Under the pieces are notes generated by a model. The model was not told the origin of the DNA and searched no databases. It worked only from the letters and a program-made list of their open reading frames with translations. This document shows, piece by piece, positions 1 through 64,000 of a stretch of DNA of 64,000 nucleotides (positions are counted from its first letter, which is position 1; each line of letters begins with the position of its first letter). Both the position numbers and the translations under genes were made by a program. Origin of the DNA: Candidatus Krumholzibacteriia bacterium (GTDB taxonomy: Bacteria > Krumholzibacteriota > Krumholzibacteriia > Krumholzibacteriales > Krumholzibacteriaceae); assembly GCA_963836185.1 (NCBI GenBank), contig CAWIIQ010000001.1, positions 1,152,001-1,216,000 on the forward strand, given 5' to 3'.

Positions 1-3000
1 GCCCGAGCCGTCCCTGCCGTCCCAGGCTGTTGAATGAGCGCCCGCGTCGAATCTCATCGAGCACACCGTCCTGACAAGCCTGCCTGAAACATCGTATATG
101 CTCAGCTCTACATGTCCGCCGGCGGAGAGCTCGAAGGGGATGCTGGTAGAGGGATTGAACGGATTGGGCCAGGCAGGCAGAAGCCTTGTCGCCTCCGGGA
201 TGCCTGATACGGGATCCTCCGTACCGGTCACCCGGTCGGTGGTCACCGAGATGTCGTCGATATACCAGCCTTCGAATCCGTACTGCTCGTCGCTGGCGAA
301 GTGAAACCGGATCATGGCCGGCCCCGACCAGGCGGAAAGATCGAATATCTCCTGTTTCCAGACTATCGTCCCGGAGAAACAGCGTTCGTACGCCGCGAGG
401 AATATAGTGTTGGTGGAAGCGGCCCGGCACGGGTAGTTACCCGAGGGCGTGATCGTCTGCCATGTCTCCCCGAAGTCGGAAGAGATCTCGACGATGGCTC
501 CATCGCGGGCCCAGTACGGGTAGACCGAAGTAGCCTCCGCTTCCATCCTGTGCCAGAAGCTCAGTGTCGTGTTCGAGCCGAGACAGAGGGGAGGAGTGAC
601 GAGAAACGATTCGGTCATGTTGGCGTAGACATCACCGTCCTTACCACCGCATTTCCAGCTGTGGGGAGGCGTGTTGAAGTCCTCGCCGCTGAGCCGCCAT
701 CCGTCATACCCGGTGACCGGTACGTGAGAGCATACGGATAGTTCGCCGTCCGGATCAGCCAGTTCGTAACCGCAGGTCATGACGACCAGCGTATCGGTCC
801 TCGGCGCGATGTTTTCCCCGGAAAAGGTCAGCATGACCTCGACCGGGGAGAAGGGTGGGGTGGACTCCCTGATGAATATCTCGAGTTCGGGGGACAGGAC
901 AATCGATGAACCGATAGGGATGTCGTCGAGAGAGACGAGCTTTTTTATCGCTCTGGCCCAGCCGTTCGCCGGGCAGGATATGGTGACCCTGGGAGATACG
1001 ATATCCACGCTTCCGTTGTTCGTCCAGCCGGCCTCTACGATTAGGAACTCCCACGCATCGATGCAGCCGTTCCCGTTTCCGTCTTCAGCATCGCTCAACT
1101 CGAACAGGTCAAGGATGAGCCCGGGAGCGTTCAACGCGATAGTATGACGGGATACACTCTTGTCGAGATCCGATTCTATCTCTATGTCGAAACTCGCTAT
1201 GTGCCCGTCGGGGGCCGATTCAGAGACATCGACCGTGAATGCGGCCGGCATGATGGTCGTCGTATTCGGAGGCATATCGCCGAGCGAGCGGATATCGACG
1301 ACCGGAGAGAGGCATTCGTCTTCAACATCGAGCTTTATGACAGTATTTTTCGATATCTGTCCACTGTTGTTCGATACTATAAGATCGATCTTCACAGTCT
1401 CGCCGCTCTCTATCAGTCCGTCCCCGTCTCCCGTGCCGTATTCTCCGCTGTCATCGATGGCGAGCCATCCGATATCCATGAAAGCTACGGCAGGTCCGGC
1501 AACGGGCAGAAGCGCGTTGTATGTGAAGTGTCCCGGTGCGTTTGCGATGAGCTCGAGTTCAGACGCGCCGGTCGTTTCCACGAAGAGCCGCGCCACCCCG
1601 TCAGGTCCGGTCAGCTCTGTGTAGTAGAATTCAGGCTCGGAGGACATCAGGGAAACGCGAGCTCCTTCGACGGGACCATCGACGCAGGATACAGCGACCT
1701 CGATAAAGTTCTCGCCTGATTCGAGTGAATCGCGGTGGTCCACGAGAAGAGCGCACGGTTCGCCTGTCCAGATGTCCATCGCCGGATCGCCTAGAAGGCA
1801 CATCTCGTACATCACGTACCTGACGGCGGCATACGAGAGGAAGGGTATGTTGTCGGTCCTCGAGTCGTCCAGCGCACGGCCTGCCGAGGTGATGCCCTCA
1901 CCGAAAAGGGCGTCGAAGAACTGGCGGTCGAAGAACTGTGAAACGCCGCAGGTCGATCCGGGCGCGCTCCAGCCGAGGCGGGTGTTTCCGATAAAGGCCA
2001 CGGCACCTTCGGGCCCGGTCACGAGCTGCTCACCGACGCAATCCTCCGAGTAGTAGGCGCCAGCGTCGTCCCTGTTGTCGAACGAAGCGGGATAGCAGCC
2101 CTGCGAGTAGCAGACGAAAGGCATCCCGCCTGCGGTGACGTTGTCGAGCCGCCAGAGATCGTAGATCGGGAGCCTCATCACCGAGTGCAGGTTGGTGTGC
2201 CCGAGATGATTGACAAGGTTAACGCCTCCGTTAAGGAGCGGCATGAGCTCTCCGAGCCCCCATGTGCCGGTATCACGGTCGTAGACCGTCGTAACAGAGA
2301 ACTCCGCGGGGATACCGGCCGAGGTGAATCCATAGTCGACGGAACCGGATATTATCTCATCCTTGCAGTCGCCTCCCCAGGTGTCGGTGCCGTCTATCGA
2401 CCAGAGAAGCTCGCCGGCCATCAGGGCCGTCGTGCTTTTGCCTGCCGGCGGAGTCTCGGTATAGAGTATCAGCTTGTTGACGAATGCCTCGATCTGGGCC
2501 GCGCTGTCTACGGGGAGCCTGCCGACACTTACCTCGGGCAGGAGGTCCTCTTCGCCAGGTTCGCCGAAGTAGGAATCGCCGTCGGAGTTCCAGTTGCCGT
2601 CGAGGCACGAGTAGTAGAGATCGCTCGGGATGTCGGTCTCGATCTCCGTTCCCGCCTTGACGTACATGCCCCTGTGAGGGATGACGTCTATATCTCCGCC
2701 GAGGAGGACATACTCGGTCTGCCACTCCTCCCACGCGTACCGGATGAACTGGCGGATTCGTTCCTGGATGTCCGCTCCCGGATAACCGGCGTCGATCGAT
2801 GCTGTCGTGACTATCTCGACTCTCAGCCCGTGATGTTCCCTGAAGGCGGCGAGCTGCTCGAAGGGCCCGGCCAGCTCCTCTGATGTGATAATGACGTACG
2901 GGACCGGGCTGGCGGACAGATAGCTGCCCGGCAGCGCGTCGCCGACTGTGCCGTAGATCGACAGGCCGTCCGGATTCTCGACATCGGCCGACAGGGAAGC

Positions 3001-3570
3001 GGCGGCCCTGGCGGTACTGCGCGCGTGGATGCCGCTGTCCGCCGCCGGACCTTTGCGTGTTTCGATGGTCACGGTGACCTCAGGAGTGAAAAGGGCCCTG
3101 TTTTCGGACCCGGATGGTCTGAGGGGATAGATGTTGATGAAAGCGAGACGCACACCGGCTCGGCGCTGCACCGAAGTCAGTTCACCCGGCGATGGCGGCC
3201 AGAACTCCGCGCTGCCGTATATCGAGGGATCGCGGCCCTCGATCCCGGTCCACCGCTGCCCGAGAGCGACCTGGTCCGGCATCGGCGCGGCAGGCGCCGG
3301 CATCGATACCGTCTCGGTCCGGGAGGGGATGACGTTGACCGAGACGATCTCATCGCCTGGCGGCAGAGCGAACACTGCCGGATAGACCGGTACCATCGGC
3401 GCGCCGGGGCGCGCTATCGTCCTGCAGCCCTCGATAGTGATGAGTACCTCGCCGCTGGATACGGCGAATCCCGGGTGCTCGAAAGTGAGGACCTTCGTTA
3501 TCGTTGCCGGCCTTGCGTCTGTGGCGAGAATCAGCAAAGCAAGGAGCGAAGCTGCGATGTGTGCTTTCAT
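1..3570 (-). CDS. Secreted C25-family (gingipain-like) cysteine peptidase with propeptide, accessory beta domains and C-terminal FlgD-Ig-like tail; 3' end runs off the window
   Basis: Not in ORF track (no stop in window). Manual translation of sampled segments from ATG 3570: signal peptide MKAHIAASLLALLILA, C25 motifs YVIITSEEL, EYVLLGGD, SDLYYSCLDG, VGRLP, NHLGH (catalytic His), SQGC (catalytic Cys), LLGDP; tail WPNPFNPSTSIPF...IYDVSGRLVR...WDGRDGSG. Confidence 0.9.
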   Translation of the reverse strand, partial: MKAHIAASLLALLILATDARPATITKVLTFEHPGFAVSSGEVLITIEGCRTIARPGAPMVPVYPAVFALPPGDEIVSVNVIPSRTETVSMPAPAAPMPDQVALGQRWTGIEGRDPSIYGSAEFWPPSPGELTSVQRRAGVRLAFINIYPLRPSGSENRALFTPEVTVTIETRKGPAADSGIHARSTARAAASLSADVENPDGLSIYGTVGDALPGSYLSASPVPYVIITSEELAGPFEQLAAFREHHGLRVEIVTTASIDAGYPGADIQERIRQFIRYAWEEWQTEYVLLGGDIDVIPHRGMYVKAGTEIETDIPSDLYYSCLDGNWNSDGDSYFGEPGEEDLLPEVSVGRLPVDSAAQIEAFVNKLILYTETPPAGKSTTALMAGELLWSIDGTDTWGGDCKDEIISGSVDYGFTSAGIPAEFSVTTVYDRDTGTWGLGELMPLLNGGVNLVNHLGHTNLHSVMRLPIYDLWRLDNVTAGGMPFVCYSQGCYPASFDNRDDAGAYYSEDCVGEQLVTGPEGAVAFIGNTRLGWSAPGSTCGVSQFFDRQFFDALFGEGITSAGRALDDSRTDNIPFLSYAAVRYVMYEMCLLGDPAMDIWTGEPCALLVDHRDSLESGENFIEVAVSCVDGPVEGARVSLMSSEPEFYYTELTGPDGVARLFVETTGASELELIANAPGHFTYNALLPVAGPAVAFMDIGWLAIDDSGEYGTGDGDGLIESGETVKIDLIVSNNSGQISKNTVIKLDVEDECLSPVVDIRSLGDMPPNTTTIMPAAFTVDVSESAPDGHIASFDIEIESDLDKSVSRHTIALNAPGLILDLFELSDAEDGNGNGCIDAWEFLIVEAGWTNNGSVDIVSPRVTISCPANGWARAIKKLVSLDDIPIGSSIVLSPELEIFIRESTPPFSPVEVMLTFSGENIAPRTDTLVVMTCGYELADPDGELSVCSHVPVTGYDGWRLSGEDFNTPPHSWKCGGKDGDVYANMTESFLVTPPLCLGSNTTLSFWHRMEAEATSVYPYWARDGAIVEISSDFGETWQTITPSGNYPCRAASTNTIFLAAYERCFSGTIVWKQEIFDLSAWSGPAMIRFHFASDEQYGFEGWYIDDISVTTDRVTGTEDPVSGIPEATRLLPAWPNPFNPSTSIPFELSAGGHVELSIYDVSGRLVRTVCSMRFDAGAHSTAWDGRDGSG

Positions 3571-3622
3571 CCCGTTGCCGGTAGTGTCCTGGCTATAGGT
3601 GTCTATTCAGTATAACCGGTGG

Positions 3623-3631
3623 ATTATAACA
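3623..3631 (-). promoter_or_regulatory. Extended -10 promoter (TGnTATAAT) upstream of C25 peptidase
   Basis: Minus strand reads TGTTATAAT about 50 nt upstream of the ATG. Confidence 0.45.
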
Positions 3632-3721
3632 CGTTTCCAGACCGTTTATAAAGGGATTTTGCTGGAAACGGCGGCTGAGGTTCGGCTAGTATCGATCTGT
3701 GAAAGGGAGGCACTGAGCGAG

Positions 3722-4009
3722 ATGCCCGAAAAGGATGAGTCGAAGTCGGTCCGTGTCAGGGTCAGCGGTGTCGTTCAGGGAGTGGGATTTCGATATTATA
3801 CCCACCGCGTCGCAGTAAGCCTCGGCCTTGACGGTTATGTGAGGAATATGAGCGACGGGTCGGTAGAGGCGGCGGTCCAGGGGGAAGCGGAGATGGTCGA
3901 CCTCTTTCTCGAGAAGGTGGCGAAAGGCCCTCCAGGGTCGAGAGTCAGAGGGATAAGGGTCAGCGAATCGCCGGGCACTATTTACGAAGGATTCGAAATA
4001 AGGCTCTGA
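3722..4009 (+). CDS. acyP: Acylphosphatase
   Basis: VSGVVQGVGFRY and GYVRNMSDGSVE signature motifs; ATG at 3722. Confidence 0.93.
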   Translation: MPEKDESKSVRVRVSGVVQGVGFRYYTHRVAVSLGLDGYVRNMSDGSVEAAVQGEAEMVDLFLEKVAKGPPGSRVRGIRVSESPGTIYEGFEIRL

Positions 4010-4011
4010 TC

Positions 4012-4760
4012 ATGAAGAAAAAGAAGATACACCTGATAGACGTGACCGACTTCCGCCTCTCGGACGGGAGCGGGAGCGCGGAGTGGTTCACCGATGCTTT
4101 CGCCGCGCTCGGCCTCGGCGGGGAAGCGGATCTCGTCATACATGACGGGGTCGCAGGTCAGTTCCCGCCTGTCGAAGAGTGCCTCCGGGAGGGCGCCGGA
4201 ACAATGATCTCGGGGAGCCACGGCCCTGTATGGGAGAAGAAGAAGTGGATCCCCCCCTGATGGAGTTTGCGAGGGAACTGCACGAGCGCGGATGCTGGCT
4301 GCTCGGAATCTGCTTCGGGCACCAGGTCCTCGGCCATGCCCTCGGAGGCGAGGTCGTGATGAATCCCCGCGGGAGAGAGATGGGGACGGTCCCCGTCTAT
4401 CTCACCGAAGATGGAAAGAAGAGCCCGCTGCTTGCCGGGTTCGATTCGGGCGATATGGCCAGCCTTATGCACAGGACCCATGTCTCGAAGCTTCCCGAAG
4501 GAGCTGTGAGGCTCGCATACAACAGGATGACACCTAACCAGGCCTTCGTGACCGGCCGGTCGTACGGCTACCAGCCCCATCCGGAACTTACGCCTTATCA
4601 TCTTCGGCAGATGGCGGACCGCTACGCACCTGTCCTGATCAGGAAAGAAAAGTTCGTGGACGACGAGGAGCATCTCGATAATTTCATGGACTCTTTCGTG
4701 GAGACGCCCGCTTCGATGGCTGTTCTGGGAAATTTCGTCTCGATGATAGATTCGGAATGA
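4012..4760 (+). CDS. Class I glutamine amidotransferase, frameshifted in a C7 run at ~4251-4257
   Basis: ORFs 4012-4260 and 4179-4760 join as ...WIPPLMEFAR... if one C is added; GICFGHQ nucleophile and QPHPE motifs. Confidence 0.85.
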
Positions 4761-4769
4761 TTCCATTCT

Positions 4770-4797
4770 GGAACTTTTCACGGCCCACGATATATAA
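4770..4797 (+). promoter_or_regulatory. Possible RpoE-type ECF promoter of degP (GGAACTT-N16-TATAA)
   Basis: The -35 GGAACTT matches the RpoE consensus; the -10 only partly matches. Confidence 0.35.
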
Positions 4798-4839
4798 CGT
4801 TAAAGCATTACGGTTCACACGCATCACGGAGGTAGAGAG

Positions 4840-6279
4840 GTGAAGCAACGGATGAGGTTTTCAGGGTCGATCGTCCTTCTCGCACTGGCGGCCGCTCTTT
4901 TCGCGGCCGGATTTCACGGGGGAAGAACGTATGCGATAAATGGTCCCGCTGCTCTGATATCGGCGCCGGTATCGGCCGCCGCGCAGGAAGAGAGCCTGCC
5001 CGATGTGATCGACAGGGTGAGCTGCTCAGTTGTATCGATAGAGTCAAAGAAGATGGTGACGGCGGGCCGTGAGCATCCGATGATGAACGATCCTTTCTGG
5101 CGCAGGTTCTTTGAGCAGCCGCAGGAGCGCGAGCAGCAGAACTTCGGCTCCGGAGTGGTCGTCAGCGACGAAGGATACATACTTACTAACAATCACCTCG
5201 TCGGCGGAGCGACCGAGGTCCTGGTCAAGTGCACCGACGGTCGGGAGTTCGAGGCAGAAGTGGTGGGCGCCGACGCCCAGTCGGACGTAGCGGTGATAAA
5301 GGTCGAGGCCGGTCAGCTGCCCGCCATCACGCTGGGAAGTTCGAAGAGCCTCCGCCTCGGTGAGACGGTCCTTGCGATCGGGTACCCGTTTGGTATCGGC
5401 CAGACGGTCACGAAAGGGATCATCAGCGCGCAGGGCAAGTCCCTCGGCCTGGTCGACTACGAGGACTTCATCCAGACGGATGCCGCGATCAATCCGGGCA
5501 ATTCGGGAGGCGCCCTGATCAATGAGAAAGGCGAGCTGATCGGGATCAATACGGCGATCGCCTCAAGGAGCGGGGGAAGTCAGGGTATCGGCTTCGCAAT
5601 CCCTGTAGATTTCGCGAACTCGATCATGGAGAAGCTGATTACGGACGGCCGGGTCGTCAGAGGTTACGTCGGAGTCCGGCCCGATGATATAACGAGCGAC
5701 ATGGTCGAGTTCTTCGACCTCGAGAGCAAGGATGGAGTCCTGATAACGACTGTAGCTCCTGATAAGCCGGCCGACAGGGCCGGGATCAAGAGGGGTGACG
5801 TGATCGTCGAGTTCGACGGTGAGAAGATAAAAGACACCAACCAGTTCCGGATGCTCGCCGCCGAGGCGCAGCCCGGTGACAGGGTCGATGTCGTGATCGT
5901 GCGTGATGGAAAGAAAAAGACCGTAGAACTCAAGATAGGCGAAAGAGACGACGAGACCGCTGAGGCCTCGAAGGACGAGAACGCCGAGGACATCTCGCCA
6001 CTTTTCCTCGGTGTGGGCCTTCAGTCGCTGAAGGACGAGTACAGGGAGGCGCTAGAGCTTCCGAACGATATCGACGGTATCATAGTCACTGATGTCCAGA
6101 GGGGGACCCCGGCGGCCGAGGCCGGCTTGAGGCAGGGAGACGTGATAGTAGAGGTAGACAAGAAGCAGATAGAAAATCTGGATGACTTTCGGAACGTAAT
6201 GGACGATTATGACGAGGACAAGGTCATGGTAGTGATCTTCCGCGGAGGCGGCTATTTCTACACCATGATCAGGCAGTAG
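4840..6279 (+). CDS. degP: DegP/HtrA periplasmic serine protease with two PDZ domains
   Basis: LTNNH, DVAVIK and IQTDAAINPGNSGG triad motifs; two PDZ repeats; signal/anchor segment; GGAGG RBS. Confidence 0.95.
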   Translation: MKQRMRFSGSIVLLALAAALFAAGFHGGRTYAINGPAALISAPVSAAAQEESLPDVIDRVSCSVVSIESKKMVTAGREHPMMNDPFWRRFFEQPQEREQQNFGSGVVVSDEGYILTNNHLVGGATEVLVKCTDGREFEAEVVGADAQSDVAVIKVEAGQLPAITLGSSKSLRLGETVLAIGYPFGIGQTVTKGIISAQGKSLGLVDYEDFIQTDAAINPGNSGGALINEKGELIGINTAIASRSGGSQGIGFAIPVDFANSIMEKLITDGRVVRGYVGVRPDDITSDMVEFFDLESKDGVLITTVAPDKPADRAGIKRGDVIVEFDGEKIKDTNQFRMLAAEAQPGDRVDVVIVRDGKKKTVELKIGERDDETAEASKDENAEDISPLFLGVGLQSLKDEYREALELPNDIDGIIVTDVQRGTPAAEAGLRQGDVIVEVDKKQIENLDDFRNVMDDYDEDKVMVVIFRGGGYFYTMIRQ

Positions 6280-6302
6280 CCTGCCGGGTATTTAATATAC
6301 GC

Positions 6303-6329
6303 GGGCCGGGCCTGTGCCCGGCCCTTTTT
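6303..6329 (+). terminator. Rho-independent terminator after degP
   Basis: GGGCCGGGC-CTGT-GCCCGGCCC followed by T5. Confidence 0.8.
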
Positions 6330-6345
6330 ATGAAAGGGACCGAAT

Positions 6346-7026
6346 ATGTCTGTTGTCATCCTGGTTGTTGTAATACTTATATCGGCGTTGATAATCAAAG
6401 TCGGAGCGATAGCCCTGAGAATGACCGGGATCGACAGAGAGACCGCGGGATTCCAGGCCCTGTCGGCCTTCACAGGGACAGGCTTTACTACATCCGAGGC
6501 TGAGAACATCGTCAATCACCCGCGCAGGCGAAGGGTGGTCAAGGGGCTGATGATCCTCGGAAACGCAGGTATAGTGACGGCCCTCGCGATGCTGTTCCTG
6601 TCACTGCAGGGAGCGACTGTGACAAACGCGCTCGCGAAATTCGGCGTCATAGGCCTTATAGTCATGATTCTCCTGGCATTTCCTCTTTCGAAAGGACTCG
6701 ATTCCCTGCTGGAGAACTTCATCATGAAAAGGCTTTCGAAGAGCACGCACTTCTCGATGGGGGCCTTCTCCCAGATCATGAGATTCGCTAAAGGGTACGG
6801 GATAGCCGAGCTCGTGGTCAGCGACTCGGACCGGCTCTCGGGGAAGACGCTTGCCGAGTCGGGGCTTACGAGCAGCGATGTGCTCGTGCTGGCGATACGC
6901 AGGGGACACGGGATGATCCCCACCCCGAAGGCGGGAGAGACGATCCGGCCCGATGACAGGCTCGTATGCTTCGGCCCGTTGAACAATATCGCATCGGCCG
7001 TCGAACAGAAAAAGGAAGAGGCATAA
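6346..7026 (+). CDS. Membrane protein with C-terminal TrkA-C (RCK_C) domain
   Basis: FQALSAFTGTGFTTSEAE pore-like motif, three TM segments, GKTLAE...VLAIRRG...P...I..DDRL RCK_C pattern. Confidence 0.85.
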   Translation: MSVVILVVVILISALIIKVGAIALRMTGIDRETAGFQALSAFTGTGFTTSEAENIVNHPRRRRVVKGLMILGNAGIVTALAMLFLSLQGATVTNALAKFGVIGLIVMILLAFPLSKGLDSLLENFIMKRLSKSTHFSMGAFSQIMRFAKGYGIAELVVSDSDRLSGKTLAESGLTSSDVLVLAIRRGHGMIPTPKAGETIRPDDRLVCFGPLNNIASAVEQKKEEA

Positions 7027-7053
7027 AAAAAGGCCCGCCGGTTCAGGCGGGCC
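7025..7053 (-). terminator. Terminator for ino1
   Basis: GGCCCGCC-N6-GGCGGGCC hairpin adjacent to A7 (T7 on minus strand). Confidence 0.75.
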
Positions 7054-7080
7054 CCGTTAATACCACATTTCAGGTCCTGA

Positions 7081-8394
<1,314 letters not shown>

Positions 8395-8455
8395 GCTCGT
8401 TTTTTTCCTTTCGGACAAATTGTGGTCTGGAATCCTTTCGACTAATCTCTCACTC

Positions 8456-8484
8456 TTGACAGGATTAACCAAATTTATTATACT
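8456..8484 (+). promoter_or_regulatory. Sigma70 promoter of lysR-IMPase
   Basis: TTGACA (8456-8461), 17 nt, TATACT (8479-8484). Confidence 0.8.
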
Positions 8485-8494
8485 AATAAAAAGG

Positions 8495-8509
8495 ATAAGT
8501 AAAACTTAT
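8495..8509. promoter_or_regulatory. LysR-type T-N11-A operator
   Basis: Perfect inverted repeat ATAAGT-AAA-ACTTAT overlapping the lysR start; a second one, TTTATTA-TAC-TAATAAA, overlaps the -10. Confidence 0.65.
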
Positions 8510-9434
8510 GGATATGAGAGCCCTGAAATATATGCTCAGCGTAGAGGAGACTGGAAGCATCACAGCCGCCGCGAAGGCACATTTTGTGACACAGCCGGCT
8601 GTAAGCATCCAGCTCAAGAAACTTCAGGAGGATCTCGGAACAGACCTGTTCGAGGTCGTCGGCAGGGAGATAAGGTTTACATCGGCGGGGAGGATGGTTC
8701 TCGACTATGCGAGGCGGATGTACGCGCTCGAGAAGGAGATGGAGGGGGAGATATCGGGAATCACCGGGCTGGTGCGCGGAGAGGTGTCGATAGGGACGAT
8801 CGACGCGGCCAGCATCTATATCCTGCCGGCCGTCTATTCCTCGTTCAGCCGGAAATATCCAGGCATAGACCTGCAGGTGGATGTATCACCGACATTGCCC
8901 CTCGTTGAAAGGATGCTCGACGGGAAGCTCGATTTCGTCGTCGGGACACTTACGGGAGAGAAGAGGCCGGGAGTCGAAGAGATGGAGATCTTCAGGGAGA
9001 AGCTGATCCCGATAGCCCCGCCCGGCCATCCGGCCGCGGCGAAGCGCGGCGTCGACGTCGGAACCTTCGCGGGGTATCCGTTCATCTCCTTTCACCGCGA
9101 ATCATTGACGAGGCGGATGATCGAAGCGGCTCTCCTCGATATGGGAGTGACCCTCGAGGTAGCGATGGAGATAGACAGCCAGGAGGCGATAAAGAATCTT
9201 GTCGCCTCTGGCCTCGGCCTCTCGATCCTTCCGCACGAGACGGTGAGGGGGGAGATAGAGAGGGGCACACTTGCCAGTTCGAAGGTAAAGGGCCTGAAGA
9301 TAGAGCGCTCGATCGGGCTTATCATGCCTGGGCAGAGACATGTGACGGCGGCAGCGAGGGCCTTTCTCGATGTGATGAAAAACGAACTGAAGATAGATCT
9401 GCCCGCGGCAGAGGGAAGGGAAAGTGATGGATAA
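8508..9434 (+). CDS. LysR-family transcriptional regulator
   Basis: GSITAAAKAHFVTQPAVSIQLKKLQEDLG HTH; LysR substrate domain (IKNLVASGLGLSILP). Confidence 0.95.
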   Translation: MDMRALKYMLSVEETGSITAAAKAHFVTQPAVSIQLKKLQEDLGTDLFEVVGREIRFTSAGRMVLDYARRMYALEKEMEGEISGITGLVRGEVSIGTIDAASIYILPAVYSSFSRKYPGIDLQVDVSPTLPLVERMLDGKLDFVVGTLTGEKRPGVEEMEIFREKLIPIAPPGHPAAAKRGVDVGTFAGYPFISFHRESLTRRMIEAALLDMGVTLEVAMEIDSQEAIKNLVASGLGLSILPHETVRGEIERGTLASSKVKGLKIERSIGLIMPGQRHVTAAARAFLDVMKNELKIDLPAAEGRESDG

Positions 9435-10245
9435 AAGGACGGCAGCTGCGAAAGAGGCGGTGCTGGCCGCCGGAGAACTAGTAAGGGAGAGGTTCGGCGA
9501 GAGGGCCTGCCTCGGTGTCGAGGAAAAGGACAGGAACGACTTTGTGACGGCGACCGACAAGGCGAGCGAGAAACTGATAGTCTCGATGCTGACCCGGGCT
9601 TATCCCGATATCCCTGTCATGGCCGAAGAGGGCGGGGGAAAGGTCGGTGAGAAGCTCTTCTGGGTGATCGATCCCCTCGACGGGACGACAAACTTCATCC
9701 ACGGGTATCCCCAGGTCGGAGTGAGTGTCGCGCTTATAGAGGAGAGAAGGCCCATTGTCGGGGTTACATACGACCCGATCAGAGATGAGATCTTTACCGC
9801 TTCCAGAGGCGAGGGAGCATTCATCAACGGACGGCGTCTGTCCATCTCACCGGAGCAGAGTCTCGAGAAGTCCCTTCTCGGTACCGGGTTCCCTTTCCGC
9901 ACATATGAATATCTCGATCCCTATCTCGACACATTCAGGGACCTTTTTCTCAGGTGCCGCGGAGTGAGGCGGGCCGGCGCCGCGGTACTCGATCTCGCCC
10001 ACCTGGCCGCTGGAAGGCTCGAAGGATTCTGGGAGCTCTACCTCAAGCCGTGGGATATGGCGGCGGGGGCGCTGATGATCGAGGAGGCGGGAGGTATCGT
10101 GACCGATTTCTTCGGAGGCGGAGAATATCTTTCAGCTGGAAACATTGTCGCCGGTAACAGCGTCATACATGGGGAGATCGTCAAGGTGACGGAAGGATCG
10201 TTTACGAGGGAGTCGACCGCCGCTCTCGCTAACGGTCTCATATAG
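9427..10245 (+). CDS. suhB: Inositol monophosphatase family protein
   Basis: WVIDPLDGTTNF and KPWDMAAG motifs; overlaps the lysR stop. Confidence 0.92.
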   Translation: MDKRTAAAKEAVLAAGELVRERFGERACLGVEEKDRNDFVTATDKASEKLIVSMLTRAYPDIPVMAEEGGGKVGEKLFWVIDPLDGTTNFIHGYPQVGVSVALIEERRPIVGVTYDPIRDEIFTASRGEGAFINGRRLSISPEQSLEKSLLGTGFPFRTYEYLDPYLDTFRDLFLRCRGVRRAGAAVLDLAHLAAGRLEGFWELYLKPWDMAAGALMIEEAGGIVTDFFGGGEYLSAGNIVAGNSVIHGEIVKVTEGSFTRESTAALANGLI

Positions 10246-10251
10246 AATTAA

Positions 10252-10309
10252 AGGCGGGTGCGGCCCAGGCTGGGTCCAGGCGTGAACCCGGCCGGGTCGG
10301 TGCCCGCCT
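10252..10309 (+). other. Long imperfect RNA hairpin in the IMPase 3' UTR
   Basis: AGGCGGGTGCGGCCCAGGCTGGGT pairs with ACCCGGCCGGGTCGGTGCCCGCCT, about 23 bp including four G-U pairs on the plus strand. Confidence 0.55.
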
Positions 10310-10313
10310 GAAT

Positions 10314-10350
10314 AAAAAAAAGGGGGAGCGCCCCGCCAGGCTCTCCCCCC
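10314..10350 (-). terminator. Terminator for the minus-strand lipoprotein gene
   Basis: GGGGGAGAGCC...GGCGCTCCCCC stem followed by T8 on the minus strand. Confidence 0.75.
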
Positions 10351-10366
10351 GCGCAAGAGGTGGATG

Positions 10367-11524
10367 TCACATCCTGTCGTTGCAGAGCATTCCCCAGATA
10401 CCTTTGAAGTATCCCAGGCCTGCGGACGTGACCCACTCTCCTTTCAGGCGTCCTTTTACACCGTGGTTGCGGCCGTACCACAGACCTTCGAACCAGCCCA
10501 TATCGTTGAGCGGATCGTCGGCGAATGTCGGGTTGAGGCCGTAATCCCCGGTGATGATTCCCATGAACTCGCCCTTCGGATTGATGTACTTACCGAAGAA
10601 CTTGTGTTCGCCGTTACTGTTGGCTCCGTAGATTCCCCTGACATGGCCTACGGCCCATCCTCTCTCACTTACCCATATGCCCTTGAAATGTCCGAGGATG
10701 ATGCCGCGCATCTTGCCGGTCTCTTCGTTGTACAGGGTGTCGGGCTCTTCGACATTGTTCCACTTGCCGAGCAGGTATCCGCTCGGGCAGCCCGGCAGCA
10801 GCCTGTGGCTTCCGATCGCCATGTAGTTATTGCACCTGTCGACGGGCTCCATCAGTTCAAGCGACTCGAGCTCGTCGAGCGTGAATGTCCGTTCGTACGG
10901 GCCGGCGACTATTGTCAGCGTCGGCACCGGGATCTCCTCGTCGGGAGTATCGGGCTGAGCTGTCGTTGAATCCGGATCGGGTACGGGAGGAACTATCAGG
11001 CGGACCTGGATCCCGTCCACGTGCGGGCAGGTGTGAGATTTCCACCTGATCGTGCCCGGGCCGGTCCTGGCGATCTCGTCGCGGGCGTCGAACTTGATGA
11101 CGCGCTCGATGACGATGATGCCGCCCTCGAGCTTCATTCCACCCGACCAGTCGACGGGGCAGCATTCATCGGCTACCATGCTGTCATCTACCGCGGCGAT
11201 CATCCTGCCCCACAGGGCGCGCAGCCGGTATATCCTGACACCGTGCCTTTCCTCCATATTGCGGACATGCTCCTCGTTACGGAGCGGGTCATCGTAGCCG
11301 CAATCCTCGCCCTCTCCCTCTTCGATAGCCATGAATGTCTCCGGCTCATCGAAAAGAGGCTCCTCGTCCGTTTCCGTGAATCCGCCTGTCGGTGAATCGA
11401 GATCGACGATCTGAAGCGCGGGATCGCTCAAGGTCGGCGATGTCGGATCATCGCTTACTGATTCGCATCCGGCCGCGATCAAAGCGAAGACGAGGATCAT
11501 TGATAATGAGAGAAATCTTTTCAT
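10367..11524 (-). CDS. Hypothetical lipoprotein with C-terminal Gx(F/L)xGxW repeats
   Basis: Lipobox MKRFLSLSMILVFALIAAG-C; GGAG RBS; 385 aa. Confidence 0.8.
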   Translation of the reverse strand: MKRFLSLSMILVFALIAAGCESVSDDPTSPTLSDPALQIVDLDSPTGGFTETDEEPLFDEPETFMAIEEGEGEDCGYDDPLRNEEHVRNMEERHGVRIYRLRALWGRMIAAVDDSMVADECCPVDWSGGMKLEGGIIVIERVIKFDARDEIARTGPGTIRWKSHTCPHVDGIQVRLIVPPVPDPDSTTAQPDTPDEEIPVPTLTIVAGPYERTFTLDELESLELMEPVDRCNNYMAIGSHRLLPGCPSGYLLGKWNNVEEPDTLYNEETGKMRGIILGHFKGIWVSERGWAVGHVRGIYGANSNGEHKFFGKYINPKGEFMGIITGDYGLNPTFADDPLNDMGWFEGLWYGRNHGVKGRLKGEWVTSAGLGYFKGIWGMLCNDRM

Positions 11525-11627
11525 CCTCTGCTCCTTCCCATAGGTGAACAAGAACTTAACTGCCTGCCTGGATTTACTTCTGGATGCCTGATTTATAGAT
11601 TTTCAACACCTTCACATCAACTGGATA

Positions 11628-11645
11628 TTGCAGGAGAAGTGCCGA
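11628..11645 (-). promoter_or_regulatory. Sigma54 (-24/-12) promoter
   Basis: Minus strand TCGGCACTTCTCCTGCAA has the GG-N10-GC spacing. Confidence 0.65.
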
Positions 11646-11683
11646 ATTGCACGATTCCGGGAATCATTTTGTAAAATACATAT

Positions 11684-11788
11684 TATAAAGGGGTTAGTCG
11701 GTTATCAGGAAATGTTTCTGTCGTAAAATTATCCCGAAGTTGTACCTGTGAGTACACAAACGGGGTTCAAGATGTCCACGCAGGTACA
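11684..11788. promoter_or_regulatory. IHF-like site plus two TGT-N10-ACA enhancer (bEBP) sites
   Basis: TATAAAGGGGTTA (one mismatch to WATCAANNNNTTR) at 11684; TGTACCTGTGAGTACA at 11741-11756 and TGTCCACGCAGGTACA at 11773-11788. Confidence 0.55.
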
Positions 11789-11811
11789 CTGACGGCTCTT
11801 CCGGATTAGGA

Positions 11812-11837
11812 TGCAACAAGATCAGTCGGGATGCGTA
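11812..11837 (+). promoter_or_regulatory. ECF-type promoter TGCAAC-N16-CGTA
   Basis: Lies 45 nt upstream of the 11883 ATG; resembles the motif upstream of the ECF sigma gene. Confidence 0.55.
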
Positions 11838-11882
11838 TCATAATACAGGCAGAGCGTTTCGATAACTGACGGAGGATGACCG

Positions 11883-12446
11883 ATGAAGAAGAAAATGTCC
11901 CTGATTGCCCTCGCTCTTGTCCTTTGTGTTGCCTTTACTGCCGGCGCACAGGCTCACAGGAACTGCAGGTACGATAAAGACGGGACCTTCAGGAACAAGA
12001 GCATCGATTTTGAGGACGGGACGCTTACGATCGAGCACGAGGACGAGGACTGGATAGTCGAGATAACAGATGAATACGATCTGTACGTGAACGGCGAGAG
12101 GGTAAGGGTCGACAGGGAGCAGAAGAAACTTCTGCGCAGATATTACCGCGACTACGAGGATATCGAGGAGATGGCCGGGGAGATCGGTGCGGACGCGGCA
12201 AAGATAGGCGTGGCCGGCGCGAAAATGGGAGTGGCCGCCGTGGCCTGCGTAGCGAAAATATTCCTCGAGGATTATGACTGCGACGTCGACATCGATATCG
12301 AAATTGACGAAGATGAGATCGAGAAGATGGCTGAAAAGCTCCAGAAAAAGGCCGAAAAGATCGAGGACAAGGCCGACGACCTGGAGAAGACACATAGAAA
12401 ACTGAGAAAATCGATCCCCGAGCTGGGAGACCTCGAGGACTTCTAG
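11883..12446 (+). CDS. Secreted YggN/DUF2884-like protein
   Basis: Signal peptide; ITDEYDLYVNGERV...QKKLLRRYY and helical C-terminus ending IPEL; GGAGG RBS. Family assigned from recalled pattern. Confidence 0.65.
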   Translation: MKKKMSLIALALVLCVAFTAGAQAHRNCRYDKDGTFRNKSIDFEDGTLTIEHEDEDWIVEITDEYDLYVNGERVRVDREQKKLLRRYYRDYEDIEEMAGEIGADAAKIGVAGAKMGVAAVACVAKIFLEDYDCDVDIDIEIDEDEIEKMAEKLQKKAEKIEDKADDLEKTHRKLRKSIPELGDLEDF

Positions 12447-12483
12447 CTGAGTATGGCGAAAGCCGAAAGGAGTGGGGGAAGAG

Positions 12484-12873
12484 ATGGAGCAGCATATTAC
12501 GATTCTTGGAGTACTGCATGTCGCCTACGGAGCGATCGGTATTCTCGTCGCGATGATCGTCTTCATGGCCATAGTGGGCGGAGGGATGCTTTCGGGCGAT
12601 GCTGAGGCCCTGGCGATCACTGGGCTCGTGGGCACATTGATTGCGACAATTCTCTTTATTCCGAGCCTGCCGGGGCTCATCGGCGGCCTTGGAATATTCA
12701 AGTACAGGCAGTGGGCGAGGATAACACTCCTCGTCGTAGGATTTGTCAACCTGCTGATCGTCCCCTTCGGGACGATCCTCGGTATATATACGATCTGGGT
12801 ACTTATGAATATCGAAGTGAAAGACATGTTCGATAGAGGGGCTGCTGGCGGGGTTGCACAGGGGGAATCATGA
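12484..12873 (+). CDS. Small integral membrane protein (3-4 TM)
   Basis: Hydrophobic helices; WARI...PFGTILGIYTIWVL motif. Confidence 0.8.
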   Translation: MEQHITILGVLHVAYGAIGILVAMIVFMAIVGGGMLSGDAEALAITGLVGTLIATILFIPSLPGLIGGLGIFKYRQWARITLLVVGFVNLLIVPFGTILGIYTIWVLMNIEVKDMFDRGAAGGVAQGES

Positions 12874-12940
12874 TCATGTTAAAGGATATCATCATCGAGA
12901 TATTCTATCTGATCTGGTACGGGGTCTGAGAGCCCGTCGA

Positions 12941-15136
12941 TCAGAAACGGTGTCCGAATCCGAACCAGAGCTTCATGCCGTTTCGTTCACTGCCCGAGAG
13001 GGTCAGTTCGGCCGGTCCCACAGGCGTGTCGTACGCGATGGTGCCGGCCCCACCGGTATAGGTATTCTCCTTTTTAAAGACATCGGCCCTGTCTTCTACA
13101 GCTGCGCCCATATTGAAATGGCCGGCGATAAGCCATCTGTGCGTTATTTCCAGGTGCATCTCGGCTCCGGCAAGGTAGGCGTTCGAGCCTGAGAACTCGA
13201 ATGGCTCGTATCCGTAGAACGAGACGTTACGCTCACCATAATAATCAAACCATGAAGTGATCCCGCCGAGATAGTACCTGTGGTGGGGGAGGGGCCTGCC
13301 GCCCCCGGTGTGCCCGTAAAGGAATCTGCCTCTCAGCGAGACGCGGCTGTGAATGGGGATGGCAGCCAGGAAACCGGCGTTTGCCCTGTTGTACGAGACA
13401 TCGTTTACAGACATCTCGGGGAAGTACTGGCCGGACGCCTTCAACTCGATCCCCCTGCGCGGCATCCAGGAGCGGTCCAGTGTATCGAGCCAGAAATCCC
13501 CGCCGGCGAAGAAGAGGCCCCCGGCCTCGGTCTCCGTCCCGGAAGGCGCTATATCCGGCCTTATGCTGTACCATTCCCCGCCGGCCGCAACCATGCACCG
13601 GAACATATAGCCCGGTTCGACTTCCGCAATCAGTGCCGCCCTGCCGGCCCTTACTCCCCATCTGCTCGTCCTTGTTCCGTCGTCGTATGACTCGATATAG
13701 TCGTCGACGTATTTTCCTCCCATCCCCGGCATCAGCCAGTGCCCCAGCCCGGCATCGATCGTATAGATCCCGAGCAGGTCTACCCGCTGGCTGAATACCA
13801 TGTCGAGATTGAGTGTCGAACCATGGCCTATCAGATTCTTCATCTGGGCTCCGAGGAGTACCGAGAATGACCAGCGCGTATCGTACCTCAGTCCGAGGCC
13901 GATATAGCCCGGCAGCTCTTCCTCTATATCGAGGACGAGGGTCGTGTCGTCGCCGTCCTCTTCGAAGCGGTACGATATCTTCGAGAAGTTGCCGGTGCTG
14001 TACATCCTCTGCAGCGCCCAGTCCATGTCGTCCGCCGTTATGGAAGCGGGGGCCTTGAATCCGATAAGCCTCGATACGATCTTCGATGAAACCATGGAAA
14101 GGCCGTCGAACCTTATCTTCGTTATATCGATCGATGTCACTGGGGTCCTGTCCATCTGTTCCGGGGGCTCGCGGAACCCTCCGGTTCTCTCGACCAGGGC
14201 GCGGATCTCGTCGATATGAGCGCGCGCAGCTTTCTCGCCCTGCTCGATTATAAAGGGGATGTTATCGAAGTCGAGGGTGCCAGTAGTTCCAAGGTCAGGT
14301 TTTATGTAGAGATCGCAAAACTCCTTCTGCTCGTCCAGCGTCGATCTCATCAGGATGTTGATTGTCTGATCGGTTATTTCAAGCAGGTTCTGGAGGCTGT
14401 CCGCCCCGACGAGTTCGCTGGATACATCGATACATATAACGATGTCGGCGCCGAGATTGAAAGCGTCGACAGTCGGGAGGTTCCTCACGAGCCCTCCGTC
14501 GACGAGAAGCACCCCGTCCCATTCGACAGGGGTGAAGGCTGTCGGTATAGCCATGCTTGCTCTCATGGCGTCCGCGAGGCTGCCGTTGTCGATCAAGTAC
14601 GGAGTACCTCGGGCTATGTCGGTTGCGACGCAGGCAAAATCACGAGGCAGCTCGCTGAAATCGTCTATCTCTATGACGGGCCATGTCAGTTCATAAAAGA
14701 GCCTGTGGATCTTCTGCCCCTTGATTATGCCGGAGGGGAGACCGACTCTTCCGTCGACGAAAGGGAACGAGAGAAGGTACCTGTCCCTGAAGTTCTTCTG
14801 GCGCATCGTCAGGTACCGGCGGTCGACAGTCTCCAGGAAGACATCGAACCAGTCGACGCCGTTGGCCATATCCTCGAGAAAGGCGGGGGAGTATCCTGCT
14901 GCGTAGAGCCCTCCGATGATCGAGCCCATGCTCGTCCCGGTGACGATATCGGCCTGGATCCCCTCCTCCTCGAAGACCTTCAGCACGCCTATATGGGCGA
15001 GGCCCTTGGCGCCGCCCCCGCTGAAGGCGATGCCGATCTTCGGCCTGTCCTGCCGCGAATCGGCGGCATGGAGGAGGCCTGTGAATGAGAAAAGGACTAT
15101 GACTGCGAGCAGCGACGTTCTGATATTGATTTTCAT
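12941..15136 (-). CDS. Patatin-like phospholipase with POTRA and Omp85-type barrel (PlpD/type Vd-like)
   Basis: SGGGAKG, GTSMG (GxSxG) and DGG motifs; POTRA-like segment; beta-strand-rich C-terminus ending in F; signal peptide. Confidence 0.9.
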   Translation of the reverse strand: MKINIRTSLLAVIVLFSFTGLLHAADSRQDRPKIGIAFSGGGAKGLAHIGVLKVFEEEGIQADIVTGTSMGSIIGGLYAAGYSPAFLEDMANGVDWFDVFLETVDRRYLTMRQKNFRDRYLLSFPFVDGRVGLPSGIIKGQKIHRLFYELTWPVIEIDDFSELPRDFACVATDIARGTPYLIDNGSLADAMRASMAIPTAFTPVEWDGVLLVDGGLVRNLPTVDAFNLGADIVICIDVSSELVGADSLQNLLEITDQTINILMRSTLDEQKEFCDLYIKPDLGTTGTLDFDNIPFIIEQGEKAARAHIDEIRALVERTGGFREPPEQMDRTPVTSIDITKIRFDGLSMVSSKIVSRLIGFKAPASITADDMDWALQRMYSTGNFSKISYRFEEDGDDTTLVLDIEEELPGYIGLGLRYDTRWSFSVLLGAQMKNLIGHGSTLNLDMVFSQRVDLLGIYTIDAGLGHWLMPGMGGKYVDDYIESYDDGTRTSRWGVRAGRAALIAEVEPGYMFRCMVAAGGEWYSIRPDIAPSGTETEAGGLFFAGGDFWLDTLDRSWMPRRGIELKASGQYFPEMSVNDVSYNRANAGFLAAIPIHSRVSLRGRFLYGHTGGGRPLPHHRYYLGGITSWFDYYGERNVSFYGYEPFEFSGSNAYLAGAEMHLEITHRWLIAGHFNMGAAVEDRADVFKKENTYTGGAGTIAYDTPVGPAELTLSGSERNGMKLWFGFGHRF

Positions 15137-15143
15137 GGCGGCA

Positions 15144-15172
15144 ATGCTAGCAGTAATCGGGATTCCGTGCAA
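15144..15172 (-). promoter_or_regulatory. Sigma70 promoter of the patatin gene, probably leaderless
   Basis: TTGCAC-N17-TAGCAT ends 7 nt before ATG 15136; no SD sequence. Confidence 0.5.
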
Positions 15173-15196
15173 GAGTTGCGGAGACAGAGGGGAGGG

Positions 15197-15919
15197 TCAG
15201 ATGAACTTTTCCCTCTTCTGAAGATTGTACAGTCCCCAGAGGATAGCGATAATGCTTCCAACAGCGAGTATGATCCGGTTCTGGTATACGATCCCGGACC
15301 AGACGGCTTCAGTCATCTGGTCCGGCACCCTGAAAGGATTGAGGAAGAGGTTCCACTTGCTCTTCGAGAGGGACTCGGTGGCTATCCAGAACGCCATGCC
15401 GATGACGACCATTACAACCGCCGTCCCGTTACCGTTCCTTACGATCGTCGAGAACATGAATGAAAGGGCTCCGAGGAAGAAGATCGGGAACATCAGCTGG
15501 TAGACCATCTCGAGGATCGGCACCGATGCGAATACGACCGAGCTCAGGGCGGCGAGGACCACGAGAAGCACGAACTCGATCAGCCAGATAAGGGCCATCC
15601 TGGAGAGCCAGACCTTGTACCTGTAGTCGGGGATCCCGAAGAGTATCTCTATCATCCGTGAATCGACATCGTTCTGTATCCCGAAGGCTGTGGGGTAGAA
15701 GATCAGCAGGATTCCGGGGAAGAGGAGGATGTCAAAGACGTCATGAATGCCCGGATTGTTGTCGGAAGAGAAGAACGAGATCGCTCCCGCTGCGAGGAAG
15801 AAGATGAACGCGGCGAGCAGGAAGTATACGAACCTGTTGGCGAAGACGATCTTCAGGTTATACGAGGCTATCTTCCTCGCCGAAAAGAAAAGATTGCGTG
15901 CACGGTCAAACCTGCGCAT
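15197..15919 (-). CDS. ABC-2-type permease (about 6 TM)
   Basis: Six hydrophobic helices; DVDSRMIEILFGIP resembles the ABC-2 coupling region; start overlaps the upstream fusion gene. Confidence 0.75.
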   Translation of the reverse strand: MRRFDRARNLFFSARKIASYNLKIVFANRFVYFLLAAFIFFLAAGAISFFSSDNNPGIHDVFDILLFPGILLIFYPTAFGIQNDVDSRMIEILFGIPDYRYKVWLSRMALIWLIEFVLLVVLAALSSVVFASVPILEMVYQLMFPIFFLGALSFMFSTIVRNGNGTAVVMVVIGMAFWIATESLSKSKWNLFLNPFRVPDQMTEAVWSGIVYQNRIILAVGSIIAILWGLYNLQKREKFI

Positions 15920-18900
15920 CAGCTTCACCTCCCGCAGCTTCCTCTATCGCTGTCCTTGCTCCGAGTATGTCGCTTCCGGATGACCTGAGCAGCCAGAGGT
16001 AGGCATCCTCGAGTGTCGGCCTCGCCTCATGCGCGTCAGGAACGGGGCTCGCGTCTGCGAGGCACCTGACCTTGATCATCTCTCCGTCTCGCATGTGATG
16101 GACTACGACATGCTCTTTTCTGATCCTCTCGAAATCTCCCGGCGGCACGCTGAAGGTCCATACCTTCCCGGCCGCCGTGGCGGTCATCTTCGTCGGTTCA
16201 TCGAGATAGAGGAGCTGGCCTCTGTTGAGCACGGCCACGCGATTGCATGAGCTGTAGATATCCTCGATGATATGCGTCGAGAAGATGACGACCCTTTCCC
16301 TGCTCAGTTCGACGAGAAGGTTGCGGAACCTGATCCTCTCACGCGGGTCGAGGCCCGCTGTCGGCTCGTCGACCACGAGGATCCTCGGGAGGTGGAGAAG
16401 GATCTGCGCGATTCCGACCCGCTGTTTCATCCCGCCCGAGAATGCGCCGATCTTTCTTTCGGCATGTTCCTCTATATGCACAGCTTCGAGGACGTAGTCG
16501 ACCATCTCACGGCGTTTCTTCTCGTCGCCGAGCCCCTTGAGTATTGCCTGGTAGTCGAGAAACTCCCTTGCTGTCATGTTCTCGTACGTCCCGAATTCCT
16601 GCGGCAGGTAACCGATCAGCCCCTGCAGCTCCTCGCGTTTCTTAGACGTGTCGATCCCGTTTATGTAGACCTTTCCATACGACTGGTCGAGGATCCCGCA
16701 GATAACCCGCATCAGTGTCGTCTTGCCCGCTCCGTTCGGGCCGAGGAGGCCGAACATCCCGCTCCCGATCTCGAGTGAGACGCGATCGAGGGCCTTGAAC
16801 TGCTGCTTGCGCTTTCCAATCAGGGGGATCATCAGCACGAGTCGGTAAAGGGCCCGGCGTATCCCGGCGAACCTGCCCTCGACCCTCGCGATGTTTATCT
16901 TCTTCCTGTGCAGCCTGCGGGAGGTCGAGAAGATCGCCGCTGCGGGAAACCAGAGGATGGCGATAAATATCACAGCAGCGAGGTTGCCCCACTTCATGTA
17001 GAAGATGACGAGGTTCACGAGGGGGAAGAGCCAGATGAAACTCTTTGAAATAGTTCTCGCGATCCGGAAACGTGACAGCTGAGCGCTCCAGCATTTCCAT
17101 GCGTATATGAGGAAGAAGAAGAGGGCGTGTGAGAGGACGAAGGCCCAGAAGAATGAAGAGAGATAGAAATAGATGAAGTAGACCATGAATCCGAGAACGG
17201 GGAGCTGCCAGAGCAGATCGCCGGCATCGCTGGTTCGTATGTCTCCGCGGCGTTCCCTGATCCTGTTCCCCTTGTTCCATTCGCGCATGAACTTCGACGG
17301 CTGGTCATATATCTTGACGAGGTTGCGCACCGTGATCGTAATAGCGCTTTTGCGGTCGATGACCTTCTCAGACGCCTTTCTCAGGCTCGCCAGGATAAAC
17401 CAGGTGACAGCCGGGACGAGAAGTACGACCGTGGCGAAGAGGGCCGATCTCCAGATCAGTGATTCGATCTTTACCTGGACAAGCCAGATGCCGAGGACTC
17501 CCGCGACCAGCTGGCCGAGCTTGATCCTGATGTCCAGGCCCCGTATCCAGGCCATGGCCGAATCGAGGCCGGAGTAGACGACAGGTATGAAAACGAGGGT
17601 GAATATGGTGCTGACGGTCAGTCCGCCTATGACAGTGATCGCAAACGGCGCCCCGATCACCGAGATCTCTTCCTCCTTGCCCATCGCCAGTGGTATCATC
17701 GCAACGATCGTCGTGATCGCTGTTATGAGGATCGGTCTGACCCTCGCGTCGCCTGCCGTTATCAGGGCCCTCGTCGTGCGGTAGCCGCGGCGCTTCAGGA
17801 TCAGGGAGTAATCGATCAGTATGATCCCGTTGTTTACGACAACACCGAGGAGTATGAGGAACCCGGTCATCGTATAAGGATCGACGATAGATGTGCGTGT
17901 AAAGATCAGGAGCCAGAGGGATCCTATCGCGGCAAGAGGGATAGTGAACATCATCACAACGGGAGTCGTCAGCGACTCGAATACCGAAGCGAGTATCATG
18001 TAGATCAGGATGAAGGCAGCGAGGATGAGGAACTTGAACTCATCGATACCGGTGTCTTCCTCCACTATCTCCACGGCCATACCCTGCGGGACGACCAGTC
18101 CGGCGATCAGTTCCTCTATCTCGAGCTCGGCAGCTTCCTGCAGGTTTCTCGAGCCGTTTATCTCATCGATGAATGAATAGGTTATCTTGACCTGCTTTTC
18201 CTGGTTGACCCTGTTGATCGATGTCATCCCCCTTGTGTATACGACATCGGTTATGTCCTCAAGGTCGACGATGGCTCCAGAAGGGGATTCAAGTGACATC
18301 TCGCGAAGTTCATCAGCGCTGCGTTCCTCGACACCGTCACTTCTTATGATGATCTCGTATTCATCCGTCCCGTCCTTGAAGACCTGTCCGGTGGAATACT
18401 CCGGCTGGAAGGAGTTGAGCTCCATGCCTATCGAATTGAGGGTCAGGCCGTGCCAGCTAAGCATCGGCATATCGAACATCAGCTGTATCTCCGGGCTGCC
18501 GGGTGTCACGTCAAAATTCGCCGATGCCGTCGAGGCGAGATTATCGACATACTCGACGAGGTTGGAGGCGAACATCGACATCGCTTCGAAATCGTTTCCC
18601 TTTACTACGATACTCTTCTGCTGTCCTCCCAGCCCGAAGAATCCTCCCATCGCTCCGCCCATTCCGCCACCGCGTCTGCCCCTGTATCTTGTGCTGTTTG
18701 ACGGTTCCTCGAACGACACATCGCCGGTCCTGAAATCATGGAGCCGCTGCCTGGCGTCGCTTTTTACCTCGTGGATACTGCGGCCGTCGATTTCAGTGTA
18801 GTCTTCCTTCATAACGAGTGTGAGACGGGCATCCTCTTCATGAACCTCGACGAAAAGGTCCTCGGTCTCAGCGATCCCGGTAAGCCTTTCCTCCATATCG

Positions 18901-20630
18901 CCGACTGCGGCATCGGTCGATTCGAGTGTCGATCCGCGCTGCATGACGAGGAAGATATCGAACGATCCCGTTTCCTCGATCGTCGAGGAGCCGATACTGA
19001 GGCTGATACATAGTATGATGCTGATGAAAAAGATGATTATCGCGCCGACTGTCGTCCGGGCAGGGTATCTCATCCCCGTCTTGAGAAGGACGTGGTAGAT
19101 CTCCATCAGTCTTCCGCCCGATGACGAAGCGGGGGTGTAGTCGTGCCTCTTTCCCCTGGAAAGGAAGTAGTGGCTGACCATCGGCACGAGCAGGAGGGCT
19201 GCCACGAGCGATACGAGAAGGGTCGATACTATCGATACACCCACATGCTTCCCGAGACTCTGCACGATGATGTTCGACGAGAATACGAAGGGGAGGAATA
19301 CCGTGATCGTAGTCGCCGTCGCAGCTACGATCGAGCGCCATACCTCGCTCACCCCCTGGACCACCGCTGTGTCGGCGTTGAGGCCCTTCGAGACGAGCCT
19401 GTATATGTTCTCCAGGACGACGACGCCGTTGTCGAGAAGCATCCCGATGGCAAGCGCTATACCGATCAGGGTCAGGCTGTTTATCGATATACCAGCAGCG
19501 TAGAAGAAGTTCATCGCGATATAGACCGAGATAGGGATCGACAGGGCGATGACGAATACGAGCCGCAGGTTCCTCAGGAAGAACCAGAGGATCACTATGG
19601 CGAGCAGTCCGCCGATCACTGCGAGCCTTACTATCAGGCTGATATTGTCCCGGATCGATTCGGCTCCGTCGTACTGGACGACGAGCTCCATCTCCTGGCT
19701 CTTTATCTCTCTGTTGATCCTTTCGACTGCCTCCAGGGCCCGGTTGGAGACATCGATCATGTTGACCATCTGGTCCTTCTTGAGGGTCAGCGAGACGGAC
19801 TCCATCCCGTTTACCCTTGTGATGCTTTCCTGCTTCTTGACTCCGAAGTAGATCTCCGCTATGTCGCCGAGCAGTACGGGACCCTCGGGATGGACGACGA
19901 TATTCTCGAGGTCGGTCAGGTCGAGATACTCGGTCACAACGTTGACGAAATATTTCCGATCCTTCTCGACAGCGTGGCCGACGAATCTGTTCGAGGCTCC
20001 GTTGCTCGATATGAGTCTCGAGATCCTCGAAGGGGTAAGTCCGTACGCTTCGATAGCGGCGTCATCGAGGACGATGTCGACCGACTTTTCGCGCCCTCCG
20101 GAGACCTCGACGTCGGAGATACCCTCGATACTTTCAAACTTCTGCACGATCTCCCGGTCGACAACCTCACGGACGCGTTCAAGTCCGCCGGTTCCTCTGA
20201 CTTCGAGCCTCATCAGCTCGTTCGATATCGACTGGACATCGAACTGGAAGACCTGGACGATATACTCTTCGGGTATCGTCGACCTTATCTCGGTGATCTT
20301 CTCCTCGAGCTTGAGGTAGGCGTACTTGACGTCGATCCCTTGTTCATACTCGATTGTTATGCTGGCGCGTCCGCGGCTGACCCAGGATTCGATCTTCTCG
20401 ATTCCCTCGAGAGTGCCCGCGGCCTCCTCGATCGGGATGACCGCTTCCTTCTCGAGTTGGACAGGATCGACGGGCCGGGAGCGGACCATCACGACGAGGT
20501 AGGGAAATTCGATGTCTGGGATAAGCTCGACGGGGAGCCGTCTCTGCGAGATGACACCCAGCATCACAAGCCCGATGAAGAGCATGCTGATAAGGGTCTT
20601 GCGGCGGATTATGAAATTGCCAGCGCTCAT
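15906..20630 (-). CDS. RND permease fused to extra TM helices and a C-terminal ABC ATPase (1574 aa)
   Basis: RND motifs GMLLDNGVVVLENI, GVVVNNGIILID and RVRPILIT; ABC Walker A GPNGAGKT, signature FSGGMKQR, Walker B VVDEPT, H-loop STH; one continuous frame. Confidence 0.92.
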   Translation of the reverse strand: MSAGNFIIRRKTLISMLFIGLVMLGVISQRRLPVELIPDIEFPYLVVMVRSRPVDPVQLEKEAVIPIEEAAGTLEGIEKIESWVSRGRASITIEYEQGIDVKYAYLKLEEKITEIRSTIPEEYIVQVFQFDVQSISNELMRLEVRGTGGLERVREVVDREIVQKFESIEGISDVEVSGGREKSVDIVLDDAAIEAYGLTPSRISRLISSNGASNRFVGHAVEKDRKYFVNVVTEYLDLTDLENIVVHPEGPVLLGDIAEIYFGVKKQESITRVNGMESVSLTLKKDQMVNMIDVSNRALEAVERINREIKSQEMELVVQYDGAESIRDNISLIVRLAVIGGLLAIVILWFFLRNLRLVFVIALSIPISVYIAMNFFYAAGISINSLTLIGIALAIGMLLDNGVVVLENIYRLVSKGLNADTAVVQGVSEVWRSIVAATATTITVFLPFVFSSNIIVQSLGKHVGVSIVSTLLVSLVAALLLVPMVSHYFLSRGKRHDYTPASSSGGRLMEIYHVLLKTGMRYPARTTVGAIIIFFISIILCISLSIGSSTIEETGSFDIFLVMQRGSTLESTDAAVGDMEERLTGIAETEDLFVEVHEEDARLTLVMKEDYTEIDGRSIHEVKSDARQRLHDFRTGDVSFEEPSNSTRYRGRRGGGMGGAMGGFFGLGGQQKSIVVKGNDFEAMSMFASNLVEYVDNLASTASANFDVTPGSPEIQLMFDMPMLSWHGLTLNSIGMELNSFQPEYSTGQVFKDGTDEYEIIIRSDGVEERSADELREMSLESPSGAIVDLEDITDVVYTRGMTSINRVNQEKQVKITYSFIDEINGSRNLQEAAELEIEELIAGLVVPQGMAVEIVEEDTGIDEFKFLILAAFILIYMILASVFESLTTPVVMMFTIPLAAIGSLWLLIFTRTSIVDPYTMTGFLILLGVVVNNGIILIDYSLILKRRGYRTTRALITAGDARVRPILITAITTIVAMIPLAMGKEEEISVIGAPFAITVIGGLTVSTIFTLVFIPVVYSGLDSAMAWIRGLDIRIKLGQLVAGVLGIWLVQVKIESLIWRSALFATVVLLVPAVTWFILASLRKASEKVIDRKSAITITVRNLVKIYDQPSKFMREWNKGNRIRERRGDIRTSDAGDLLWQLPVLGFMVYFIYFYLSSFFWAFVLSHALFFFLIYAWKCWSAQLSRFRIARTISKSFIWLFPLVNLVIFYMKWGNLAAVIFIAILWFPAAAIFSTSRRLHRKKINIARVEGRFAGIRRALYRLVLMIPLIGKRKQQFKALDRVSLEIGSGMFGLLGPNGAGKTTLMRVICGILDQSYGKVYINGIDTSKKREELQGLIGYLPQEFGTYENMTAREFLDYQAILKGLGDEKKRREMVDYVLEAVHIEEHAERKIGAFSGGMKQRVGIAQILLHLPRILVVDEPTAGLDPRERIRFRNLLVELSRERVVIFSTHIIEDIYSSCNRVAVLNRGQLLYLDEPTKMTATAAGKVWTFSVPPGDFERIRKEHVVVHHMRDGEMIKVRCLADASPVPDAHEARPTLEDAYLWLLRSSGSDILGARTAIEEAAGGEADAQV

Positions 20631-23600
20631 CGGCTCCGATCCAGGACGGAATAGACACAGGGTATTACTATGAGTGTAAGTAAGGTCGATGTCACCAGGC
20701 CGCCGATAACCGCCAGCGCCATCGGTGAGCGGAGTGAAGCTCCTTCGCCGAATCCCAGGGTTAGGGGGAGGAGGGCGAGGATCGTCGTGGCGCTCGTCAT
20801 GATGATCGGCCGTATCCTGATCCTTCCTGCGGCTACTATCGCGTCAGCTTTCGCCATACCCTCGCGCCTGAACCTGTTGATCGCGTCGATAAGGATGATC
20901 GAATCGTTTACCGCGATGCCGACGAGCATGATGATGCCGATGTAGGCCATGATGCTCAGCGGACGGCCGAGGATGAAGAAGATCAGCACCGCGCCGACAC
21001 CGGCGAGCGGGATCGTCAGCAGGATCGCGAACGGATGGATCAGCGACTCGAACTGCGAGGCGAGGACCATGTAGACGAGTATTATCGACAGCAGAAGGGC
21101 GAACCGGAGATCGCGGAACTCCTCCTGCCTGCGGGCCTCCTCGCCTGTGATCGCGAGTCTGTAACCTTGAGGGACATCAAGTGACGCGAAGTTGCTGTTG
21201 ATCTCCCCGATGGCGTGGTCGAAGGGCCTGCCCTCGTTCTTGTGCGCCGAGACGATAGCTGCTCTCATCTGTCCGCGTCTGTTAATCTCGCGCGGGGCGG
21301 TGCCTCTTTCGAGGCGGGCAAGTTCATCGACCCGGAACTTTCTCCCCGATGAATCGATATATATCCTGTCGAGTTCCCCGATGCTCACATCGGGAAGCAT
21401 CACCGTGATGTCTGTTTTTTCTCCGCCACGGTCCCATTCTCCGGCGCTTCGTCCGGTGAGCCGGGACTCGAGCGTCCCGGTGACCTCGCCGAGGCTGACC
21501 TGGAGCATCCCCGCCCTGAGGCGGTCGACTACGACATTTATCTCTGGCCGTCCGTGCTCAAGCGACGTCTCGACATTATAGAGGTCGTCTATGCCGGCGA
21601 GCCGTCCCTTTACATCTTCAGCCATGCTCGTGAGAGTCTCGAGGTCGTCCCCCTTGATCTCGACGACGATCGGGGCGGATTCGGCCCCGAGGATCGAGCG
21701 AAGGGCTGTCTGGTCCTGTACGAGTCTTGACTCGACTCCCGGTATCGATGACAGCGTTGCTCCGAGGCCCGCCATGACCTGGCCCGAACTACGGCCGTGT
21801 CCTTCCGCAAAGCGGATCTTGACGACAGCTGTGTTCTCGTCCTGGAAGACAGAGGTCACGTCGCTGCCGATACCTGTTACCGGCCCGGCAGTGCTGAAAA
21901 GGGTCTCGATGTCGTCGCCGAAGGTGCCCCTGATCATCTCTTCGAGTCCCCTTACCGTGCCGTCTGTCCTCGTGAGGTCGGAACCTTCAGGCAGGGTGAG
22001 GTATATCGAGTACTCGTCGGCGTCGGAATCGGGAATGAACTCGCTGCCGACTATCGGCAGGAGGAGGGCCGCAATGACTACGAGCGCGACGGCTGCGATG
22101 ATGACCGTCCAGCGTTTCTCGAGGGCCTTTGCCAGGAGAGCGCCGTACCGTTCGAATTTCATTGGTTCGGCCGCAGCTGCCTTATCCTTCCCCTTCAGGA
22201 ACCTTGCGGCGAGCATCGGGATGATCAGTATCGCGACGGCGAGGGAGGAGAGAAGGGCGAATGCGACTGTCCATGCCTGATCCTTGAAGAGTTCTCCCGC
22301 GGCGCCGTGGAGGTATACTATCGGGAGGAATACGACGATCGTCGTTATCGTCGATGCCGTGATCGCGCCGCCGACCTGCGCCGTACCGGAGGCCGCTGCC
22401 TCCCTGACGCTCATCCCCGATTCGATATTTCTTACGATATTCTCGACGACGACGATGGCATTGTCGACGAGCATCCCCGCTCCGAGGGCGAGCCCCCCGA
22501 GTGTCATTATATTGAGCGACAGCCCCTTGAAGTACATCAGGTTGAAGGTCGCTACTATCGAGACAGGTATCGAGATGCTGATGATCGCCGTGGTACCTAT
22601 CCTTCTGAGGAATACGAAGAGTATCAGTATCGCGAGAAAGATCCCGATGAGCGCGGTCTGCCTGACCTCGCCTATCGAGGCGTTGATGAACTGCCCCTGA
22701 TCCTGGATGACGACGATCTCGTATCCGGGGAGGGCTTTCTCGATACGGTCGAGGGCGACGGCCAGATTCTCGCTCGCCTCAACCGTGTTGAATCTCATCT
22801 CCTTGTATATCGAAAGTCCGAGGGCCCTCGTGCCGTTGAGCCTGACGATGTTCTCCGGCTCCCTGTTGCGCAGCGAGACGTCGGCAACGTCATGGAGGTA
22901 TACAGGCGCCTTCTCGGTCGAGCTTTCAGCCTGTTGCCCAGTGCCGGATGAGAGCTGCTGGCCCTCGGCCGGTTCTTTCCAGGCGAGGATGATCTGCCTG
23001 ATATCCTCGATCGTCTCCATCTCCGAGACGCCCTTGATCAGGTACGATATCCCCATCTCGGTGACGGTGCCGCCGGAAGCCTCGACATTGTAATTCTGTA
23101 TCTCGGCCGCGATGGCATCGACGGTCAGGCCGTACGCTTCGAGCATGTACGAATCTGTGAGTACGATCACTTCCTTCGTCTCGCCGCCCGATATCTCGAC
23201 ACCTGCGATACCCTCGATACGCACCAGCTCGTTACGGATGTAGTTCTCCGCAATCCTGCGAGGGCCGTCCATGTCGGTCACTTCCGGATTGACCAGGGCT
23301 ACCGTCATCACGGGATCGGAGTTTGCGTCGTGCTGGGTTATCGTCATCTCGAGGTCGGAGTCACCCTGCCCGAAGTCGGCCGCGGCCTTCTGCAGATTGA
23401 GGAAGGCCTCGTCCATGTCCATGTCCCAGCCGTACTCGACCGTGATCCTCGCAGCACCGACTCTTATCACGGAGGATACCTCCGTAACGCCCTTCTGCGT
23501 GAAGATCATGTTCTCCATCTGATCGACGTACTGCTTCTCCATCTCCTCGGGAGGGCGCTCGCCCGCCTCGACTTCGATGAAGAGGCGCGGGTTGTTCAGG

Positions 23601-23719
23601 TCGGGGAAGAGGTCGATACCGAGTCGCTGGAACGATATCCAGCCGAGCAGGAACACCCCGAGGACGATCATCGTCACCGTGACCGGATGGTTGACGGAAA
23701 AGTCCGAAATCTTCCTCAT
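20627..23719 (-). CDS. RND (AcrB/AcrD/AcrF family) permease
   Basis: GMLVDNAIVVVENI, QFESLIHP and RIRPIIMT motifs; 1030 aa; start and stop overlap neighbours. Confidence 0.95.
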   Translation of the reverse strand: MRKISDFSVNHPVTVTMIVLGVFLLGWISFQRLGIDLFPDLNNPRLFIEVEAGERPPEEMEKQYVDQMENMIFTQKGVTEVSSVIRVGAARITVEYGWDMDMDEAFLNLQKAAADFGQGDSDLEMTITQHDANSDPVMTVALVNPEVTDMDGPRRIAENYIRNELVRIEGIAGVEISGGETKEVIVLTDSYMLEAYGLTVDAIAAEIQNYNVEASGGTVTEMGISYLIKGVSEMETIEDIRQIILAWKEPAEGQQLSSGTGQQAESSTEKAPVYLHDVADVSLRNREPENIVRLNGTRALGLSIYKEMRFNTVEASENLAVALDRIEKALPGYEIVVIQDQGQFINASIGEVRQTALIGIFLAILILFVFLRRIGTTAIISISIPVSIVATFNLMYFKGLSLNIMTLGGLALGAGMLVDNAIVVVENIVRNIESGMSVREAAASGTAQVGGAITASTITTIVVFLPIVYLHGAAGELFKDQAWTVAFALLSSLAVAILIIPMLAARFLKGKDKAAAAEPMKFERYGALLAKALEKRWTVIIAAVALVVIAALLLPIVGSEFIPDSDADEYSIYLTLPEGSDLTRTDGTVRGLEEMIRGTFGDDIETLFSTAGPVTGIGSDVTSVFQDENTAVVKIRFAEGHGRSSGQVMAGLGATLSSIPGVESRLVQDQTALRSILGAESAPIVVEIKGDDLETLTSMAEDVKGRLAGIDDLYNVETSLEHGRPEINVVVDRLRAGMLQVSLGEVTGTLESRLTGRSAGEWDRGGEKTDITVMLPDVSIGELDRIYIDSSGRKFRVDELARLERGTAPREINRRGQMRAAIVSAHKNEGRPFDHAIGEINSNFASLDVPQGYRLAITGEEARRQEEFRDLRFALLLSIILVYMVLASQFESLIHPFAILLTIPLAGVGAVLIFFILGRPLSIMAYIGIIMLVGIAVNDSIILIDAINRFRREGMAKADAIVAAGRIRIRPIIMTSATTILALLPLTLGFGEGASLRSPMALAVIGGLVTSTLLTLIVIPCVYSVLDRSR

Positions 23720-24768
23720 TACCTCACGACCTTTACCTTTGACCTGTTCCTCAGTGTCTCGAATCCTCTCACTACGAGCCGGTCATTGACATCGAGCCCG
23801 TCGATCACCTCGACCCAGCCGGGGTTCTCGAGGCCCGTCGTTATGATCCGCTCCTGCGCGGCGCCCTTCTGCACGATAAATACGGTCTTGCCGCGCTGCT
23901 TGATCTGTATGACATCCTTCGGGATTACGATCGCTGAGTCGCTCCTGGCGACGATGATCTCCGCCTTGACGAACATGCCCGGCCTGATCATCAGTTCCGG
24001 ATTGTCGACCTCGATCATCGCCTTGAACGATCTCGAGGCGGGGTCGAGGGCGGGGGAGACCTGTGTGACCCTGCCCGACAGGGTGTCGTCGGGAAGTGTG
24101 TAGTTCATTATGCGGACGTACTGGTCGGCGCCTGCACGGCCGAGTTCTTTGCCCGGGAGGCTGACCTCGAGCTGAAGCTTCGTGTACTCCTTCAGGCCGA
24201 GCAGCTCGACTCCGACTCCAACCTCGATACCCTTCGAGTAGTAAGGTAGGCTCGTGATGATGCCGTCGAAGGGGGCGGTGATGTTGAGCTTGGCGATACT
24301 GATCAGGGCATTGTCGTAGTTGTACTTCGCGTCTATGTAGTAACGCTCGGCAGCGGTGAGATCGGTACGGGTTATCCCGCCCTTGTCATACAGCGACTTC
24401 TGCTGCTCGAAATCAAGTTTCGCCGATTCAAGTGTGAGCTTGTGGGCGTCGACCCTGATATTGTTTACCTGTTCCTGGTCGACGAGGCGGATGATCCTCG
24501 TCCCTTTCCTGACGATATCGCCCAGGGCGAATGGCCTGCCCGTCTCAGGGTTGTCCTGGAGGTTGTACTCGCCGCCCGTCTCCGCGGTTATCGTCACTTC
24601 CATCGAGGCGTTGACCGTTCCGGTCGCAGTGACGAACTCTTCGATAGGCCCGAGGACCATCTCTTCGACCGAGACGGGGACCGCGACCTCGACGTCCACC
24701 CCATCTTCTCCGCTGTCGCAGGAGGCGAACACGGAAAGGACGATCAATAACAGTGTTATTCTCTTCAC
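23719..24768 (-). CDS. RND periplasmic adaptor (membrane fusion) lipoprotein
   Basis: Lipobox VFAS-C; ITAPFDGII, SPALDPASR and RPGMFV motifs; GTG start. Confidence 0.93.
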   Translation of the reverse strand: MKRITLLLIVLSVFASCDSGEDGVDVEVAVPVSVEEMVLGPIEEFVTATGTVNASMEVTITAETGGEYNLQDNPETGRPFALGDIVRKGTRIIRLVDQEQVNNIRVDAHKLTLESAKLDFEQQKSLYDKGGITRTDLTAAERYYIDAKYNYDNALISIAKLNITAPFDGIITSLPYYSKGIEVGVGVELLGLKEYTKLQLEVSLPGKELGRAGADQYVRIMNYTLPDDTLSGRVTQVSPALDPASRSFKAMIEVDNPELMIRPGMFVKAEIIVARSDSAIVIPKDVIQIKQRGKTVFIVQKGAAQERIITTGLENPGWVEVIDGLDVNDRLVVRGFETLRNRSKVKVVR

Positions 24769-24771
24769 TTC

Positions 24772-26271
24772 TTACTCCTCTGTCAATTCAGCGGTAGAGA
24801 CAGTGACCACCGGCTGGTCGTTCTCGAAATCCCACAATGATTTTATCTTCAGGTCCAGCAGCTGTAGTTTGTAATCGATAAGCGACTGTACCTCGCTGAG
24901 CCTTGCGTTCGACAGTGACTGCCTGTACTGGCCGAGGTCCTTGCTCGTCAGGTCGCCGTTCTGGTATTTCTCGAGGTTGATCTCGTACGTCTTCTCTGCG
25001 CTCTCGACCTGTCTCCGGGCCAGATCGATCTCGAGGACGAGGTTGTCGAGCCGCCTGCACGATTCGCGGACCTCCATCTTTATCCGGTATTTCTGCTCAT
25101 CAAGACTAAGCTTGGTGCTCTCCAGGTCGAGCTCACTCGCGAGGATCGTGTTCTTCTTCTGTCCCCAGTCCCATATCGGGATGTCGAAGGCAACGCTGAC
25201 GAACTGCTCGTCGACGCGGGTCTCGTAGATATTCTCGAAATTTGAATTTGTCCCGGATGATCCCCACGAGAGGGCGAGGTTCCCCTTGAACTCGTTCGTC
25301 GCCCCGGCTCGGATAACGTTGTCGTAGGCACTGGCGATAGAGATCTCATGTTCCCGGATCTGCATCCTGTACTGGAGGCCGTGCTTCTCGGCGAACTCCA
25401 TGTCGATGCCGACCGGAGTGAAGCCGATATCTGTATCTATGTCGATATCATCCTCGATAGGGAGGCCGATGAGGTACTTGAACCGATCGACGGCGTTGGC
25501 GAGCGCAACGACGGTGCTGTTATAGCTCGATTCGCTCGAGAGCATCGTAGTCTCAGCCTGTGTGAGATCGTCGAGCTTTCCGATCCCCGCGTCGTACTTG
25601 TTCTTCATGACCCGGTAGTTCTCTCGGTCCGTCTCCATCGCGTCGCGGTTGATCTCGAGACGCATCTTCGTGGCGTAGAGACTGTAGAAGCTGTCCATCA
25701 CCGTCTGTTCGAGGTCGAGCTGTGCGATCGCTAGCCGGAGCAGGTTCGACTCGAAATTCAGCTCGAGCGACCTGAGGTCCATTCTGATCTGGTTGTACGT
25801 AAAGAGGGGCTGGTCGAACTGGAGATAAAGGGCGTTTCGGTAAGTCTCCTCGGACTGGTCGTTGATCTCGCTGTATGAATCCTTCCAGGAGAGGCGGTCA
25901 TTGAGCGAGAGTGTGCCGCCTGTCCACTTGATCGGCTGTTCAATTACCAGGAGTCCGGCGATATCGTACGATTCATAACGGTACCAGGTGGAGAAGAACT
26001 CGTCGAACTGGTTCGTGTTCCTGTACGAGATATCACCCAGCCTGAACCTGAACTGGGTCTTAAGGCTCGCTTCCCGTGCCTTCAGCCTCGCATGGCTCGA
26101 CTCGACCCCTAGCCGCGTGTGCCTGATGTTCGGGCTGTTCTCCATCGCTATTGAGAGGGCCTCGTCGAGTGACAGGATGTGCTGGGCCCGCGCTCCGGGC
26201 GGCGCGGCAGCCAGGAGCAGCACGGCGAGCATTAATATGCCCGCTCCCCTGGTAAACGGTCTCGATCTCAT
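24772..26271 (-). CDS. TolC-family outer membrane protein
   Basis: LSLDEALSIAMENSP, QPLF, IPIWDWG, KYQNG patterns; two-repeat helical/barrel organisation; start MRSRP at 26271. Confidence 0.9.
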   Translation of the reverse strand: MRSRPFTRGAGILMLAVLLLAAAPPGARAQHILSLDEALSIAMENSPNIRHTRLGVESSHARLKAREASLKTQFRFRLGDISYRNTNQFDEFFSTWYRYESYDIAGLLVIEQPIKWTGGTLSLNDRLSWKDSYSEINDQSEETYRNALYLQFDQPLFTYNQIRMDLRSLELNFESNLLRLAIAQLDLEQTVMDSFYSLYATKMRLEINRDAMETDRENYRVMKNKYDAGIGKLDDLTQAETTMLSSESSYNSTVVALANAVDRFKYLIGLPIEDDIDIDTDIGFTPVGIDMEFAEKHGLQYRMQIREHEISIASAYDNVIRAGATNEFKGNLALSWGSSGTNSNFENIYETRVDEQFVSVAFDIPIWDWGQKKNTILASELDLESTKLSLDEQKYRIKMEVRESCRRLDNLVLEIDLARRQVESAEKTYEINLEKYQNGDLTSKDLGQYRQSLSNARLSEVQSLIDYKLQLLDLKIKSLWDFENDQPVVTVSTAELTEE

Positions 26272-26284
26272 CTGGATTTCCTTT

Positions 26285-29200
26285 CTAGCGTAATACCCAT
26301 TTGACCGCGTCGGCGATGACCTTCTCGGCATCCGATTCGTTGGTCAGCTCTATTTTAGCCTCTCCCTGGGAGATGTAGTATGAGCCGAGATAGTTCCAGC
26401 CGTCGTCGGCGCCGTTGAGGTCGAGTTCGGTCTCCTCGATCCCGTCATCGTGATATATGAGGAAGTGGAGTTTTCCGTAATTCTCCTCGTGATCCCCGCC
26501 CCTGTGTCTCCTCCAGGGGGCTGTGATTTTGGCTGCATGATAGTAGATGTCGTAATGCCCGCTCTTTTTCATGTCAGTGGTGAACGCGGCTTTGAGATCC
26601 CCTTTCCCGGCCGATATGAAATGGGCCGAACGGATCTGGTTCCCGTAGAACTTCGAGTCGATCGTCGGCTGCCATTTATTTGTCTCGCCACCCCAGAAAC
26701 GCATCCCGACATATTTCACATCTTCCTCGCGCTCGCCGCGGGGGATAAGTCTCTTCAGGAGGCTCCTCGAGGTGCCCGATGAGAAGGTGAATCCGGGGTC
26801 CTCGTTGTCGACCACTGTCTCTCCCTGCTCGACGAGGCTTACCGGCCTGTCGCTGATCCTCTCACCGTCGAACGGAACGGCCTTCTTCTTCTCATCGAGT
26901 TTCTTGGGCAGGTCGATGTCGAGGAGCACAGGCAGGTTGCGCGAGACGAGGGTGTTGATACTCAGCTTCGAGGGCTGGAAAGTCAGTACGAATCCCAGTT
27001 CTTTCGTCTCTCCGGCCTTTATCGGTACGTATTTGCTGTAATCCTCTCCCATCGTCATATTCGCGGTCATCATCCTCCGCATCCTGCCGCCCCTGCCTTC
27101 TCTGACGTTCAGGTCCATCTGCTGGAAAGTGAACTGGATAAGGCCGTCCGTATCCTCGCTGTTGGTCACGCTAAACCGGACCTGGAACTTCTCGCGCTCC
27201 CCGTCCAGAAAGCTGTAAATCTCGACCGACGACATCAGGAAGCCTGGAATGGCGATGTCGTCGTACCATCCCGCCGCTATCGACGGAAGGTCTATTCCGA
27301 GTCTTTCACTGAGGGCGGAGACAAGTTCATCTCCGGGCACGTTGCCGTGCTTGTGTTTGTCGAAGAGCTCGGCGAGCAGTGCATCGATATCTTCGCGGTC
27401 TGCGGCGCTTTCCATCATCCGGAAGAGGAAGCTTCCCTTCGATTTCAGGGCGTAGTGGGACATCTTCCTGTATTCCGGATCGAGAACGATGTCGCGCAGG
27501 CTCATCTTGGAAAGCTTGTCGTTTACCCTCTCCTCGATGGTCATCCCGTATCTCATCCTTGTCCAGGTCGAGGTGTTGTCCTCGAGTCTCGACGCGTACC
27601 ATGATTCGAGCGCCATGCCGAGCCACGGCATCTCCTTCGAATCTATCCCGTTGCGGAAGGTAAGCATATTGGGGAAGACGTTGAACGAAGGGGTCCTGCC
27701 GAACGGATCGTCCGAGCCCCAGTCCATCTGTCCGAAACTGCCAGTGAGGGTGCCGTTGACGAAGGCGGCCAGCCAGCCCGCCTGCGTCTCCACCTCGGAG
27801 ACATCCTCGTTGCTTCTGTCGTTCATCCTCTCCGTCCGGCGTTTCATGCGCCTGAAGTCGGTGGTCCTCCCCGTGATGCCTCTTTCCTGTATGAATACCA
27901 TCTCGGGCTGGACGTTCTCCTGGCTTACCGACCAGGCGTGGTGGAAGATGAAGAAATGAACCGGCACCTCGACCAGTGAGAATCTCGGGAAGGGGTACTC
28001 GAGATTGAGGTTGTTCTCGTAGGTCTGTCTGAGGTCCCTGATCATCGACTCCAGGGTATCCCCGACCTCGGTGAAAGACTCCGACCAGTAGTCATTTCCC
28101 CGGCGGCAGTAGATGTTGTACTCGGTCGAGTCGACCACTGTCGTCTGCCGCTCGAAGTCGGCGATGACAAGTGAGATCGCGGGGAGGGGGAATTCAGGCC
28201 TGAAGCTGAAGTTGCCCGGTGAGCCGGATGTCGATGCACCCTGGGAGACTGCCGTCAGCTGCGATGAAGTAGTGACGTCGAGTGAGAAATCGATGAAATC
28301 GTGTCTCCGGTCGAGCGGCCTCGAGGCGACGAAGCCCGGCCCGGCTGCCGGGTACCATATCGTTTCCGGGGTGAGCAGGACGCAGGACGGATGTATGTAC
28401 GAGAATCTCCTGCCCAGGTTGAAGAGCAGGGTCCAGTTGGGGGAATTGAGAGTCTCGATGTCTATGTCTGTGTATAGAGCGTCCTCGTTTATGACGCCTC
28501 TCCACCTGATCTCGAATGAATCCTCCGCGCCCGGTGCGAGGGGAGCCTGCGGCAGGACGGTCAGTACCTGTTCATCACGCTCATACTTAAGGGCCCCCGA
28601 CGATCCGGTAAGTTCCGTAACGGCCAGCCCCGGATTGAGGCTGAATATATAGGCGGAAAGGGGCGCTTCCGTATCGTTGCGCACAGTGATCTTCGCTGCC
28701 GCGTCGATCAGTCCGCCTTCATGCATGAGGTCGATCGCGCATGAGAGAGGTGTAGCCACCGGTCTCTCCGCGGCAGTCTCGGCCGCCGCCAGAACCCGCT
28801 CGCGCTGGTGCTCGGCGGTTCCATCTTTTCCCGTATAGACGACGATCAGCACGATGGCAAGCGCCGCGCAGGCAAGACCGAAGATACGGGCGAAGCCTGT
28901 CATGACCCTCGACTGGGGGAGCCTGCGGATCATGACGATAGTCAGGGCGATGAACGACAGCCCGAAGAGGAGGTAGATCGACCGCTGCACGAGCATGTGC
29001 GTGATATCGGCAAAGCCGGTGAACTGCGAGTAGGTCATGGGTACATTGAAGCCGATGTAATCGTAGACGTTGTGGATCTTCGGCCCGAGGTAGAAGAGTG
29101 TCATCCCTATATATCCGAGAAGCACTATGAATGTCACAGCCTGGTTGCGGATCGTGACCATCAGCAGGAAGGCGAATCCGAGGATGAAGATCAGTGTCGG

Positions 29201-29665
29201 GAAGCTTATAATGACGGGATATATGAGGTAGGCGATCCCGGCGAATGTCGTATCGGCAAAGAATACGTTGAATACGAAGCCGATGAGCAGGATCACGACA
29301 TTGAGAAGAAGGAACATCGCCAAGATCCCGACCGTCTTGCCGATGACGTAATCTGTGTTCGTCATCGAGCGCATGTAGACGACCTCGGTCGTGTCGAGCT
29401 TCTTGTCACGCTTGAGGAAGTCGGAGGCGAGGAAGACCGCGATGATCGCCTGCGCCATGTTGAGCACCAGGATGTTCATGTAGGGTATCGTCGTCGGTAA
29501 CCCCTGGAAGCCCCAGGGAGCGTGGGTGACGTTTGAGAGGGTACCGAAGTCGTAGAAACCTATGCCCGCAACGGAGAGGATCGAAAAGATCCGAAAGAAC
29601 CAGCTCCTCCACAGTGTCTTCGCCTCGAATTTCGCCACTGTGAGGATGTTGTAGACAGATATCAT
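26285..29665 (-). CDS. ABC-2-type permease fused to an M1-aminopeptidase-like ectodomain lacking HEXXH and a C-terminal golvesin/xanthan-lyase-like beta-sandwich
   Basis: About 7 N-terminal TMs; FSLNPGLAV, WYP and YPFPRFSLVEVP M1-like segments; VVDNEDPGF...GWNYLGSY...VIADAVKW C-terminus. Confidence 0.78.
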   Translation of the reverse strand: MISVYNILTVAKFEAKTLWRSWFFRIFSILSVAGIGFYDFGTLSNVTHAPWGFQGLPTTIPYMNILVLNMAQAIIAVFLASDFLKRDKKLDTTEVVYMRSMTNTDYVIGKTVGILAMFLLLNVVILLIGFVFNVFFADTTFAGIAYLIYPVIISFPTLIFILGFAFLLMVTIRNQAVTFIVLLGYIGMTLFYLGPKIHNVYDYIGFNVPMTYSQFTGFADITHMLVQRSIYLLFGLSFIALTIVMIRRLPQSRVMTGFARIFGLACAALAIVLIVVYTGKDGTAEHQRERVLAAAETAAERPVATPLSCAIDLMHEGGLIDAAAKITVRNDTEAPLSAYIFSLNPGLAVTELTGSSGALKYERDEQVLTVLPQAPLAPGAEDSFEIRWRGVINEDALYTDIDIETLNSPNWTLLFNLGRRFSYIHPSCVLLTPETIWYPAAGPGFVASRPLDRRHDFIDFSLDVTTSSQLTAVSQGASTSGSPGNFSFRPEFPLPAISLVIADFERQTTVVDSTEYNIYCRRGNDYWSESFTEVGDTLESMIRDLRQTYENNLNLEYPFPRFSLVEVPVHFFIFHHAWSVSQENVQPEMVFIQERGITGRTTDFRRMKRRTERMNDRSNEDVSEVETQAGWLAAFVNGTLTGSFGQMDWGSDDPFGRTPSFNVFPNMLTFRNGIDSKEMPWLGMALESWYASRLEDNTSTWTRMRYGMTIEERVNDKLSKMSLRDIVLDPEYRKMSHYALKSKGSFLFRMMESAADREDIDALLAELFDKHKHGNVPGDELVSALSERLGIDLPSIAAGWYDDIAIPGFLMSSVEIYSFLDGEREKFQVRFSVTNSEDTDGLIQFTFQQMDLNVREGRGGRMRRMMTANMTMGEDYSKYVPIKAGETKELGFVLTFQPSKLSINTLVSRNLPVLLDIDLPKKLDEKKKAVPFDGERISDRPVSLVEQGETVVDNEDPGFTFSSGTSRSLLKRLIPRGEREEDVKYVGMRFWGGETNKWQPTIDSKFYGNQIRSAHFISAGKGDLKAAFTTDMKKSGHYDIYYHAAKITAPWRRHRGGDHEENYGKLHFLIYHDDGIEETELDLNGADDGWNYLGSYYISQGEAKIELTNESDAEKVIADAVKWVLR

Positions 29666-29717
29666 CTCGTCAGCCTTTCATCGGCGGGTGGGGTTAGACG
29701 GCCCGGCCGCTTGTATC

Positions 29718-30599
29718 TCAGTTTTCCGACTGGTTCTCCATGAAATATACGTAGGCATGCTCAAGGTTCGGCTCGACCTCTTCGCCCGGCCACCTGCCCG
29801 TGTTGTCGGCTACGACATGGACCTCCCAGCCGTCGTCGGCAGGAACAGTCGATATCACGGGGAATGTAGTCTTGATCTCTTCGAGTTCGGTGTCGAGCGC
29901 GCGGATCTTCCATGCCTTGCCGCGGGCCATGTCGACCAGCCCGTCCGGCGAGCCGCGGAAGACGACGCTGCCCCGGTCGAGCAGGGCCATGTTGTGGCAT
30001 GAGCTCGATATGTCGCCCACTATATGTGTAGAGAGGATTATCGCGATGTCCTTCTGGCCCATGTCGGCCAGCAGGTTCCTGAACCTGATACGCTCCTCGG
30101 GATCGAGGCCGGTTGTCGGCTCGTCGACGACTATGATCTTCGGATCGCCGATAAGCGCCTGGGCGATCCCTAGCCTGCGCTTCATCCCGCCGGAGAGCTT
30201 GTTGGCCAGCCTGTCACGCACGTCGTAGAGGCCGACCTGCTCGAGCATCTCGCCTACTTCCTTCGTCCTTTTCTTTTTGTCCTTGAGACCGGCAAGGCGC
30301 GCAACGTAGTCGAGGAACTCCCACGTCGTGAGCTTTGAGAAGAACCTGAATTCCTGGGGGAGGTATCCGAGCATCGATCTTATCTCGCGCCGGTTCCTCT
30401 GCAGGTCGAAATCGTTTACTCTTACGGTGCCGCCTGTCGGCTTCATCAGTGTGACCAGGATACGCATCAGGGTCGTCTTGCCCGCGCCATTCGGCCCGAG
30501 CAGGCCGAACATCCCGCTCCCTATATCGAGGTCCACACCAGACAGGGCAGTCGTACCGCCCTTGTAGGTCTTGCTCAGTCCTTCGACCGATATTTTCAT
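29718..30599 (-). CDS. ABC transporter ATP-binding protein
   Basis: GPNGAGKT, LSGGMKRR, VVDEPT and STH motifs; GGAGG RBS. Confidence 0.96.
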   Translation of the reverse strand: MKISVEGLSKTYKGGTTALSGVDLDIGSGMFGLLGPNGAGKTTLMRILVTLMKPTGGTVRVNDFDLQRNRREIRSMLGYLPQEFRFFSKLTTWEFLDYVARLAGLKDKKKRTKEVGEMLEQVGLYDVRDRLANKLSGGMKRRLGIAQALIGDPKIIVVDEPTTGLDPEERIRFRNLLADMGQKDIAIILSTHIVGDISSSCHNMALLDRGSVVFRGSPDGLVDMARGKAWKIRALDTELEEIKTTFPVISTVPADDGWEVHVVADNTGRWPGEEVEPNLEHAYVYFMENQSEN

Positions 30600-30631
30600 G
30601 CTCGCCCTCCCGGCATACTGGATATATCTCG

Positions 30632-30658
30632 TACGCCTATGGCCCGTATATAGTTTCA
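30632..30658 (-). promoter_or_regulatory. ECF-type promoter TGAAAC-N17-CGTA driving the RND/ABC operon
   Basis: Minus strand TGAAACtatatacgggccataggCGTA, 32 nt before the ATG; same boxes and spacing as 60748-60774. Confidence 0.7.
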
Positions 30659-30788
30659 GTCAATCATAAATATGAAACGGTTACAGGAATAATGCGCAAA
30701 GTGCTAAAAAATCGGCAAAATCTGCCGGATGTGCAGTTTAATGCATCGGTGCTGTGGCCTCAACATAAAAGGGGGCTTCAGGGGACCT

Positions 30789-33077
30789 TTATGAGTCGTT
30801 CGACGCTTTTATTCTGAGGAACAGGTCCATCGCGCGTGTCGCCCGGTCTATCTTCCTGAAGACGGGCACCCCTGCTCGTTCCATCATCTCCGCCGCCGGA
30901 TCGTAGATAGGGCCCTCGTTGAGGCAGACGACCATCGGCTTTCCCGTCGCCCTGAAGATCCGGATAATCGTGTTCGGGTGGGACGTCTCACGGTTTATGT
31001 CCTCCCTGTGCCCCGGGCCGGGAGGGAGGTTCTCCTGGAAGGGGGTAGAGGCGACGTTCGAGGCGATAAGGCAGTCGACTCCATCATCGGCGAGGACCGC
31101 TTCGAGGCACTGGCCGTACTTCTCCGTCGTGATCGCCGGGGTGGCGTCGATCGGGTTGTGGACATCGATGAACCCGGTGGGGAGGAGCTCGCCGAGCCGC
31201 TCGACAGTCTTATCGGAGAATCGCGCCAGTTCCATCGAGCTGAGCCTGTCGGCCGCCACTGAGCACTCGTACCCTGCATCGCTCGCTATCGCGACCCTGT
31301 GGCCCGGAGCTGCACGTCCTTCGAGGAGGGTGAGGACCTTCATCGCGTCCTCCATCTCCTCGAGCGAGTCGGCCACATGGACCCCGGCGTCGCGTATCAG
31401 CCTCTCGAGAACATCGTAGTCGCCCGCCATCGCTGCGGTGTGTGAGGCGACCGCTGCAGCACCCTCCGCCGTGCGCCCGGCCTTGTAGAGGATGATGCTC
31501 CTGCCGGAGGCTGTGATACTGGAAGCGAGCTCGAGGAAGCGTTCACCCTCCCATGCGCGAAAACCCTCTATGTATATACAGAACAACTTGATATCGGGGT
31601 CATTTGATACGTTTTCGAGGTGGTCCGTGATCGTCAGGTCTATCTGGTTGCCTACTGTGATCATGTAACGGGGAAGCAGGAATACGCTCTGCGTGTTGAG
31701 CAGGGTGACGAGCCAGGCGCCGCTCTGGCTGATGACCGCGCCGTTGCCGCCGAACTCTCCCGTAAGGGGGAACTTGTATTCGGGGAGGAAGAATGTGTTG
31801 TATCCGCCGGGGCCCGAGATGATCCCCATGCAGTTCGGGCCGTTGACTATCGTCCCACCGCCGGGAAGGTCGCGCCCGCAGAGAATCGCCTTCTTCAATT
31901 TCACCGAGAGTCCGCGGCCACCCTCGGTCTCGCCGAAGCCGCCCGAGATGAGGATCACCGACTCAGTCATCTCGCTGAAGATCAGGTCCTCGAGGAGCGC
32001 CTCAGATGCCTCACTCGCCGGGATCGTAAAGACGGTCGCGTCGACCTTGCCCGGCAGGTCGGCCGGCGACCTGAAGGCCCGGCACCCTTCGATCTCTTCG
32101 GCCTCTGGATGTATCAGGTAGATCTTCTCCCGGGGTATCTTCTCCGAGGCGGCGAGATTCTTCAGTATGACCCGGCCCATGTTTACTTTGTTCGCCGAGG
32201 CTCCGATCACGAGCATGCTCGCAGGACGCAGCAGCCTGTCGATCTTCTCTTGTGGCGCATCGTCCCTGCTTCCCTTGATCTTCGAGAGCTTCATCATCGC
32301 GTCGAGAGGGACGAGCCCTCCGCTGCCTGTTATCTGCAGCGGATTGACCTCGAGCTCTTCTATGGTGACGGGGGTCCAGCCTGACAGGGGCGAGAAATTC
32401 GCCGCGAGGGTGGCGAACCTGCGAACCGCATCGATGAAGGTCCCCGGCTCGAGCATCGGCTTCGAGGATACCCTCGTCTGCCCCGAGATCATCGGGAAGA
32501 ATGTCGTCCCGGCGAGCGCACCTTCGACGAACTCCCTGTCGGAGCACATCGAAGCGGCTATGACACGCAGCCCGCGGTCCTTTTTCAGCCCCGCGTTCCA
32601 GACCTCGGTCCCCGTTCCTCCCAGGCCGGCGGCGACGATGGGGCCGAAGGCCCTGTCCTGTCTGAGCGAGAGGAGGAGCTGCCTCGGGACCGAATCATCG
32701 ATATCGAGGCAGCGGGCCACGAGCATGCCGGAGAGCTCCACCCCGAGCTTTGCGGCGATTGCTTCGAAATCCGAGAAGACCGTCCGGAGCGTCCCGGCTG
32801 ATTTTTCCGTGAACTTGATTCCGTCGTGCTCGGTGCGGTGCACGACCTGGGGTGAGATGAACTTGCAGACGACCTTCTCACCGGGAAGGGAGGAGAGCGC
32901 CTGTTCGTCGATCTGGTCCGGCGATGTCAGGAAAACGGTCTCCGGCGTCTCGAATCCGAGCAGGTTGAGAACGGCGTAGACCTCGTCCTCACGGGGGATC
33001 TCCCTGCCGTCGTCGAGGATGCCGAGGAGAATCTCTTCGATCGCGGAAAGGACCAGCTGCCAGATCGAATTATCCAT
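30789..33077 (-). CDS. ADP-forming acyl-CoA synthetase, beta-alpha fusion
   Basis: N-terminal ATP-grasp (VVHRTE, FGPIV, LEVNPL), then CoA-binding domain (VIGAS, GPNCMG, ISQSG, ASHTAAMAG, HNPID). Confidence 0.9.
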   Translation of the reverse strand: MDNSIWQLVLSAIEEILLGILDDGREIPREDEVYAVLNLLGFETPETVFLTSPDQIDEQALSSLPGEKVVCKFISPQVVHRTEHDGIKFTEKSAGTLRTVFSDFEAIAAKLGVELSGMLVARCLDIDDSVPRQLLLSLRQDRAFGPIVAAGLGGTGTEVWNAGLKKDRGLRVIAASMCSDREFVEGALAGTTFFPMISGQTRVSSKPMLEPGTFIDAVRRFATLAANFSPLSGWTPVTIEELEVNPLQITGSGGLVPLDAMMKLSKIKGSRDDAPQEKIDRLLRPASMLVIGASANKVNMGRVILKNLAASEKIPREKIYLIHPEAEEIEGCRAFRSPADLPGKVDATVFTIPASEASEALLEDLIFSEMTESVILISGGFGETEGGRGLSVKLKKAILCGRDLPGGGTIVNGPNCMGIISGPGGYNTFFLPEYKFPLTGEFGGNGAVISQSGAWLVTLLNTQSVFLLPRYMITVGNQIDLTITDHLENVSNDPDIKLFCIYIEGFRAWEGERFLELASSITASGRSIILYKAGRTAEGAAAVASHTAAMAGDYDVLERLIRDAGVHVADSLEEMEDAMKVLTLLEGRAAPGHRVAIASDAGYECSVAADRLSSMELARFSDKTVERLGELLPTGFIDVHNPIDATPAITTEKYGQCLEAVLADDGVDCLIASNVASTPFQENLPPGPGHREDINRETSHPNTIIRIFRATGKPMVVCLNEGPIYDPAAEMMERAGVPVFRKIDRATRAMDLFLRIKASNDS

Positions 33078-33246
33078 CTTTCTCCTCCGATGTCATATCG
33101 AGACAGAGCGCGCTTTTCTGCACGAGCCTTCTATACTTCTCGCACCACAGGGCTATGAATGTATGGCAGGCTCCATCGAGGGAATCCTTCTTAGGAAAAG
33201 ATGCGTGCCGGCAGTCGAGGTCGCACCAGCGAGGCTGTCGCGTCAT
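33070..33246 (-). CDS. Small Cys-rich protein (58 aa), absent from ORF track
   Basis: MTRQPRWCDLDCRHASFPKKDSLDGACHTFIALWCEKYRRLVQKSALCLDMTSEEKDG*; AAAGG upstream; its end overlaps the synthetase start. Confidence 0.72.
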   Translation of the reverse strand: MTRQPRWCDLDCRHASFPKKDSLDGACHTFIALWCEKYRRLVQKSALCLDMTSEEKDG

Positions 33247-33343
33247 CCTGTGCCTTTCGATTAATTAAACGTGGAACATTATATGCGAAGGCAATATTCT
33301 TGTCGAACATTATCACCGGACGGCCATGGCCGGGGGAGCTGCG

Positions 33344-35002
33344 ATGACGGACAGACTGTCTATCGAAAAAGAGATCAGGGCCCAGAGGTCGGTTACGAGG
33401 ACTCTGAAGAAGGAGATCTTCGGCCTCGACAAGACCTCGAAGTCTTCGTATATCCGCGAGTTCCATTCAGGACTTTCCACTTACAGGAAGATCTGCTCGA
33501 AAGAAGAGGTCCTCGAAAGGGCCGCTGGCAGCGATATCGTATATTTCGGCGACTACCATCCTCTCGATGCGAGCCAGGAACTGGCGCTCGATCTGCTCGG
33601 CGAGCTGAAAGCGAGAGGTACGAAGGTCGTACTTGCGCTCGAGATGCTTTACGAGTACCAGCAGGAGACACTCGACAGGTGGATGAAGGGCAGTCTCGAT
33701 GAGAAGAAATTTCTCGAGGCGATAGATTACGGGTCGGAGTGGGGGTTCAGCTGGGAGAGTTACAGGCGTTTCTTCGATTCGGCGAAAAAACCGTTCGTGC
33801 CTGTCTTCGGAATCGACTACGAGCCCCGCGACCAGCTTCGCTTCATCCGCCGCAGGGACAGGATGATAGCGCGCAAGATCGCATCCCTGAGGAACTTCTT
33901 CCCCGGACATACGATCCTCGTCGTGATAGGCGAATCACATATCGCTCCTGGCCACCTGCCCGAGGATGTCAGAAAGCTTGTCGGGGGGCGCCTGAAGGAG
34001 ACGACGATCGTCCAGAATGCCGACGAGATCTACTGGAAACTCCTGCGCAAAGGGAGGCAGGATGCCGAGGCGGTGCAGGTAGGCGCGGGGAGGTATTGCG
34101 TCTTCACGGCATCGCCGATGATAAAGTACCAGTCTTACCGCCGCGTGATCGACCTCTGGACCGAGGGCGCCGACTGCGACATCCATACTCCGACGATGGG
34201 GGAGATGTTCGACAACATCCTCAATTTCATAGCGGGAGGGAGGGGATGTCTCGAAGTGACCGCCGGCGAGGACTGGTGCGAGCCTGTCGAGTCGGTCGTC
34301 CCCGAGATCCATTGCGGATCGACGTATAAGTCGATCTCGGCACGCCTTCGCGCCCTCGGCATGTCGCAGAAGGGCGTCCTGGCGGCGGCGGAGAACCTCC
34401 GCCGCTCCGGCATGTGCTACATCCCCGCGGTCAATTCGCTTCAGGTCCAGCGGTTCGACCTCGTATGCGCCGCGCGAGAGGCGGCGAGGTTCATCCTTTA
34501 CGCCATGCGCGACGAGATAGGGCCGGAGCGAAGGATCAGGCGGACGATGGAGGACCGGTTCTATGCCTTCGTATTCGAGGAGGCGCTCTGCACCTTTGGC
34601 GCGAGACTGGTGAATCCAGTGATAAAATGCGGCGGGCCTGGAGAGCTCTTCGGCCTGATGCGGGAGAACGGCTCGGTCACCGGGCCGCTCCCCGGTATGA
34701 CCCTTGCCGAGACGAGAGAAACGGCAGGGATGCTGAGGTATCATGCCGCCCGTGAGAAGACAGGAGCCAGCATGTCGACCGGGAAGATGAAACGCATCCA
34801 CAGGCTCGGCATCAGGAAGAGGCTGTGGATAATAAAAGCTCTCGGCTGGACACTCGGAGACTCTCTGTACACCGGTTTCCACGACGGGAAGGTCTCTCTC
34901 GAGGAGCTCAAGGGGCTCTTCCGCGAGAGGTTCGAAGAGGATGGCGTGGCAGTGCCCCTCTACCTCGAATGGGTAGGCAGGCTGGGCCCCTGGCGCGGCT
35001 GA
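33344..35002 (+). CDS. ChaN-like (EreA/ChaN fold) protein with C-terminal extension
   Basis: DIVYFGDYH, LALEM, RDRMIA and VVIGESH motifs; no signal peptide. Confidence 0.7.
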   Translation: MTDRLSIEKEIRAQRSVTRTLKKEIFGLDKTSKSSYIREFHSGLSTYRKICSKEEVLERAAGSDIVYFGDYHPLDASQELALDLLGELKARGTKVVLALEMLYEYQQETLDRWMKGSLDEKKFLEAIDYGSEWGFSWESYRRFFDSAKKPFVPVFGIDYEPRDQLRFIRRRDRMIARKIASLRNFFPGHTILVVIGESHIAPGHLPEDVRKLVGGRLKETTIVQNADEIYWKLLRKGRQDAEAVQVGAGRYCVFTASPMIKYQSYRRVIDLWTEGADCDIHTPTMGEMFDNILNFIAGGRGCLEVTAGEDWCEPVESVVPEIHCGSTYKSISARLRALGMSQKGVLAAAENLRRSGMCYIPAVNSLQVQRFDLVCAAREAARFILYAMRDEIGPERRIRRTMEDRFYAFVFEEALCTFGARLVNPVIKCGGPGELFGLMRENGSVTGPLPGMTLAETRETAGMLRYHAAREKTGASMSTGKMKRIHRLGIRKRLWIIKALGWTLGDSLYTGFHDGKVSLEELKGLFRERFEEDGVAVPLYLEWVGRLGPWRG

Positions 35003-35134
35003 TACTCCGTGAATCTCCTTTTTTCCTTTGAATTCCAACCGGTTTAGCGGCAGAATCACCGGGATGCGGTTTTGCAGACGCAATCACCGGGCTTCACAGG
35101 CGCACGGCGCCGATACAGGACAGGAGCGCCCGAA

Positions 35135-35497
35135 ATGAACGACGCTAGGGATATCGTAGATCAGACAGTGCTGATCAAGCTGACGAGCTGCGAAGGGATC
35201 GAGTTCACGGGGATCGAGGGCGAAGGCCCCTTCTTCTGCAAGGTCAAGGCGGTCGACGAGGCGGGGATCTGGGTGGAGAACAGGAAGTTCACGACCGTCG
35301 AGCTGCGGGACTCGAGCGGGAGATCGGTGCCTGAGAAGAAGAGGAAGCCGCAGAAGCACACGGTCAATATCCTTTTGCCCTGGAGGACGATACAGACGGT
35401 AATAATGTTCGAGGACGAGGATATCGAGAATCTCGATATCGACGACGAGGCGCTCGGCTCGGACGAGCAGGCGGGAAGGATAGGTTTCATAAAGTAG
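35135..35497 (+). CDS. Hypothetical protein (small beta-rich domain, acidic tail ending IGFIK)
   Basis: AGGAG RBS; plausible codon usage; first gene of the ktr cluster. Confidence 0.7.
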   Translation: MNDARDIVDQTVLIKLTSCEGIEFTGIEGEGPFFCKVKAVDEAGIWVENRKFTTVELRDSSGRSVPEKKRKPQKHTVNILLPWRTIQTVIMFEDEDIENLDIDDEALGSDEQAGRIGFIK

Positions 35498-35499
35498 TC

Positions 35500-36895
35500 A
35501 TGTACGACGTTAAAAGGAACAGTCTAAGGAGAAGGATCAAGAGGAAGATCCAGCGGATGCCTCCCGGCCTCGTCGTGGCTTTGAGTTTCATCCTTACTGC
35601 GGTCATCGGAGCGGTCCTTCTTATGCTCCCCGTCGCTTCTTCCAGTGAGCCTGTGAACGGCCTCGATGCATTCTTTACCGCTGTTTCAGCCGTCTGTGTC
35701 ACAGGGCTTGCCGTGATCGATATAGGAACGAAACTGACACTCTTCGGGAAGATAGTCGTTCTGACGCTTATTCAGGTAGGCGGGCTCGGTATCATGACCT
35801 TCTCCGTCTTCCTCTTCCTCTTCATAGGCAAGAGCCTTGGAACGAAGGAGAGATGGATCATCAACGAGTCGTTTCTGCCGACCCCTATCGTCGATATAAA
35901 ACAGCTGATAAAAATGATATTCGCCTTCACCTTCACGGTGGAGGCTGTTGGAGCGATTTTGCTATTCTTCGTCTGGAGAAGAGAGATGCCGCTGCGAGCC
36001 GGCTATCTTTTCGAGTGTTTTTCACGCCGTCTCATCTTTCTGCAACGCCGGATTCTCTTTCTTTTCCACGAGTTTCATGCAGTATCAGGGAAACATCCTT
36101 CTCAATGTCACGGTGATGAGCTTGATAATACTCGGCGGGCTGGGATTTCCCGTTGTCCACGAGTTCCTGTGGAGGTTCAATCACAGGAAGGACCACAGGC
36201 GCTACCATTTCTCTCTCCACACGAAACTGGTGCTGTGGACTACCGCCGTTCTCATAATAGGCGGTGCGCTTCTGATATTCTTTATAGAGAGAGGGCCCGA
36301 ATGGGAGGTCCTTTCATTTAAGAACAGAGCGCTCGTCTCTCTCTTCCAGTCGGTGACAGCCAGGACCGCCGGTTTCAACACGGTCGAGATCTCCAAGCTC
36401 GAGCCCGCTACGCTCTTTATAATCATCATGCTGATGTTCATCGGAGCGAGCCCCGGTTCTACAGGGGGAGGGATAAAGACGACGACTCTGGCGATATTCG
36501 CTTCGATTATCAGGAGCCGGGTCTCTGGCCGCCAGTCGGTGGGTGTGTTCAGGTTCACGATTCCGGAAGACAAGATCGGGAAGGCGCTCTCCGTCCTCGC
36601 GATGGCGGTCGTCACCGTATCCGTGGGATTGATCCTGCTTCTTGTCTTCCACATGGATATCGCGCACGTGACGGCCAACTTTTTCCTGTCGGCGCTGTTT
36701 GAGACTGTATCGGCTTTCGCTACGGTCGGTCTCTCTATGGGAGTGACGGCGTCGCTTAATCCGGCTGGAAAGATAGTTGTGATCATATTGATGTTCCTCG
36801 GAAGGGTCGGCCTGTTGACAATGGCCTATGTCGTCACCAGCAGGCTGCGGCCGATAACTTACAGGTACGCTGATGGAAGAATCATGATAGGATGA
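35500..36895 (+). CDS. ktrB: TrkH/KtrB potassium uptake membrane protein, frameshift at ~35993
   Basis: SAVCVTGL, IQVGGLG, SSFCNAGF, TARTAGF, GASPGSTGGGIK and SAFATVGLS across ORFs 35500-36321 and 35948-36895. Confidence 0.9.
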
Positions 36896-36926
36896 TGACG
36901 CGTCCGCGGAGTGAAAGGACACATGA

Positions 36927-37592
36927 ATGGCAAAGAGATTCACAGTGCTGGGACTTGGGAGCTTCGGATTCAGCGTGGCGCAGACGCTGTTCGAGGAGGG
37001 ACATGATGTCATCGCCCTCGACATGGACAACGACCTTGCCCAGAAGATAAGGCCGTTCTGCTCTCAGGCAATAATAGGCGACGCTACACAGAAGGAGATG
37101 CTCGCGACACTTGGTCTCGATGAGATGGATGCCGTAGTGGTCAGCATGGGAGATAATGCGAGCGCCGCGACTCTCGTCACTCTGTATGTCAAGGAACTGG
37201 AGGCCAAGCGGATAGTTGTGAAGGCGTCAGATGCAGATCACGGCAAGATATTGAGAAAAGTGGGCGCCACGCAGGTCATCTTTCCCGAGATGGATATGGC
37301 GGTAAAGGTGGCGAAGAATCTCTCGACTCCCGATGTGCTTGACTTCTTTCCGATGACCGGCAAATACATAATAGCGGAGATAGCGCCTGTACAGGAATTT
37401 GTTGGGAAGACGCTTGCCGAGCTGAAGCTGAGGTCACAGTATAATGTGAACGTCATAGGCATCAAGGAACTGGTACCGGAAAACTTCATCGTAGTTCCAC
37501 CGGCGGATTTCATTATAAAGGACAGCGATGTCCTGCTCGTTATCGGAACACGCGACGATATTAAGAAAATTAAAGCGCTCAACAAGGAATGA
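36927..37592 (+). CDS. ktrA: TrkA/KtrA regulatory subunit
   Basis: GLGSFG Rossmann motif, VIFPE, RCK_C domain. Confidence 0.93.
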   Translation: MAKRFTVLGLGSFGFSVAQTLFEEGHDVIALDMDNDLAQKIRPFCSQAIIGDATQKEMLATLGLDEMDAVVVSMGDNASAATLVTLYVKELEAKRIVVKASDADHGKILRKVGATQVIFPEMDMAVKVAKNLSTPDVLDFFPMTGKYIIAEIAPVQEFVGKTLAELKLRSQYNVNVIGIKELVPENFIVVPPADFIIKDSDVLLVIGTRDDIKKIKALNKE

Positions 37593-37669
37593 TCGCGAGG
37601 AGGTCGGTTACGAAGAAGAATGCATGAAATGTCATTTTGCTGGCTTCAACGTCCGTTAATGGAGGAGAT

Positions 37670-38422
37670 ATGAGAAGGATAATCGCGATGGCGATAGCAC
37701 TGATGTTCATAGCGGCGGCGGTCCCGGCTGAAGCGGGATTCGGCATCAAGGTCAAGGGCGGATACACATACATCAGCTACAGTGATTTCAACGACTGGGT
37801 GGACGTGAGCAACAGTGAGATACCGAGCGGGAGCCCCACGCTTGATAACATCAACTGGCTCCCCGAGTTCTCGGCGGAGTTCACGTTTCCCATCGTTCCG
37901 ACATTCTCCGGCGCGGTCGGGATCGGCTACCTCTCCGGCAAATCCGATTACAGCGTGAGCTACGGCACCGAAAGCTTCAGCTATCTGCATGAGGTCAAAG
38001 CGATGCCTGTGCTCCTCAATGTCTACTGGGAGCCTCCGCTCGTATCGATCAATCCTTTCGTATACGGCGGGGTGGGATTCTACAGGACCACCCTCAATTT
38101 CGATTACCGGCTGACCTCCGGAGGGAACACTGAAGGCTTCGAATCGGAGCTGGACAAGTGGGGATTCGGGTTCCAGGCCGGCGGCGGCATCAGGATAGCT
38201 CTGATCCCGACCATCAGCCTCGACATCGGCGCCCAGGGACGCTGGGCCGATATGAGCGGATTCGAGGGTACGACAACGACCAGTGACGGTGAGACGATGG
38301 ATACCTACCTTGCGAAGTATGATGATTATTTCGGTCCCGAGCCCAAGGGCACAGGAGAACCGGAAGGATCTGTCAGCCTCAGCGGATTCACGATGTTTAT
38401 CGGACTTACGTTCGGTTTCTAG
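37670..38422 (+). CDS. Outer membrane beta-barrel protein (OmpW/OmpA-barrel-like)
   Basis: Signal peptide, alternating beta strands, NPFVYGGVG, terminal F; GGAGG RBS. Confidence 0.82.
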   Translation: MRRIIAMAIALMFIAAAVPAEAGFGIKVKGGYTYISYSDFNDWVDVSNSEIPSGSPTLDNINWLPEFSAEFTFPIVPTFSGAVGIGYLSGKSDYSVSYGTESFSYLHEVKAMPVLLNVYWEPPLVSINPFVYGGVGFYRTTLNFDYRLTSGGNTEGFESELDKWGFGFQAGGGIRIALIPTISLDIGAQGRWADMSGFEGTTTTSDGETMDTYLAKYDDYFGPEPKGTGEPEGSVSLSGFTMFIGLTFGF

Positions 38423-38484
38423 TGCGGACATGAAAACGGGCCGGGGGAGAAGTCTCTCTCCAGGTCGCGGAAAAGGCGGGGATA

Positions 38485-39879
38485 ATGCTTTCATCTTTCA
38501 AGAAGTTCCCCAGGACATTCTGGGCGGCCAATACGATCGAGCTCTTCGAGAGGCTGGCCTACTACGGGATGAACATCATCCTCGTCCTCTACCTGACAAG
38601 GAGGGTGGGGTACAGCGTAGAGGCTTCGGCCACGATAACGGGGCTGTTCATATCGGCGCTCTATCTCCTGCCGATACCGACGGGAGCGGTATCGGACAAG
38701 ATCGGATTCAAGAACGGGCTCTTCATAGCCTTCTCCGTCCTTGCCATGGGTTACGGCCTGCTCGGCTTCTTCCCTTCAAAATCGATGGTCCTGTTCTCTC
38801 TCGTCCTGATCGCCATCGGGGGCTCATTCGTCAAGCCGGTGATCTCCGGCACGGTGAAGAAAGCCTCACCTCCGGATCTTTCCAAGCTCGGCTTCTCGAT
38901 CTTCTACATGATCGTCAACGTCGGAGGATTCACCGGCAAGATCGTCGCCAAGCTGCTCAGGCAGAATCTCGGGACGTGGCTCTCGAAGTCGGATTTCGAG
39001 GCGCTGAAGAACTGGGTCGCCGCCAACGTTCCTCCCTTTGAGATGACCGAGGCTCTCGCCTCGAGGGCGGCTGAACAGACGCCGCCTATGACTCCCGAGG
39101 CTTTCATCGATATGCTGAAGTGGCAGGGATTCGGGATGCAGGCGATCTGTGTATTCTCGATGCTGATGGCGCTCGTGGCCCTCGCTCTGGTCGCGCTGAC
39201 GTTCAGGGAGCCGGACAGGACGGACGAGCCGCAGCGGTCGATGGGAAAGACATTCTCCGACATGTTCAGGCTCTTCGGGGACGTGAAGTTCGTCACATTC
39301 ATCCTGATATTCGCCGGGTTCGACCTGATGTTCTGGCAGCTCTACATATCGATACCGAAGTACATAGTGACACACATATCGGAATCGGCTCCGATGGAAC
39401 TGATCGTGGCGATCAACCCGCTGATGATAATCCTCTTCCAGCTCCCCGTCGCGAAGGTCGTGCTGAAGATGAAATCGACGACCACGATGGCTCTGGGAAT
39501 GGGGATCTCGGCGATGGCTATGGTGATGATGGGCCTGCTCCCGACGTTGTGGGGGGCTTGCCTGTCGATAATGCTCTTCGCCCTCGGCGAGATGACATTC
39601 GCGCCGCGCTTCCTCGATTACGTCTCGAACCTCGCGCCGAAGGGCAAGGTCGGGCTCTACCTCGGATTCGCCTACGTCCGGGCGTTTCTCGCCAACATGA
39701 TCGGCGGCCCGCTCGGCGGATTCCTGCTGGCGAGGTACGTTCCCGAAGAGGGGGCACGGGAACCTTGGAAGATGTTCTTCGTCTTCGCCGCTATAGGCGG
39801 AGTGGCTCTTGTAGCACTGTTCCTCTATAACAGGCATTACGGCGAGCAGGAGAAAGACGGGGTGCTGACAGAGGGATGA
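38485..39879 (+). CDS. POT/PTR-family MFS peptide transporter
   Basis: ELFERLAYYGM motif, GFSIFYMIVNVGG, about 12 TMs. Confidence 0.9.
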   Translation: MLSSFKKFPRTFWAANTIELFERLAYYGMNIILVLYLTRRVGYSVEASATITGLFISALYLLPIPTGAVSDKIGFKNGLFIAFSVLAMGYGLLGFFPSKSMVLFSLVLIAIGGSFVKPVISGTVKKASPPDLSKLGFSIFYMIVNVGGFTGKIVAKLLRQNLGTWLSKSDFEALKNWVAANVPPFEMTEALASRAAEQTPPMTPEAFIDMLKWQGFGMQAICVFSMLMALVALALVALTFREPDRTDEPQRSMGKTFSDMFRLFGDVKFVTFILIFAGFDLMFWQLYISIPKYIVTHISESAPMELIVAINPLMIILFQLPVAKVVLKMKSTTTMALGMGISAMAMVMMGLLPTLWGACLSIMLFALGEMTFAPRFLDYVSNLAPKGKVGLYLGFAYVRAFLANMIGGPLGGFLLARYVPEEGAREPWKMFFVFAAIGGVALVALFLYNRHYGEQEKDGVLTEG

Positions 39880-41676
39880 TACTCTCGGCGCCCGACATAT
39901 TCGTACTCTCATCCTATCTCATCATCGTGTTCGGTATCGGTATCGCCATGTCCAGGCGGGCGTCGCGCAGCACCGAGGAGTTCTTCGTCTCGGGCCGGTC
40001 GCTGCCCTGGTGGATAGTCGGCACGTCGATGGTGGCGACTACCTTCGCCGCCGACACACCTCTTGTCGTCTCGGGCCTGGTGGCCCAGCGGCGGGATCTT
40101 CAGTAACTGGATGTGGTGGAACTGGGCCTTCGGGGCCGTACTGACCGTCTTTCTCATCGCGCCGCTGTGGAACAAGGCGAGGATCACAACCGACGCCGAG
40201 TTGATCGAGCTGCGCTACGATGGAAAGCCGGCCCGGGGACTGAGGTTCTACCGCGCCGCGTGGTTCGGGATATTCCAGAACGTGCTGGTGCTCGCCTGGG
40301 TGATGCGTGCGATGGCCAAGATAATACTCGTGGTGATGGGCTGGGACTCGGGGACGACGGTGCTCGGTATTCAGGCGGACGTGTTCACGGTGCTGGCACT
40401 CTTTGTCATCGCGGTCACATATACTGCCCTGTCGGGGCTATGGGGCGTAGTCATCACCGACGTCGTCCAGTTCGTCATGGCGATGGCCGGCTCGATCTAT
40501 CTCGCTGTCGCGACTTGGTCGAGGCTGGGCGGGCTCGACGGTATCCTCGAGCGCCTGCCCGGTTCCGGGTTTGACGCGAGGGAAGTGCTGAGAATCCTGC
40601 CCGCCCCGGACAATCTGCTCGCGGCCAACCCGTTCACCGAGTTCCTGCTGCTTATAGTCGTTGTCTGGTGGGCGTCATACCAGGTCGACGGCGGGGGATA
40701 TCTCTCGCAGAGACTCTTCGCCGCTAAGGATGAGCGGCACTCCGTATTCGCCTATCTCTGGTTTTGCGTCGCGCACATATGCCTGCGGCCATGGCCTTGG
40801 ATCATCGTAGGCATCGGGGGGATGGCCCTCTTCGGGCAGGTCGGCGATCCCGAGACCTACTACCCGATGATGATGCGTGAGATTCTGCCGCCCGGGATCT
40901 TCGGCCTCGTCCTGGCCTCTTTTTTCGCCGCGTTCATGTCTACGATAGACACCCAGCTCAACTGGGGATCTTCACTCGTGGTAAACGATCTTCTGCGCCG
41001 ATTCCTGTGGAAAGGGAAGAGCGACCGTAGCTACATGACCGCCGCGCGCCTGTCGGTCCTCGCTCTGGCGGTACTCGGCGCGCTCGCGTCATTCGCTCTC
41101 AATGATATCTCGTTCGCATGGAAGCTGATCATCTCGATAACAGCCGGGATCGGATCGGTCTACATCGCGCGCTGGTACTGGTGGCGGGTCAACGCCTGGT
41201 CGGAGATATCGGCGATGGCCACCGCCGGAGTCTGTACCCTCGTATTCGCGATCATGGCATCGACCGAGAGGTTCGCCGGATCGCCGGTGACGCAGTTTCC
41301 CTACTCGACGGTCATCACCTTCCTGATAGTCGTGCCTGTCTGGCTCACGGTGACGATGTTGACCAGGCCAGTCAGCGACGAGCGCCTCATCGAGTTCTAC
41401 AGGCGGGTCGGGCCGGGCGGCAGGGGCTGGGACCGGATCAGGGCGATGGCGGGGGTGGAGGCGCTGCCTGGGACGGCCCGTCGGACCGCCCTGAAGATCG
41501 TCTCCGGAATCATCCTCGTCTTCTCGACTCTTATCGGGACGGGGAGCCTTATACTCGGAGCGCCGGGGAGAGGGCTCCTGCTCCTCGGGCTGGCAGCAGC
41601 GGCCGGGATCGCACTTTTTCTCCTGATGCGCGGAGAATTGAAACATTCCGGCGGTAATCGTGTATTAGATAAATAA
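39876..41676 (+). CDS. Sodium:solute symporter, frameshift at ~40086
   Basis: FFVSGRSLPWW, SMVATTFAADTP, GLWGVVITD, QRLFAAK and AAFMST motifs; removing one C joins the two ORFs. Confidence 0.9.
41639..41664 (+). promoter_or_regulatory. Possible ECF promoter TGAAAC-N16-TGTA upstream of tricorn
   Basis: One mismatch to the CGTA box; 45 nt before ATG 41710. Confidence 0.4.
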
Positions 41677-41709
41677 ATCGGACCGGACCATTCACCTGAA
41701 GGAGGGCAG

Positions 41710-44700
41710 ATGAGATCTGCTATATCGCGTGCGGCGGCCCTTGTCGCCGTAGCGGCCGTTATTGCCGCTGCGGCGTTGCCGGCATCCGCGCAGGAGGCCA
41801 GGCTGCTTCGTCATCCCCATATAATGGGTGACAAGGTGGCCTTTGTTTATGCTGGAGACATCTGGACGGTCTCCGCCGGCGGCGGAAGCGCCAACCGGGT
41901 CACTTCGATGCTCGAGGGCCTCGAGGTATTTCCGAAGATATCCCCCGACGGCAAGTGGATCGCGTTCTCGGGCGAATATGCCGGGACTCGCCAGGTCTAC
42001 GTCGTGCCGTTCGATGGAGGCGTTCCAAAGAGGCTGACATACTATCCCGATGTCGGCCCGATGCCACCGAGAGGCGGCTACGATTACATGGTGCTCGACT
42101 GGACGCCGGACGGGAAAAATATCCTCGTGCGTGCCAACAGGACGCCGTTCGGCCGCAGGGTCGGAAGGTATATCCTTATCGATCCGGCAAATCCCGGTAT
42201 CGAGAAGGAGCTCCAGATCCCCGAGGGCGGCCCCGCGTCCTTCTCTCCCGACGGGAAGAAACTCGCTTACAATATCAAGTCGCGCGAGTTCAGGACCTGG
42301 AAACGTTACGTGGCGGGAAGGGCCCAGGACGTCTTCACGTACGATCTCGAGGCCGACAAGGTCGAGACAGATCACAGACTGGGAGGGAACCGACAACTTC
42401 CCGATGTGGGTCGGCGATGCGATCTATTTCGCCTCCGACCGCGACGAGAACTGGAAGCTCAATCTCTGGCGCTATGACATCCCGACAAAGAAATTCGACA
42501 GGGTGACGGCGTTCGAGGAGTTCGATGTACTATATCCGAGCCGCGGCGGCGATCGTATAATCTTTGAAAACGGCGGCTACCTCTACTGGCTCGATACCGC
42601 CGGCGGCGAGCCGAAGAAGATCGATGTAACACTGGGCAGCGACAAGCCGTTCACGCGCACCGTATATACCGGGGTAGGCGGAAGCGTCGAGAGCTTTACG
42701 ATCTCCCCGTCAGGGAAGCGCGCGGCCTTCGGCGCCCGCGGCGACATCTTCACCGTTCCCGCCGAGCACGGCATTCCGAGAAACATCACGATGACGCCTT
42801 CGATCCGGGAGCGCGACGTAGAGTGGTCGCCCGACGGGAAATGGATCGCCTCTCTCTCCGAGGAAAGCGGAGAGTACGAGCTCTGGATCTATCCGCAGGA
42901 TGGAAAGGGCGAAGCGAAACAGATAACGAAGGGCGCCGATTCCTGGATGATGGGGCCGAAGTGGTCGCCCGACAGCAAGAAGATAGCGATCACGGACAAG
43001 AAGAACATCCTATGGATCGTCGACGTGGAGAGCGGAAAGAAAAAGAAGGCCGATAAGAGCGAGATGCGGGGCTTCGGCGGCTATTCGTTCTCCCCTGAGA
43101 GCGACTGGATCTGCTACACGAAGCTCGATGACAACTGGGTCAGCTCCGTATGGGTATACTCCGTCAAATCGGGCAAGAGCATGCAGCTCACCGGCGGGTT
43201 CACCAACGACCGCGACCCCGTGTTCTCCAAGGACGGGAAGTATATCTACTTCGTCTCGAGCCGGGACTTCGTCTACAACGAACGTGAATGGCAGGACAGG
43301 CTCTACATGGGTACACTGTCGGCCGATACGCCCAATCCGCTCTCTCCTCTGAGCGACGAGGAAACGCCCGCCGCGGACGACGAGTCCGGGGAGGACAAGG
43401 GCGACAAGAAGAAAGACAAGGATGAAGGCGATAAAAAAGATGCCGATGAGAAGAAGGGCATCGAGAAGATCGACGCTGAAGGGTTCGACTCGAGGGTAGT
43501 GGCACTGCCCGAGGAGCCGAAGACATACTACGCGCTCACCGCCATCGACGGCGGGCTCGCGTTCATCGTCCGCGAGGAAACGGGAGACACGGAACTGAAG
43601 AAGTTCGATCTCGAATCGCGCGAATCGAAATCGATCATGAAGGATCTGCGCGGCTACCAGCTCACTCCCGACGGGAAGAAGTTCCTCTTCTCCCCGAGAC
43701 AGGGCGGAGGCTACGGTATAGCGAGCTTCGCACCGGGACAGAATACGAGCGAAGGGAAGCTCGACCTTTCCGATATGAAGATGAGGATCGATCCCGCCGT
43801 CGAGTGGAAACAGGTCTATCACGATGCGTGGCGGATCATGCGCGACTGGTTCTACGATCCCGGCATGCACGGCGTCGACTGGAAGGCGATGCACGACCGT
43901 TACGCGGTCCTGCTCCCTTACGTCGCGCACCGCACCGATCTCGATTATATCCTCGGCGAGCTGATCGGCGAGCTGAATGCGGGCCATACATACGTCTTCC
44001 CGGGCAACTTCCCGCAGGTCGACCGCATCAGCGTCGGCCTTCTCGGATGCCGTTTCGAGGCGGACAATGGCAGGTGGAAGATCGCGAAGATCTACGGCGG
44101 GGCGAACTGGCACGACAACGAACGCTCGCCCCTGACCGAGCCGGGCCTCAACGTCAAGGAAGGTTCCTATCTGCTCGCTATTGACGGGCACGAGCTGACC
44201 GCCGACGAGAGCCCTTATATATATCTCGAGAACAAGGTCGGTATACCGGTCGCTCTGAAGATCGGCGAGAAGCCCGACATGAAATCAGCGAGGGAGATCA
44301 GTGTAAGGCCGATCGCCTCCGAGCTGAACCTCTTCTACATGGACTGGGTAGAGGAGAACCGCAGGTATGTCGACAAACTCTCGGGCGGGAAGATCGGCTA
44401 TATGCACATCCCCAACACGTGGTACCACGGGTACAGGTCCTTCTTCGCGAACTTCCAGCCGCTGATGGACAAGGAAGCCCTGATCATCGACGAGAGGTAC
44501 AACGGGGGCGGACATTCGCCATACGAGATGGTCGAGATCATGAGCAGGCGTCCGTTCAGCTACTGGGCGGCGCGCAACTCGCGCGTCAACTCGACGCCGT
44601 TCATCCAGAACGACGGCCCGAAGGCGATGCTGATCAACGGGCTCTCCTCTTCGGGGGGCGACGCCTTCCCGTTCTACTTCCGTGAGGCGGGCCTCGGGCC

Positions 44701-44993
44701 CCTGATCGGAGAGAAGACATGGGGCGGGCTTATCGGTTACGGATTCTCGCCGAGCTTCGTCGATGGCGGCGGATTTGCCGTGCCGGGGTTCGCCTTCATA
44801 AACAAGGAAGGCGAATGGGATGTCGAGGCAGTCGGAGTCGATCCCGACATCTACTGCTGGGACGATCCGGGCACTGATCCAGGCTGGCAAGGAGCCGATG
44901 ATCGAGAAGGCAGTCGAGTATCTTCTCGAGGAGATGAAGAAGAATCCCAAGACGAAGATCAAGAAGCCGAAGGGGCCGGACAGGAGCAACTGA
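41710..44993 (+). CDS. Secreted tricorn-family S41 protease, frameshifts at ~42367 and ~44870
   Basis: Signal peptide, PD40 repeats (SPDGK), ELNAGHTY, PDZ-like domain, DERYNGGG, SSSGGD, KTWGG; corrected C-terminus DPALIQAGKEPMIEKAV...DRSN* ends at 44993. Confidence 0.92.
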
Positions 44994-45016
44994 GGCATCT
45001 GACAGATGACAGTACG

Positions 45017-45047
45017 GGCCGGTTCCCTTCGGGGAGCCGGCCTTTTT
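45017..45047 (+). terminator. Rho-independent terminator
   Basis: GGCCGGTTCCC-TTCG-GGGAGCCGGCC followed by T5 (UUCG tetraloop). Confidence 0.88.
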
Positions 45048-45129
45048 AATATTCCACGCAATTTTTCAGCCCGATATGTTAGTCTCCTGTGAAATCGATA
45101 TCAGGTGCACCGGAGATGGAGGTACGGAG

Positions 45130-46441
45130 ATGAGAAAGGTATTTGCGATCATCCTGGCGGCAGTCGTTCTGGCAGCGATGCTGACCGGCCCCACGTCTGC
45201 CGAGAAACGTGACAGGGTCCGGTACGACAAGTATAAACGCGACGCGGTCCTCAAGGGGATCATCGATGAGATGGACAGCCTCAAGGCGGTCGCCGACAGC
45301 ATCACGGGTGAGATAAACGCGAAGCTCGACGCGGAGGAGAAGAAGACGAAGAAGAAGCGGGAGATCATCCGTTTCGATTTCTCATCGATCGACAAACCCG
45401 AGTCCCCCGAAAGCTTCGACGCGCCCTTCCACTTCCCGCCGATCCCGCAGCACCTGACAGGGATGTGCTGGTGTTTTGCCACCACGTCGTTTCTCGAATC
45501 GGAGGTCGCGAGGCTCCATGGCCGGGAAGTCAAGGTCTCCGAGCTGCATACGGTCTACTGGGAGTACGTCGAGAAGGCTCGCGGTTATGTCCGCAAGCGC
45601 GGCAGGCAGCCGTTCGCGCAGGGGGGCGAAGGGGACGGTGTCCTGATCATCTGGGAGAAGTACGGCGCCGTTCCTGCTGAAAGCTACACCGGCCTGCTCG
45701 AACGGTTCGACTATGCACAACCATTCCCCGATGATGGGGGAGATGAAGGCATTTCTCGAGCTCTGCAAGGAGCGAGGGTACTGGGACGAGGAAGCTATCG
45801 TCGGCCATATCCGTTTGATCCTAGACGAGTTCATCGGCGCTCCGCCCGAGACGGTGGAGCACGAAGGGATGACGATGACGCCGAAGGAATTCTTCCGCGA
45901 CGTACTGGAGATCAACACCTCGGATTATGTCATGATGATGTCGACCCTCTCGGTCCCGTTCAATACGGCCGGCAAGTTCAACGTCCCCGACAACTGGCGC
46001 CCGACGTACGACTATTACAACGTGCCTCTCGATGAATATTACGGGTACATAAAGAAGGCGGCTCAGAAGGGGTATACGGTATGCATCGGGGGCGATGTCT
46101 CAGAGCCCGGCTATTTCGGCGAGGAAGACGCTGCCGTGGTGCCGAGCTTCGACATACCGAGAGACTATATCGATCAGGACTCGCGCGAGCTGAGATTCTA
46201 CAACAAGACCACGCAGGACGACCACCTGATCCACGTGCTGGCTTATAAAAAGGTAAAGGGGAGGGACTGGTTCCTGATCAAGGACTCATCGCGTGCGTCG
46301 AGGCGCGGAAAGTTCCACGGCTACCTTTTCTACAGGTCGGACTACATCAAGCTCAAGATGCTGATGTACATGGTCCACAAGGATGTCGTCTCCGACATCT
46401 GGCCCGATATCGAGAAGGCGAGGGGGGAGCCTGGACGATGA
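45130..46441 (+). CDS. Secreted C1-family (aminopeptidase C/bleomycin hydrolase-like) cysteine peptidase, frameshift at ~45700
   Basis: QHLTGMCWCFATTSFLESE catalytic Cys region, TQDDH His, LIKDS; two ORFs joined. Confidence 0.88.
46386..46430 (+). repeat. Direct repeat copy 1 (3' end of C1 peptidase gene)
   Basis: TCGTCTCCGACATCTGGCCCGATATCGAGAAGGCGAGGGGGGAGC; identical to 54197-54240 except G6 versus G5. Confidence 0.95.
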
Positions 46442-46458
46442 TTGGAACGGTCAGTCGT

Positions 46459-49400
46459 CTACCATTCAGATAAAGCATCCTCCGCAGAAATCGGCTCGAC
46501 GTCTAGCTTGAATCCGTTCTCGGCCTCCGCATCGGGAACTATACGAAGGTTGGTCCGGGACCGAAGGTGCTTGAGGAATTCCTCCCGGGGAAGAGTGAGC
46601 AGGGGAGGACCTTCCGGTATCGGCCAGAGGCGCAGCATCGATTCGTCTTTTGCGCACGATGCGGCGATAAAACGACCCAGCGGATCGAAATCTATTCCAT
46701 AGATACTGGTTGCCTTGTTGCTGATAAGGATATGAGGATCGCCTCCTTTAGTCGAATAAACAGATATACTGCCATCGAACATACCAAAAGCCACCAGGCT
46801 TTCATCGATGTTAAAAGATGTTCCTACGATACCAAGACGATTTTCACTCAGCTGTACCATCTCACCGGTTGCAATATTTCCGAGCTCTTGAGGATAACCG
46901 CGACTGTGGACCGTCCTCATCCCATTCCTGTTGAACCCCTGTATATAAAGACCGAGCCCGCTGTCCTGCAGGATTTTCGAGCTCCCGTCATCTGGGTCGA
47001 GGGATTTCACTACCCACGATCCGATTGAATCGACGTAGTTCCATGTCGTTATCTTCCCTTCATCCGAGAAAAAAGCGTTATATGCGATTTCTTCGAGAAC
47101 CTGGTTTCGCCCGTATCCAGGTCCCATACCCTGATTATCTGGCCTTTACCTGTGAGGTTCTGTGTATTGTCAAGAACGGCCAGAAACGATCGGCCGTCAC
47201 GGCTGAAGCTTATTGAACCAGATAGCATTCCATCGGGAATAGCCATGCGGCGGATGCTGTGATCCTCGATAGAGATGATCACCGGCGGCTCGCCGATGAG
47301 CCTGGATGAATAGGCGACATATCTTCCTTCAGGATCGATCTCGAAGAGCGAGACCCACAGGTCGGCATGCAGCCCTGAGCTGTACAGTCTTCGTGTCGGT
47401 TCCCCGTCATCCAGAGGGATATACCAGAACTCGTTGCCATCCTCTCCTGTCGTAAGCGATATCACCGCGTTGCCATCCGGAGTAACTTTCAACTTCTCGT
47501 TGATGTTGAAATCTTCGTCGATAGTTGTCGGATAATCTCCTGCCAATGGCCAGATCGCCGGATGGACGCCATTCCAGGCCGAGAGTATCGATCTCCCATC
47601 TTCACTGAAAGCAACGTCGTGCACCCAGTGGCTGGCACCTTTGAGTTCGAGAGGTTGAGTTCCCTTACGTGCGGTAAGGTCCAAATCCGTAGAATATCAC
47701 CATCCCAGAAGGTCGCGATCTTCTTCCCGGAAGGATCGAACTTGGCAAGGTACAGCTCCGCGTCAGGTGGACACGCTAACTCTTTTATGAGTGGATAGGA
47801 CGGGTCAGTCATATCCCAGATTCTAAGGTTGCCTTTACCGTCAAATGAAGCAAGCTGCCTGTCCTCGGAATCCAAGGCAAGGCTTCTGACCAGGTCGTTA
47901 TGAGCTCCAACGAGGAGTGGTTTCTTTTCAAGATCAGCCAGTGAATACAGATAGATCTCATTGCCGATGTAATCAACGGCCCATCGCCCGTCTGATGAGG
48001 CTACCGGAGGACCACGATGTTCATCCCTGTATATCATTCCGGTGCTTCCCAGAACCTCAGACTGGCCGTCGGAAAGTGTCCATGATTTCCACAAAGGAAG
48101 GGTTCCGGGCTTGAGCGTTACTGTCAGGAAACGATCCGGGTCAGGGGGCCAGTATCCGAACGACATCCCTTCAGACTCAAGGGTGTGCAGCAGAGCACCA
48201 TCCGGTATGGACCATATCCGGACCGTATTGTCATGGCTGTGAACTGTCATCAGCCTGCTGCTGTCCCGATCGAACTTCACCCTCAGGATGAATCCGGGCC
48301 CATGTCCTTTAAGTTCCAGCGTGCTGTCGCTGTCGGCATGGTACAGCCAGACGCTTCCCTGGCGAGTATAACCGACGGCGTAGTATCTGCTGTCTGGGCT
48401 GATATCGACTGATATGGGACTTCTCGGTCCTTTAAAGGGTAATGAGAAGAATGTCGGAGCCTCGGACAGGTTCTTCATCGCGAGAAGCCTTGTATCCGGT
48501 ATATCATTCAGCTCGAGGCTTGCCAAAGCAAAAGCCACTGCTCTGGTCGGACTGTCTTCCGCGATTTCTCTTCCAAGGCTGGCAAGGAGGTTTGCCTCCG
48601 CCACCCGCGCCGCTTCAGCTCTCTCTGCCTCCGCCGTCCTGCTCTTCCGCAACAGACCAGTAATGATGATAAGGACACCGACCAGTATTATGAAGCCACC
48701 TGCAGTAGCCGTGATAATCCGACGCTGTTTCTGGCGCGCCCTGGCCTGGATGGCTTTGTAGAATGCTTCCTCCTTTGAAGTCAACGAGCCTGGGTATCGA
48801 TCCTTCCACAAGTTGATCTCGTGGTACAGGGCCCCTGTCCAGAGCAGATGCATTCGGACGGCCCTTGGCGTCCCATGTCTCTGCAGCCTGCCGGACCTCA
48901 TCACGGAGCTGGGCGGAATCCTCGTCCTGGGTCTGCCAGCGAACGAGACGGGGCCAGCTCCTGACCAGTGACTCGTGGACTATCTCGACGCGCCTGACTC
49001 CTTCGCCTTCCTCGTCGGGATCCTCGAAGCTGTTCAGCAGACGCGCCCGGGTCAGCTCTCCAAGGACCGCGTCGGCGTCGTCTTTCTCTACCTCCTCGAA
49101 CAGTGAGAGCAGTTCGTTACGTCTTCGGGCGATCAGGGTCGTCTTGGATGTGACAAGGTTGCGGAACAGCTCGCGGACGATCCCCTGCCGCGCTGAGCCT
49201 ATCCTGTCCAGGGTCGATTCCGCATGCTGGGCAAGCGCTCCGCTCACTCCACCGATCTCCTCGTAGGCCTTTCGTGTCAGCAGGTGCCGTCCCCGGTCGC
49301 GCTTCTCCCACAGCCTCGACATCGCGAAGGCAAGCAGGGGAAGGGCACCTCTTTCTCCCTCGACCTCAGAGATTATCTCACTGACCAGATCATCGTCCTC

Positions 49401-50897
49401 GAACGGGTACCCGCACTGTTCGGCCGGCTCCGTAAGAGCCCGCCTGAGATCGTCTCCCGTCAATGGACCGAGAGGGATGAGCGATTTGAAGATGTTCCTG
49501 AGTGATGGAAATTCATGGCAGGAGAAGAGAAAATCGTCTCTCATAGAGAGGAGGATGCGTACGTCCGCATCCCGCGACAGGCGGTCCAGCAGTTCGGTGA
49601 ACTGCGACTGGACCTCGCGAGAATTAATGGTAAACAGCTCCTCGAACTGGTCGAGTATGAGCAGTGCCTCGTCATGGAGTCTTCGCCAGCGTGTGAATGC
49701 GGACAGTGTCGCATCAATCTGGTCATCACCAAGGAGATCCCTTATCGCGTCTGTGTCACCGGCCAGCTCGGGGACCAGTGCCTGGCGAAGCGCAAGGAAG
49801 GGAGAACTGCCGGGTGTGCAGATCATGACGCCCCACCCCTCAGGGCGGACAGGTATCACCCCAGCCCTGAGAAAGGAGGTCTTTCCTGTCCCGGACGGAC
49901 CGATGACAGCCTGAAGCTTGTACTGCGGAATACTCCGCCATATAGATTCTATCTCTGCCTCACGTCCGTAGAAGAACCCTGCTTCAGCCTCAGTGAAGCT
50001 AGCCAGTCCGGGGTAGGGGCGGCCCGCCGCGCGAGCCGTCACGTCGACAAGCGCCGCCGTGCTGCGGCCCATAGCCGGCATCAATATCGAACTGACCGTC
50101 TGGAGATCGTTGAGCAGGTCCTGGGCGCTCTGGTACCTTTCCTCCGGCGCCTTGGCCAGGCAGGTCAATATTATCCTCTGCAGTTCCTCTGGTACATCTA
50201 CGCCAAGTTCGGCCATAGAGGGTGGATCGTTGTTGATTATCGAGTAGACGACTGCCTGCTGGTAATCCCCGGTGAACGGGACTCTTCCTGTCACCATCTC
50301 GTACAGCACCACGCCCATCGACCAGAGGTCGGTGCGCTGATCGACCTCGTTCCCCTGTATCTGTTCGGGGGACATATAGGTGACAGTTCCGAGGATATCG
50401 CCTGCTTGGGTAATCCTTGTCTGGCCGGTAAGCATCGCCAGGCCGAAATCGACGATCTTGACGAGGCCGTCTGAGGTGATAAGCACATTTCCCGGCTTGA
50501 TGTCACGGTGGACGATCCCTCGCTGATGAGCCTTGGTAAGGCCCTGGACTATCTGTTGCGCGATGGAGAGGGCGCCCTCCGTTTCGATCGGGCCAGAGAC
50601 GACGAGGTCCCCGACCGAATCCCCCTCGTAGTAAGCCATAGCGAGGAAGAGCCTTTCGTCGTCCGTCTCGTCGATCTCGAAGATCGTGCAGATGTTGGGG
50701 TGATCGAGGGCCGAGGCTGTCTGAGCCTCCTTGACAAACCGCTGCTTCGCTTCAGTGCTTTTGACCAGATCGGCGGGCAGGAACTTCAGTGCCACCTCGC
50801 GCTCGAGCTTCGTGTCCTGAGCGCGGTATACGACACCCATACCTCCCTCGCCGAGCTTCTCGAGGATCCGGTAATGCGATACGATCTCACCGATCAT
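46459..50897 (-). CDS. Ser/Thr kinase - nSTAND1 NTPase - TM - WD40 propeller protein, frameshifts at ~48850, ~47680 and ~47100
   Basis: LGEGGMG, VALK, HRDIKPGN, DFG; PYPGLASF, GPSGTGKTS, LDQFEELF, LPLL, VHESL; hydrophobic helix; repeats GH...VRIW, AH...LRIWD, LRLW; four successive ORFs. Confidence 0.88.
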
Positions 50898-50984
50898 CTT
50901 AATATTCCCCTCTTGATAGTAAGAACGTGATCAGACGATTTTCAGGTTGTTGATAATTCAGCCACTTGTCCCTAGGCTGAGCAG

Positions 50985-51013
50985 ATTGTATGGGAATCCC
51001 GGTCTTTTGTCAA
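50985..51013 (-). promoter_or_regulatory. Sigma70 promoter of the kinase gene
   Basis: TTGACA-N17-TACAAT on the minus strand. Confidence 0.75.
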
Positions 51014-51155
51014 CGATGGCCTTGTGGGGGGAAGAATGACTTCCAGGTGATATTCGTTGATTCTCCCTTGATTCTGTGATACTATTTCATCAGTTAAGCG
51101 GCTGAATCTTGCACATTAACATTTTTTTATCTTCTGCCAGTAAGGGGAAACTGTC

Positions 51156-54100
51156 ATGAGATCACTCCAGTGCGTATTCGCGATCGCGATAGTATTCATC
51201 TGTTCGGGATCCACCGTATTTTCAAAGGATATCCATAAAGATATCCGCAGTTACAGACTGATAGAAACACACCAGACAGAATACTTTCTCGCGGATCCTG
51301 GACAACAGCCCCTTAAAGCTTCCGCGGCTGTCGATACCTTCTGCATCGTATGGTACGATTTTGAGATAAGGGACTGGCAGGGGTGGACGAAATATGAAGG
51401 AACAGCTCAAGTAGACACCTTTTTCCATGTAGACGATTTCACCGGCCTGGATGGTGGGGACTTCGGTCGCCTTGTTCCCCTCGAAGGTACAGGTCGTTGT
51501 GGTGCGGCACCGGGCCAGGCATGGATGACTATCTCTGCTCATGGCGCAAATGCGCCGGGTTATGGCTACGCCTGGAAACAGATATGCTGCTCGGATCCAA
51601 TATATTTTTCAGGAATGCTGAGCTGGTCGTTCAAGTGCGTCTTTGATTCAGAACCGGATTACGATTGTACATACATCGAATATGATGCAGGTGACGGTAA
51701 CTGGGTCGAACTGGATCGTTTCTCAAGTGTGGACACTCTCGTAGCTGAGTATAACCTTCAGTTGACCCAGGCTGCAACGAAGCTTCGGTACCGGTTCGTT
51801 TCTGATTATGCCTATGACGATGAGGACGGAAAGATTGATACTGATGGTGCCATCATTGTCGACAGTATTACAGTTAGAGATGACTATGGCGTGATCGATT
51901 ACGAGGATTTCGAGGCCTACCCGTCCGGATCGAAACGCGATCTCGGTATCTGGAATCCTTCTGTGCCCGAACCCTTCGGAAACTTCTCCGCCCTGGCGAA
52001 TAACCTCATCGACAAGGACCCATGTGCGGATAATTACAGCACCCAGGTGATCTTCTTCAGCGGTTCGCCGTACCCGAGCTCCGATTATCCCGGCCTGTAT
52101 GATACGCCTTTCTGTACCGGGCCGGGTGGAATAGCCGGGCCGTGTCAGGAAGATTACATAGTATCTCCAGTAATCGACATGAAGAGATATTCCACGAACT
52201 GTGATGAGAACCAGGATGCGGTTATTCCTCCTGCCGAAGCGGAGCAGCTCGGAGGAGCCCTGCTGGGTTTCGATGTCTACCGTGATCTGCCCTCTGAGAA
52301 CCTCGTATACTACTACTGGGGTTTTCGCAACTATGACGAGTCTGGCTGCCCCGGCAGATGGATGACTCGCGCATTCTACTATGGCTCCGATCAGGCATAT
52401 GTCTCCCACGAACTTGAGGTTACTGACCTGGTCAGCCCAAATCCGATCCAGTTCTTAATTGGAGCAGTCGATATGTGCTCCTATTGGTATCAAGGTTCTG
52501 GCGATTGCGCGGCTCACACGCCCTCACCATATCTTGACAATATCCGCATCCGTCGCTACAAGACCAGCGGTCCGATCTGGCTGTCATGGGACGTAGATCT
52601 CTTTAATGACACGTTTCCCGAGGAGAACGCCGCCAGCATGGATCCGATGGAAGAATTCTGCCGTGCCGACCCGTCGTGGTACGACTCCTGTTTCGTGACC
52701 TGCACGGCACCACTTGCGAGTGGCCTGGACACTCTGACTACCGGTGAAGCGCGTGTCTACTGTCATGTGAAAGTCCACTTTTTAGGCCCTGATGGAAAGC
52801 CCGACATAACGGGCGCCCCTCTCGAGGGATCACGTGGTACGTATGTCAGTGAAGACGGTGACTGGACGATCCTGCTTTGTGAGGCCGTTTATGATGTTGG
52901 AGGCCAGCCTGTACCCAACGGTTATTGCATAGATCTGAACGATTCACTCTTTACGCGCGGGTACATGGTCGAATACTACTTCAAGGCATGGGACCTCGAT
53001 GGAATATCCTCGACATATCCCGGAAATGCCGAAGCATCTGACGGTGACCGTTTCGAGTTTACCTGCCTTCCGACTCTCAGGCAGGTTCCCGGCGTCCTTC
53101 ATTACGACAGTGGTTTCGGGGATATAGGCGAGGTATATTTTGATACGGCGTTCGAGGCGGTAATTCCTGCCGGCGAGCCTGTGCCCGACAGATACGACCG
53201 CTCTCAAAGTATCAGCACCAAGACCTCAATAATTGACGGAACATCGATCTTCTGTCAGGCCTATAATACTGTCATCCTCGAGTCCAGTTACGGAGGGATC
53301 ACAGATGGCATTCCATATGAAGATAGTAATGACGCCGAGTTTCTTGTGGACTGGATGAATGCTTCAGATCACAAGGTCGGGCTGCTGATAATGGGCGACT
53401 ATGTGGCACAACAGCTTTCCAGCTCTACTTCTGCCTCCGCCCTCGAGTTGATGGGCGCTGTCTGCGGTGTCTCGTTTGAAAACGGCAGTTATTATGATGC
53501 TACCGGCGGAGTTTTAAATGGAGGGGTAGTGACTCCCCTTGTCACAGGTTTTGCCGGCGGTCCATACAGCTGGCCTCAGCTATTACTGCACACGGCGGTT
53601 GTCCGGGAATCGCTGACTTCGATGTCCTTGATAAGACAGTTAACAGTGAATATGCGCTGCAGTATCAGGACCACAACAGCCAACATTATTACGCCGGAAT
53701 CTACACGGACCAGTCGAACAACGTCGGTCATCCTCTCCGCACCGTATGGGCAGGGCACAGCTTCACCACTATCCGCGATGTCGAGAACGGGACGCCCGCC
53801 CGGAACGAGTTCTGAAGAAGACCTTCGAGTTCTTCCAGAACGGTGTAAGCGGCGATTATACCGGCACAAAGATTCCAAAGGCTTACAGCCTGGATCAGAA
53901 CTTCCCCAACCCGTTCAACCCGTCCACGCGCATCCAGTTCGCGCTGCCGGGAAAAGGGCATGTGAGCCTGAAGATCTACAATGTGGCCGGACAGCTGGTG
54001 AGGACATTGCAGGATGGTGTCATGGATGCCGGTCATCATGAACTCACCTGGGATGGATCGAACAGTATGGGCAATAGCGTCGCATCCGGTGTCTACTTCT

Positions 54101-54159
54101 ACAGGATCAATGCCGGCGATGACTTTGAGAGTGTCAGGAAGATGGTGTTGTTGAGGTGA
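51156..54159 (+). CDS. Large secreted Cys/Asp-rich protein with FlgD-Ig-like tail, several frameshifts (~51490/51548, ~53575, ~53812)
   Basis: Signal peptide; DSEPDYD and LRYRFVSD beta-sandwich motifs; tail YSLDQNFPNPFNPST...IYNVAGQLVR...WDG...SGVYFYR...KMVLLR in ORF 53746-54159. Confidence 0.82.
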
Positions 54160-54196
54160 TTTCCGGCTCCAGCCCAAGGTGACAAAAATGCCCTGA

Positions 54197-54240
54197 TCGT
54201 CTCCGACATCTGGCCCGATATCGAGAAGGCGAGGGGGAGC
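54197..54240 (+). repeat. Direct repeat copy 2 (displaced 3' end of C1 peptidase gene)
   Basis: Matches 46386-46430; followed directly by TGA AAT AA. Confidence 0.95.
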
Positions 54241-54412
54241 TGAAATAATGCGGCACCCGGCTGATTAACTGTCTTGGCAGTTGACCGGGGCAGCCGCTGT
54301 TTCTATATTGAAGGCGAGATGGAGGCTCGCCTCGGAGCCGGATGTTATCCGGACCGGACGGGAGTGTATAAGATACGCCACCCGTTGATGACCCCGCCGG
54401 GAAGAGAGATCA

Positions 54413-56641
54413 ATGGTAAGGAGCAGATACCTGTATATAGCGGCTGCTGCCGTCATCGGCCTGATATCTATGGTCGCCGGCTGTTCGAATACAGTCTACA
54501 CGGGAGAGTACGAGAAGAACAAGGCGCCGGAGGTCTGGCTCTCGAGCGGTCCCGTCGAAGGGGACACGACCAGTTACCAGGTGCATTTCTACTGGGGCGG
54601 GTGGGACCCGGACGGGGAGATAGACCATTTTGAATTCATCGTGGCCGACGGAGATCCGATCGGATTCAATCCCGCGGACACTGTCGGGATCGAAAACTGG
54701 TTCATTACGACCTCCTACGACAGTGTGATCATGGTCTCGGCAAACGAGAACCCGAGACCGTTCGAACCGAATGAGCTATATACGAAATATGACAGGACTC
54801 ATACTTTCTTCATCCGCGGTGTTGATAAGCAGGGGAAGAAGTCCGAGGTCATAACGAGGTCGTTTACCGCGTGGACACTCGCGCCGTTCGCCCAGATAAC
54901 ACATCCCGAAGGCTCGGTCAGGACATACAGCAATGTCATAACCTTCCGCTGGGAGGGAAGGGACCCCATCGACAGCCCTTCAAACTACCAGCATCCGGAC
55001 TCGATCAGGACGTTATGGTCTCAGGTGGTCACCCATGAAGGCATTTACGATCCATCTTTCAATATAATCTATGACCTCAACCAGAATCCGGAGTGGTACG
55101 AATCCCTCTGGAGCCCCTGGATCTGGTACAGAGCCGAAGGTGATTCGGGAACCATGACGATTCTGGGTGACGACGAGATCCTCGAGATGAATCACTCGCA
55201 CATCTTCGCGGTACAGGCCAAGGATGAGGCCGGGGCCGTGACGGCGGTCTTCAGAAGTAACCAGAATGTCAGGCAGTTTCTTGTCTCCAAGAAACAGGGG
55301 CCGTTGCTGACGATCACAGAGCCGTTTCTCGGGGGATACAAGTTCCTCGGCCTTATTCTCAATGCAGTACAGGTCGAGCTTCCCCCTGGTGTCGAACTTA
55401 ACTTCTGCTGGACGGCTGATGCGAGCAGTTACGGTGGAGAGATCAAAAGCTTCAGGTATGGATGGGACATCCAGCAACTGGACGATCCTACCCAGTGGGC
55501 AGTCGATCCGAGTCCCTTCCACAGATGTGCCGCTCCCAGGACCTGGTACAGCGGCATTCACACATTATACGTAGAGGCAGTCGACACGGGCAACAAGGTG
55601 ACTCTGGGAAGGATCGAGGTAGAGGTCATACCGTTTTCGATGGAGAGGACTCTCCTCTGGGTCGATGACTGGGCGCTGGGAGATTATCCTCTGCCCAACA
55701 TGATGCTTCCCGACGAGGATACTCACGATGAATTCTGGACCGATATCTGCTCCAAGGACCCGGCGTTCATACCAGCCAGAGATATCTATGACTGCAGTTC
55801 GTATAACAACCTCCCTCCGGAGATGCGTATAGTCGGCAGATACCAGAACATAATCTGGACGTACGGCAACTCCCAGGAAGGTGCGCTGCAGAATGTGATC
55901 AGGTTTGTCCCCGAATCCATGATCGGGGAGGGCACGACCGTTCTAGTAAATTATCTGGCTTTATTTCTCCTGAGGGGCGGTCATCTCTGGACCAGCGGAA
56001 GATCGGATCTCGCGTCGGGCGGCCTCGCGGTCACGTTCACCCGGGCTCCCCAGTATCCGGCATCCTTCAAGTTCGACCAGGCGGCTGTTGAGTCCGACAC
56101 GAGCGGCGTGGACTGCATGGCGTACAGGGATTTCTGCCTGTCGGTGATCGATAAGGTGGTAGGCACTTTCCGTACGGGCTTTGAGATGCCTGTGCGAAGG
56201 CTTGATCAGGACGCGCTGAGCTATTGTGTGATCGATCCTGACAGTGCGACTAACGCAAATTATCCGGGACTTCCTTCCAAACTTACCCTGAGTGAAGAAG
56301 TGACGCAGCCGGGGATGTTCTTCGATCCGATGCTGAGAGGATTCCATTACGTCGAGATATACGATCCGTCCTACTGGATCGAGACAAGAGGGATAAATCA
56401 GCAGGGATGCTTCCATCCGATGTACAGGATGAGGACGCGCAACACGAGATCGCCTCTCGATGAGGAGACAGTCGCGATCTGGATAGACAAGTACTCATAT
56501 GTGATTCCCGAGGGGGCCGGGCCGCCGGCCAAGGCGGCCAGCAGTGTTCACTTCGGCCTGCCTTTATGGTTCTTCAGGCATGCGGCAGTCGATTCTATCG
56601 CCAATGTCGTATTCGAGGAGTGGGGCCTGACCGGAGAGTAG
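54413..56641 (+). CDS. Hypothetical lipoprotein with three FN3/Ig-like repeats and a C-terminal alpha/beta domain
   Basis: Lipobox MVAG-C; three F.W...H.(F/L).(V/I)..vD..G repeats; LLWVDD start of C-terminal domain. Confidence 0.8.
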   Translation: MVRSRYLYIAAAAVIGLISMVAGCSNTVYTGEYEKNKAPEVWLSSGPVEGDTTSYQVHFYWGGWDPDGEIDHFEFIVADGDPIGFNPADTVGIENWFITTSYDSVIMVSANENPRPFEPNELYTKYDRTHTFFIRGVDKQGKKSEVITRSFTAWTLAPFAQITHPEGSVRTYSNVITFRWEGRDPIDSPSNYQHPDSIRTLWSQVVTHEGIYDPSFNIIYDLNQNPEWYESLWSPWIWYRAEGDSGTMTILGDDEILEMNHSHIFAVQAKDEAGAVTAVFRSNQNVRQFLVSKKQGPLLTITEPFLGGYKFLGLILNAVQVELPPGVELNFCWTADASSYGGEIKSFRYGWDIQQLDDPTQWAVDPSPFHRCAAPRTWYSGIHTLYVEAVDTGNKVTLGRIEVEVIPFSMERTLLWVDDWALGDYPLPNMMLPDEDTHDEFWTDICSKDPAFIPARDIYDCSSYNNLPPEMRIVGRYQNIIWTYGNSQEGALQNVIRFVPESMIGEGTTVLVNYLALFLLRGGHLWTSGRSDLASGGLAVTFTRAPQYPASFKFDQAAVESDTSGVDCMAYRDFCLSVIDKVVGTFRTGFEMPVRRLDQDALSYCVIDPDSATNANYPGLPSKLTLSEEVTQPGMFFDPMLRGFHYVEIYDPSYWIETRGINQQGCFHPMYRMRTRNTRSPLDEETVAIWIDKYSYVIPEGAGPPAKAASSVHFGLPLWFFRHAAVDSIANVVFEEWGLTGE

Positions 56642-56644
56642 GGG

Positions 56645-58612
56645 ATGGACTTCCGGATGCATCCATTTTTCAGGATGACTCGTAAAAGATCTGAAGACCG
56701 GGAGCGCTCCTCCCGGTCTTGTTTCTCCATGTATCTTCCATTGCTGCTCATCTGTCTCGCTGTTGTGGCGGGACCCGCATACGGGGATGCTGTCCTGACT
56801 GTCAACATCACAGACGCTGACAGCGGAGACCCGGTCGCCGCCAGATGCAGCGTTTTCGACAGTCTCGGTCAGAGCTGGTATCCCTATATCTACAGGTCGC
56901 TCTACCACACGTATGAAGAGGGGTACTTCTACGGAGACGGGGATTTCGCCCTGTCGGTCCCGGGGGGGAGGACGATCATCAGGATCGCCAGGGGGCCCGA
57001 ATACTATCCTCTCATCGATACGCTCATGATCTATGGAGACACGACTGTGACCCGCAGCATAGAGAGGTTTGTCGATATGAGAGGGGCGGGATGGTACAGC
57101 GGTGACGTGGAGGTCCATATAGACCATATCGGAGGGCTCTTCAACCTCGACCCGGCGGACGCGCACTGGATCGGACGGGCGGAGGACCTGCATTTTGTGA
57201 ACTGCCTCGACAACGGATTTTACTTCACGGGCGAAAAGGACACGGTCAGTACGGAGGATTGTGTCGTCTACATGTCCGAGGAACTGCGAAGCTTTGTCTA
57301 CGGGCATTGCGCGCTGCCGGGACTTAAAAGACTGATCGAGCCCTTCTCTCCAGGCTGGGCAACTCTCCTTATGGATGTCGCGGATTCGGTTCACGTTCAG
57401 GTTGGCCCGCTGATGATATGTTCCCACCCCGTCACGACGGACGACTTCTATCAGATCGAGGACTGGCCGGGATCCGGACTCGGCAGGGAACTGCCTGTCG
57501 ACGTGATCAGCGGGAGGGTAGACGCGCTGGAGGTGATGAGCTACTCGAACCTCAACGGCGGTATCGAGCTTGATATGTGGTACAAGCTTCTCAATTGCGG
57601 ATTCAGGATGCCTCCCTGCGCCGGCAGTGACGCCGCGGTGAACAGGTCCGGTGACGCGCCGATGGGCGGATTCAGGGTCTATGTCGAACATGAAGGGGGC
57701 GCGCCCGATATCTACCAGTGGCTCGACGGGATGGCGGCCGGGAGGGCCTTTGTCACGAATGGCCCCCTGTTTACCGAGTTCGACATGCTCGGATCATGGG
57801 GGATGGGAGACAGCCTCGATGTCTACAGGAATACCTACAAGATCGTCCTCGATGTCACGGCGGAATGCGCATTTCCAATGGACCGGGTCGATATAGTAAT
57901 GAACGGAAGGGTCGTAGATACGATCCTTCCGGATGGGGACTCCCGGGTCATATCTGGAAGGAGCAAATTCTTTATATACGAGAGCTGCTGGATAGCAGCC
58001 ATGGCCTCCGGTCCGGCAGGGGACTGGGTGACTATAGGTGATGAATTGTTTGCCCATACGGGTCCGTTCTATTTCGACTATGACGGCGAGCATGTCTGCC
58101 GGACCGAATCGGTCATCTTTTTCGCGGAGTGGGTCGATTCGCTTATCGCGCTTACCCTCGAGAAGGGGGAGTGGGTGGATCCAGGCGATTCGATCAGTGC
58201 TCTGGAAAGACTGATCGCGGCGAGGGAGTGGTACCTGAACCTCCTCGGCATCACTACAGGTACGGAAGAGATTTCAGCGGGTGCGGTTCCAGCAGCCCCT
58301 GTGATGATTGTCCATCCAAATCCTTTTTCTGATTCTGCCGAGATCAGTTTTGAGGCGGTTCCCGATCTGGAAGCTGGAGGAGGCGCGTCGATGTCGCCTT
58401 CAGCCGATGCTGCCGGAAAGGAATTGACCATATACGATCTCTCCGGCAGGACGGTCAGGAGATTGAGCATCGGCGCGGCAGCTTCAGGACGATATTCGGT
58501 GACCTGGGACGGGCGAAACGATGCCGGCAAGGAGGCTGCGAGCGGGATCTATTTCTGCCGTTTCAGAAACGGTTCGGCCGGGTCTTCGGCCAAAATGCTG
58601 CTCATCCGGTAA
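56645..58612 (+). CDS. CehA/McbA-family (PHP-like) metallohydrolase with FlgD-Ig-like tail; start could be 56729
   Basis: RGPEY, GWYSGDVEVH, WYKLLNCG, AGSD, GRAFVTNGP, AHTGP; HPNPFS...IYDLSGRTVR...WDGRN...SGIYF tail. Confidence 0.85.
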   Translation: MDFRMHPFFRMTRKRSEDRERSSRSCFSMYLPLLLICLAVVAGPAYGDAVLTVNITDADSGDPVAARCSVFDSLGQSWYPYIYRSLYHTYEEGYFYGDGDFALSVPGGRTIIRIARGPEYYPLIDTLMIYGDTTVTRSIERFVDMRGAGWYSGDVEVHIDHIGGLFNLDPADAHWIGRAEDLHFVNCLDNGFYFTGEKDTVSTEDCVVYMSEELRSFVYGHCALPGLKRLIEPFSPGWATLLMDVADSVHVQVGPLMICSHPVTTDDFYQIEDWPGSGLGRELPVDVISGRVDALEVMSYSNLNGGIELDMWYKLLNCGFRMPPCAGSDAAVNRSGDAPMGGFRVYVEHEGGAPDIYQWLDGMAAGRAFVTNGPLFTEFDMLGSWGMGDSLDVYRNTYKIVLDVTAECAFPMDRVDIVMNGRVVDTILPDGDSRVISGRSKFFIYESCWIAAMASGPAGDWVTIGDELFAHTGPFYFDYDGEHVCRTESVIFFAEWVDSLIALTLEKGEWVDPGDSISALERLIAAREWYLNLLGITTGTEEISAGAVPAAPVMIVHPNPFSDSAEISFEAVPDLEAGGGASMSPSADAAGKELTIYDLSGRTVRRLSIGAAASGRYSVTWDGRNDAGKEAASGIYFCRFRNGSAGSSAKMLLIR

Positions 58613-58648
58613 TACCGTCCCTGAATTCTTCAGTTAAAGCTGTAAACG

Positions 58649-58683
58649 AAAAAAACGGCCCCGGCTTTCGCCGGAACCGTTTC
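58649..58683 (-). terminator. Terminator downstream of tRNA-fMet (possibly bidirectional)
   Basis: AAACGGCCCCGGC-TTTC-GCCGGAACCGTTT hairpin with A7 flank. Confidence 0.7.
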
Positions 58684-58686
58684 TAT

Positions 58687-58763
<77 letters not shown>

Positions 58764-58780
58764 TCATTTCCTGCTGAATA

Positions 58781-59182
58781 TTATGGATTTACGTCTCCGT
58801 TGTCAAGCACGGTCGGTACTTTGTCTCCGTTTTTATTTGCGGGGGACACCGTGACTATTCTGTAAACTCTATCGCCCGGCCTCATATAACCGAATTTTTC
58901 CCTGGCTACCTTCTCGATTGCGAACGGGTCGTTCTCGAGTTCCGTGATGTTATTGCGCAGGTATGAAATATCACCCATGAGGATATTGTTCTCGGCTTCG
59001 AGGTCCTGGAGAGTCTTCTGTGCCTTCCAGAGGTTCCAGAGCCCCACGTCTCCTGCGATGAAGATCGCAGCGACAAGTACGATCAGACCAATGACCAGTA
59101 TCCTTGCCACACCCGGGCTTACATCGATCGTCGACCGGTGGATCCTCAGATACTTTTCACCCTGTCCCCATAGACTTTTCAT
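58781..59182 (-). CDS. ftsB: Septum formation initiator FtsB/DivIC family
   Basis: Single TM, coiled coil, IEKVAREKFGYMRPGD motif; follows eno. Confidence 0.88.
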   Translation of the reverse strand: MKSLWGQGEKYLRIHRSTIDVSPGVARILVIGLIVLVAAIFIAGDVGLWNLWKAQKTLQDLEAENNILMGDISYLRNNITELENDPFAIEKVAREKFGYMRPGDRVYRIVTVSPANKNGDKVPTVLDNGDVNP

Positions 59183-59204
59183 GACATCCCTCTAAACATT
59201 CGTC

Positions 59205-60588
<1,384 letters not shown>

Positions 60589-60747
60589 GATAAATTCTTT
60601 TCCAGCAGGAATACCTCGGAACCCGGAACCTTTTCAAATGAGATACTTTACAAGAATTGACTTTTACCGAAACTCGAGATGCTGTTATCCTTCGCGCGAC
60701 CCGGCCTGAGAAGTCAGGAATAATTATTAAAATGATTTAACACCGGG

Positions 60748-60774
60748 TGAAACATTTTTTTACCTGTTTCCGTA
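60748..60774 (+). promoter_or_regulatory. Autoregulatory ECF promoter TGAAAC-N17-CGTA (SigW-like)
   Basis: Immediately upstream of the ECF sigma GTG; matches the B. subtilis SigW boxes TGAAAC/CGTA. Confidence 0.75.
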
Positions 60775-60789
60775 GTCAGGGTGTAGACA

Positions 60790-61395
60790 GTGAGTCGGGA
60801 AGACGCACAACTGGTCAAGAGATGCCTGAGAGGAGATGAGAAGGGTTTTGAAGAACTTCTCGCGAAATACAGGAGACCGGTCTATAGCATCTGCATGCGG
60901 ATGGTCAGGAACGAGACGGATGCCGAGGACCTTGCTCAGGAAGTCTTTATCCGGACGTTCAATGTGCTCGACAGGTACAACCCTTCGTATCCTTTTTCGA
61001 GCTGGCTATACAGGATCACTTCGAACCTGTGCATCGATTTTATCCGCAAGCGCAGAAAAGGCATCGTATCTCTGGATGAGCCTGTATCTGGCGAAGAGGG
61101 CGACATGCCCCGTCAGATCGCTTCCGATACCGGCGACCCGGAGAGAGAGCTTCAGACTAGGGAGATGATGGCAGTGCTGGAAGAAGCTGTGAGTGCCCTG
61201 CCCGAACATTACCGGATCATCGTGATCCTCCGGCACCAGGAGCAGCTCTCGTACGAGGAGATCTCAGACAATCTCGGGATCCCTCTCGGCACGGTCAAGG
61301 CTCGGATACACAGGGCGAGGAATCTTATCAAAGGATTCTTTGCCGACAAAGGGATACTCGGCGAGGCCGGTAGTACAGGAGTTGATCTGCCATGA
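60790..61395 (+). CDS. ECF RNA polymerase sigma factor (SigW/RpoE-like)
   Basis: DAEDLAQEVF, FSSWLYRITSNLCIDFIRK and LSYEEI...GTVKARIHRAR motifs. Confidence 0.95.
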   Translation: MSREDAQLVKRCLRGDEKGFEELLAKYRRPVYSICMRMVRNETDAEDLAQEVFIRTFNVLDRYNPSYPFSSWLYRITSNLCIDFIRKRRKGIVSLDEPVSGEEGDMPRQIASDTGDPERELQTREMMAVLEEAVSALPEHYRIIVILRHQEQLSYEEISDNLGIPLGTVKARIHRARNLIKGFFADKGILGEAGSTGVDLP

Positions 61396-62525
61396 AGAAT
61401 AAAACGGCAGGAAAAGCAGCGATGAATAAAGCGAAGACGGCCAGAGTGGCGATTACCATGGGAGCGGCCCTGATGGCAGCGATCCTCGTTGGATCGGCCG
61501 CGGTCGAGGGAGCCAGCTACAAACATGAAGAGGCAGTCTCCAAATCGATCTCCCTGGAGGGGGCGAAACGGCTCATCATCGAGAGCCTCAGCGGTGACAT
61601 CATCATCACTGGTGAAGAAGGCCGCGAGTCTATCGAGTTGAAGATAGTCAAGGTCGTCAGGGCCGAGGACGAGGAGACGGCGAGGAAGATCGCTGAGAGC
61701 ATGGGTGTCGTGGTCACCAGGCCCGAAGAGACTATAATGATCGAGACGCGTTACCCCAAGAAGGGTAAGGTAAAAAAGAGCATATTCTCCATATGGTTCG
61801 AACGGGGCCAGTCGATGAGCATATCGATGACGCTTACCGTTCCTGCCGGATTGATGATAGAAACAGCTTCGGCCAGCGGAGACGTTGAGGTCGGCCGTAT
61901 CCAGGCGGATGTGGCTGCTTCCACTGCCAGCGGGGATCTTGTGATCAGGGATATTGACGGTGATGTGGAGGCGAATGTAGCCAGTGGAGACATCGAGGTC
62001 GATGATGTGACGGGCTCTGTGGTGCTGAGCAGTGCGGCCGGCAGTATTGTCGTCAGGAACGTAGGAGGCGACGCAGAGATAAGAGTCGCCACCGGCGATA
62101 CGGAGATCACGGCGGTCGGAGGCTCGCTCGAGCTGAGCACCTATACGGGGGATTCGGTCATCGATGGTGTAGGCGCCGTCATCTACGAGGGAATAAGTGG
62201 ATCCGCCAGATTCGTCGATGTAAGGGGCGCTGTGGAAGCCTCCGCGGCGAGCGGTGATCTCAACTTCAGGGTGGCCCCTGAAGGATTGTTCGATTACAGC
62301 ATCACGACATCGAGTGGAAATGTCGCACTCCGTTTCCTCACGGTTATGGAGGGCGGATATATATTGAAGGCCGCGACGACCTCCGGAGAGATCACCGCGC
62401 GCCTGCCGATTACCGTTACAAAGGTTGATAGAAACCGGATCGCCGGAATAGTCAGGGACGGTCGAGCGAAGGTCTTCCTGGAGACGTCCGGTGGCAATAT
62501 CACTATAGAAGAGCCAGAGGAATAG
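61392..62525 (+). CDS. Exported DUF4097 (adhesin-like beta-repeat) protein
   Basis: Signal/anchor segment; repeated (T/S)ASGD(L/I/V) units; ends ETSGGNITI. Confidence 0.88.
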   Translation: MKNKTAGKAAMNKAKTARVAITMGAALMAAILVGSAAVEGASYKHEEAVSKSISLEGAKRLIIESLSGDIIITGEEGRESIELKIVKVVRAEDEETARKIAESMGVVVTRPEETIMIETRYPKKGKVKKSIFSIWFERGQSMSISMTLTVPAGLMIETASASGDVEVGRIQADVAASTASGDLVIRDIDGDVEANVASGDIEVDDVTGSVVLSSAAGSIVVRNVGGDAEIRVATGDTEITAVGGSLELSTYTGDSVIDGVGAVIYEGISGSARFVDVRGAVEASAASGDLNFRVAPEGLFDYSITTSSGNVALRFLTVMEGGYILKAATTSGEITARLPITVTKVDRNRIAGIVRDGRAKVFLETSGGNITIEEPEE

Positions 62526-62597
62526 AGGAGCTCGAGGAGTTATGGTGAGTGAGGAGTTGAGGGGCATGAGGAGTAGAAGAGCTCAAGGAGAAGGATC

Positions 62598-63245
62598 ATG
62601 AACTGCCGGCATTTCGAGATGCTGATTCAGAAATACCACGATGGTGAGCTTGGCGCCGCCGAAAGGGCGGAGTACGAGAACCACCTCGCGACCTGTCCAT
62701 CCTGCATGGAACTGCACGTGCAGTTCGTCACGGTGTTCGGGGCTCTCGACGAGATACCACTTGTCGAGCCGTCTCTCGGATTCGACTCCAGTGTGATGGC
62801 AAGGGTCGACGTGGCGAGATACAGGAAAAGCGCGGCCAGCCGGGCCGGTGCTGCGGTCAGAAGCGGATGGGACAGGATCCCGTTCCCCGCCAGGGTCGCA
62901 GCCGGGATCGCGGCTGTATTCGGGCTGTTCGTCGCCGTATATACGCCCATGATAGGAATGATCATTACCGGGGCAGGCAAAGCCGCCACCGTGGTCGGCT
63001 CAGGATTGTACCTGGCCAGGCGTGTCATAGAGGACCCTTCCGCGATAGGAAACTATCTCGCGACAACAACGAATTACAGGCTGGCGGGCAGGATCCTGCT
63101 CGAGACCTTTGAAAAACAGGTATCCGGCATCCAGCTGTCCCATCTGGTGATAGCAGGACTTTCAGCAGCAGTATTGGTCATACTGGTAGTAAGGGCGACT
63201 CGTGTCGTCTGGAGCAAGGGAGAAACCAATGTCAGCATTATTTAG
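62598..63245 (+). CDS. zf-HC2 (ZAS) membrane anti-sigma factor
   Basis: MNC...YHDGEL...HLATCPSC zinc motif followed by TM helices. Confidence 0.9.
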   Translation: MNCRHFEMLIQKYHDGELGAAERAEYENHLATCPSCMELHVQFVTVFGALDEIPLVEPSLGFDSSVMARVDVARYRKSAASRAGAAVRSGWDRIPFPARVAAGIAAVFGLFVAVYTPMIGMIITGAGKAATVVGSGLYLARRVIEDPSAIGNYLATTTNYRLAGRILLETFEKQVSGIQLSHLVIAGLSAAVLVILVVRATRVVWSKGETNVSII

Positions 63246-64000
63246 CGCGATAGTGGTGAAGGCCGCTGTATTTGTCATCTCGCTTCTCCTGGCCGTGCCC
63301 GGACCGACCAGCGTCAGCACCAAAAAAGCGCGCGTACCCTTCAAGGTCGTGAGCACAAAGTCCGTTAGTGAAGCCCAGGAAAAGGAGTCGACCGATACGA
63401 CGAAGGCGGACAAAACTGCGAAGCCCGCGAAAGCAGAGCCCGCGGCTCAGACTGCGCCGAAGCCGCCTAAAGAGAAGAAACAGACGGTCAAGATATCGAT
63501 TTCCGACGAGGGTATTAAAGTCGGAAGCAAGGAAGGCGAGGAAAGGGTCATCCTGGAACTTGAAGCCCAGGAGTTGGGCCGGGCACTGGATGATCTTGAG
63601 TACGATCTTGAGATGATGAAGGACCTGCCAGAATCTATATCGGTCATGCTGTTCGAGGATGACGACAGGGCGTATGTGAAGGTCAGGGGCCGGGATGTCG
63701 TACGGTTCGGTGAAGACATCCATATCGGTGAGCATGAACTGGTGCAGGGCGATGTAGTCGCCATAGGCGGGGATATAGTCATCGAGGGAAAGGTCCGCGG
63801 CAACGTGGTCAATGTCTTCGGAGATACTGAACTCCACGGAACAGCCGTCATCAATGGTGACGTCGTCACCGTGATGGGTGAACTGAACGAGTACCACAAT
63901 CCACGTGTCAGAGGAGAGACGGTCAGTGTGGCCGGAGGAGCTCCCAATATTCAGCTTCCGTTCCTGAACTATGATACGGGGAACCTGTGGGGCGTAGTTA
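63229..64000 (+). CDS. Exported protein with bactofilin/polymer-forming-like beta repeats; 3' end runs off the window
   Basis: Not in ORF track. ATG 63229 overlaps the anti-sigma end: MSALFSAIVVKAAVFVISLLLA, a K/A/P-rich linker, then GDVVAIGGDIVIEGKVRGNVVNVFGD...INGDVVTVMG. Confidence 0.8.
   Translation, partial: MSALFSAIVVKAAVFVISLLLAVPGPTSVSTKKARVPFKVVSTKSVSEAQEKESTDTTKADKTAKPAKAEPAAQTAPKPPKEKKQTVKISISDEGIKVGSKEGEERVILELEAQELGRALDDLEYDLEMMKDLPESISVMLFEDDDRAYVKVRGRDVVRFGEDIHIGEHELVQGDVVAIGGDIVIEGKVRGNVVNVFGDTELHGTAVINGDVVTVMGELNEYHNPRVRGETVSVAGGAPNIQLPFLNYDTGNLWGVV

Follow-up and report, generated by a model that had tools for sequence, protein, structure and literature searches.

The window examined here is a 64,000-nucleotide stretch of contig CAWIIQ010000001.1 from a Candidatus Krumholzibacteriia bacterium. 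The ORF listing and Pfam identified seven ORFs within positions 15197 to 30599, all on the minus strand. These genes and their modules are as follows, in operon order.

29718..30599, minus strand: NBD1, a free ABC ATPase of 293 aa, DrrA/GldA-like ABC-2 type (Pfam ABC_tran)
26285..29665, minus strand: giant ABC-2 permease of 1126 aa, 7 TM helices plus a large C-terminal region
26297..26683, minus strand: Golvesin_C module of the giant permease (aa 995-1123; Pfam PF25275)
24772..26271, minus strand: TolC-family outer-membrane channel of 499 aa (Pfam OEP, two stretches)
23719..24768, minus strand: RND-type periplasmic adaptor (MFP) of 349 aa (HlyD_D23/HlyD_3, TIGR01730)
20627..23719, minus strand: RND1 permease of 1030 aa, 12 TM helices (ACR_tran, aa 4-1026)
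15906..20630, minus strand: RND2::ABC fusion of 1574 aa, 18 predicted TM helices (ACR_tran, aa 5-1020; ABC_tran, aa 1282-1425)
16845..17555, minus strand: membrane tether of RND2::ABC (aa 1026-1262), no known family
15197..15928, minus strand: small ABC-2-like permease of 243 aa, 6 TM helices

The tightly packed seven-gene operon of the original prediction was recovered where it had been placed, with intergenic gaps (from NBD1) of 52, 13, 3, -1, -4, and -23 nt. The span first given, 15197..30658, located it correctly, but its upper bound overshoots the first ATG by 59 nt on the upstream side. For the TolC gene, we chose an ATG with an RBS as the start; the longer start of the ORF caller (26331) overlaps the giant-permease gene. 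Promoter-like sites at the operon showed no excess (5 versus 8.1 in shuffles).

Both RNDs have the features of AcrB/MdtBC-type pumps, namely, a full-length ACR_tran domain with 12 TM helices, a cognate RND-type MFP, and a TolC-family channel. The nearest solved relative of RND1 is MdtB (9LYQ; E = 2e-96), and the NCBIfam cut-offs for MdtB and MdtC were not reached (374 versus 1584 and 398 versus 1774). The MFP scored 174 bits against TIGR01730 (RND MFP; cut-off, 94.9) and is likely a lipoprotein via Cys17, judging from the invariance of that residue (11/11) and a lipobox-like motif in 148 of 173 sequences. In having two tandem RND genes that follow a single MFP, plus a TolC, the operon recalls MdtABC-TolC, in which two paralogous RNDs form a heterotrimer with one adaptor, according to the accessible part of PMC8277102. 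The present system differs in its relay residues (DD to DN, K to N), in the six helices and ATPase added to RND2, and in the three further ABC genes that are always present.

A Pfam scan bore out the expectation that ACR_tran and ABC_tran lie on one chain. Along the 1574-aa RND2::ABC protein, the RND core is followed by a 2-TM hairpin, the first strand of the ATPase, a 4-TM insert, and the rest of the ATPase (NBD2). Read-through, frameshift, and assembly artefact were rejected as origins of the fusion because a single uninterrupted frame of about 1550 to 1650 aa recurs in relatives from several phyla. In alignments, the tether contains the displaced first strand of NBD2 and its A-loop tyrosine, Y1108, a position that is Y or F in 136/136 NBD2 rows, and its positive-inside pattern agrees with 2 + 4 helices. 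In an AF2 model of the last 549 aa (pLDDT 88.8, pTM 0.78), the part from model residue 70-72 on aligned with complete ABC ATPases (Z 28.5, rmsd 3.1, 270 aligned); as modelled, NBD2 folds whole even though four TM helices interrupt it behind its first strand. The tether had no match in the Atlas at or above 0.9, and a fold search with the fusion C terminus was filled by ATPase matches, with little left for the tether itself. The original prediction had overlooked these six extra helices between RND core and ATPase, four of them inside the ATPase.

The two ATPases counted in the original prediction both retain intact motifs. In NBD1, Walker A/B, Q-loop, signature, D-loop, and H-loop are invariant in 137/137 rows, and in NBD2 the catalytic motifs are kept in 135 to 136 of 136 rows. 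The Walker-B Glu is E160 in NBD1 and E1422 in NBD2. The best NCBIfam match of NBD1 was drrA, below cut-off, and the best ATPase matches overall were of the drrA/gldA types.

The proton relay of the RNDs was compared with that of AcrB, whose residues we take to be numbered D407, D408, K940, R971, and T978. The equivalents of D408 and K940 are Asn in 147/147 and 145/147 RND1 rows, respectively, and both are Asn in 136/136 RND2 rows. Those of D407, E414, and R971 are kept in 146 to 147 of 147 RND1 rows and that of T978 in 141/147; all four are kept in 136/136 RND2 rows. The conserved TM4 Asp is D419 in RND1 and D400 in RND2. The relay is thus not the canonical D407-D408-K940-R971-T978 set: D408 and K940 are replaced by Asn, and the others are kept. 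The Asn replacements would fit a machine driven by ATP only, in which the RND trimer is a passive scaffold or duct between ABC and TolC, a role proposed for the relay-less MmpL7 acting with DrrABC (PMC11539658). We consider this quite unlikely, given the other relay residues largely kept in both RNDs and the same D-N/N-N pattern in stand-alone RNDs of this genome. Since stand-alone RNDs share it, the pattern is a subfamily trait, and we rejected the argument that the relay is degenerate because ATP drives the pump as specific evidence. In the same genome, two close tandem RNDs and an MFP occur with no fused ATPase, and the RND half therefore derives from pumps that worked by themselves.

The giant permease comprises 7 TM helices in a TMD of aa 1-285, a predicted periplasmic M1-aminopeptidase-fold domain, a beta domain, and the Golvesin_C module. 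Its AF2 model (pLDDT 88.9, pTM 0.87) matched IRAP/ERAP1 in Foldseek (E = 6e-18). The zinc site HExxH-x(17-19)-E was found in 0/152 locus copies and 0/150 representatives, and no conserved His was found in either candidate register of the M1-fold zinc site; the domain lacks the HExxH-x18-E site of an active M1 aminopeptidase. Golvesin_C (PF25275) is present in 40/40 family members and resembles the C-terminal end of a Paenibacillus xanthan lyase (PDB 6F2P), with the match of the module confined to residues 942-1038. This shared module is why Atlas names carry the label "xanthan lyase," an identity we rejected: only residues 921-1038 of the 1040-aa 6F2P were matched, and its catalytic region was not. 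Golvesin_C is not named as a known CBM in the accessible part of PMC11002231, and we therefore make no claim of carbohydrate binding. The giant-permease family has 1017 distant representatives at E ≤ 1e-30, and a search of plasmids gave no match. The operon corrects a common mislabel and adds a putative family of pseudo-peptidase receptors with roughly 1000 distant members. The zinc-less M1 fold and Golvesin_C, which make up most of the giant permease, had escaped the original prediction.

Pfam found no ABC-2 domain on either permease itself, and ABC-2 assignments came from homologs. PF12679 was detected in 24/40 giant-permease homologs and PF12698 in 12/41 small-permease homologs (E ≤ 0.05; best E for the latter, 3.6e-7). 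A MacB/FtsX-type TMD was rejected, as the Pfam matches among 81 permease homologs included ABC-2 but no FtsX/MacB family. HHalign further aligned the giant permease colinearly with TMD2 and M1 of two-gene ABC-2/M1 fusions (99.8%, 743 columns) and its TMD with fusion TMD2 (96.9%). In these fusion systems (e.g., WP_338395416.1, WP_052345947.1, and WP_284688055.1), which we take to be TCDB 3.A.1.145, the ATPase directly upstream is 42 to 46% identical to NBD1, and a TMD is likewise followed by an M1 fold. The fusions, however, carry both TMDs on one chain (about 12 to 13 TM helices), retain HExxH (5/5), and have one ATPase gene with no co-directional RND or TolC, whereas our locus has its TMDs on separate chains, has lost the zinc site, has gained a beta domain and Golvesin_C, and carries a second ATPase joined to an RND. 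Among six NBD1 homologs examined on plasmids, four precede a single 1180- to 1200-aa chain with two ABC-2 TMDs and M1, one precedes a broken chain of this kind, and one precedes a split small-plus-big pair.

Because the giant permease matches just the second half (TMD2 and M1) of a two-TMD chain, the comparison suggests that the small permease stands in for the missing first TMD, giving a giant-small heterodimer. The heterodimeric ABC transporter proposed originally thereby gains independent, homology-based support. Direct comparisons of the small permease gave weak profile matches to the coupling-helix region of the giant-permease TMD (E = 0.0018) and to the first fusion TMD (E = 0.005; the second was no worse, E = 0.003), and no PDB match by sequence. 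In covariation analysis (Neff about 54), intra-protein signal was no higher than inter-protein signal, and residual distance correlations between parts were likewise uninformative.

Large periplasmic ligand-binding-type domains are used by importers, and the ABC half could by this token import or recycle peptides that the inactive peptidase domain has captured, with only a spatial link to the RNDs. We regard this as very improbable: ABC-2/type V folds are mostly exporters, the best ATPase matches are of the drrA/gldA types, and the ATPase is covalently fused to an efflux subunit.

A sensor-gated pump, in which transport by the ABC heterodimer itself is slight or absent, the zinc-less M1-like domain captures a peptide or envelope fragment in the periplasm, and the ATPase cycle switches or mechanically drives the tethered RND, is unlikely in our estimate but would account for several features. 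The predicted periplasmic domain is of a binding type and spans 830 aa, and the membrane insert within the ATPase core offers a route for passing motion. Extra orphan giant-permease copies without an ATPase gene of their own, which branch within the main family and were observed solely in genomes that also encode it, evolve fast, as receptors do. Against this reading, the ancestral two-gene ABC-2/M1 systems had no co-directional adjoining RND at 6/6 loci, and for this reason the ABC core had its own function.

The expectation that all seven genes are co-inherited held in a neighbourhood survey. Across 522 genomes of four groups, 235 had both the giant permease and the RND::ABC tether, 277 had neither, and 10 had one only, mostly at contig ends; the sampled genomes are related, and these counts overstate independence. 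Within Krumholzibacteriota, the phylum of this genome (n = 201), 28 had both, 4 the permease only, and 169 neither. The corresponding numbers were 137 both, 3 permease only, 1 tether only, and 10 neither in Prolixibacteraceae (n = 151; the system is thus present in about 90% of those sampled), 55 both, 1 one only, and 57 neither in KSB1 (n = 113), and 15 both, 1 tether only, and 41 neither in Calditrichota (n = 57). Gene order was the same in 40 of 80 MFP-anchored loci, 39 others being cut by contig or flank ends, and in 60/60 selected Prolixibacteraceae loci, of which two were truncated at NBD1. A divergent subfamily retains all seven genes, two rearranged loci keep the small permease beside RND2::NBD2 and NBD1 beside the giant permease, and distance matrices of all parts correlate at 0.85 to 0.97 (106 loci).

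The original prediction had named homologs whose ABC and RND genes do not co-occur as one case that would count against it. One clear instance emerged in a system otherwise near-inseparable: genome G202 (locus L058, 253-kb contig) retains NBD1, giant permease, TolC, and MFP but has neither RND nor the small permease, apparently an infrequent case of secondary loss. Retention of the first four genes only would also suit independent transporters or two homodimeric ABCs in one operon, (giant permease + NBD1)2, perhaps with MFP-TolC, and (NBD2 + small permease)2 joined by two RND2 chains. Rearrangements break the operon between RND1 and RND2, and a heterodimeric TMD pair does not require two ATPase genes. 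This arrangement nevertheless seems improbable to us in view of the near-perfect co-occurrence over the 522 genomes, the correspondence of the giant permease with the second half alone of a two-TMD chain, and a sole adaptor that is RND-type.

We give an even chance to the reading that the seven genes form one tethered ABC and RND exporter that relays an amphipathic substrate. For RND pumps, which pick up cargo in the periplasm or at the outer leaflet, the first membrane step needs another transporter. In the proposed machine, the giant permease with NBD1 and the small permease with RND2-fused NBD2 would form a heterodimeric type V (ABC-2) transporter, with the six extra TM helices keeping it against a predicted heterotrimer of RND1 and RND2, whose docking partners would be the single adaptor and TolC. 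Using ATP, the ABC would lift or flip the substrate, perhaps a lipopeptide or lipid-linked molecule, from the inner leaflet or cytoplasm, sources that RND pumps would reach poorly. The zinc-less M1 domain may bind the substrate in the periplasm rather than cut it, and the tethered RND trimer could then collect it at the outer leaflet and, using the proton gradient, expel it through TolC. Orphan giant permeases might serve as swap-in specificity subunits. The substrate class is a guess because 360 flanking ORFs from 104 loci held no cargo or biosynthesis gene conserved across phyla, only lineage-bound neighbours.

The closest working precedent for cooperation between an ABC-2 transporter and an RND-superfamily protein is, by analogy, DrrABC with MmpL7, both of which are needed to export the lipid PDIM (PMC11539658). 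There, too, one amphipathic cargo depends on an RND-superfamily protein together with a type V ABC whose two TMDs differ. In that system, unlike ours, the proteins are separate, DrrA is a homodimer, the MmpL is not an AcrB-type RND, MFP and TolC are missing, and cargo-synthesis genes are adjacent. As in MacAB-TolC and type 1 secretion ABC pumps (accessible part of PMC8277102), ABC ATPase, adaptor, and TolC share an operon; here, however, an RND-type adaptor is combined with ABC-2-like TMDs of 6 to 7 helices and with two RNDs.

In the accessible part of PMC8277102, tripartite pumps are described with one inner-membrane energiser (ABC, RND, or MFS) and no RND-ABC fusion is described; our literature search, with thin coverage of subscription journals, found no description of this RND-ABC system. 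New here are the colinearity of the zinc-less giant permease with ABC-2/M1 fusions, the ATPase split by four helices, and the orphan copies. Tentatively, and as a possibility rather than a probability, the system may represent a new exporter class in which a covalently linked ATP-driven ABC heterodimer and proton-driven RND heterotrimer work in series on one adaptor and TolC, with the pseudo-peptidase ectodomain as an exchangeable receptor and the membrane domain in the ATPase core as a coupling element. Two energisers appear hard-wired to one channel, an arrangement intact in at least four phyla. The fused version would make the hand-over from ABC to RND, an event long inferred with DrrABC-MmpL7, directly testable in a single complex that could be purified from harmless cultured carriers such as Sunxiuqinia rutila and S. 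dokdonensis.

The original prediction of seven tightly packed minus-strand ORFs was borne out: the operon occupies 15197 to 30599 of the window, with gaps of 52, 13, 3, −1, −4, and −23 nt. Pfam also placed ACR_tran (residues 5 to 1020) and ABC_tran (1282 to 1425) on a single 1,574-aa chain, the RND2::NBD2 fusion. Pfam and NCBIfam identified NBD1 as an ABC ATPase and RND1 as a full RND protein, together with a TolC and an RND-type adaptor (MFP; above cutoff). They recognize the giant and small permeases only weakly; at E ≤ 0.05, ABC2_membrane_2 was matched by 24 of 40 giant-permease homologs and ABC2_membrane_3 by 12 of 41 small-permease homologs. The source genome holds one top-scoring copy of each of the seven components. 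Other genes in the window are as follows:

12941-15172, minus strand: patatin-POTRA-Omp85 (PlpD-like) gene, separated by 24 nt from the operon's downstream end, a placement kept only in close relatives (6 loci)
30789-33077, minus strand: acetate-CoA ligase-like gene with an N-terminal ATP-grasp domain, adjoining the operon upstream in 13 close loci
35500-36895, plus strand: TrkH-type potassium uptake gene as two overlapping ORFs (probable frameshift), with a TrkA-like gene downstream (names by sequence inspection)

In some Bacteroidales (L069, L081, L082, L095, L096, and L100), a GntR-ABC ATPase-permease cassette lies immediately upstream of the operon.

The system is real and highly conserved. 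Of the 80 best among 215 loci anchored on the adaptor, 40 carried all seven genes in order; in 39, genes were missing only where the contig or flank stops, judged by coordinates, and in one (L058) the order breaks past the adaptor. By title, the loci come from Krumholzibacteriota, KSB1, Calditrichota, Latescibacterota, Glassbacteria, and Bacteroidota, the nearest named relatives being Candidatus Krumholzibacteriota. Gene order was kept in 60 picked Prolixibacteraceae loci (two cut at NBD1, two with frameshifts), and all seven genes were retained in a divergent KSB1-phylum subfamily. Two loci (L184 and L191) carry the operon in two parts, one with NBD1, giant permease, TolC, MFP, and RND1 and the other with RND2::NBD2 and small permease. 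The system is rare in Bacteroidota at large (small permease, 4 of 401).

Table. Genomes with the giant permease and the tether (the extra membrane-helix stretch, residues 1026 to 1262, joining the RND2 core to NBD2)
Own phylum (n = 201): both, 28 (fusion count from our reading of high-identity matches among 59 hits); permease only, 4; neither, 169
Prolixibacteraceae (n = 151): both, 137; permease only, 3; tether only, 1; neither, 10
KSB1 phylum (n = 113): both, 55; permease only, 1; neither, 57
Calditrichota (n = 57): both, 15; permease only, 0; tether only, 1; neither, 41

Pooled over 522 genomes, which are related rather than independent, both features occurred in 235, neither in 277, and only one in 10. 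In 6 of these 10 discordant cases the locus reaches a contig end; 2 genomes hold RND1-ortholog fragments, and in one of them (G173) the giant permease is followed by other genes. G202 is a clear exception that lacks the tether, the small permease, and any RND1 ortholog. Its locus, L058, runs from the ATPase through giant permease and TolC to MFP, and the genes past that point are one for a membrane protein and others that are unrelated. A similar gene lies between MFP and RND1 in its relatives L057 and L064, suggesting that the L058 loss was a deletion after insertion. We regard it as unlikely that the genes encode separate homodimeric ABC transporters or transporters that work independently.

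The fusion runs from a 12-TM RND core through two helices, the first ATPase strand, and four helices to the remaining ATPase. All 136 rows have Y or F at the A-loop aromatic position on that strand (Y1108), and the Lys/Arg distribution is consistent with a cytoplasmic ATPase. AF2 modeled the C-terminal 549 aa with confidence (pLDDT, 88.8; pTM, 0.78), and the model matches whole ABC ATPases from model residue 70-72, ahead of the insert (4YER; Z, 28.5; rmsd, 3.1; 270 aligned); because the alignment begins there, the first strand completes the ATPase domain across the insertion. Wzt has a gate helix at what may be the equivalent place in its ATPase. Walker A, Q-loop, signature, Walker B, D-loop, and H-loop are intact in 137 of 137 NBD1 and 135 to 136 of 136 NBD2 rows (full-length ORFs, duplicates removed, truncated ORFs left out), and the two NBDs share 43% identity. 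The closest ATPase paralog (G000:C1:332782-335524, source genome; 43 to 44% to both) neighbors a permease of ~550 aa that carries two ABC-2-like TMDs and lacks a peptidase domain.

The giant permease has seven TM helices (AF2 pLDDT, 88.9; pTM, 0.87), given which its other 830 aa would lie in the periplasm. Foldseek matched it to the M1 aminopeptidases IRAP and ERAP1 (E = 6e-18). HExxH-x(17-19)-E occurred in none of the 152 copies taken from loci and none of the 150 representatives taken from the library; stray HExxH motifs occurred in 2 and 3, respectively. Two alignments position the lost zinc site differently, neither register showing a conserved His there; in one, the position holds an Arg/Lys-rich helix whose composition may suit an anionic ligand. 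The database label "xanthan lyase" arises because the C-terminal Golvesin_C module resembles the tail of a Paenibacillus xanthan lyase, to which the similarity is limited.

Plasmid homologs of NBD1 (88 records; 6 opened, picked as probably informative) bear on the origin of the ABC half. In four of the six loci the ATPase is followed by a single 1,180- to 1,200-aa chain that joins two ABC-2 TMDs to an M1 domain, and in one by a broken form of it; a Spirosoma plasmid (L204:6001-10554) has a split version of the fusion, encoding the ATPase, a 206-aa TMD, and a 1,011-aa TMD/M1 protein with intact HExxH and no RND. All five plasmid M1 domains that were examined keep HExxH intact. The giant permease aligns colinearly with TMD2 plus M1 of the fusion chains (HHalign, 99.8%; E = 7.6e-30; 743 columns), its TMD being closer to TMD2 (96.9%) than to TMD1 (85.9%). 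The small permease may fill the role of the missing first TMD; this stays an inference since its direct match to TMD1 is weak (E = 0.005; 0.003 to TMD2).

The most likely reading, to which we give about an even chance, is a single machine exporting amphipathic cargo: the heterodimeric ABC-2 transporter tethered to RND2 would carry out the inner-membrane step, the dead peptidase domain would bind cargo, and the RND trimer, adaptor, and TolC would finish export. A sensor-gated pump is a possible but doubtful alternative, and an importer is very improbable. No conserved cargo gene was found among the flanking genes.

Compared with MdtB (9LYQ), the closest solved relative, both RND1 and RND2 have TM4 DD changed to DN (D407/D408 in AcrB numbering) and TM10 K changed to N, and retain the first Asp, Glu, Arg, and Thr of the relay. 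The same D-N and N-N pattern is common to stand-alone RNDs of the source genome, including the closest RND1 paralog in an MFP and tandem RND cluster without a fused ATPase (G000:C1:139623-147346); it therefore marks a trait of the subfamily and does not count as evidence for ATP having taken over from protons. That the machine runs on ATP only, with the RND as scaffold, seems improbable.

Under the preferred single-machine reading, the RND half would work like that of MdtABC-TolC, and DrrABC-MmpL7 likewise pairs a type V ABC transporter with an RND-superfamily protein, but the seven-gene system is a member of neither. The DrrABC-MmpL7 study (PMC11539658) reports that every drr gene is required for PDIM export and proposes MmpL7 as a scaffold. 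We found no description of the seven-gene system in the searchable literature; its parts are known, but the arrangement is outside the current tripartite-pump classes (PMC8277102).

Extra giant permeases occur in 11 loci, 10 of them without a cognate ATPase gene and 1 in tandem ahead of NBD1; the ATPase near 6 of the 10 orphans is either lptB or an ABC protein that is unrelated. In a quick tree the orphans nest within the main family on long branches, and they were seen only in genomes also holding the main copy, which fits exchangeable subunits that may borrow the rest of the machine. The source-genome orphan (G000:C2:299857-303200; L020:7840-11207) is broken into two ORFs; the copies in its relatives are unbroken. 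In this genus (source genome and L108 to L112) the orphan lies within an LPS synthesis/export cluster, between kdsD and lpxL-lptC-lptB-rpoN; those of L113 and L115 to L117 are located elsewhere.

Follow-up and report, generated by a model that had tools for sequence, protein, structure and literature searches.

In the 64,000-nucleotide stretch of DNA analysed here (the window) we identified a gene in which an RND permease continues in frame into a split ABC ATPase, the two being part of a seven-gene cassette (Table 1). We consider the chance somewhat better than even that the fused ATPase pairs with a free one encoded in the same cassette, and that together they drive a type V ABC transporter feeding the RND pump. 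The fusion itself is likely to serve as the tether between an envelope-spanning pump and an inner-membrane transporter driven by ATP.

Table 1. Features of the fusion gene and its cassette (positions in the window)
Feature	Position	Strand	Remarks
RND::split-NBD fusion gene	15906..20630	-	1574 aa, 18 predicted TM helices
RND permease part, residues 5-1020, 12 TM	17571..20618	-	Pfam ACR_tran, alignment to MdtB/MexB chains, conservation
Predicted TM13-TM14 hairpin, RND-to-ATPase link, residues 1034-1087	17370..17531	-	hydropathy, model helices, positive-inside pattern
Displaced NBD strand β1 and A-loop, ITVRNLVKIY, residues 1099-1108	17307..17336	-	upstream of insert; conservation, profile test, structural alignment
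Insert of ~168 residues within NBD β1/β2 hairpin	16800..17303	-	four predicted TM helices, no family found
NBD core: Walker A (16719-16742), Q-loop, signature, Walker B DE, D-loop, H-loop	16191..16799	-	
β-rich C-terminal NBD extension	15984..16190	-	common to free ATPase and TM_1403/NosF-type ATPases
243-aa membrane protein, likely ABC-2 (type V) membrane subunit 2	15197..15928	-	23 bp overlap with end of fusion
Second, unfused RND permease, 1030 aa	20627..23719	-	29% to fusion
Periplasmic adaptor (MFP), 349 aa	23719..24768	-	TIGR01730 above cut-off
Outer-membrane factor (TolC-like), ~499 aa	24772..26271	-	PF02321
Probable ABC-2-type membrane subunit 1, 1126 aa	26285..29665	-	periplasmic M1-aminopeptidase-fold domain without HEXXH, Golvesin_C
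Free ABC ATPase, 293 aa	29718..30599	-	all motifs intact

The original prediction that an RND permease and an ABC ATPase are joined in frame is borne out by a single open frame of 1574 uninterrupted codons, and the motifs it quoted are all present: GMLLDN (D400) and RVRPIL (R963) in the RND part, and Walker A, LPQE, FSGGM, VDE and H1453 in the ATPase. The Pfam ACR_tran model accounts for the RND part over 1018 of its 1021 positions, and ABC_tran covers residues 1282–1425. Hydropathy places 12 hydrophobic peaks where they are expected in the RND part, whose RND fold combines 12 TM helices with two large periplasmic loops; six further TM helices are predicted beyond these. That the fusion is an artefact, or a recent accidental read-through of two genes, is vanishingly unlikely. 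Its one point in favour is that a near-identical run (X1) stops short of covering the junction. However, contigs of two close relatives, both from one study, cross 17300–17600 with a net indel of 0 (X3 record 21 spans 16960–19776 with 0 gaps; X4 record 29 spans 16718–18713, its gaps at 17876/17880 forming one compensating pair). Both PF00873 and PF00005 are found in 120/120 listed homologs of the junction-plus-ATPase region, the best of 949 matches, and 112 of these 120 are 1500–1700 aa long; together with the bridging contigs, this argues that the fusion is no assembly artefact. Since 20 full-length representatives range from 26 to 52% identity and the fusion is present in cultured isolates, the homologs already refute that explanation. 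A promoter and terminator scan at the locus gave no informative signal.

The ATPase is not simply appended. All the parts of the order first proposed (RND, TM helices, NBD) are present, but strand 1 and the A-loop of the NBD precede four of the six extra helices. The A-loop tyrosine is the adenine-stacking residue of ABC NBDs; here it lies, with strand 1, ~170 residues upstream of the remaining ATPase. K1106 is conserved in 113/113 aligned homologs and Y1108 in 112/113, and a profile test located β1 and the A-loop 180–229 residues ahead of Walker A in 143 of 143 cases. Because these elements sit upstream of the insert, the NBD is split, and a whole NBD is impossible without the upstream part, which counts further against an artefact. 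Aligned structurally with 1vpl, the predicted model matches 234 of that chain's 238 residues, starting at its residue 2 and at model residue 145–148 (Z 28.0, rmsd 1.6); on this model, the displaced strand and tyrosine are predicted to rejoin the ATPase sheet. The catalytic residues (Walker A GPNGAGKT, 1297–1304; Q-loop Q1344; Walker B D1421/E1422; H-loop H1453) are each invariant in the 113 aligned homologs, and the motifs are kept in 20/20 diverse representatives, at identities down to 26%. A fold search of the predicted model returned TM_1403, ABCA7 and NosF as best matches, and the best-scoring ATPase models were GldA (184 against a cut-off of 403) and DrrA (170 of 312). Although all type V family cut-offs are missed, the closest models and folds (DrrA, GldA, TM_1403, NosF, ABCA) place the NBD in the DrrA-like type V subfamily.

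The helices predicted within the insert span 1136–1156, 1160–1184, 1189–1214 and 1217–1243. The insert is the least conserved part of the protein (0.39 versus 0.72 for the NBD core), a pattern that fits a tether role without proving one. The insert was considered as a degenerate ABC membrane domain and rejected, as similarity to both cassette membrane subunits is absent (probability 0.3%). Of its 39 members, at most 1 matched any given Pfam family, and searches gave no match in the PDB and no usable match in the Atlas, though the insert may still adopt a known fold. Nor was a separate family consisting of insert plus NBD found: 11 of 13 shorter matches lie on contigs of <5 kb and the non-full-length representatives of at least 340 aa are collinear with parts of the fusion, though such fragments leave that form possible. 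Among ABC structures it is unusual for an NBD to accommodate four membrane helices beside its A-loop.

Within the reach of the contigs, every one of the 35 fusion loci keeps the gene order, with the second RND gene in 31/31, the adaptor in 31/31, the outer-membrane factor in 30/31, the 1126-aa subunit in 29/29, the free ATPase in 26/26 and the small permease in 33/33; intergenic gaps in the window run from -23 to +52 bp. The cassette contains exactly two NBDs and two probable ABC-2-type TMDs. For the 1126-aa subunit, ABC2_membrane_2 is found in 17 of 29 members, and Foldseek matched its periplasmic domain to IRAP (E 1e-22), then ERAP1, F3 and PepN. The domain has the M1 fold (TM-score ~0.4, rmsd 8–9), but the HEXXH zinc motif occurs in 0 of 24 members. 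The 243-aa protein is likely the other ABC-2 membrane subunit, although this assignment is weak by sequence: ABC2_membrane_3 is detected in only 4/37 members and collinearity with the TMD of the 1126-aa protein is weak (E 0.0047, profile probability 7.5%), while its Atlas matches (0.97–0.99) are named ABC-2 permease. A patatin-POTRA-Omp85 gene 24 bp downstream was considered as an eighth part and rejected on a tally of 0/26 loci. The downstream neighbours offer no clue to substrate: none recurs at over 4 of the 33 loci, and those that do recur are presumably housekeeping genes.

Taken together, these features would fit a heterodimeric type V (ABC-2) transporter tied to a two-paralog RND-adaptor-channel pump, with ATP-driven and RND-type steps in series. 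The split ATPase is predicted to refold into a normal cytoplasmic NBD, held at the membrane by the TM13–14 and TM15–18 bundles, and would dimerise with the free NBD beneath the two membrane subunits of 243 and 1126 aa. The unfused RND may join the fusion in an MdtB2C-like heterotrimer, with 2:1 stoichiometry proposed by analogy only, as the RND pair is not MdtBC; a heterotrimer with a single fusion would carry one tethered NBD per pump and so recruit one ABC transporter. ATP hydrolysis would then move or lift substrate from the inner membrane to the pseudo-aminopeptidase domain in the periplasm. From there the substrate would be presented to the RND porter domain and leave through adaptor and channel, with the RND step perhaps relying on a one-aspartate ion-coupled relay. 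We suspect that the likeliest substrate is an amphiphile that bears a peptide, such as a lipopeptide, a lipoprotein or an antimicrobial peptide, a guess drawn from the peptide-binding fold alone and the weakest step of the model. Action in series is supported by the presence of exactly two NBDs and two probable ABC-2-type TMDs, by the kept gene order and the co-occurrence of insert and small permease, and by an NBD whose closest models and folds are type V and whose motifs stay intact to 26% identity; it is weakened by the small permease's tenuous ABC-2 assignment and by the lack of substrate-indicating downstream neighbours.

How the RND step is energised is less straightforward. It had been suggested that both energy modules appear functional; the ATPase fits this, with its intact and invariant motifs, but the RND part has Asn at two relay positions. 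The relay positions as a whole are D400, N401 (AcrB D408), N933 (AcrB K940), R963 and T970. Among 113 homologs the equivalents of D407, R971 and T978 (D400, R963 and T970) are invariant, the D408 position is N in 110 and S in 3, and the K940 position is N in 112 with a gap in 1, so the full AcrB-type proton relay (D407, D408 and K940 with R971 and T978) is incomplete. The second cassette RND is also D-N / N. Substitution of D408 or K940 is reported to abolish AcrB export (PMC8277102, in excerpt), and the RND step might thus not be ion-driven at all.

One reading of this, which we regard as rather unlikely, is that the ABC module is a motor: NBD closure would be passed to the RND protomer, replacing or supplementing ion coupling, with force travelling via TM13–18 or a periplasmic pseudo-peptidase arm. 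In its favour, both RNDs are missing the D408/K940 equivalents, and MmpL7, which lacks the relay, has been proposed to act with DrrABC (PMC11539658, in excerpt). The NBD is also anchored on either side of strand 1 and the A-loop Tyr, so that nucleotide binding could pull on the helices there. NosF is among the closest folds, and NosDFY reportedly works mechanically. However, three non-fused RNDs of the same genome show the D-N / N relay, and for these no ORF carrying Walker A turned up in the stretch examined; the pattern therefore need not signal ATP drive, and relay loss was ruled out as proof of it. Further against a motor, D400, R963 and T970 are invariant (113/113) and TM8–12 are as conserved as the NBD, whereas the linker and insert helices vary in both sequence and length. 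If true, no earlier RND transporter would have been powered or gated by ATP, and the assembly would represent a new class of machine that spans the envelope and unites the RND and ABC superfamilies.

The single adaptor gene and single channel gene that serve both transporters raise the less probable alternative that the ABC transporter exports through them while the RNDs mainly assemble the duct, or that each pump handles cargo of its own, the two running in parallel. ABC pumps with adaptor and channel are known, for example YbhFSR (PMC8277102), and a scaffold role has been proposed for MmpL7 (PMC11539658), as excerpted. Against this stand the strongly conserved RND membrane core (0.79–0.83) and an adaptor that scores as RND-type (TIGR01730). 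Nor is an aminopeptidase-fold domain known to serve as an adaptor dock. Loss of the M1 zinc site in 24/24 while the fold is kept, as for a binding domain, together with a covalent tether suited to direct control, could instead point to a sensor or gate, in which the ABC pair and pseudo-aminopeptidase domain sense a periplasmic peptide and switch an ion-driven RND on or off, transporting no cargo. We think this improbable, and doubt it more than a shared duct, as no kinase or regulator gene was found as part of the cassette and both ATP sites are canonical, like those of working transporters.

Two-paralog RND trimers have a precedent in MdtB2C, and division of labour between paralogs is documented in such pumps (PMC4462101, PMC4338810, both in excerpt). 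Like the cassette, MdtABC-TolC and MuxABC-OpmB have an adaptor followed by two tandem RND paralogs, and among solved structures MdtB matches the fusion's RND part best (E 2e-69). Adaptor and outer-membrane channel, the partners of an AcrB-type pump, accompany the fusion at nearly all loci, and ACR_tran (523 bits) far outscores MMPL (39 bits), making the RND AcrB-like rather than MmpL. Scores for the curated AcrB-type (HAE-1) family, 457 and 315 bits, stay well below the cut-offs of 1250, and those for MdtB and MdtC (258 of 1584 and 252 of 1774) speak against orthology; where the fusion carries Asp-Asn in TM4 and Asn in TM10, MdtB carries Asp-Asp and Lys, and MdtABC has no ATPase or ABC partner. 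On the ABC side, NosDFY, GldAFG, DrrAB and Wzm-Wzt share the ATPase subfamily, the C-terminal extension, a large periplasmic partner domain and, probably, six-helix ABC-2-type subunits, but in the cassette one NBD is fused to an RND and broken by four membrane helices. YbhFSR-YbhG likewise combines an ABC transporter with a co-encoded adaptor and works across the envelope (PMC8277102, in excerpt), though it and other ABC-adaptor-channel pumps have no RND subunits.

The closest functional precedent for an RND protein and a type V ABC transporter acting on one cargo is DrrABC and MmpL7, both needed for mycobacterial PDIM export, which combine two different ABC membrane subunits with an RND-superfamily protein of non-canonical relay (PMC11539658). 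These are separate polypeptides for which that paper shows no direct contact, in contrast to the covalent fusion here; they involve the MmpL family, one ATPase gene and no adaptor or TolC-like channel, and sit in a lipid biosynthesis cluster, whereas the cassette has no conserved downstream neighbour over 33 loci. The HAE-4 or clade G-H RND permeases, a large and little-studied group common in Bacteroidetes and marine strains, include one member that needs Na+ (PMC10872679, in excerpt). The sequence set of that study reaches 1637 aa, so RND-ATPase fusions may be in it unremarked; its main text contains zero words beginning "ABC".

The identity of the fused NBD to the free ATPase (43%, 120/276) is no higher than to an unlinked ATPase of the same genome (42%) or stand-alone ATPases from other phyla (39–48%), and does not establish the proposal that a duplicated ATPase was captured by the RND. 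In a careful tree retaining 44 of 121 rows, with long-branch and broken rows excluded, the fused ATPases fall into one clade and the free ones into another, each spanning phyla (supports 100/100 and 96/85), and the two group only at 90/89, with two outsiders included; an AU test of their monophyly gave p = 0.10. Recent duplication of the neighbouring ATPase is ruled out by this tree; an ancient one is neither shown nor rejected, and any duplication would predate the spread over phyla. The fusion occurs in at least five phyla, gut commensals included, with matches in 9 of 121 genomes of the Bacteroides genus group; Bacteroides thetaiotaomicron does not appear among the 120 matches listed out of 949. 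Insert and small permease are each found in 25 of 151 genomes of the window's own phylum, 24 genomes having both. A Bacteroidota sample of 301 genomes has each of them in 3, and these 3 are identical, though kin are not independent. Cultured strains with the cassette are Prolixibacter bellariivorans, Draconibacterium mangrovi, Marivirga and Parabacteroides gordonii. Database labels read generic RND permease or, at JGI, AcrB plus ATPase.

RND pumps are described as driven by ion gradients and ABC transporters as driven by ATP. Cooperation between the two has been inferred genetically for DrrABC and MmpL7 (PMC11539658, in excerpt). In the literature searched, which excludes subscription journals, TCDB and preprint supplements, we found no published description of this fusion or cassette, and no report of RND and ABC as one covalent machine. 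The cassette joins both pump types, and thereby allows the hand-over from an inner-membrane ABC transporter to an RND step across the envelope to be tested directly, using cultured strains.

On sequence grounds, the fusion of an RND permease with an ABC ATPase is a real protein and an old one. The original prediction, that the two share one reading frame, was borne out: the frame is open throughout, Pfam assigns residues 5-1020 to a complete AcrB-family domain and 1282-1425 to an ABC ATPase, and every motif cited in support is present. Both domains recur in all 120 proteins listed in a search with residues 960-1560, and 112 of those 120 listed have 1500-1700 aa, as full-length homologs should. 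An indel at the junction had also been considered; two close relatives, both from a single study, have contigs that bridge it without net indel, although the near-identical run does not extend over the junction itself. Source names among the matches listed include KSB1, Calditrichaeota, Latescibacteria, Bacteroidales and Krumholzibacteriota, the last being the closest named, and at least 35 fusion loci were among 80 kept in a scan of species genomes. Cultured carriers among the loci listed include Draconibacterium, Prolixibacter, Maribellus, Marivirga, Bacteroides sp. 224 and Parabacteroides. The age of the fusion is suggested by 20 full-length representatives, which are only 26-52% identical. 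It is unevenly distributed, occurring in 25 of 151 own-phylum genomes, 3 of 301 in a Bacteroidota sample (the sample's centre genome included) and 9 of 121 in the genus of that centre.

The fused nucleotide-binding domain (NBD) is split. Strand 1 and the A-loop Tyr lie at the start of the free ATPase, ~25 residues upstream of Walker A; their counterpart in the fusion is 1099-1108, where position 1106 is Lys in 113/113 sequences and position 1108 is always Tyr or Phe. When a 12-residue strand-1/A-loop profile built from 55 free ATPases was scanned over all sequence upstream of Walker A, the best match lay 180-229 residues upstream in 143/143 fusions (a set with many kin), compared with 30 in the free protein. 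In an AlphaFold2 model covering residues 951-1551 (mean pLDDT 78.8, pTM 0.60), this displaced stretch forms a strand, and structural alignments to solved NBDs begin at model residue 145-148 and span whole chains (1vpl: 234/238 residues, Z 28.0, rmsd 1.6). The prediction therefore returns strand 1 to the ATPase sheet and leaves ~168 residues, including four helices, as a loop emerging from the first hairpin. Sequence and profile searches matched this insert to no family. Counting its helices and the two additional ones that follow the RND, the fusion has 18 predicted transmembrane segments; because Lys/Arg-rich loops alternate with short uncharged ones, the predicted topology puts the fused NBD in the cytoplasm.

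Seven cassette genes lie head to tail with intergenic gaps of -23 to +52 bp, in the order free ATPase, 1126-aa membrane protein, outer-membrane factor, adaptor, RND, fusion and 243-aa membrane protein. This order is retained as far as contigs reach at the loci listed (free ATPase 26/26, 1126-aa protein 29/29, outer-membrane factor 30/31, adaptor 31/31, RND 31/31, 243-aa protein 33/33). The small protein accompanies the fusion in 24 of 25 positive own-phylum genomes, the exceptions being one fusion at a contig end and one broken small gene, and both occur in the same 3 of 301 Bacteroidota genomes. It matches ABC2_membrane_3 in 4/37 members and has Atlas neighbours named ABC-2 permease; the six N-terminal helices of the big protein match ABC2_membrane_2 in 17/29 members, and the two align weakly but collinearly. 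The big protein's periplasmic part has an M1 aminopeptidase fold (model pLDDT 82.9; Foldseek E 1e-22) with HEXXH in 0/24 members, followed by a C-terminal Golvesin_C domain, known also from xanthan lyase. The cassette NBDs are of the type V kind. As two NBDs and two membrane subunits are encoded, the cassette would supply one complete heterodimeric ABC transporter, and with it one complete two-paralog RND pump, the fusion joining both.

Coordinates of the fusion and of other features discussed
Feature	Location	Strand	Remarks
Fusion ORF	window 15906-20630	minus	open through 1574 codons
Patatin-POTRA-Omp85 protein	window 12941-15172	minus	begins 24 bp past cassette
Two overlapping ORFs	window 35500-36895	plus	273 + 315 aa
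Presumed inositol gene cluster	window 7081-10245
Paralog of 1126-aa permease-pseudopeptidase	G000:C2:299848-303206		split over two ORFs, 751 + 364 aa; 31-32% identity
Further RNDs, source genome	G000:C1:139620-147037, C1:1918082-1922346, C2:67509-70592		second tandem pair and single RND with Asp-Asn/Asn relay; one RND without TM4 Asp
Small-permease remnant	G020:C5:18720-19074		broken

Several loci depart from this picture. A Latescibacterota locus (L044), the deepest branch among those listed, has no outer-membrane factor gene between big permease and adaptor, and L038, whose cassette includes that factor, comes from a MAG labelled Eubacteriales, through misbinning or transfer. Several cassette genes are fragmented in L023, L029 and L033, the fusion too in L023, reflecting sequencing errors or decay. 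G020 is 97% complete, yet the fusion's insert was not found in it; the small-permease remnant there is possibly a decayed cassette. The Patatin-POTRA-Omp85 gene, presumably of PlpD-like architecture, is absent from 26/26 other loci with room for it. Around the paralog of the 1126-aa protein are genes that we take to be kdsA, kdsD, lptC and lptB, and the stretch listed contains no RND gene. Elsewhere in the window, the overlapping ORFs presumably represent a single frameshift-broken TrkH-type potassium uptake gene, and the inositol cluster appears to comprise an inositol-phosphate synthase-like gene, a LysR-type regulator and an inositol monophosphatase-like gene.

The claim that both energy modules appear functional fared unevenly. 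All catalytic NBD residues are invariant in 113 fusion sequences, but aligned with MdtB and MexB chains the fusion RND has Asp-Asn instead of Asp-Asp in TM4 and Asn for the TM10 Lys, retaining the TM11 Arg and Thr. Of 113 fusions, 110-112 show this pattern, as do 29 of 30 partner RNDs. Replacing D407, D408, K940 or R971 abolishes export by AcrB (PMC8277102), so Asn at the D408 and K940 positions weakens the claim; judged by these residues, the RND motor is non-canonical. ATP might then drive the RND directly, which we consider unlikely: relay loss is no proof of it, because three other RNDs of the source genome share the pattern with no Walker-A ORF in the surrounding stretches listed, and because conservation of the RND membrane core matches that of the NBD. 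We suggest that a one-aspartate relay would operate, perhaps Na+-linked as in one clade-H pump (PMC10872679). The further RND without any TM4 Asp has Thr-Asn there and Ala at the T978 position.

In a tree of 44 of 121 rows, the fused NBDs (100/100) and the free NBDs of the cassette (96/85) fall into separate clades, both spanning phyla; a grouping of the two that also takes in two long outsiders has support of 90/89. The tree fits a single ancient fusion event. Capture of a duplicated neighbouring ATPase, as originally proposed, is possible, since a constraint joining fused and free NBDs is not rejected (AU p 0.10), but an identity of 43% is nothing unusual within this subfamily and does not demonstrate duplication.

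No description of the fusion or cassette was found in the literature searched, closed journals and TCDB lying outside the search; the domain pair is already present in databases, where it carries generic names. The chassis is MdtABC-like without being a member of that system. According to PMC11539658, one cargo needs both the type V ABC transporter DrrABC and MmpL7, an RND with a non-canonical relay, and the cassette would work most like a covalent version of this pair, although not a member of it. A shared duct or scaffold seems improbable, and a sensor or gate more doubtful still. We lean towards an ABC step followed by an RND step in one tethered exporter. The fused NBD would pair with the free NBD beneath two ABC-2 subunits and, by analogy with MdtB2C, the fusion would join an RND heterotrimer, so that one ABC transporter would be fixed to each pump. 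The ABC step may flip or lift a peptide-bearing amphiphile, which the pseudo-peptidase domain would pass on to the RND. The hybrid is a real and conserved, and apparently unstudied, one.
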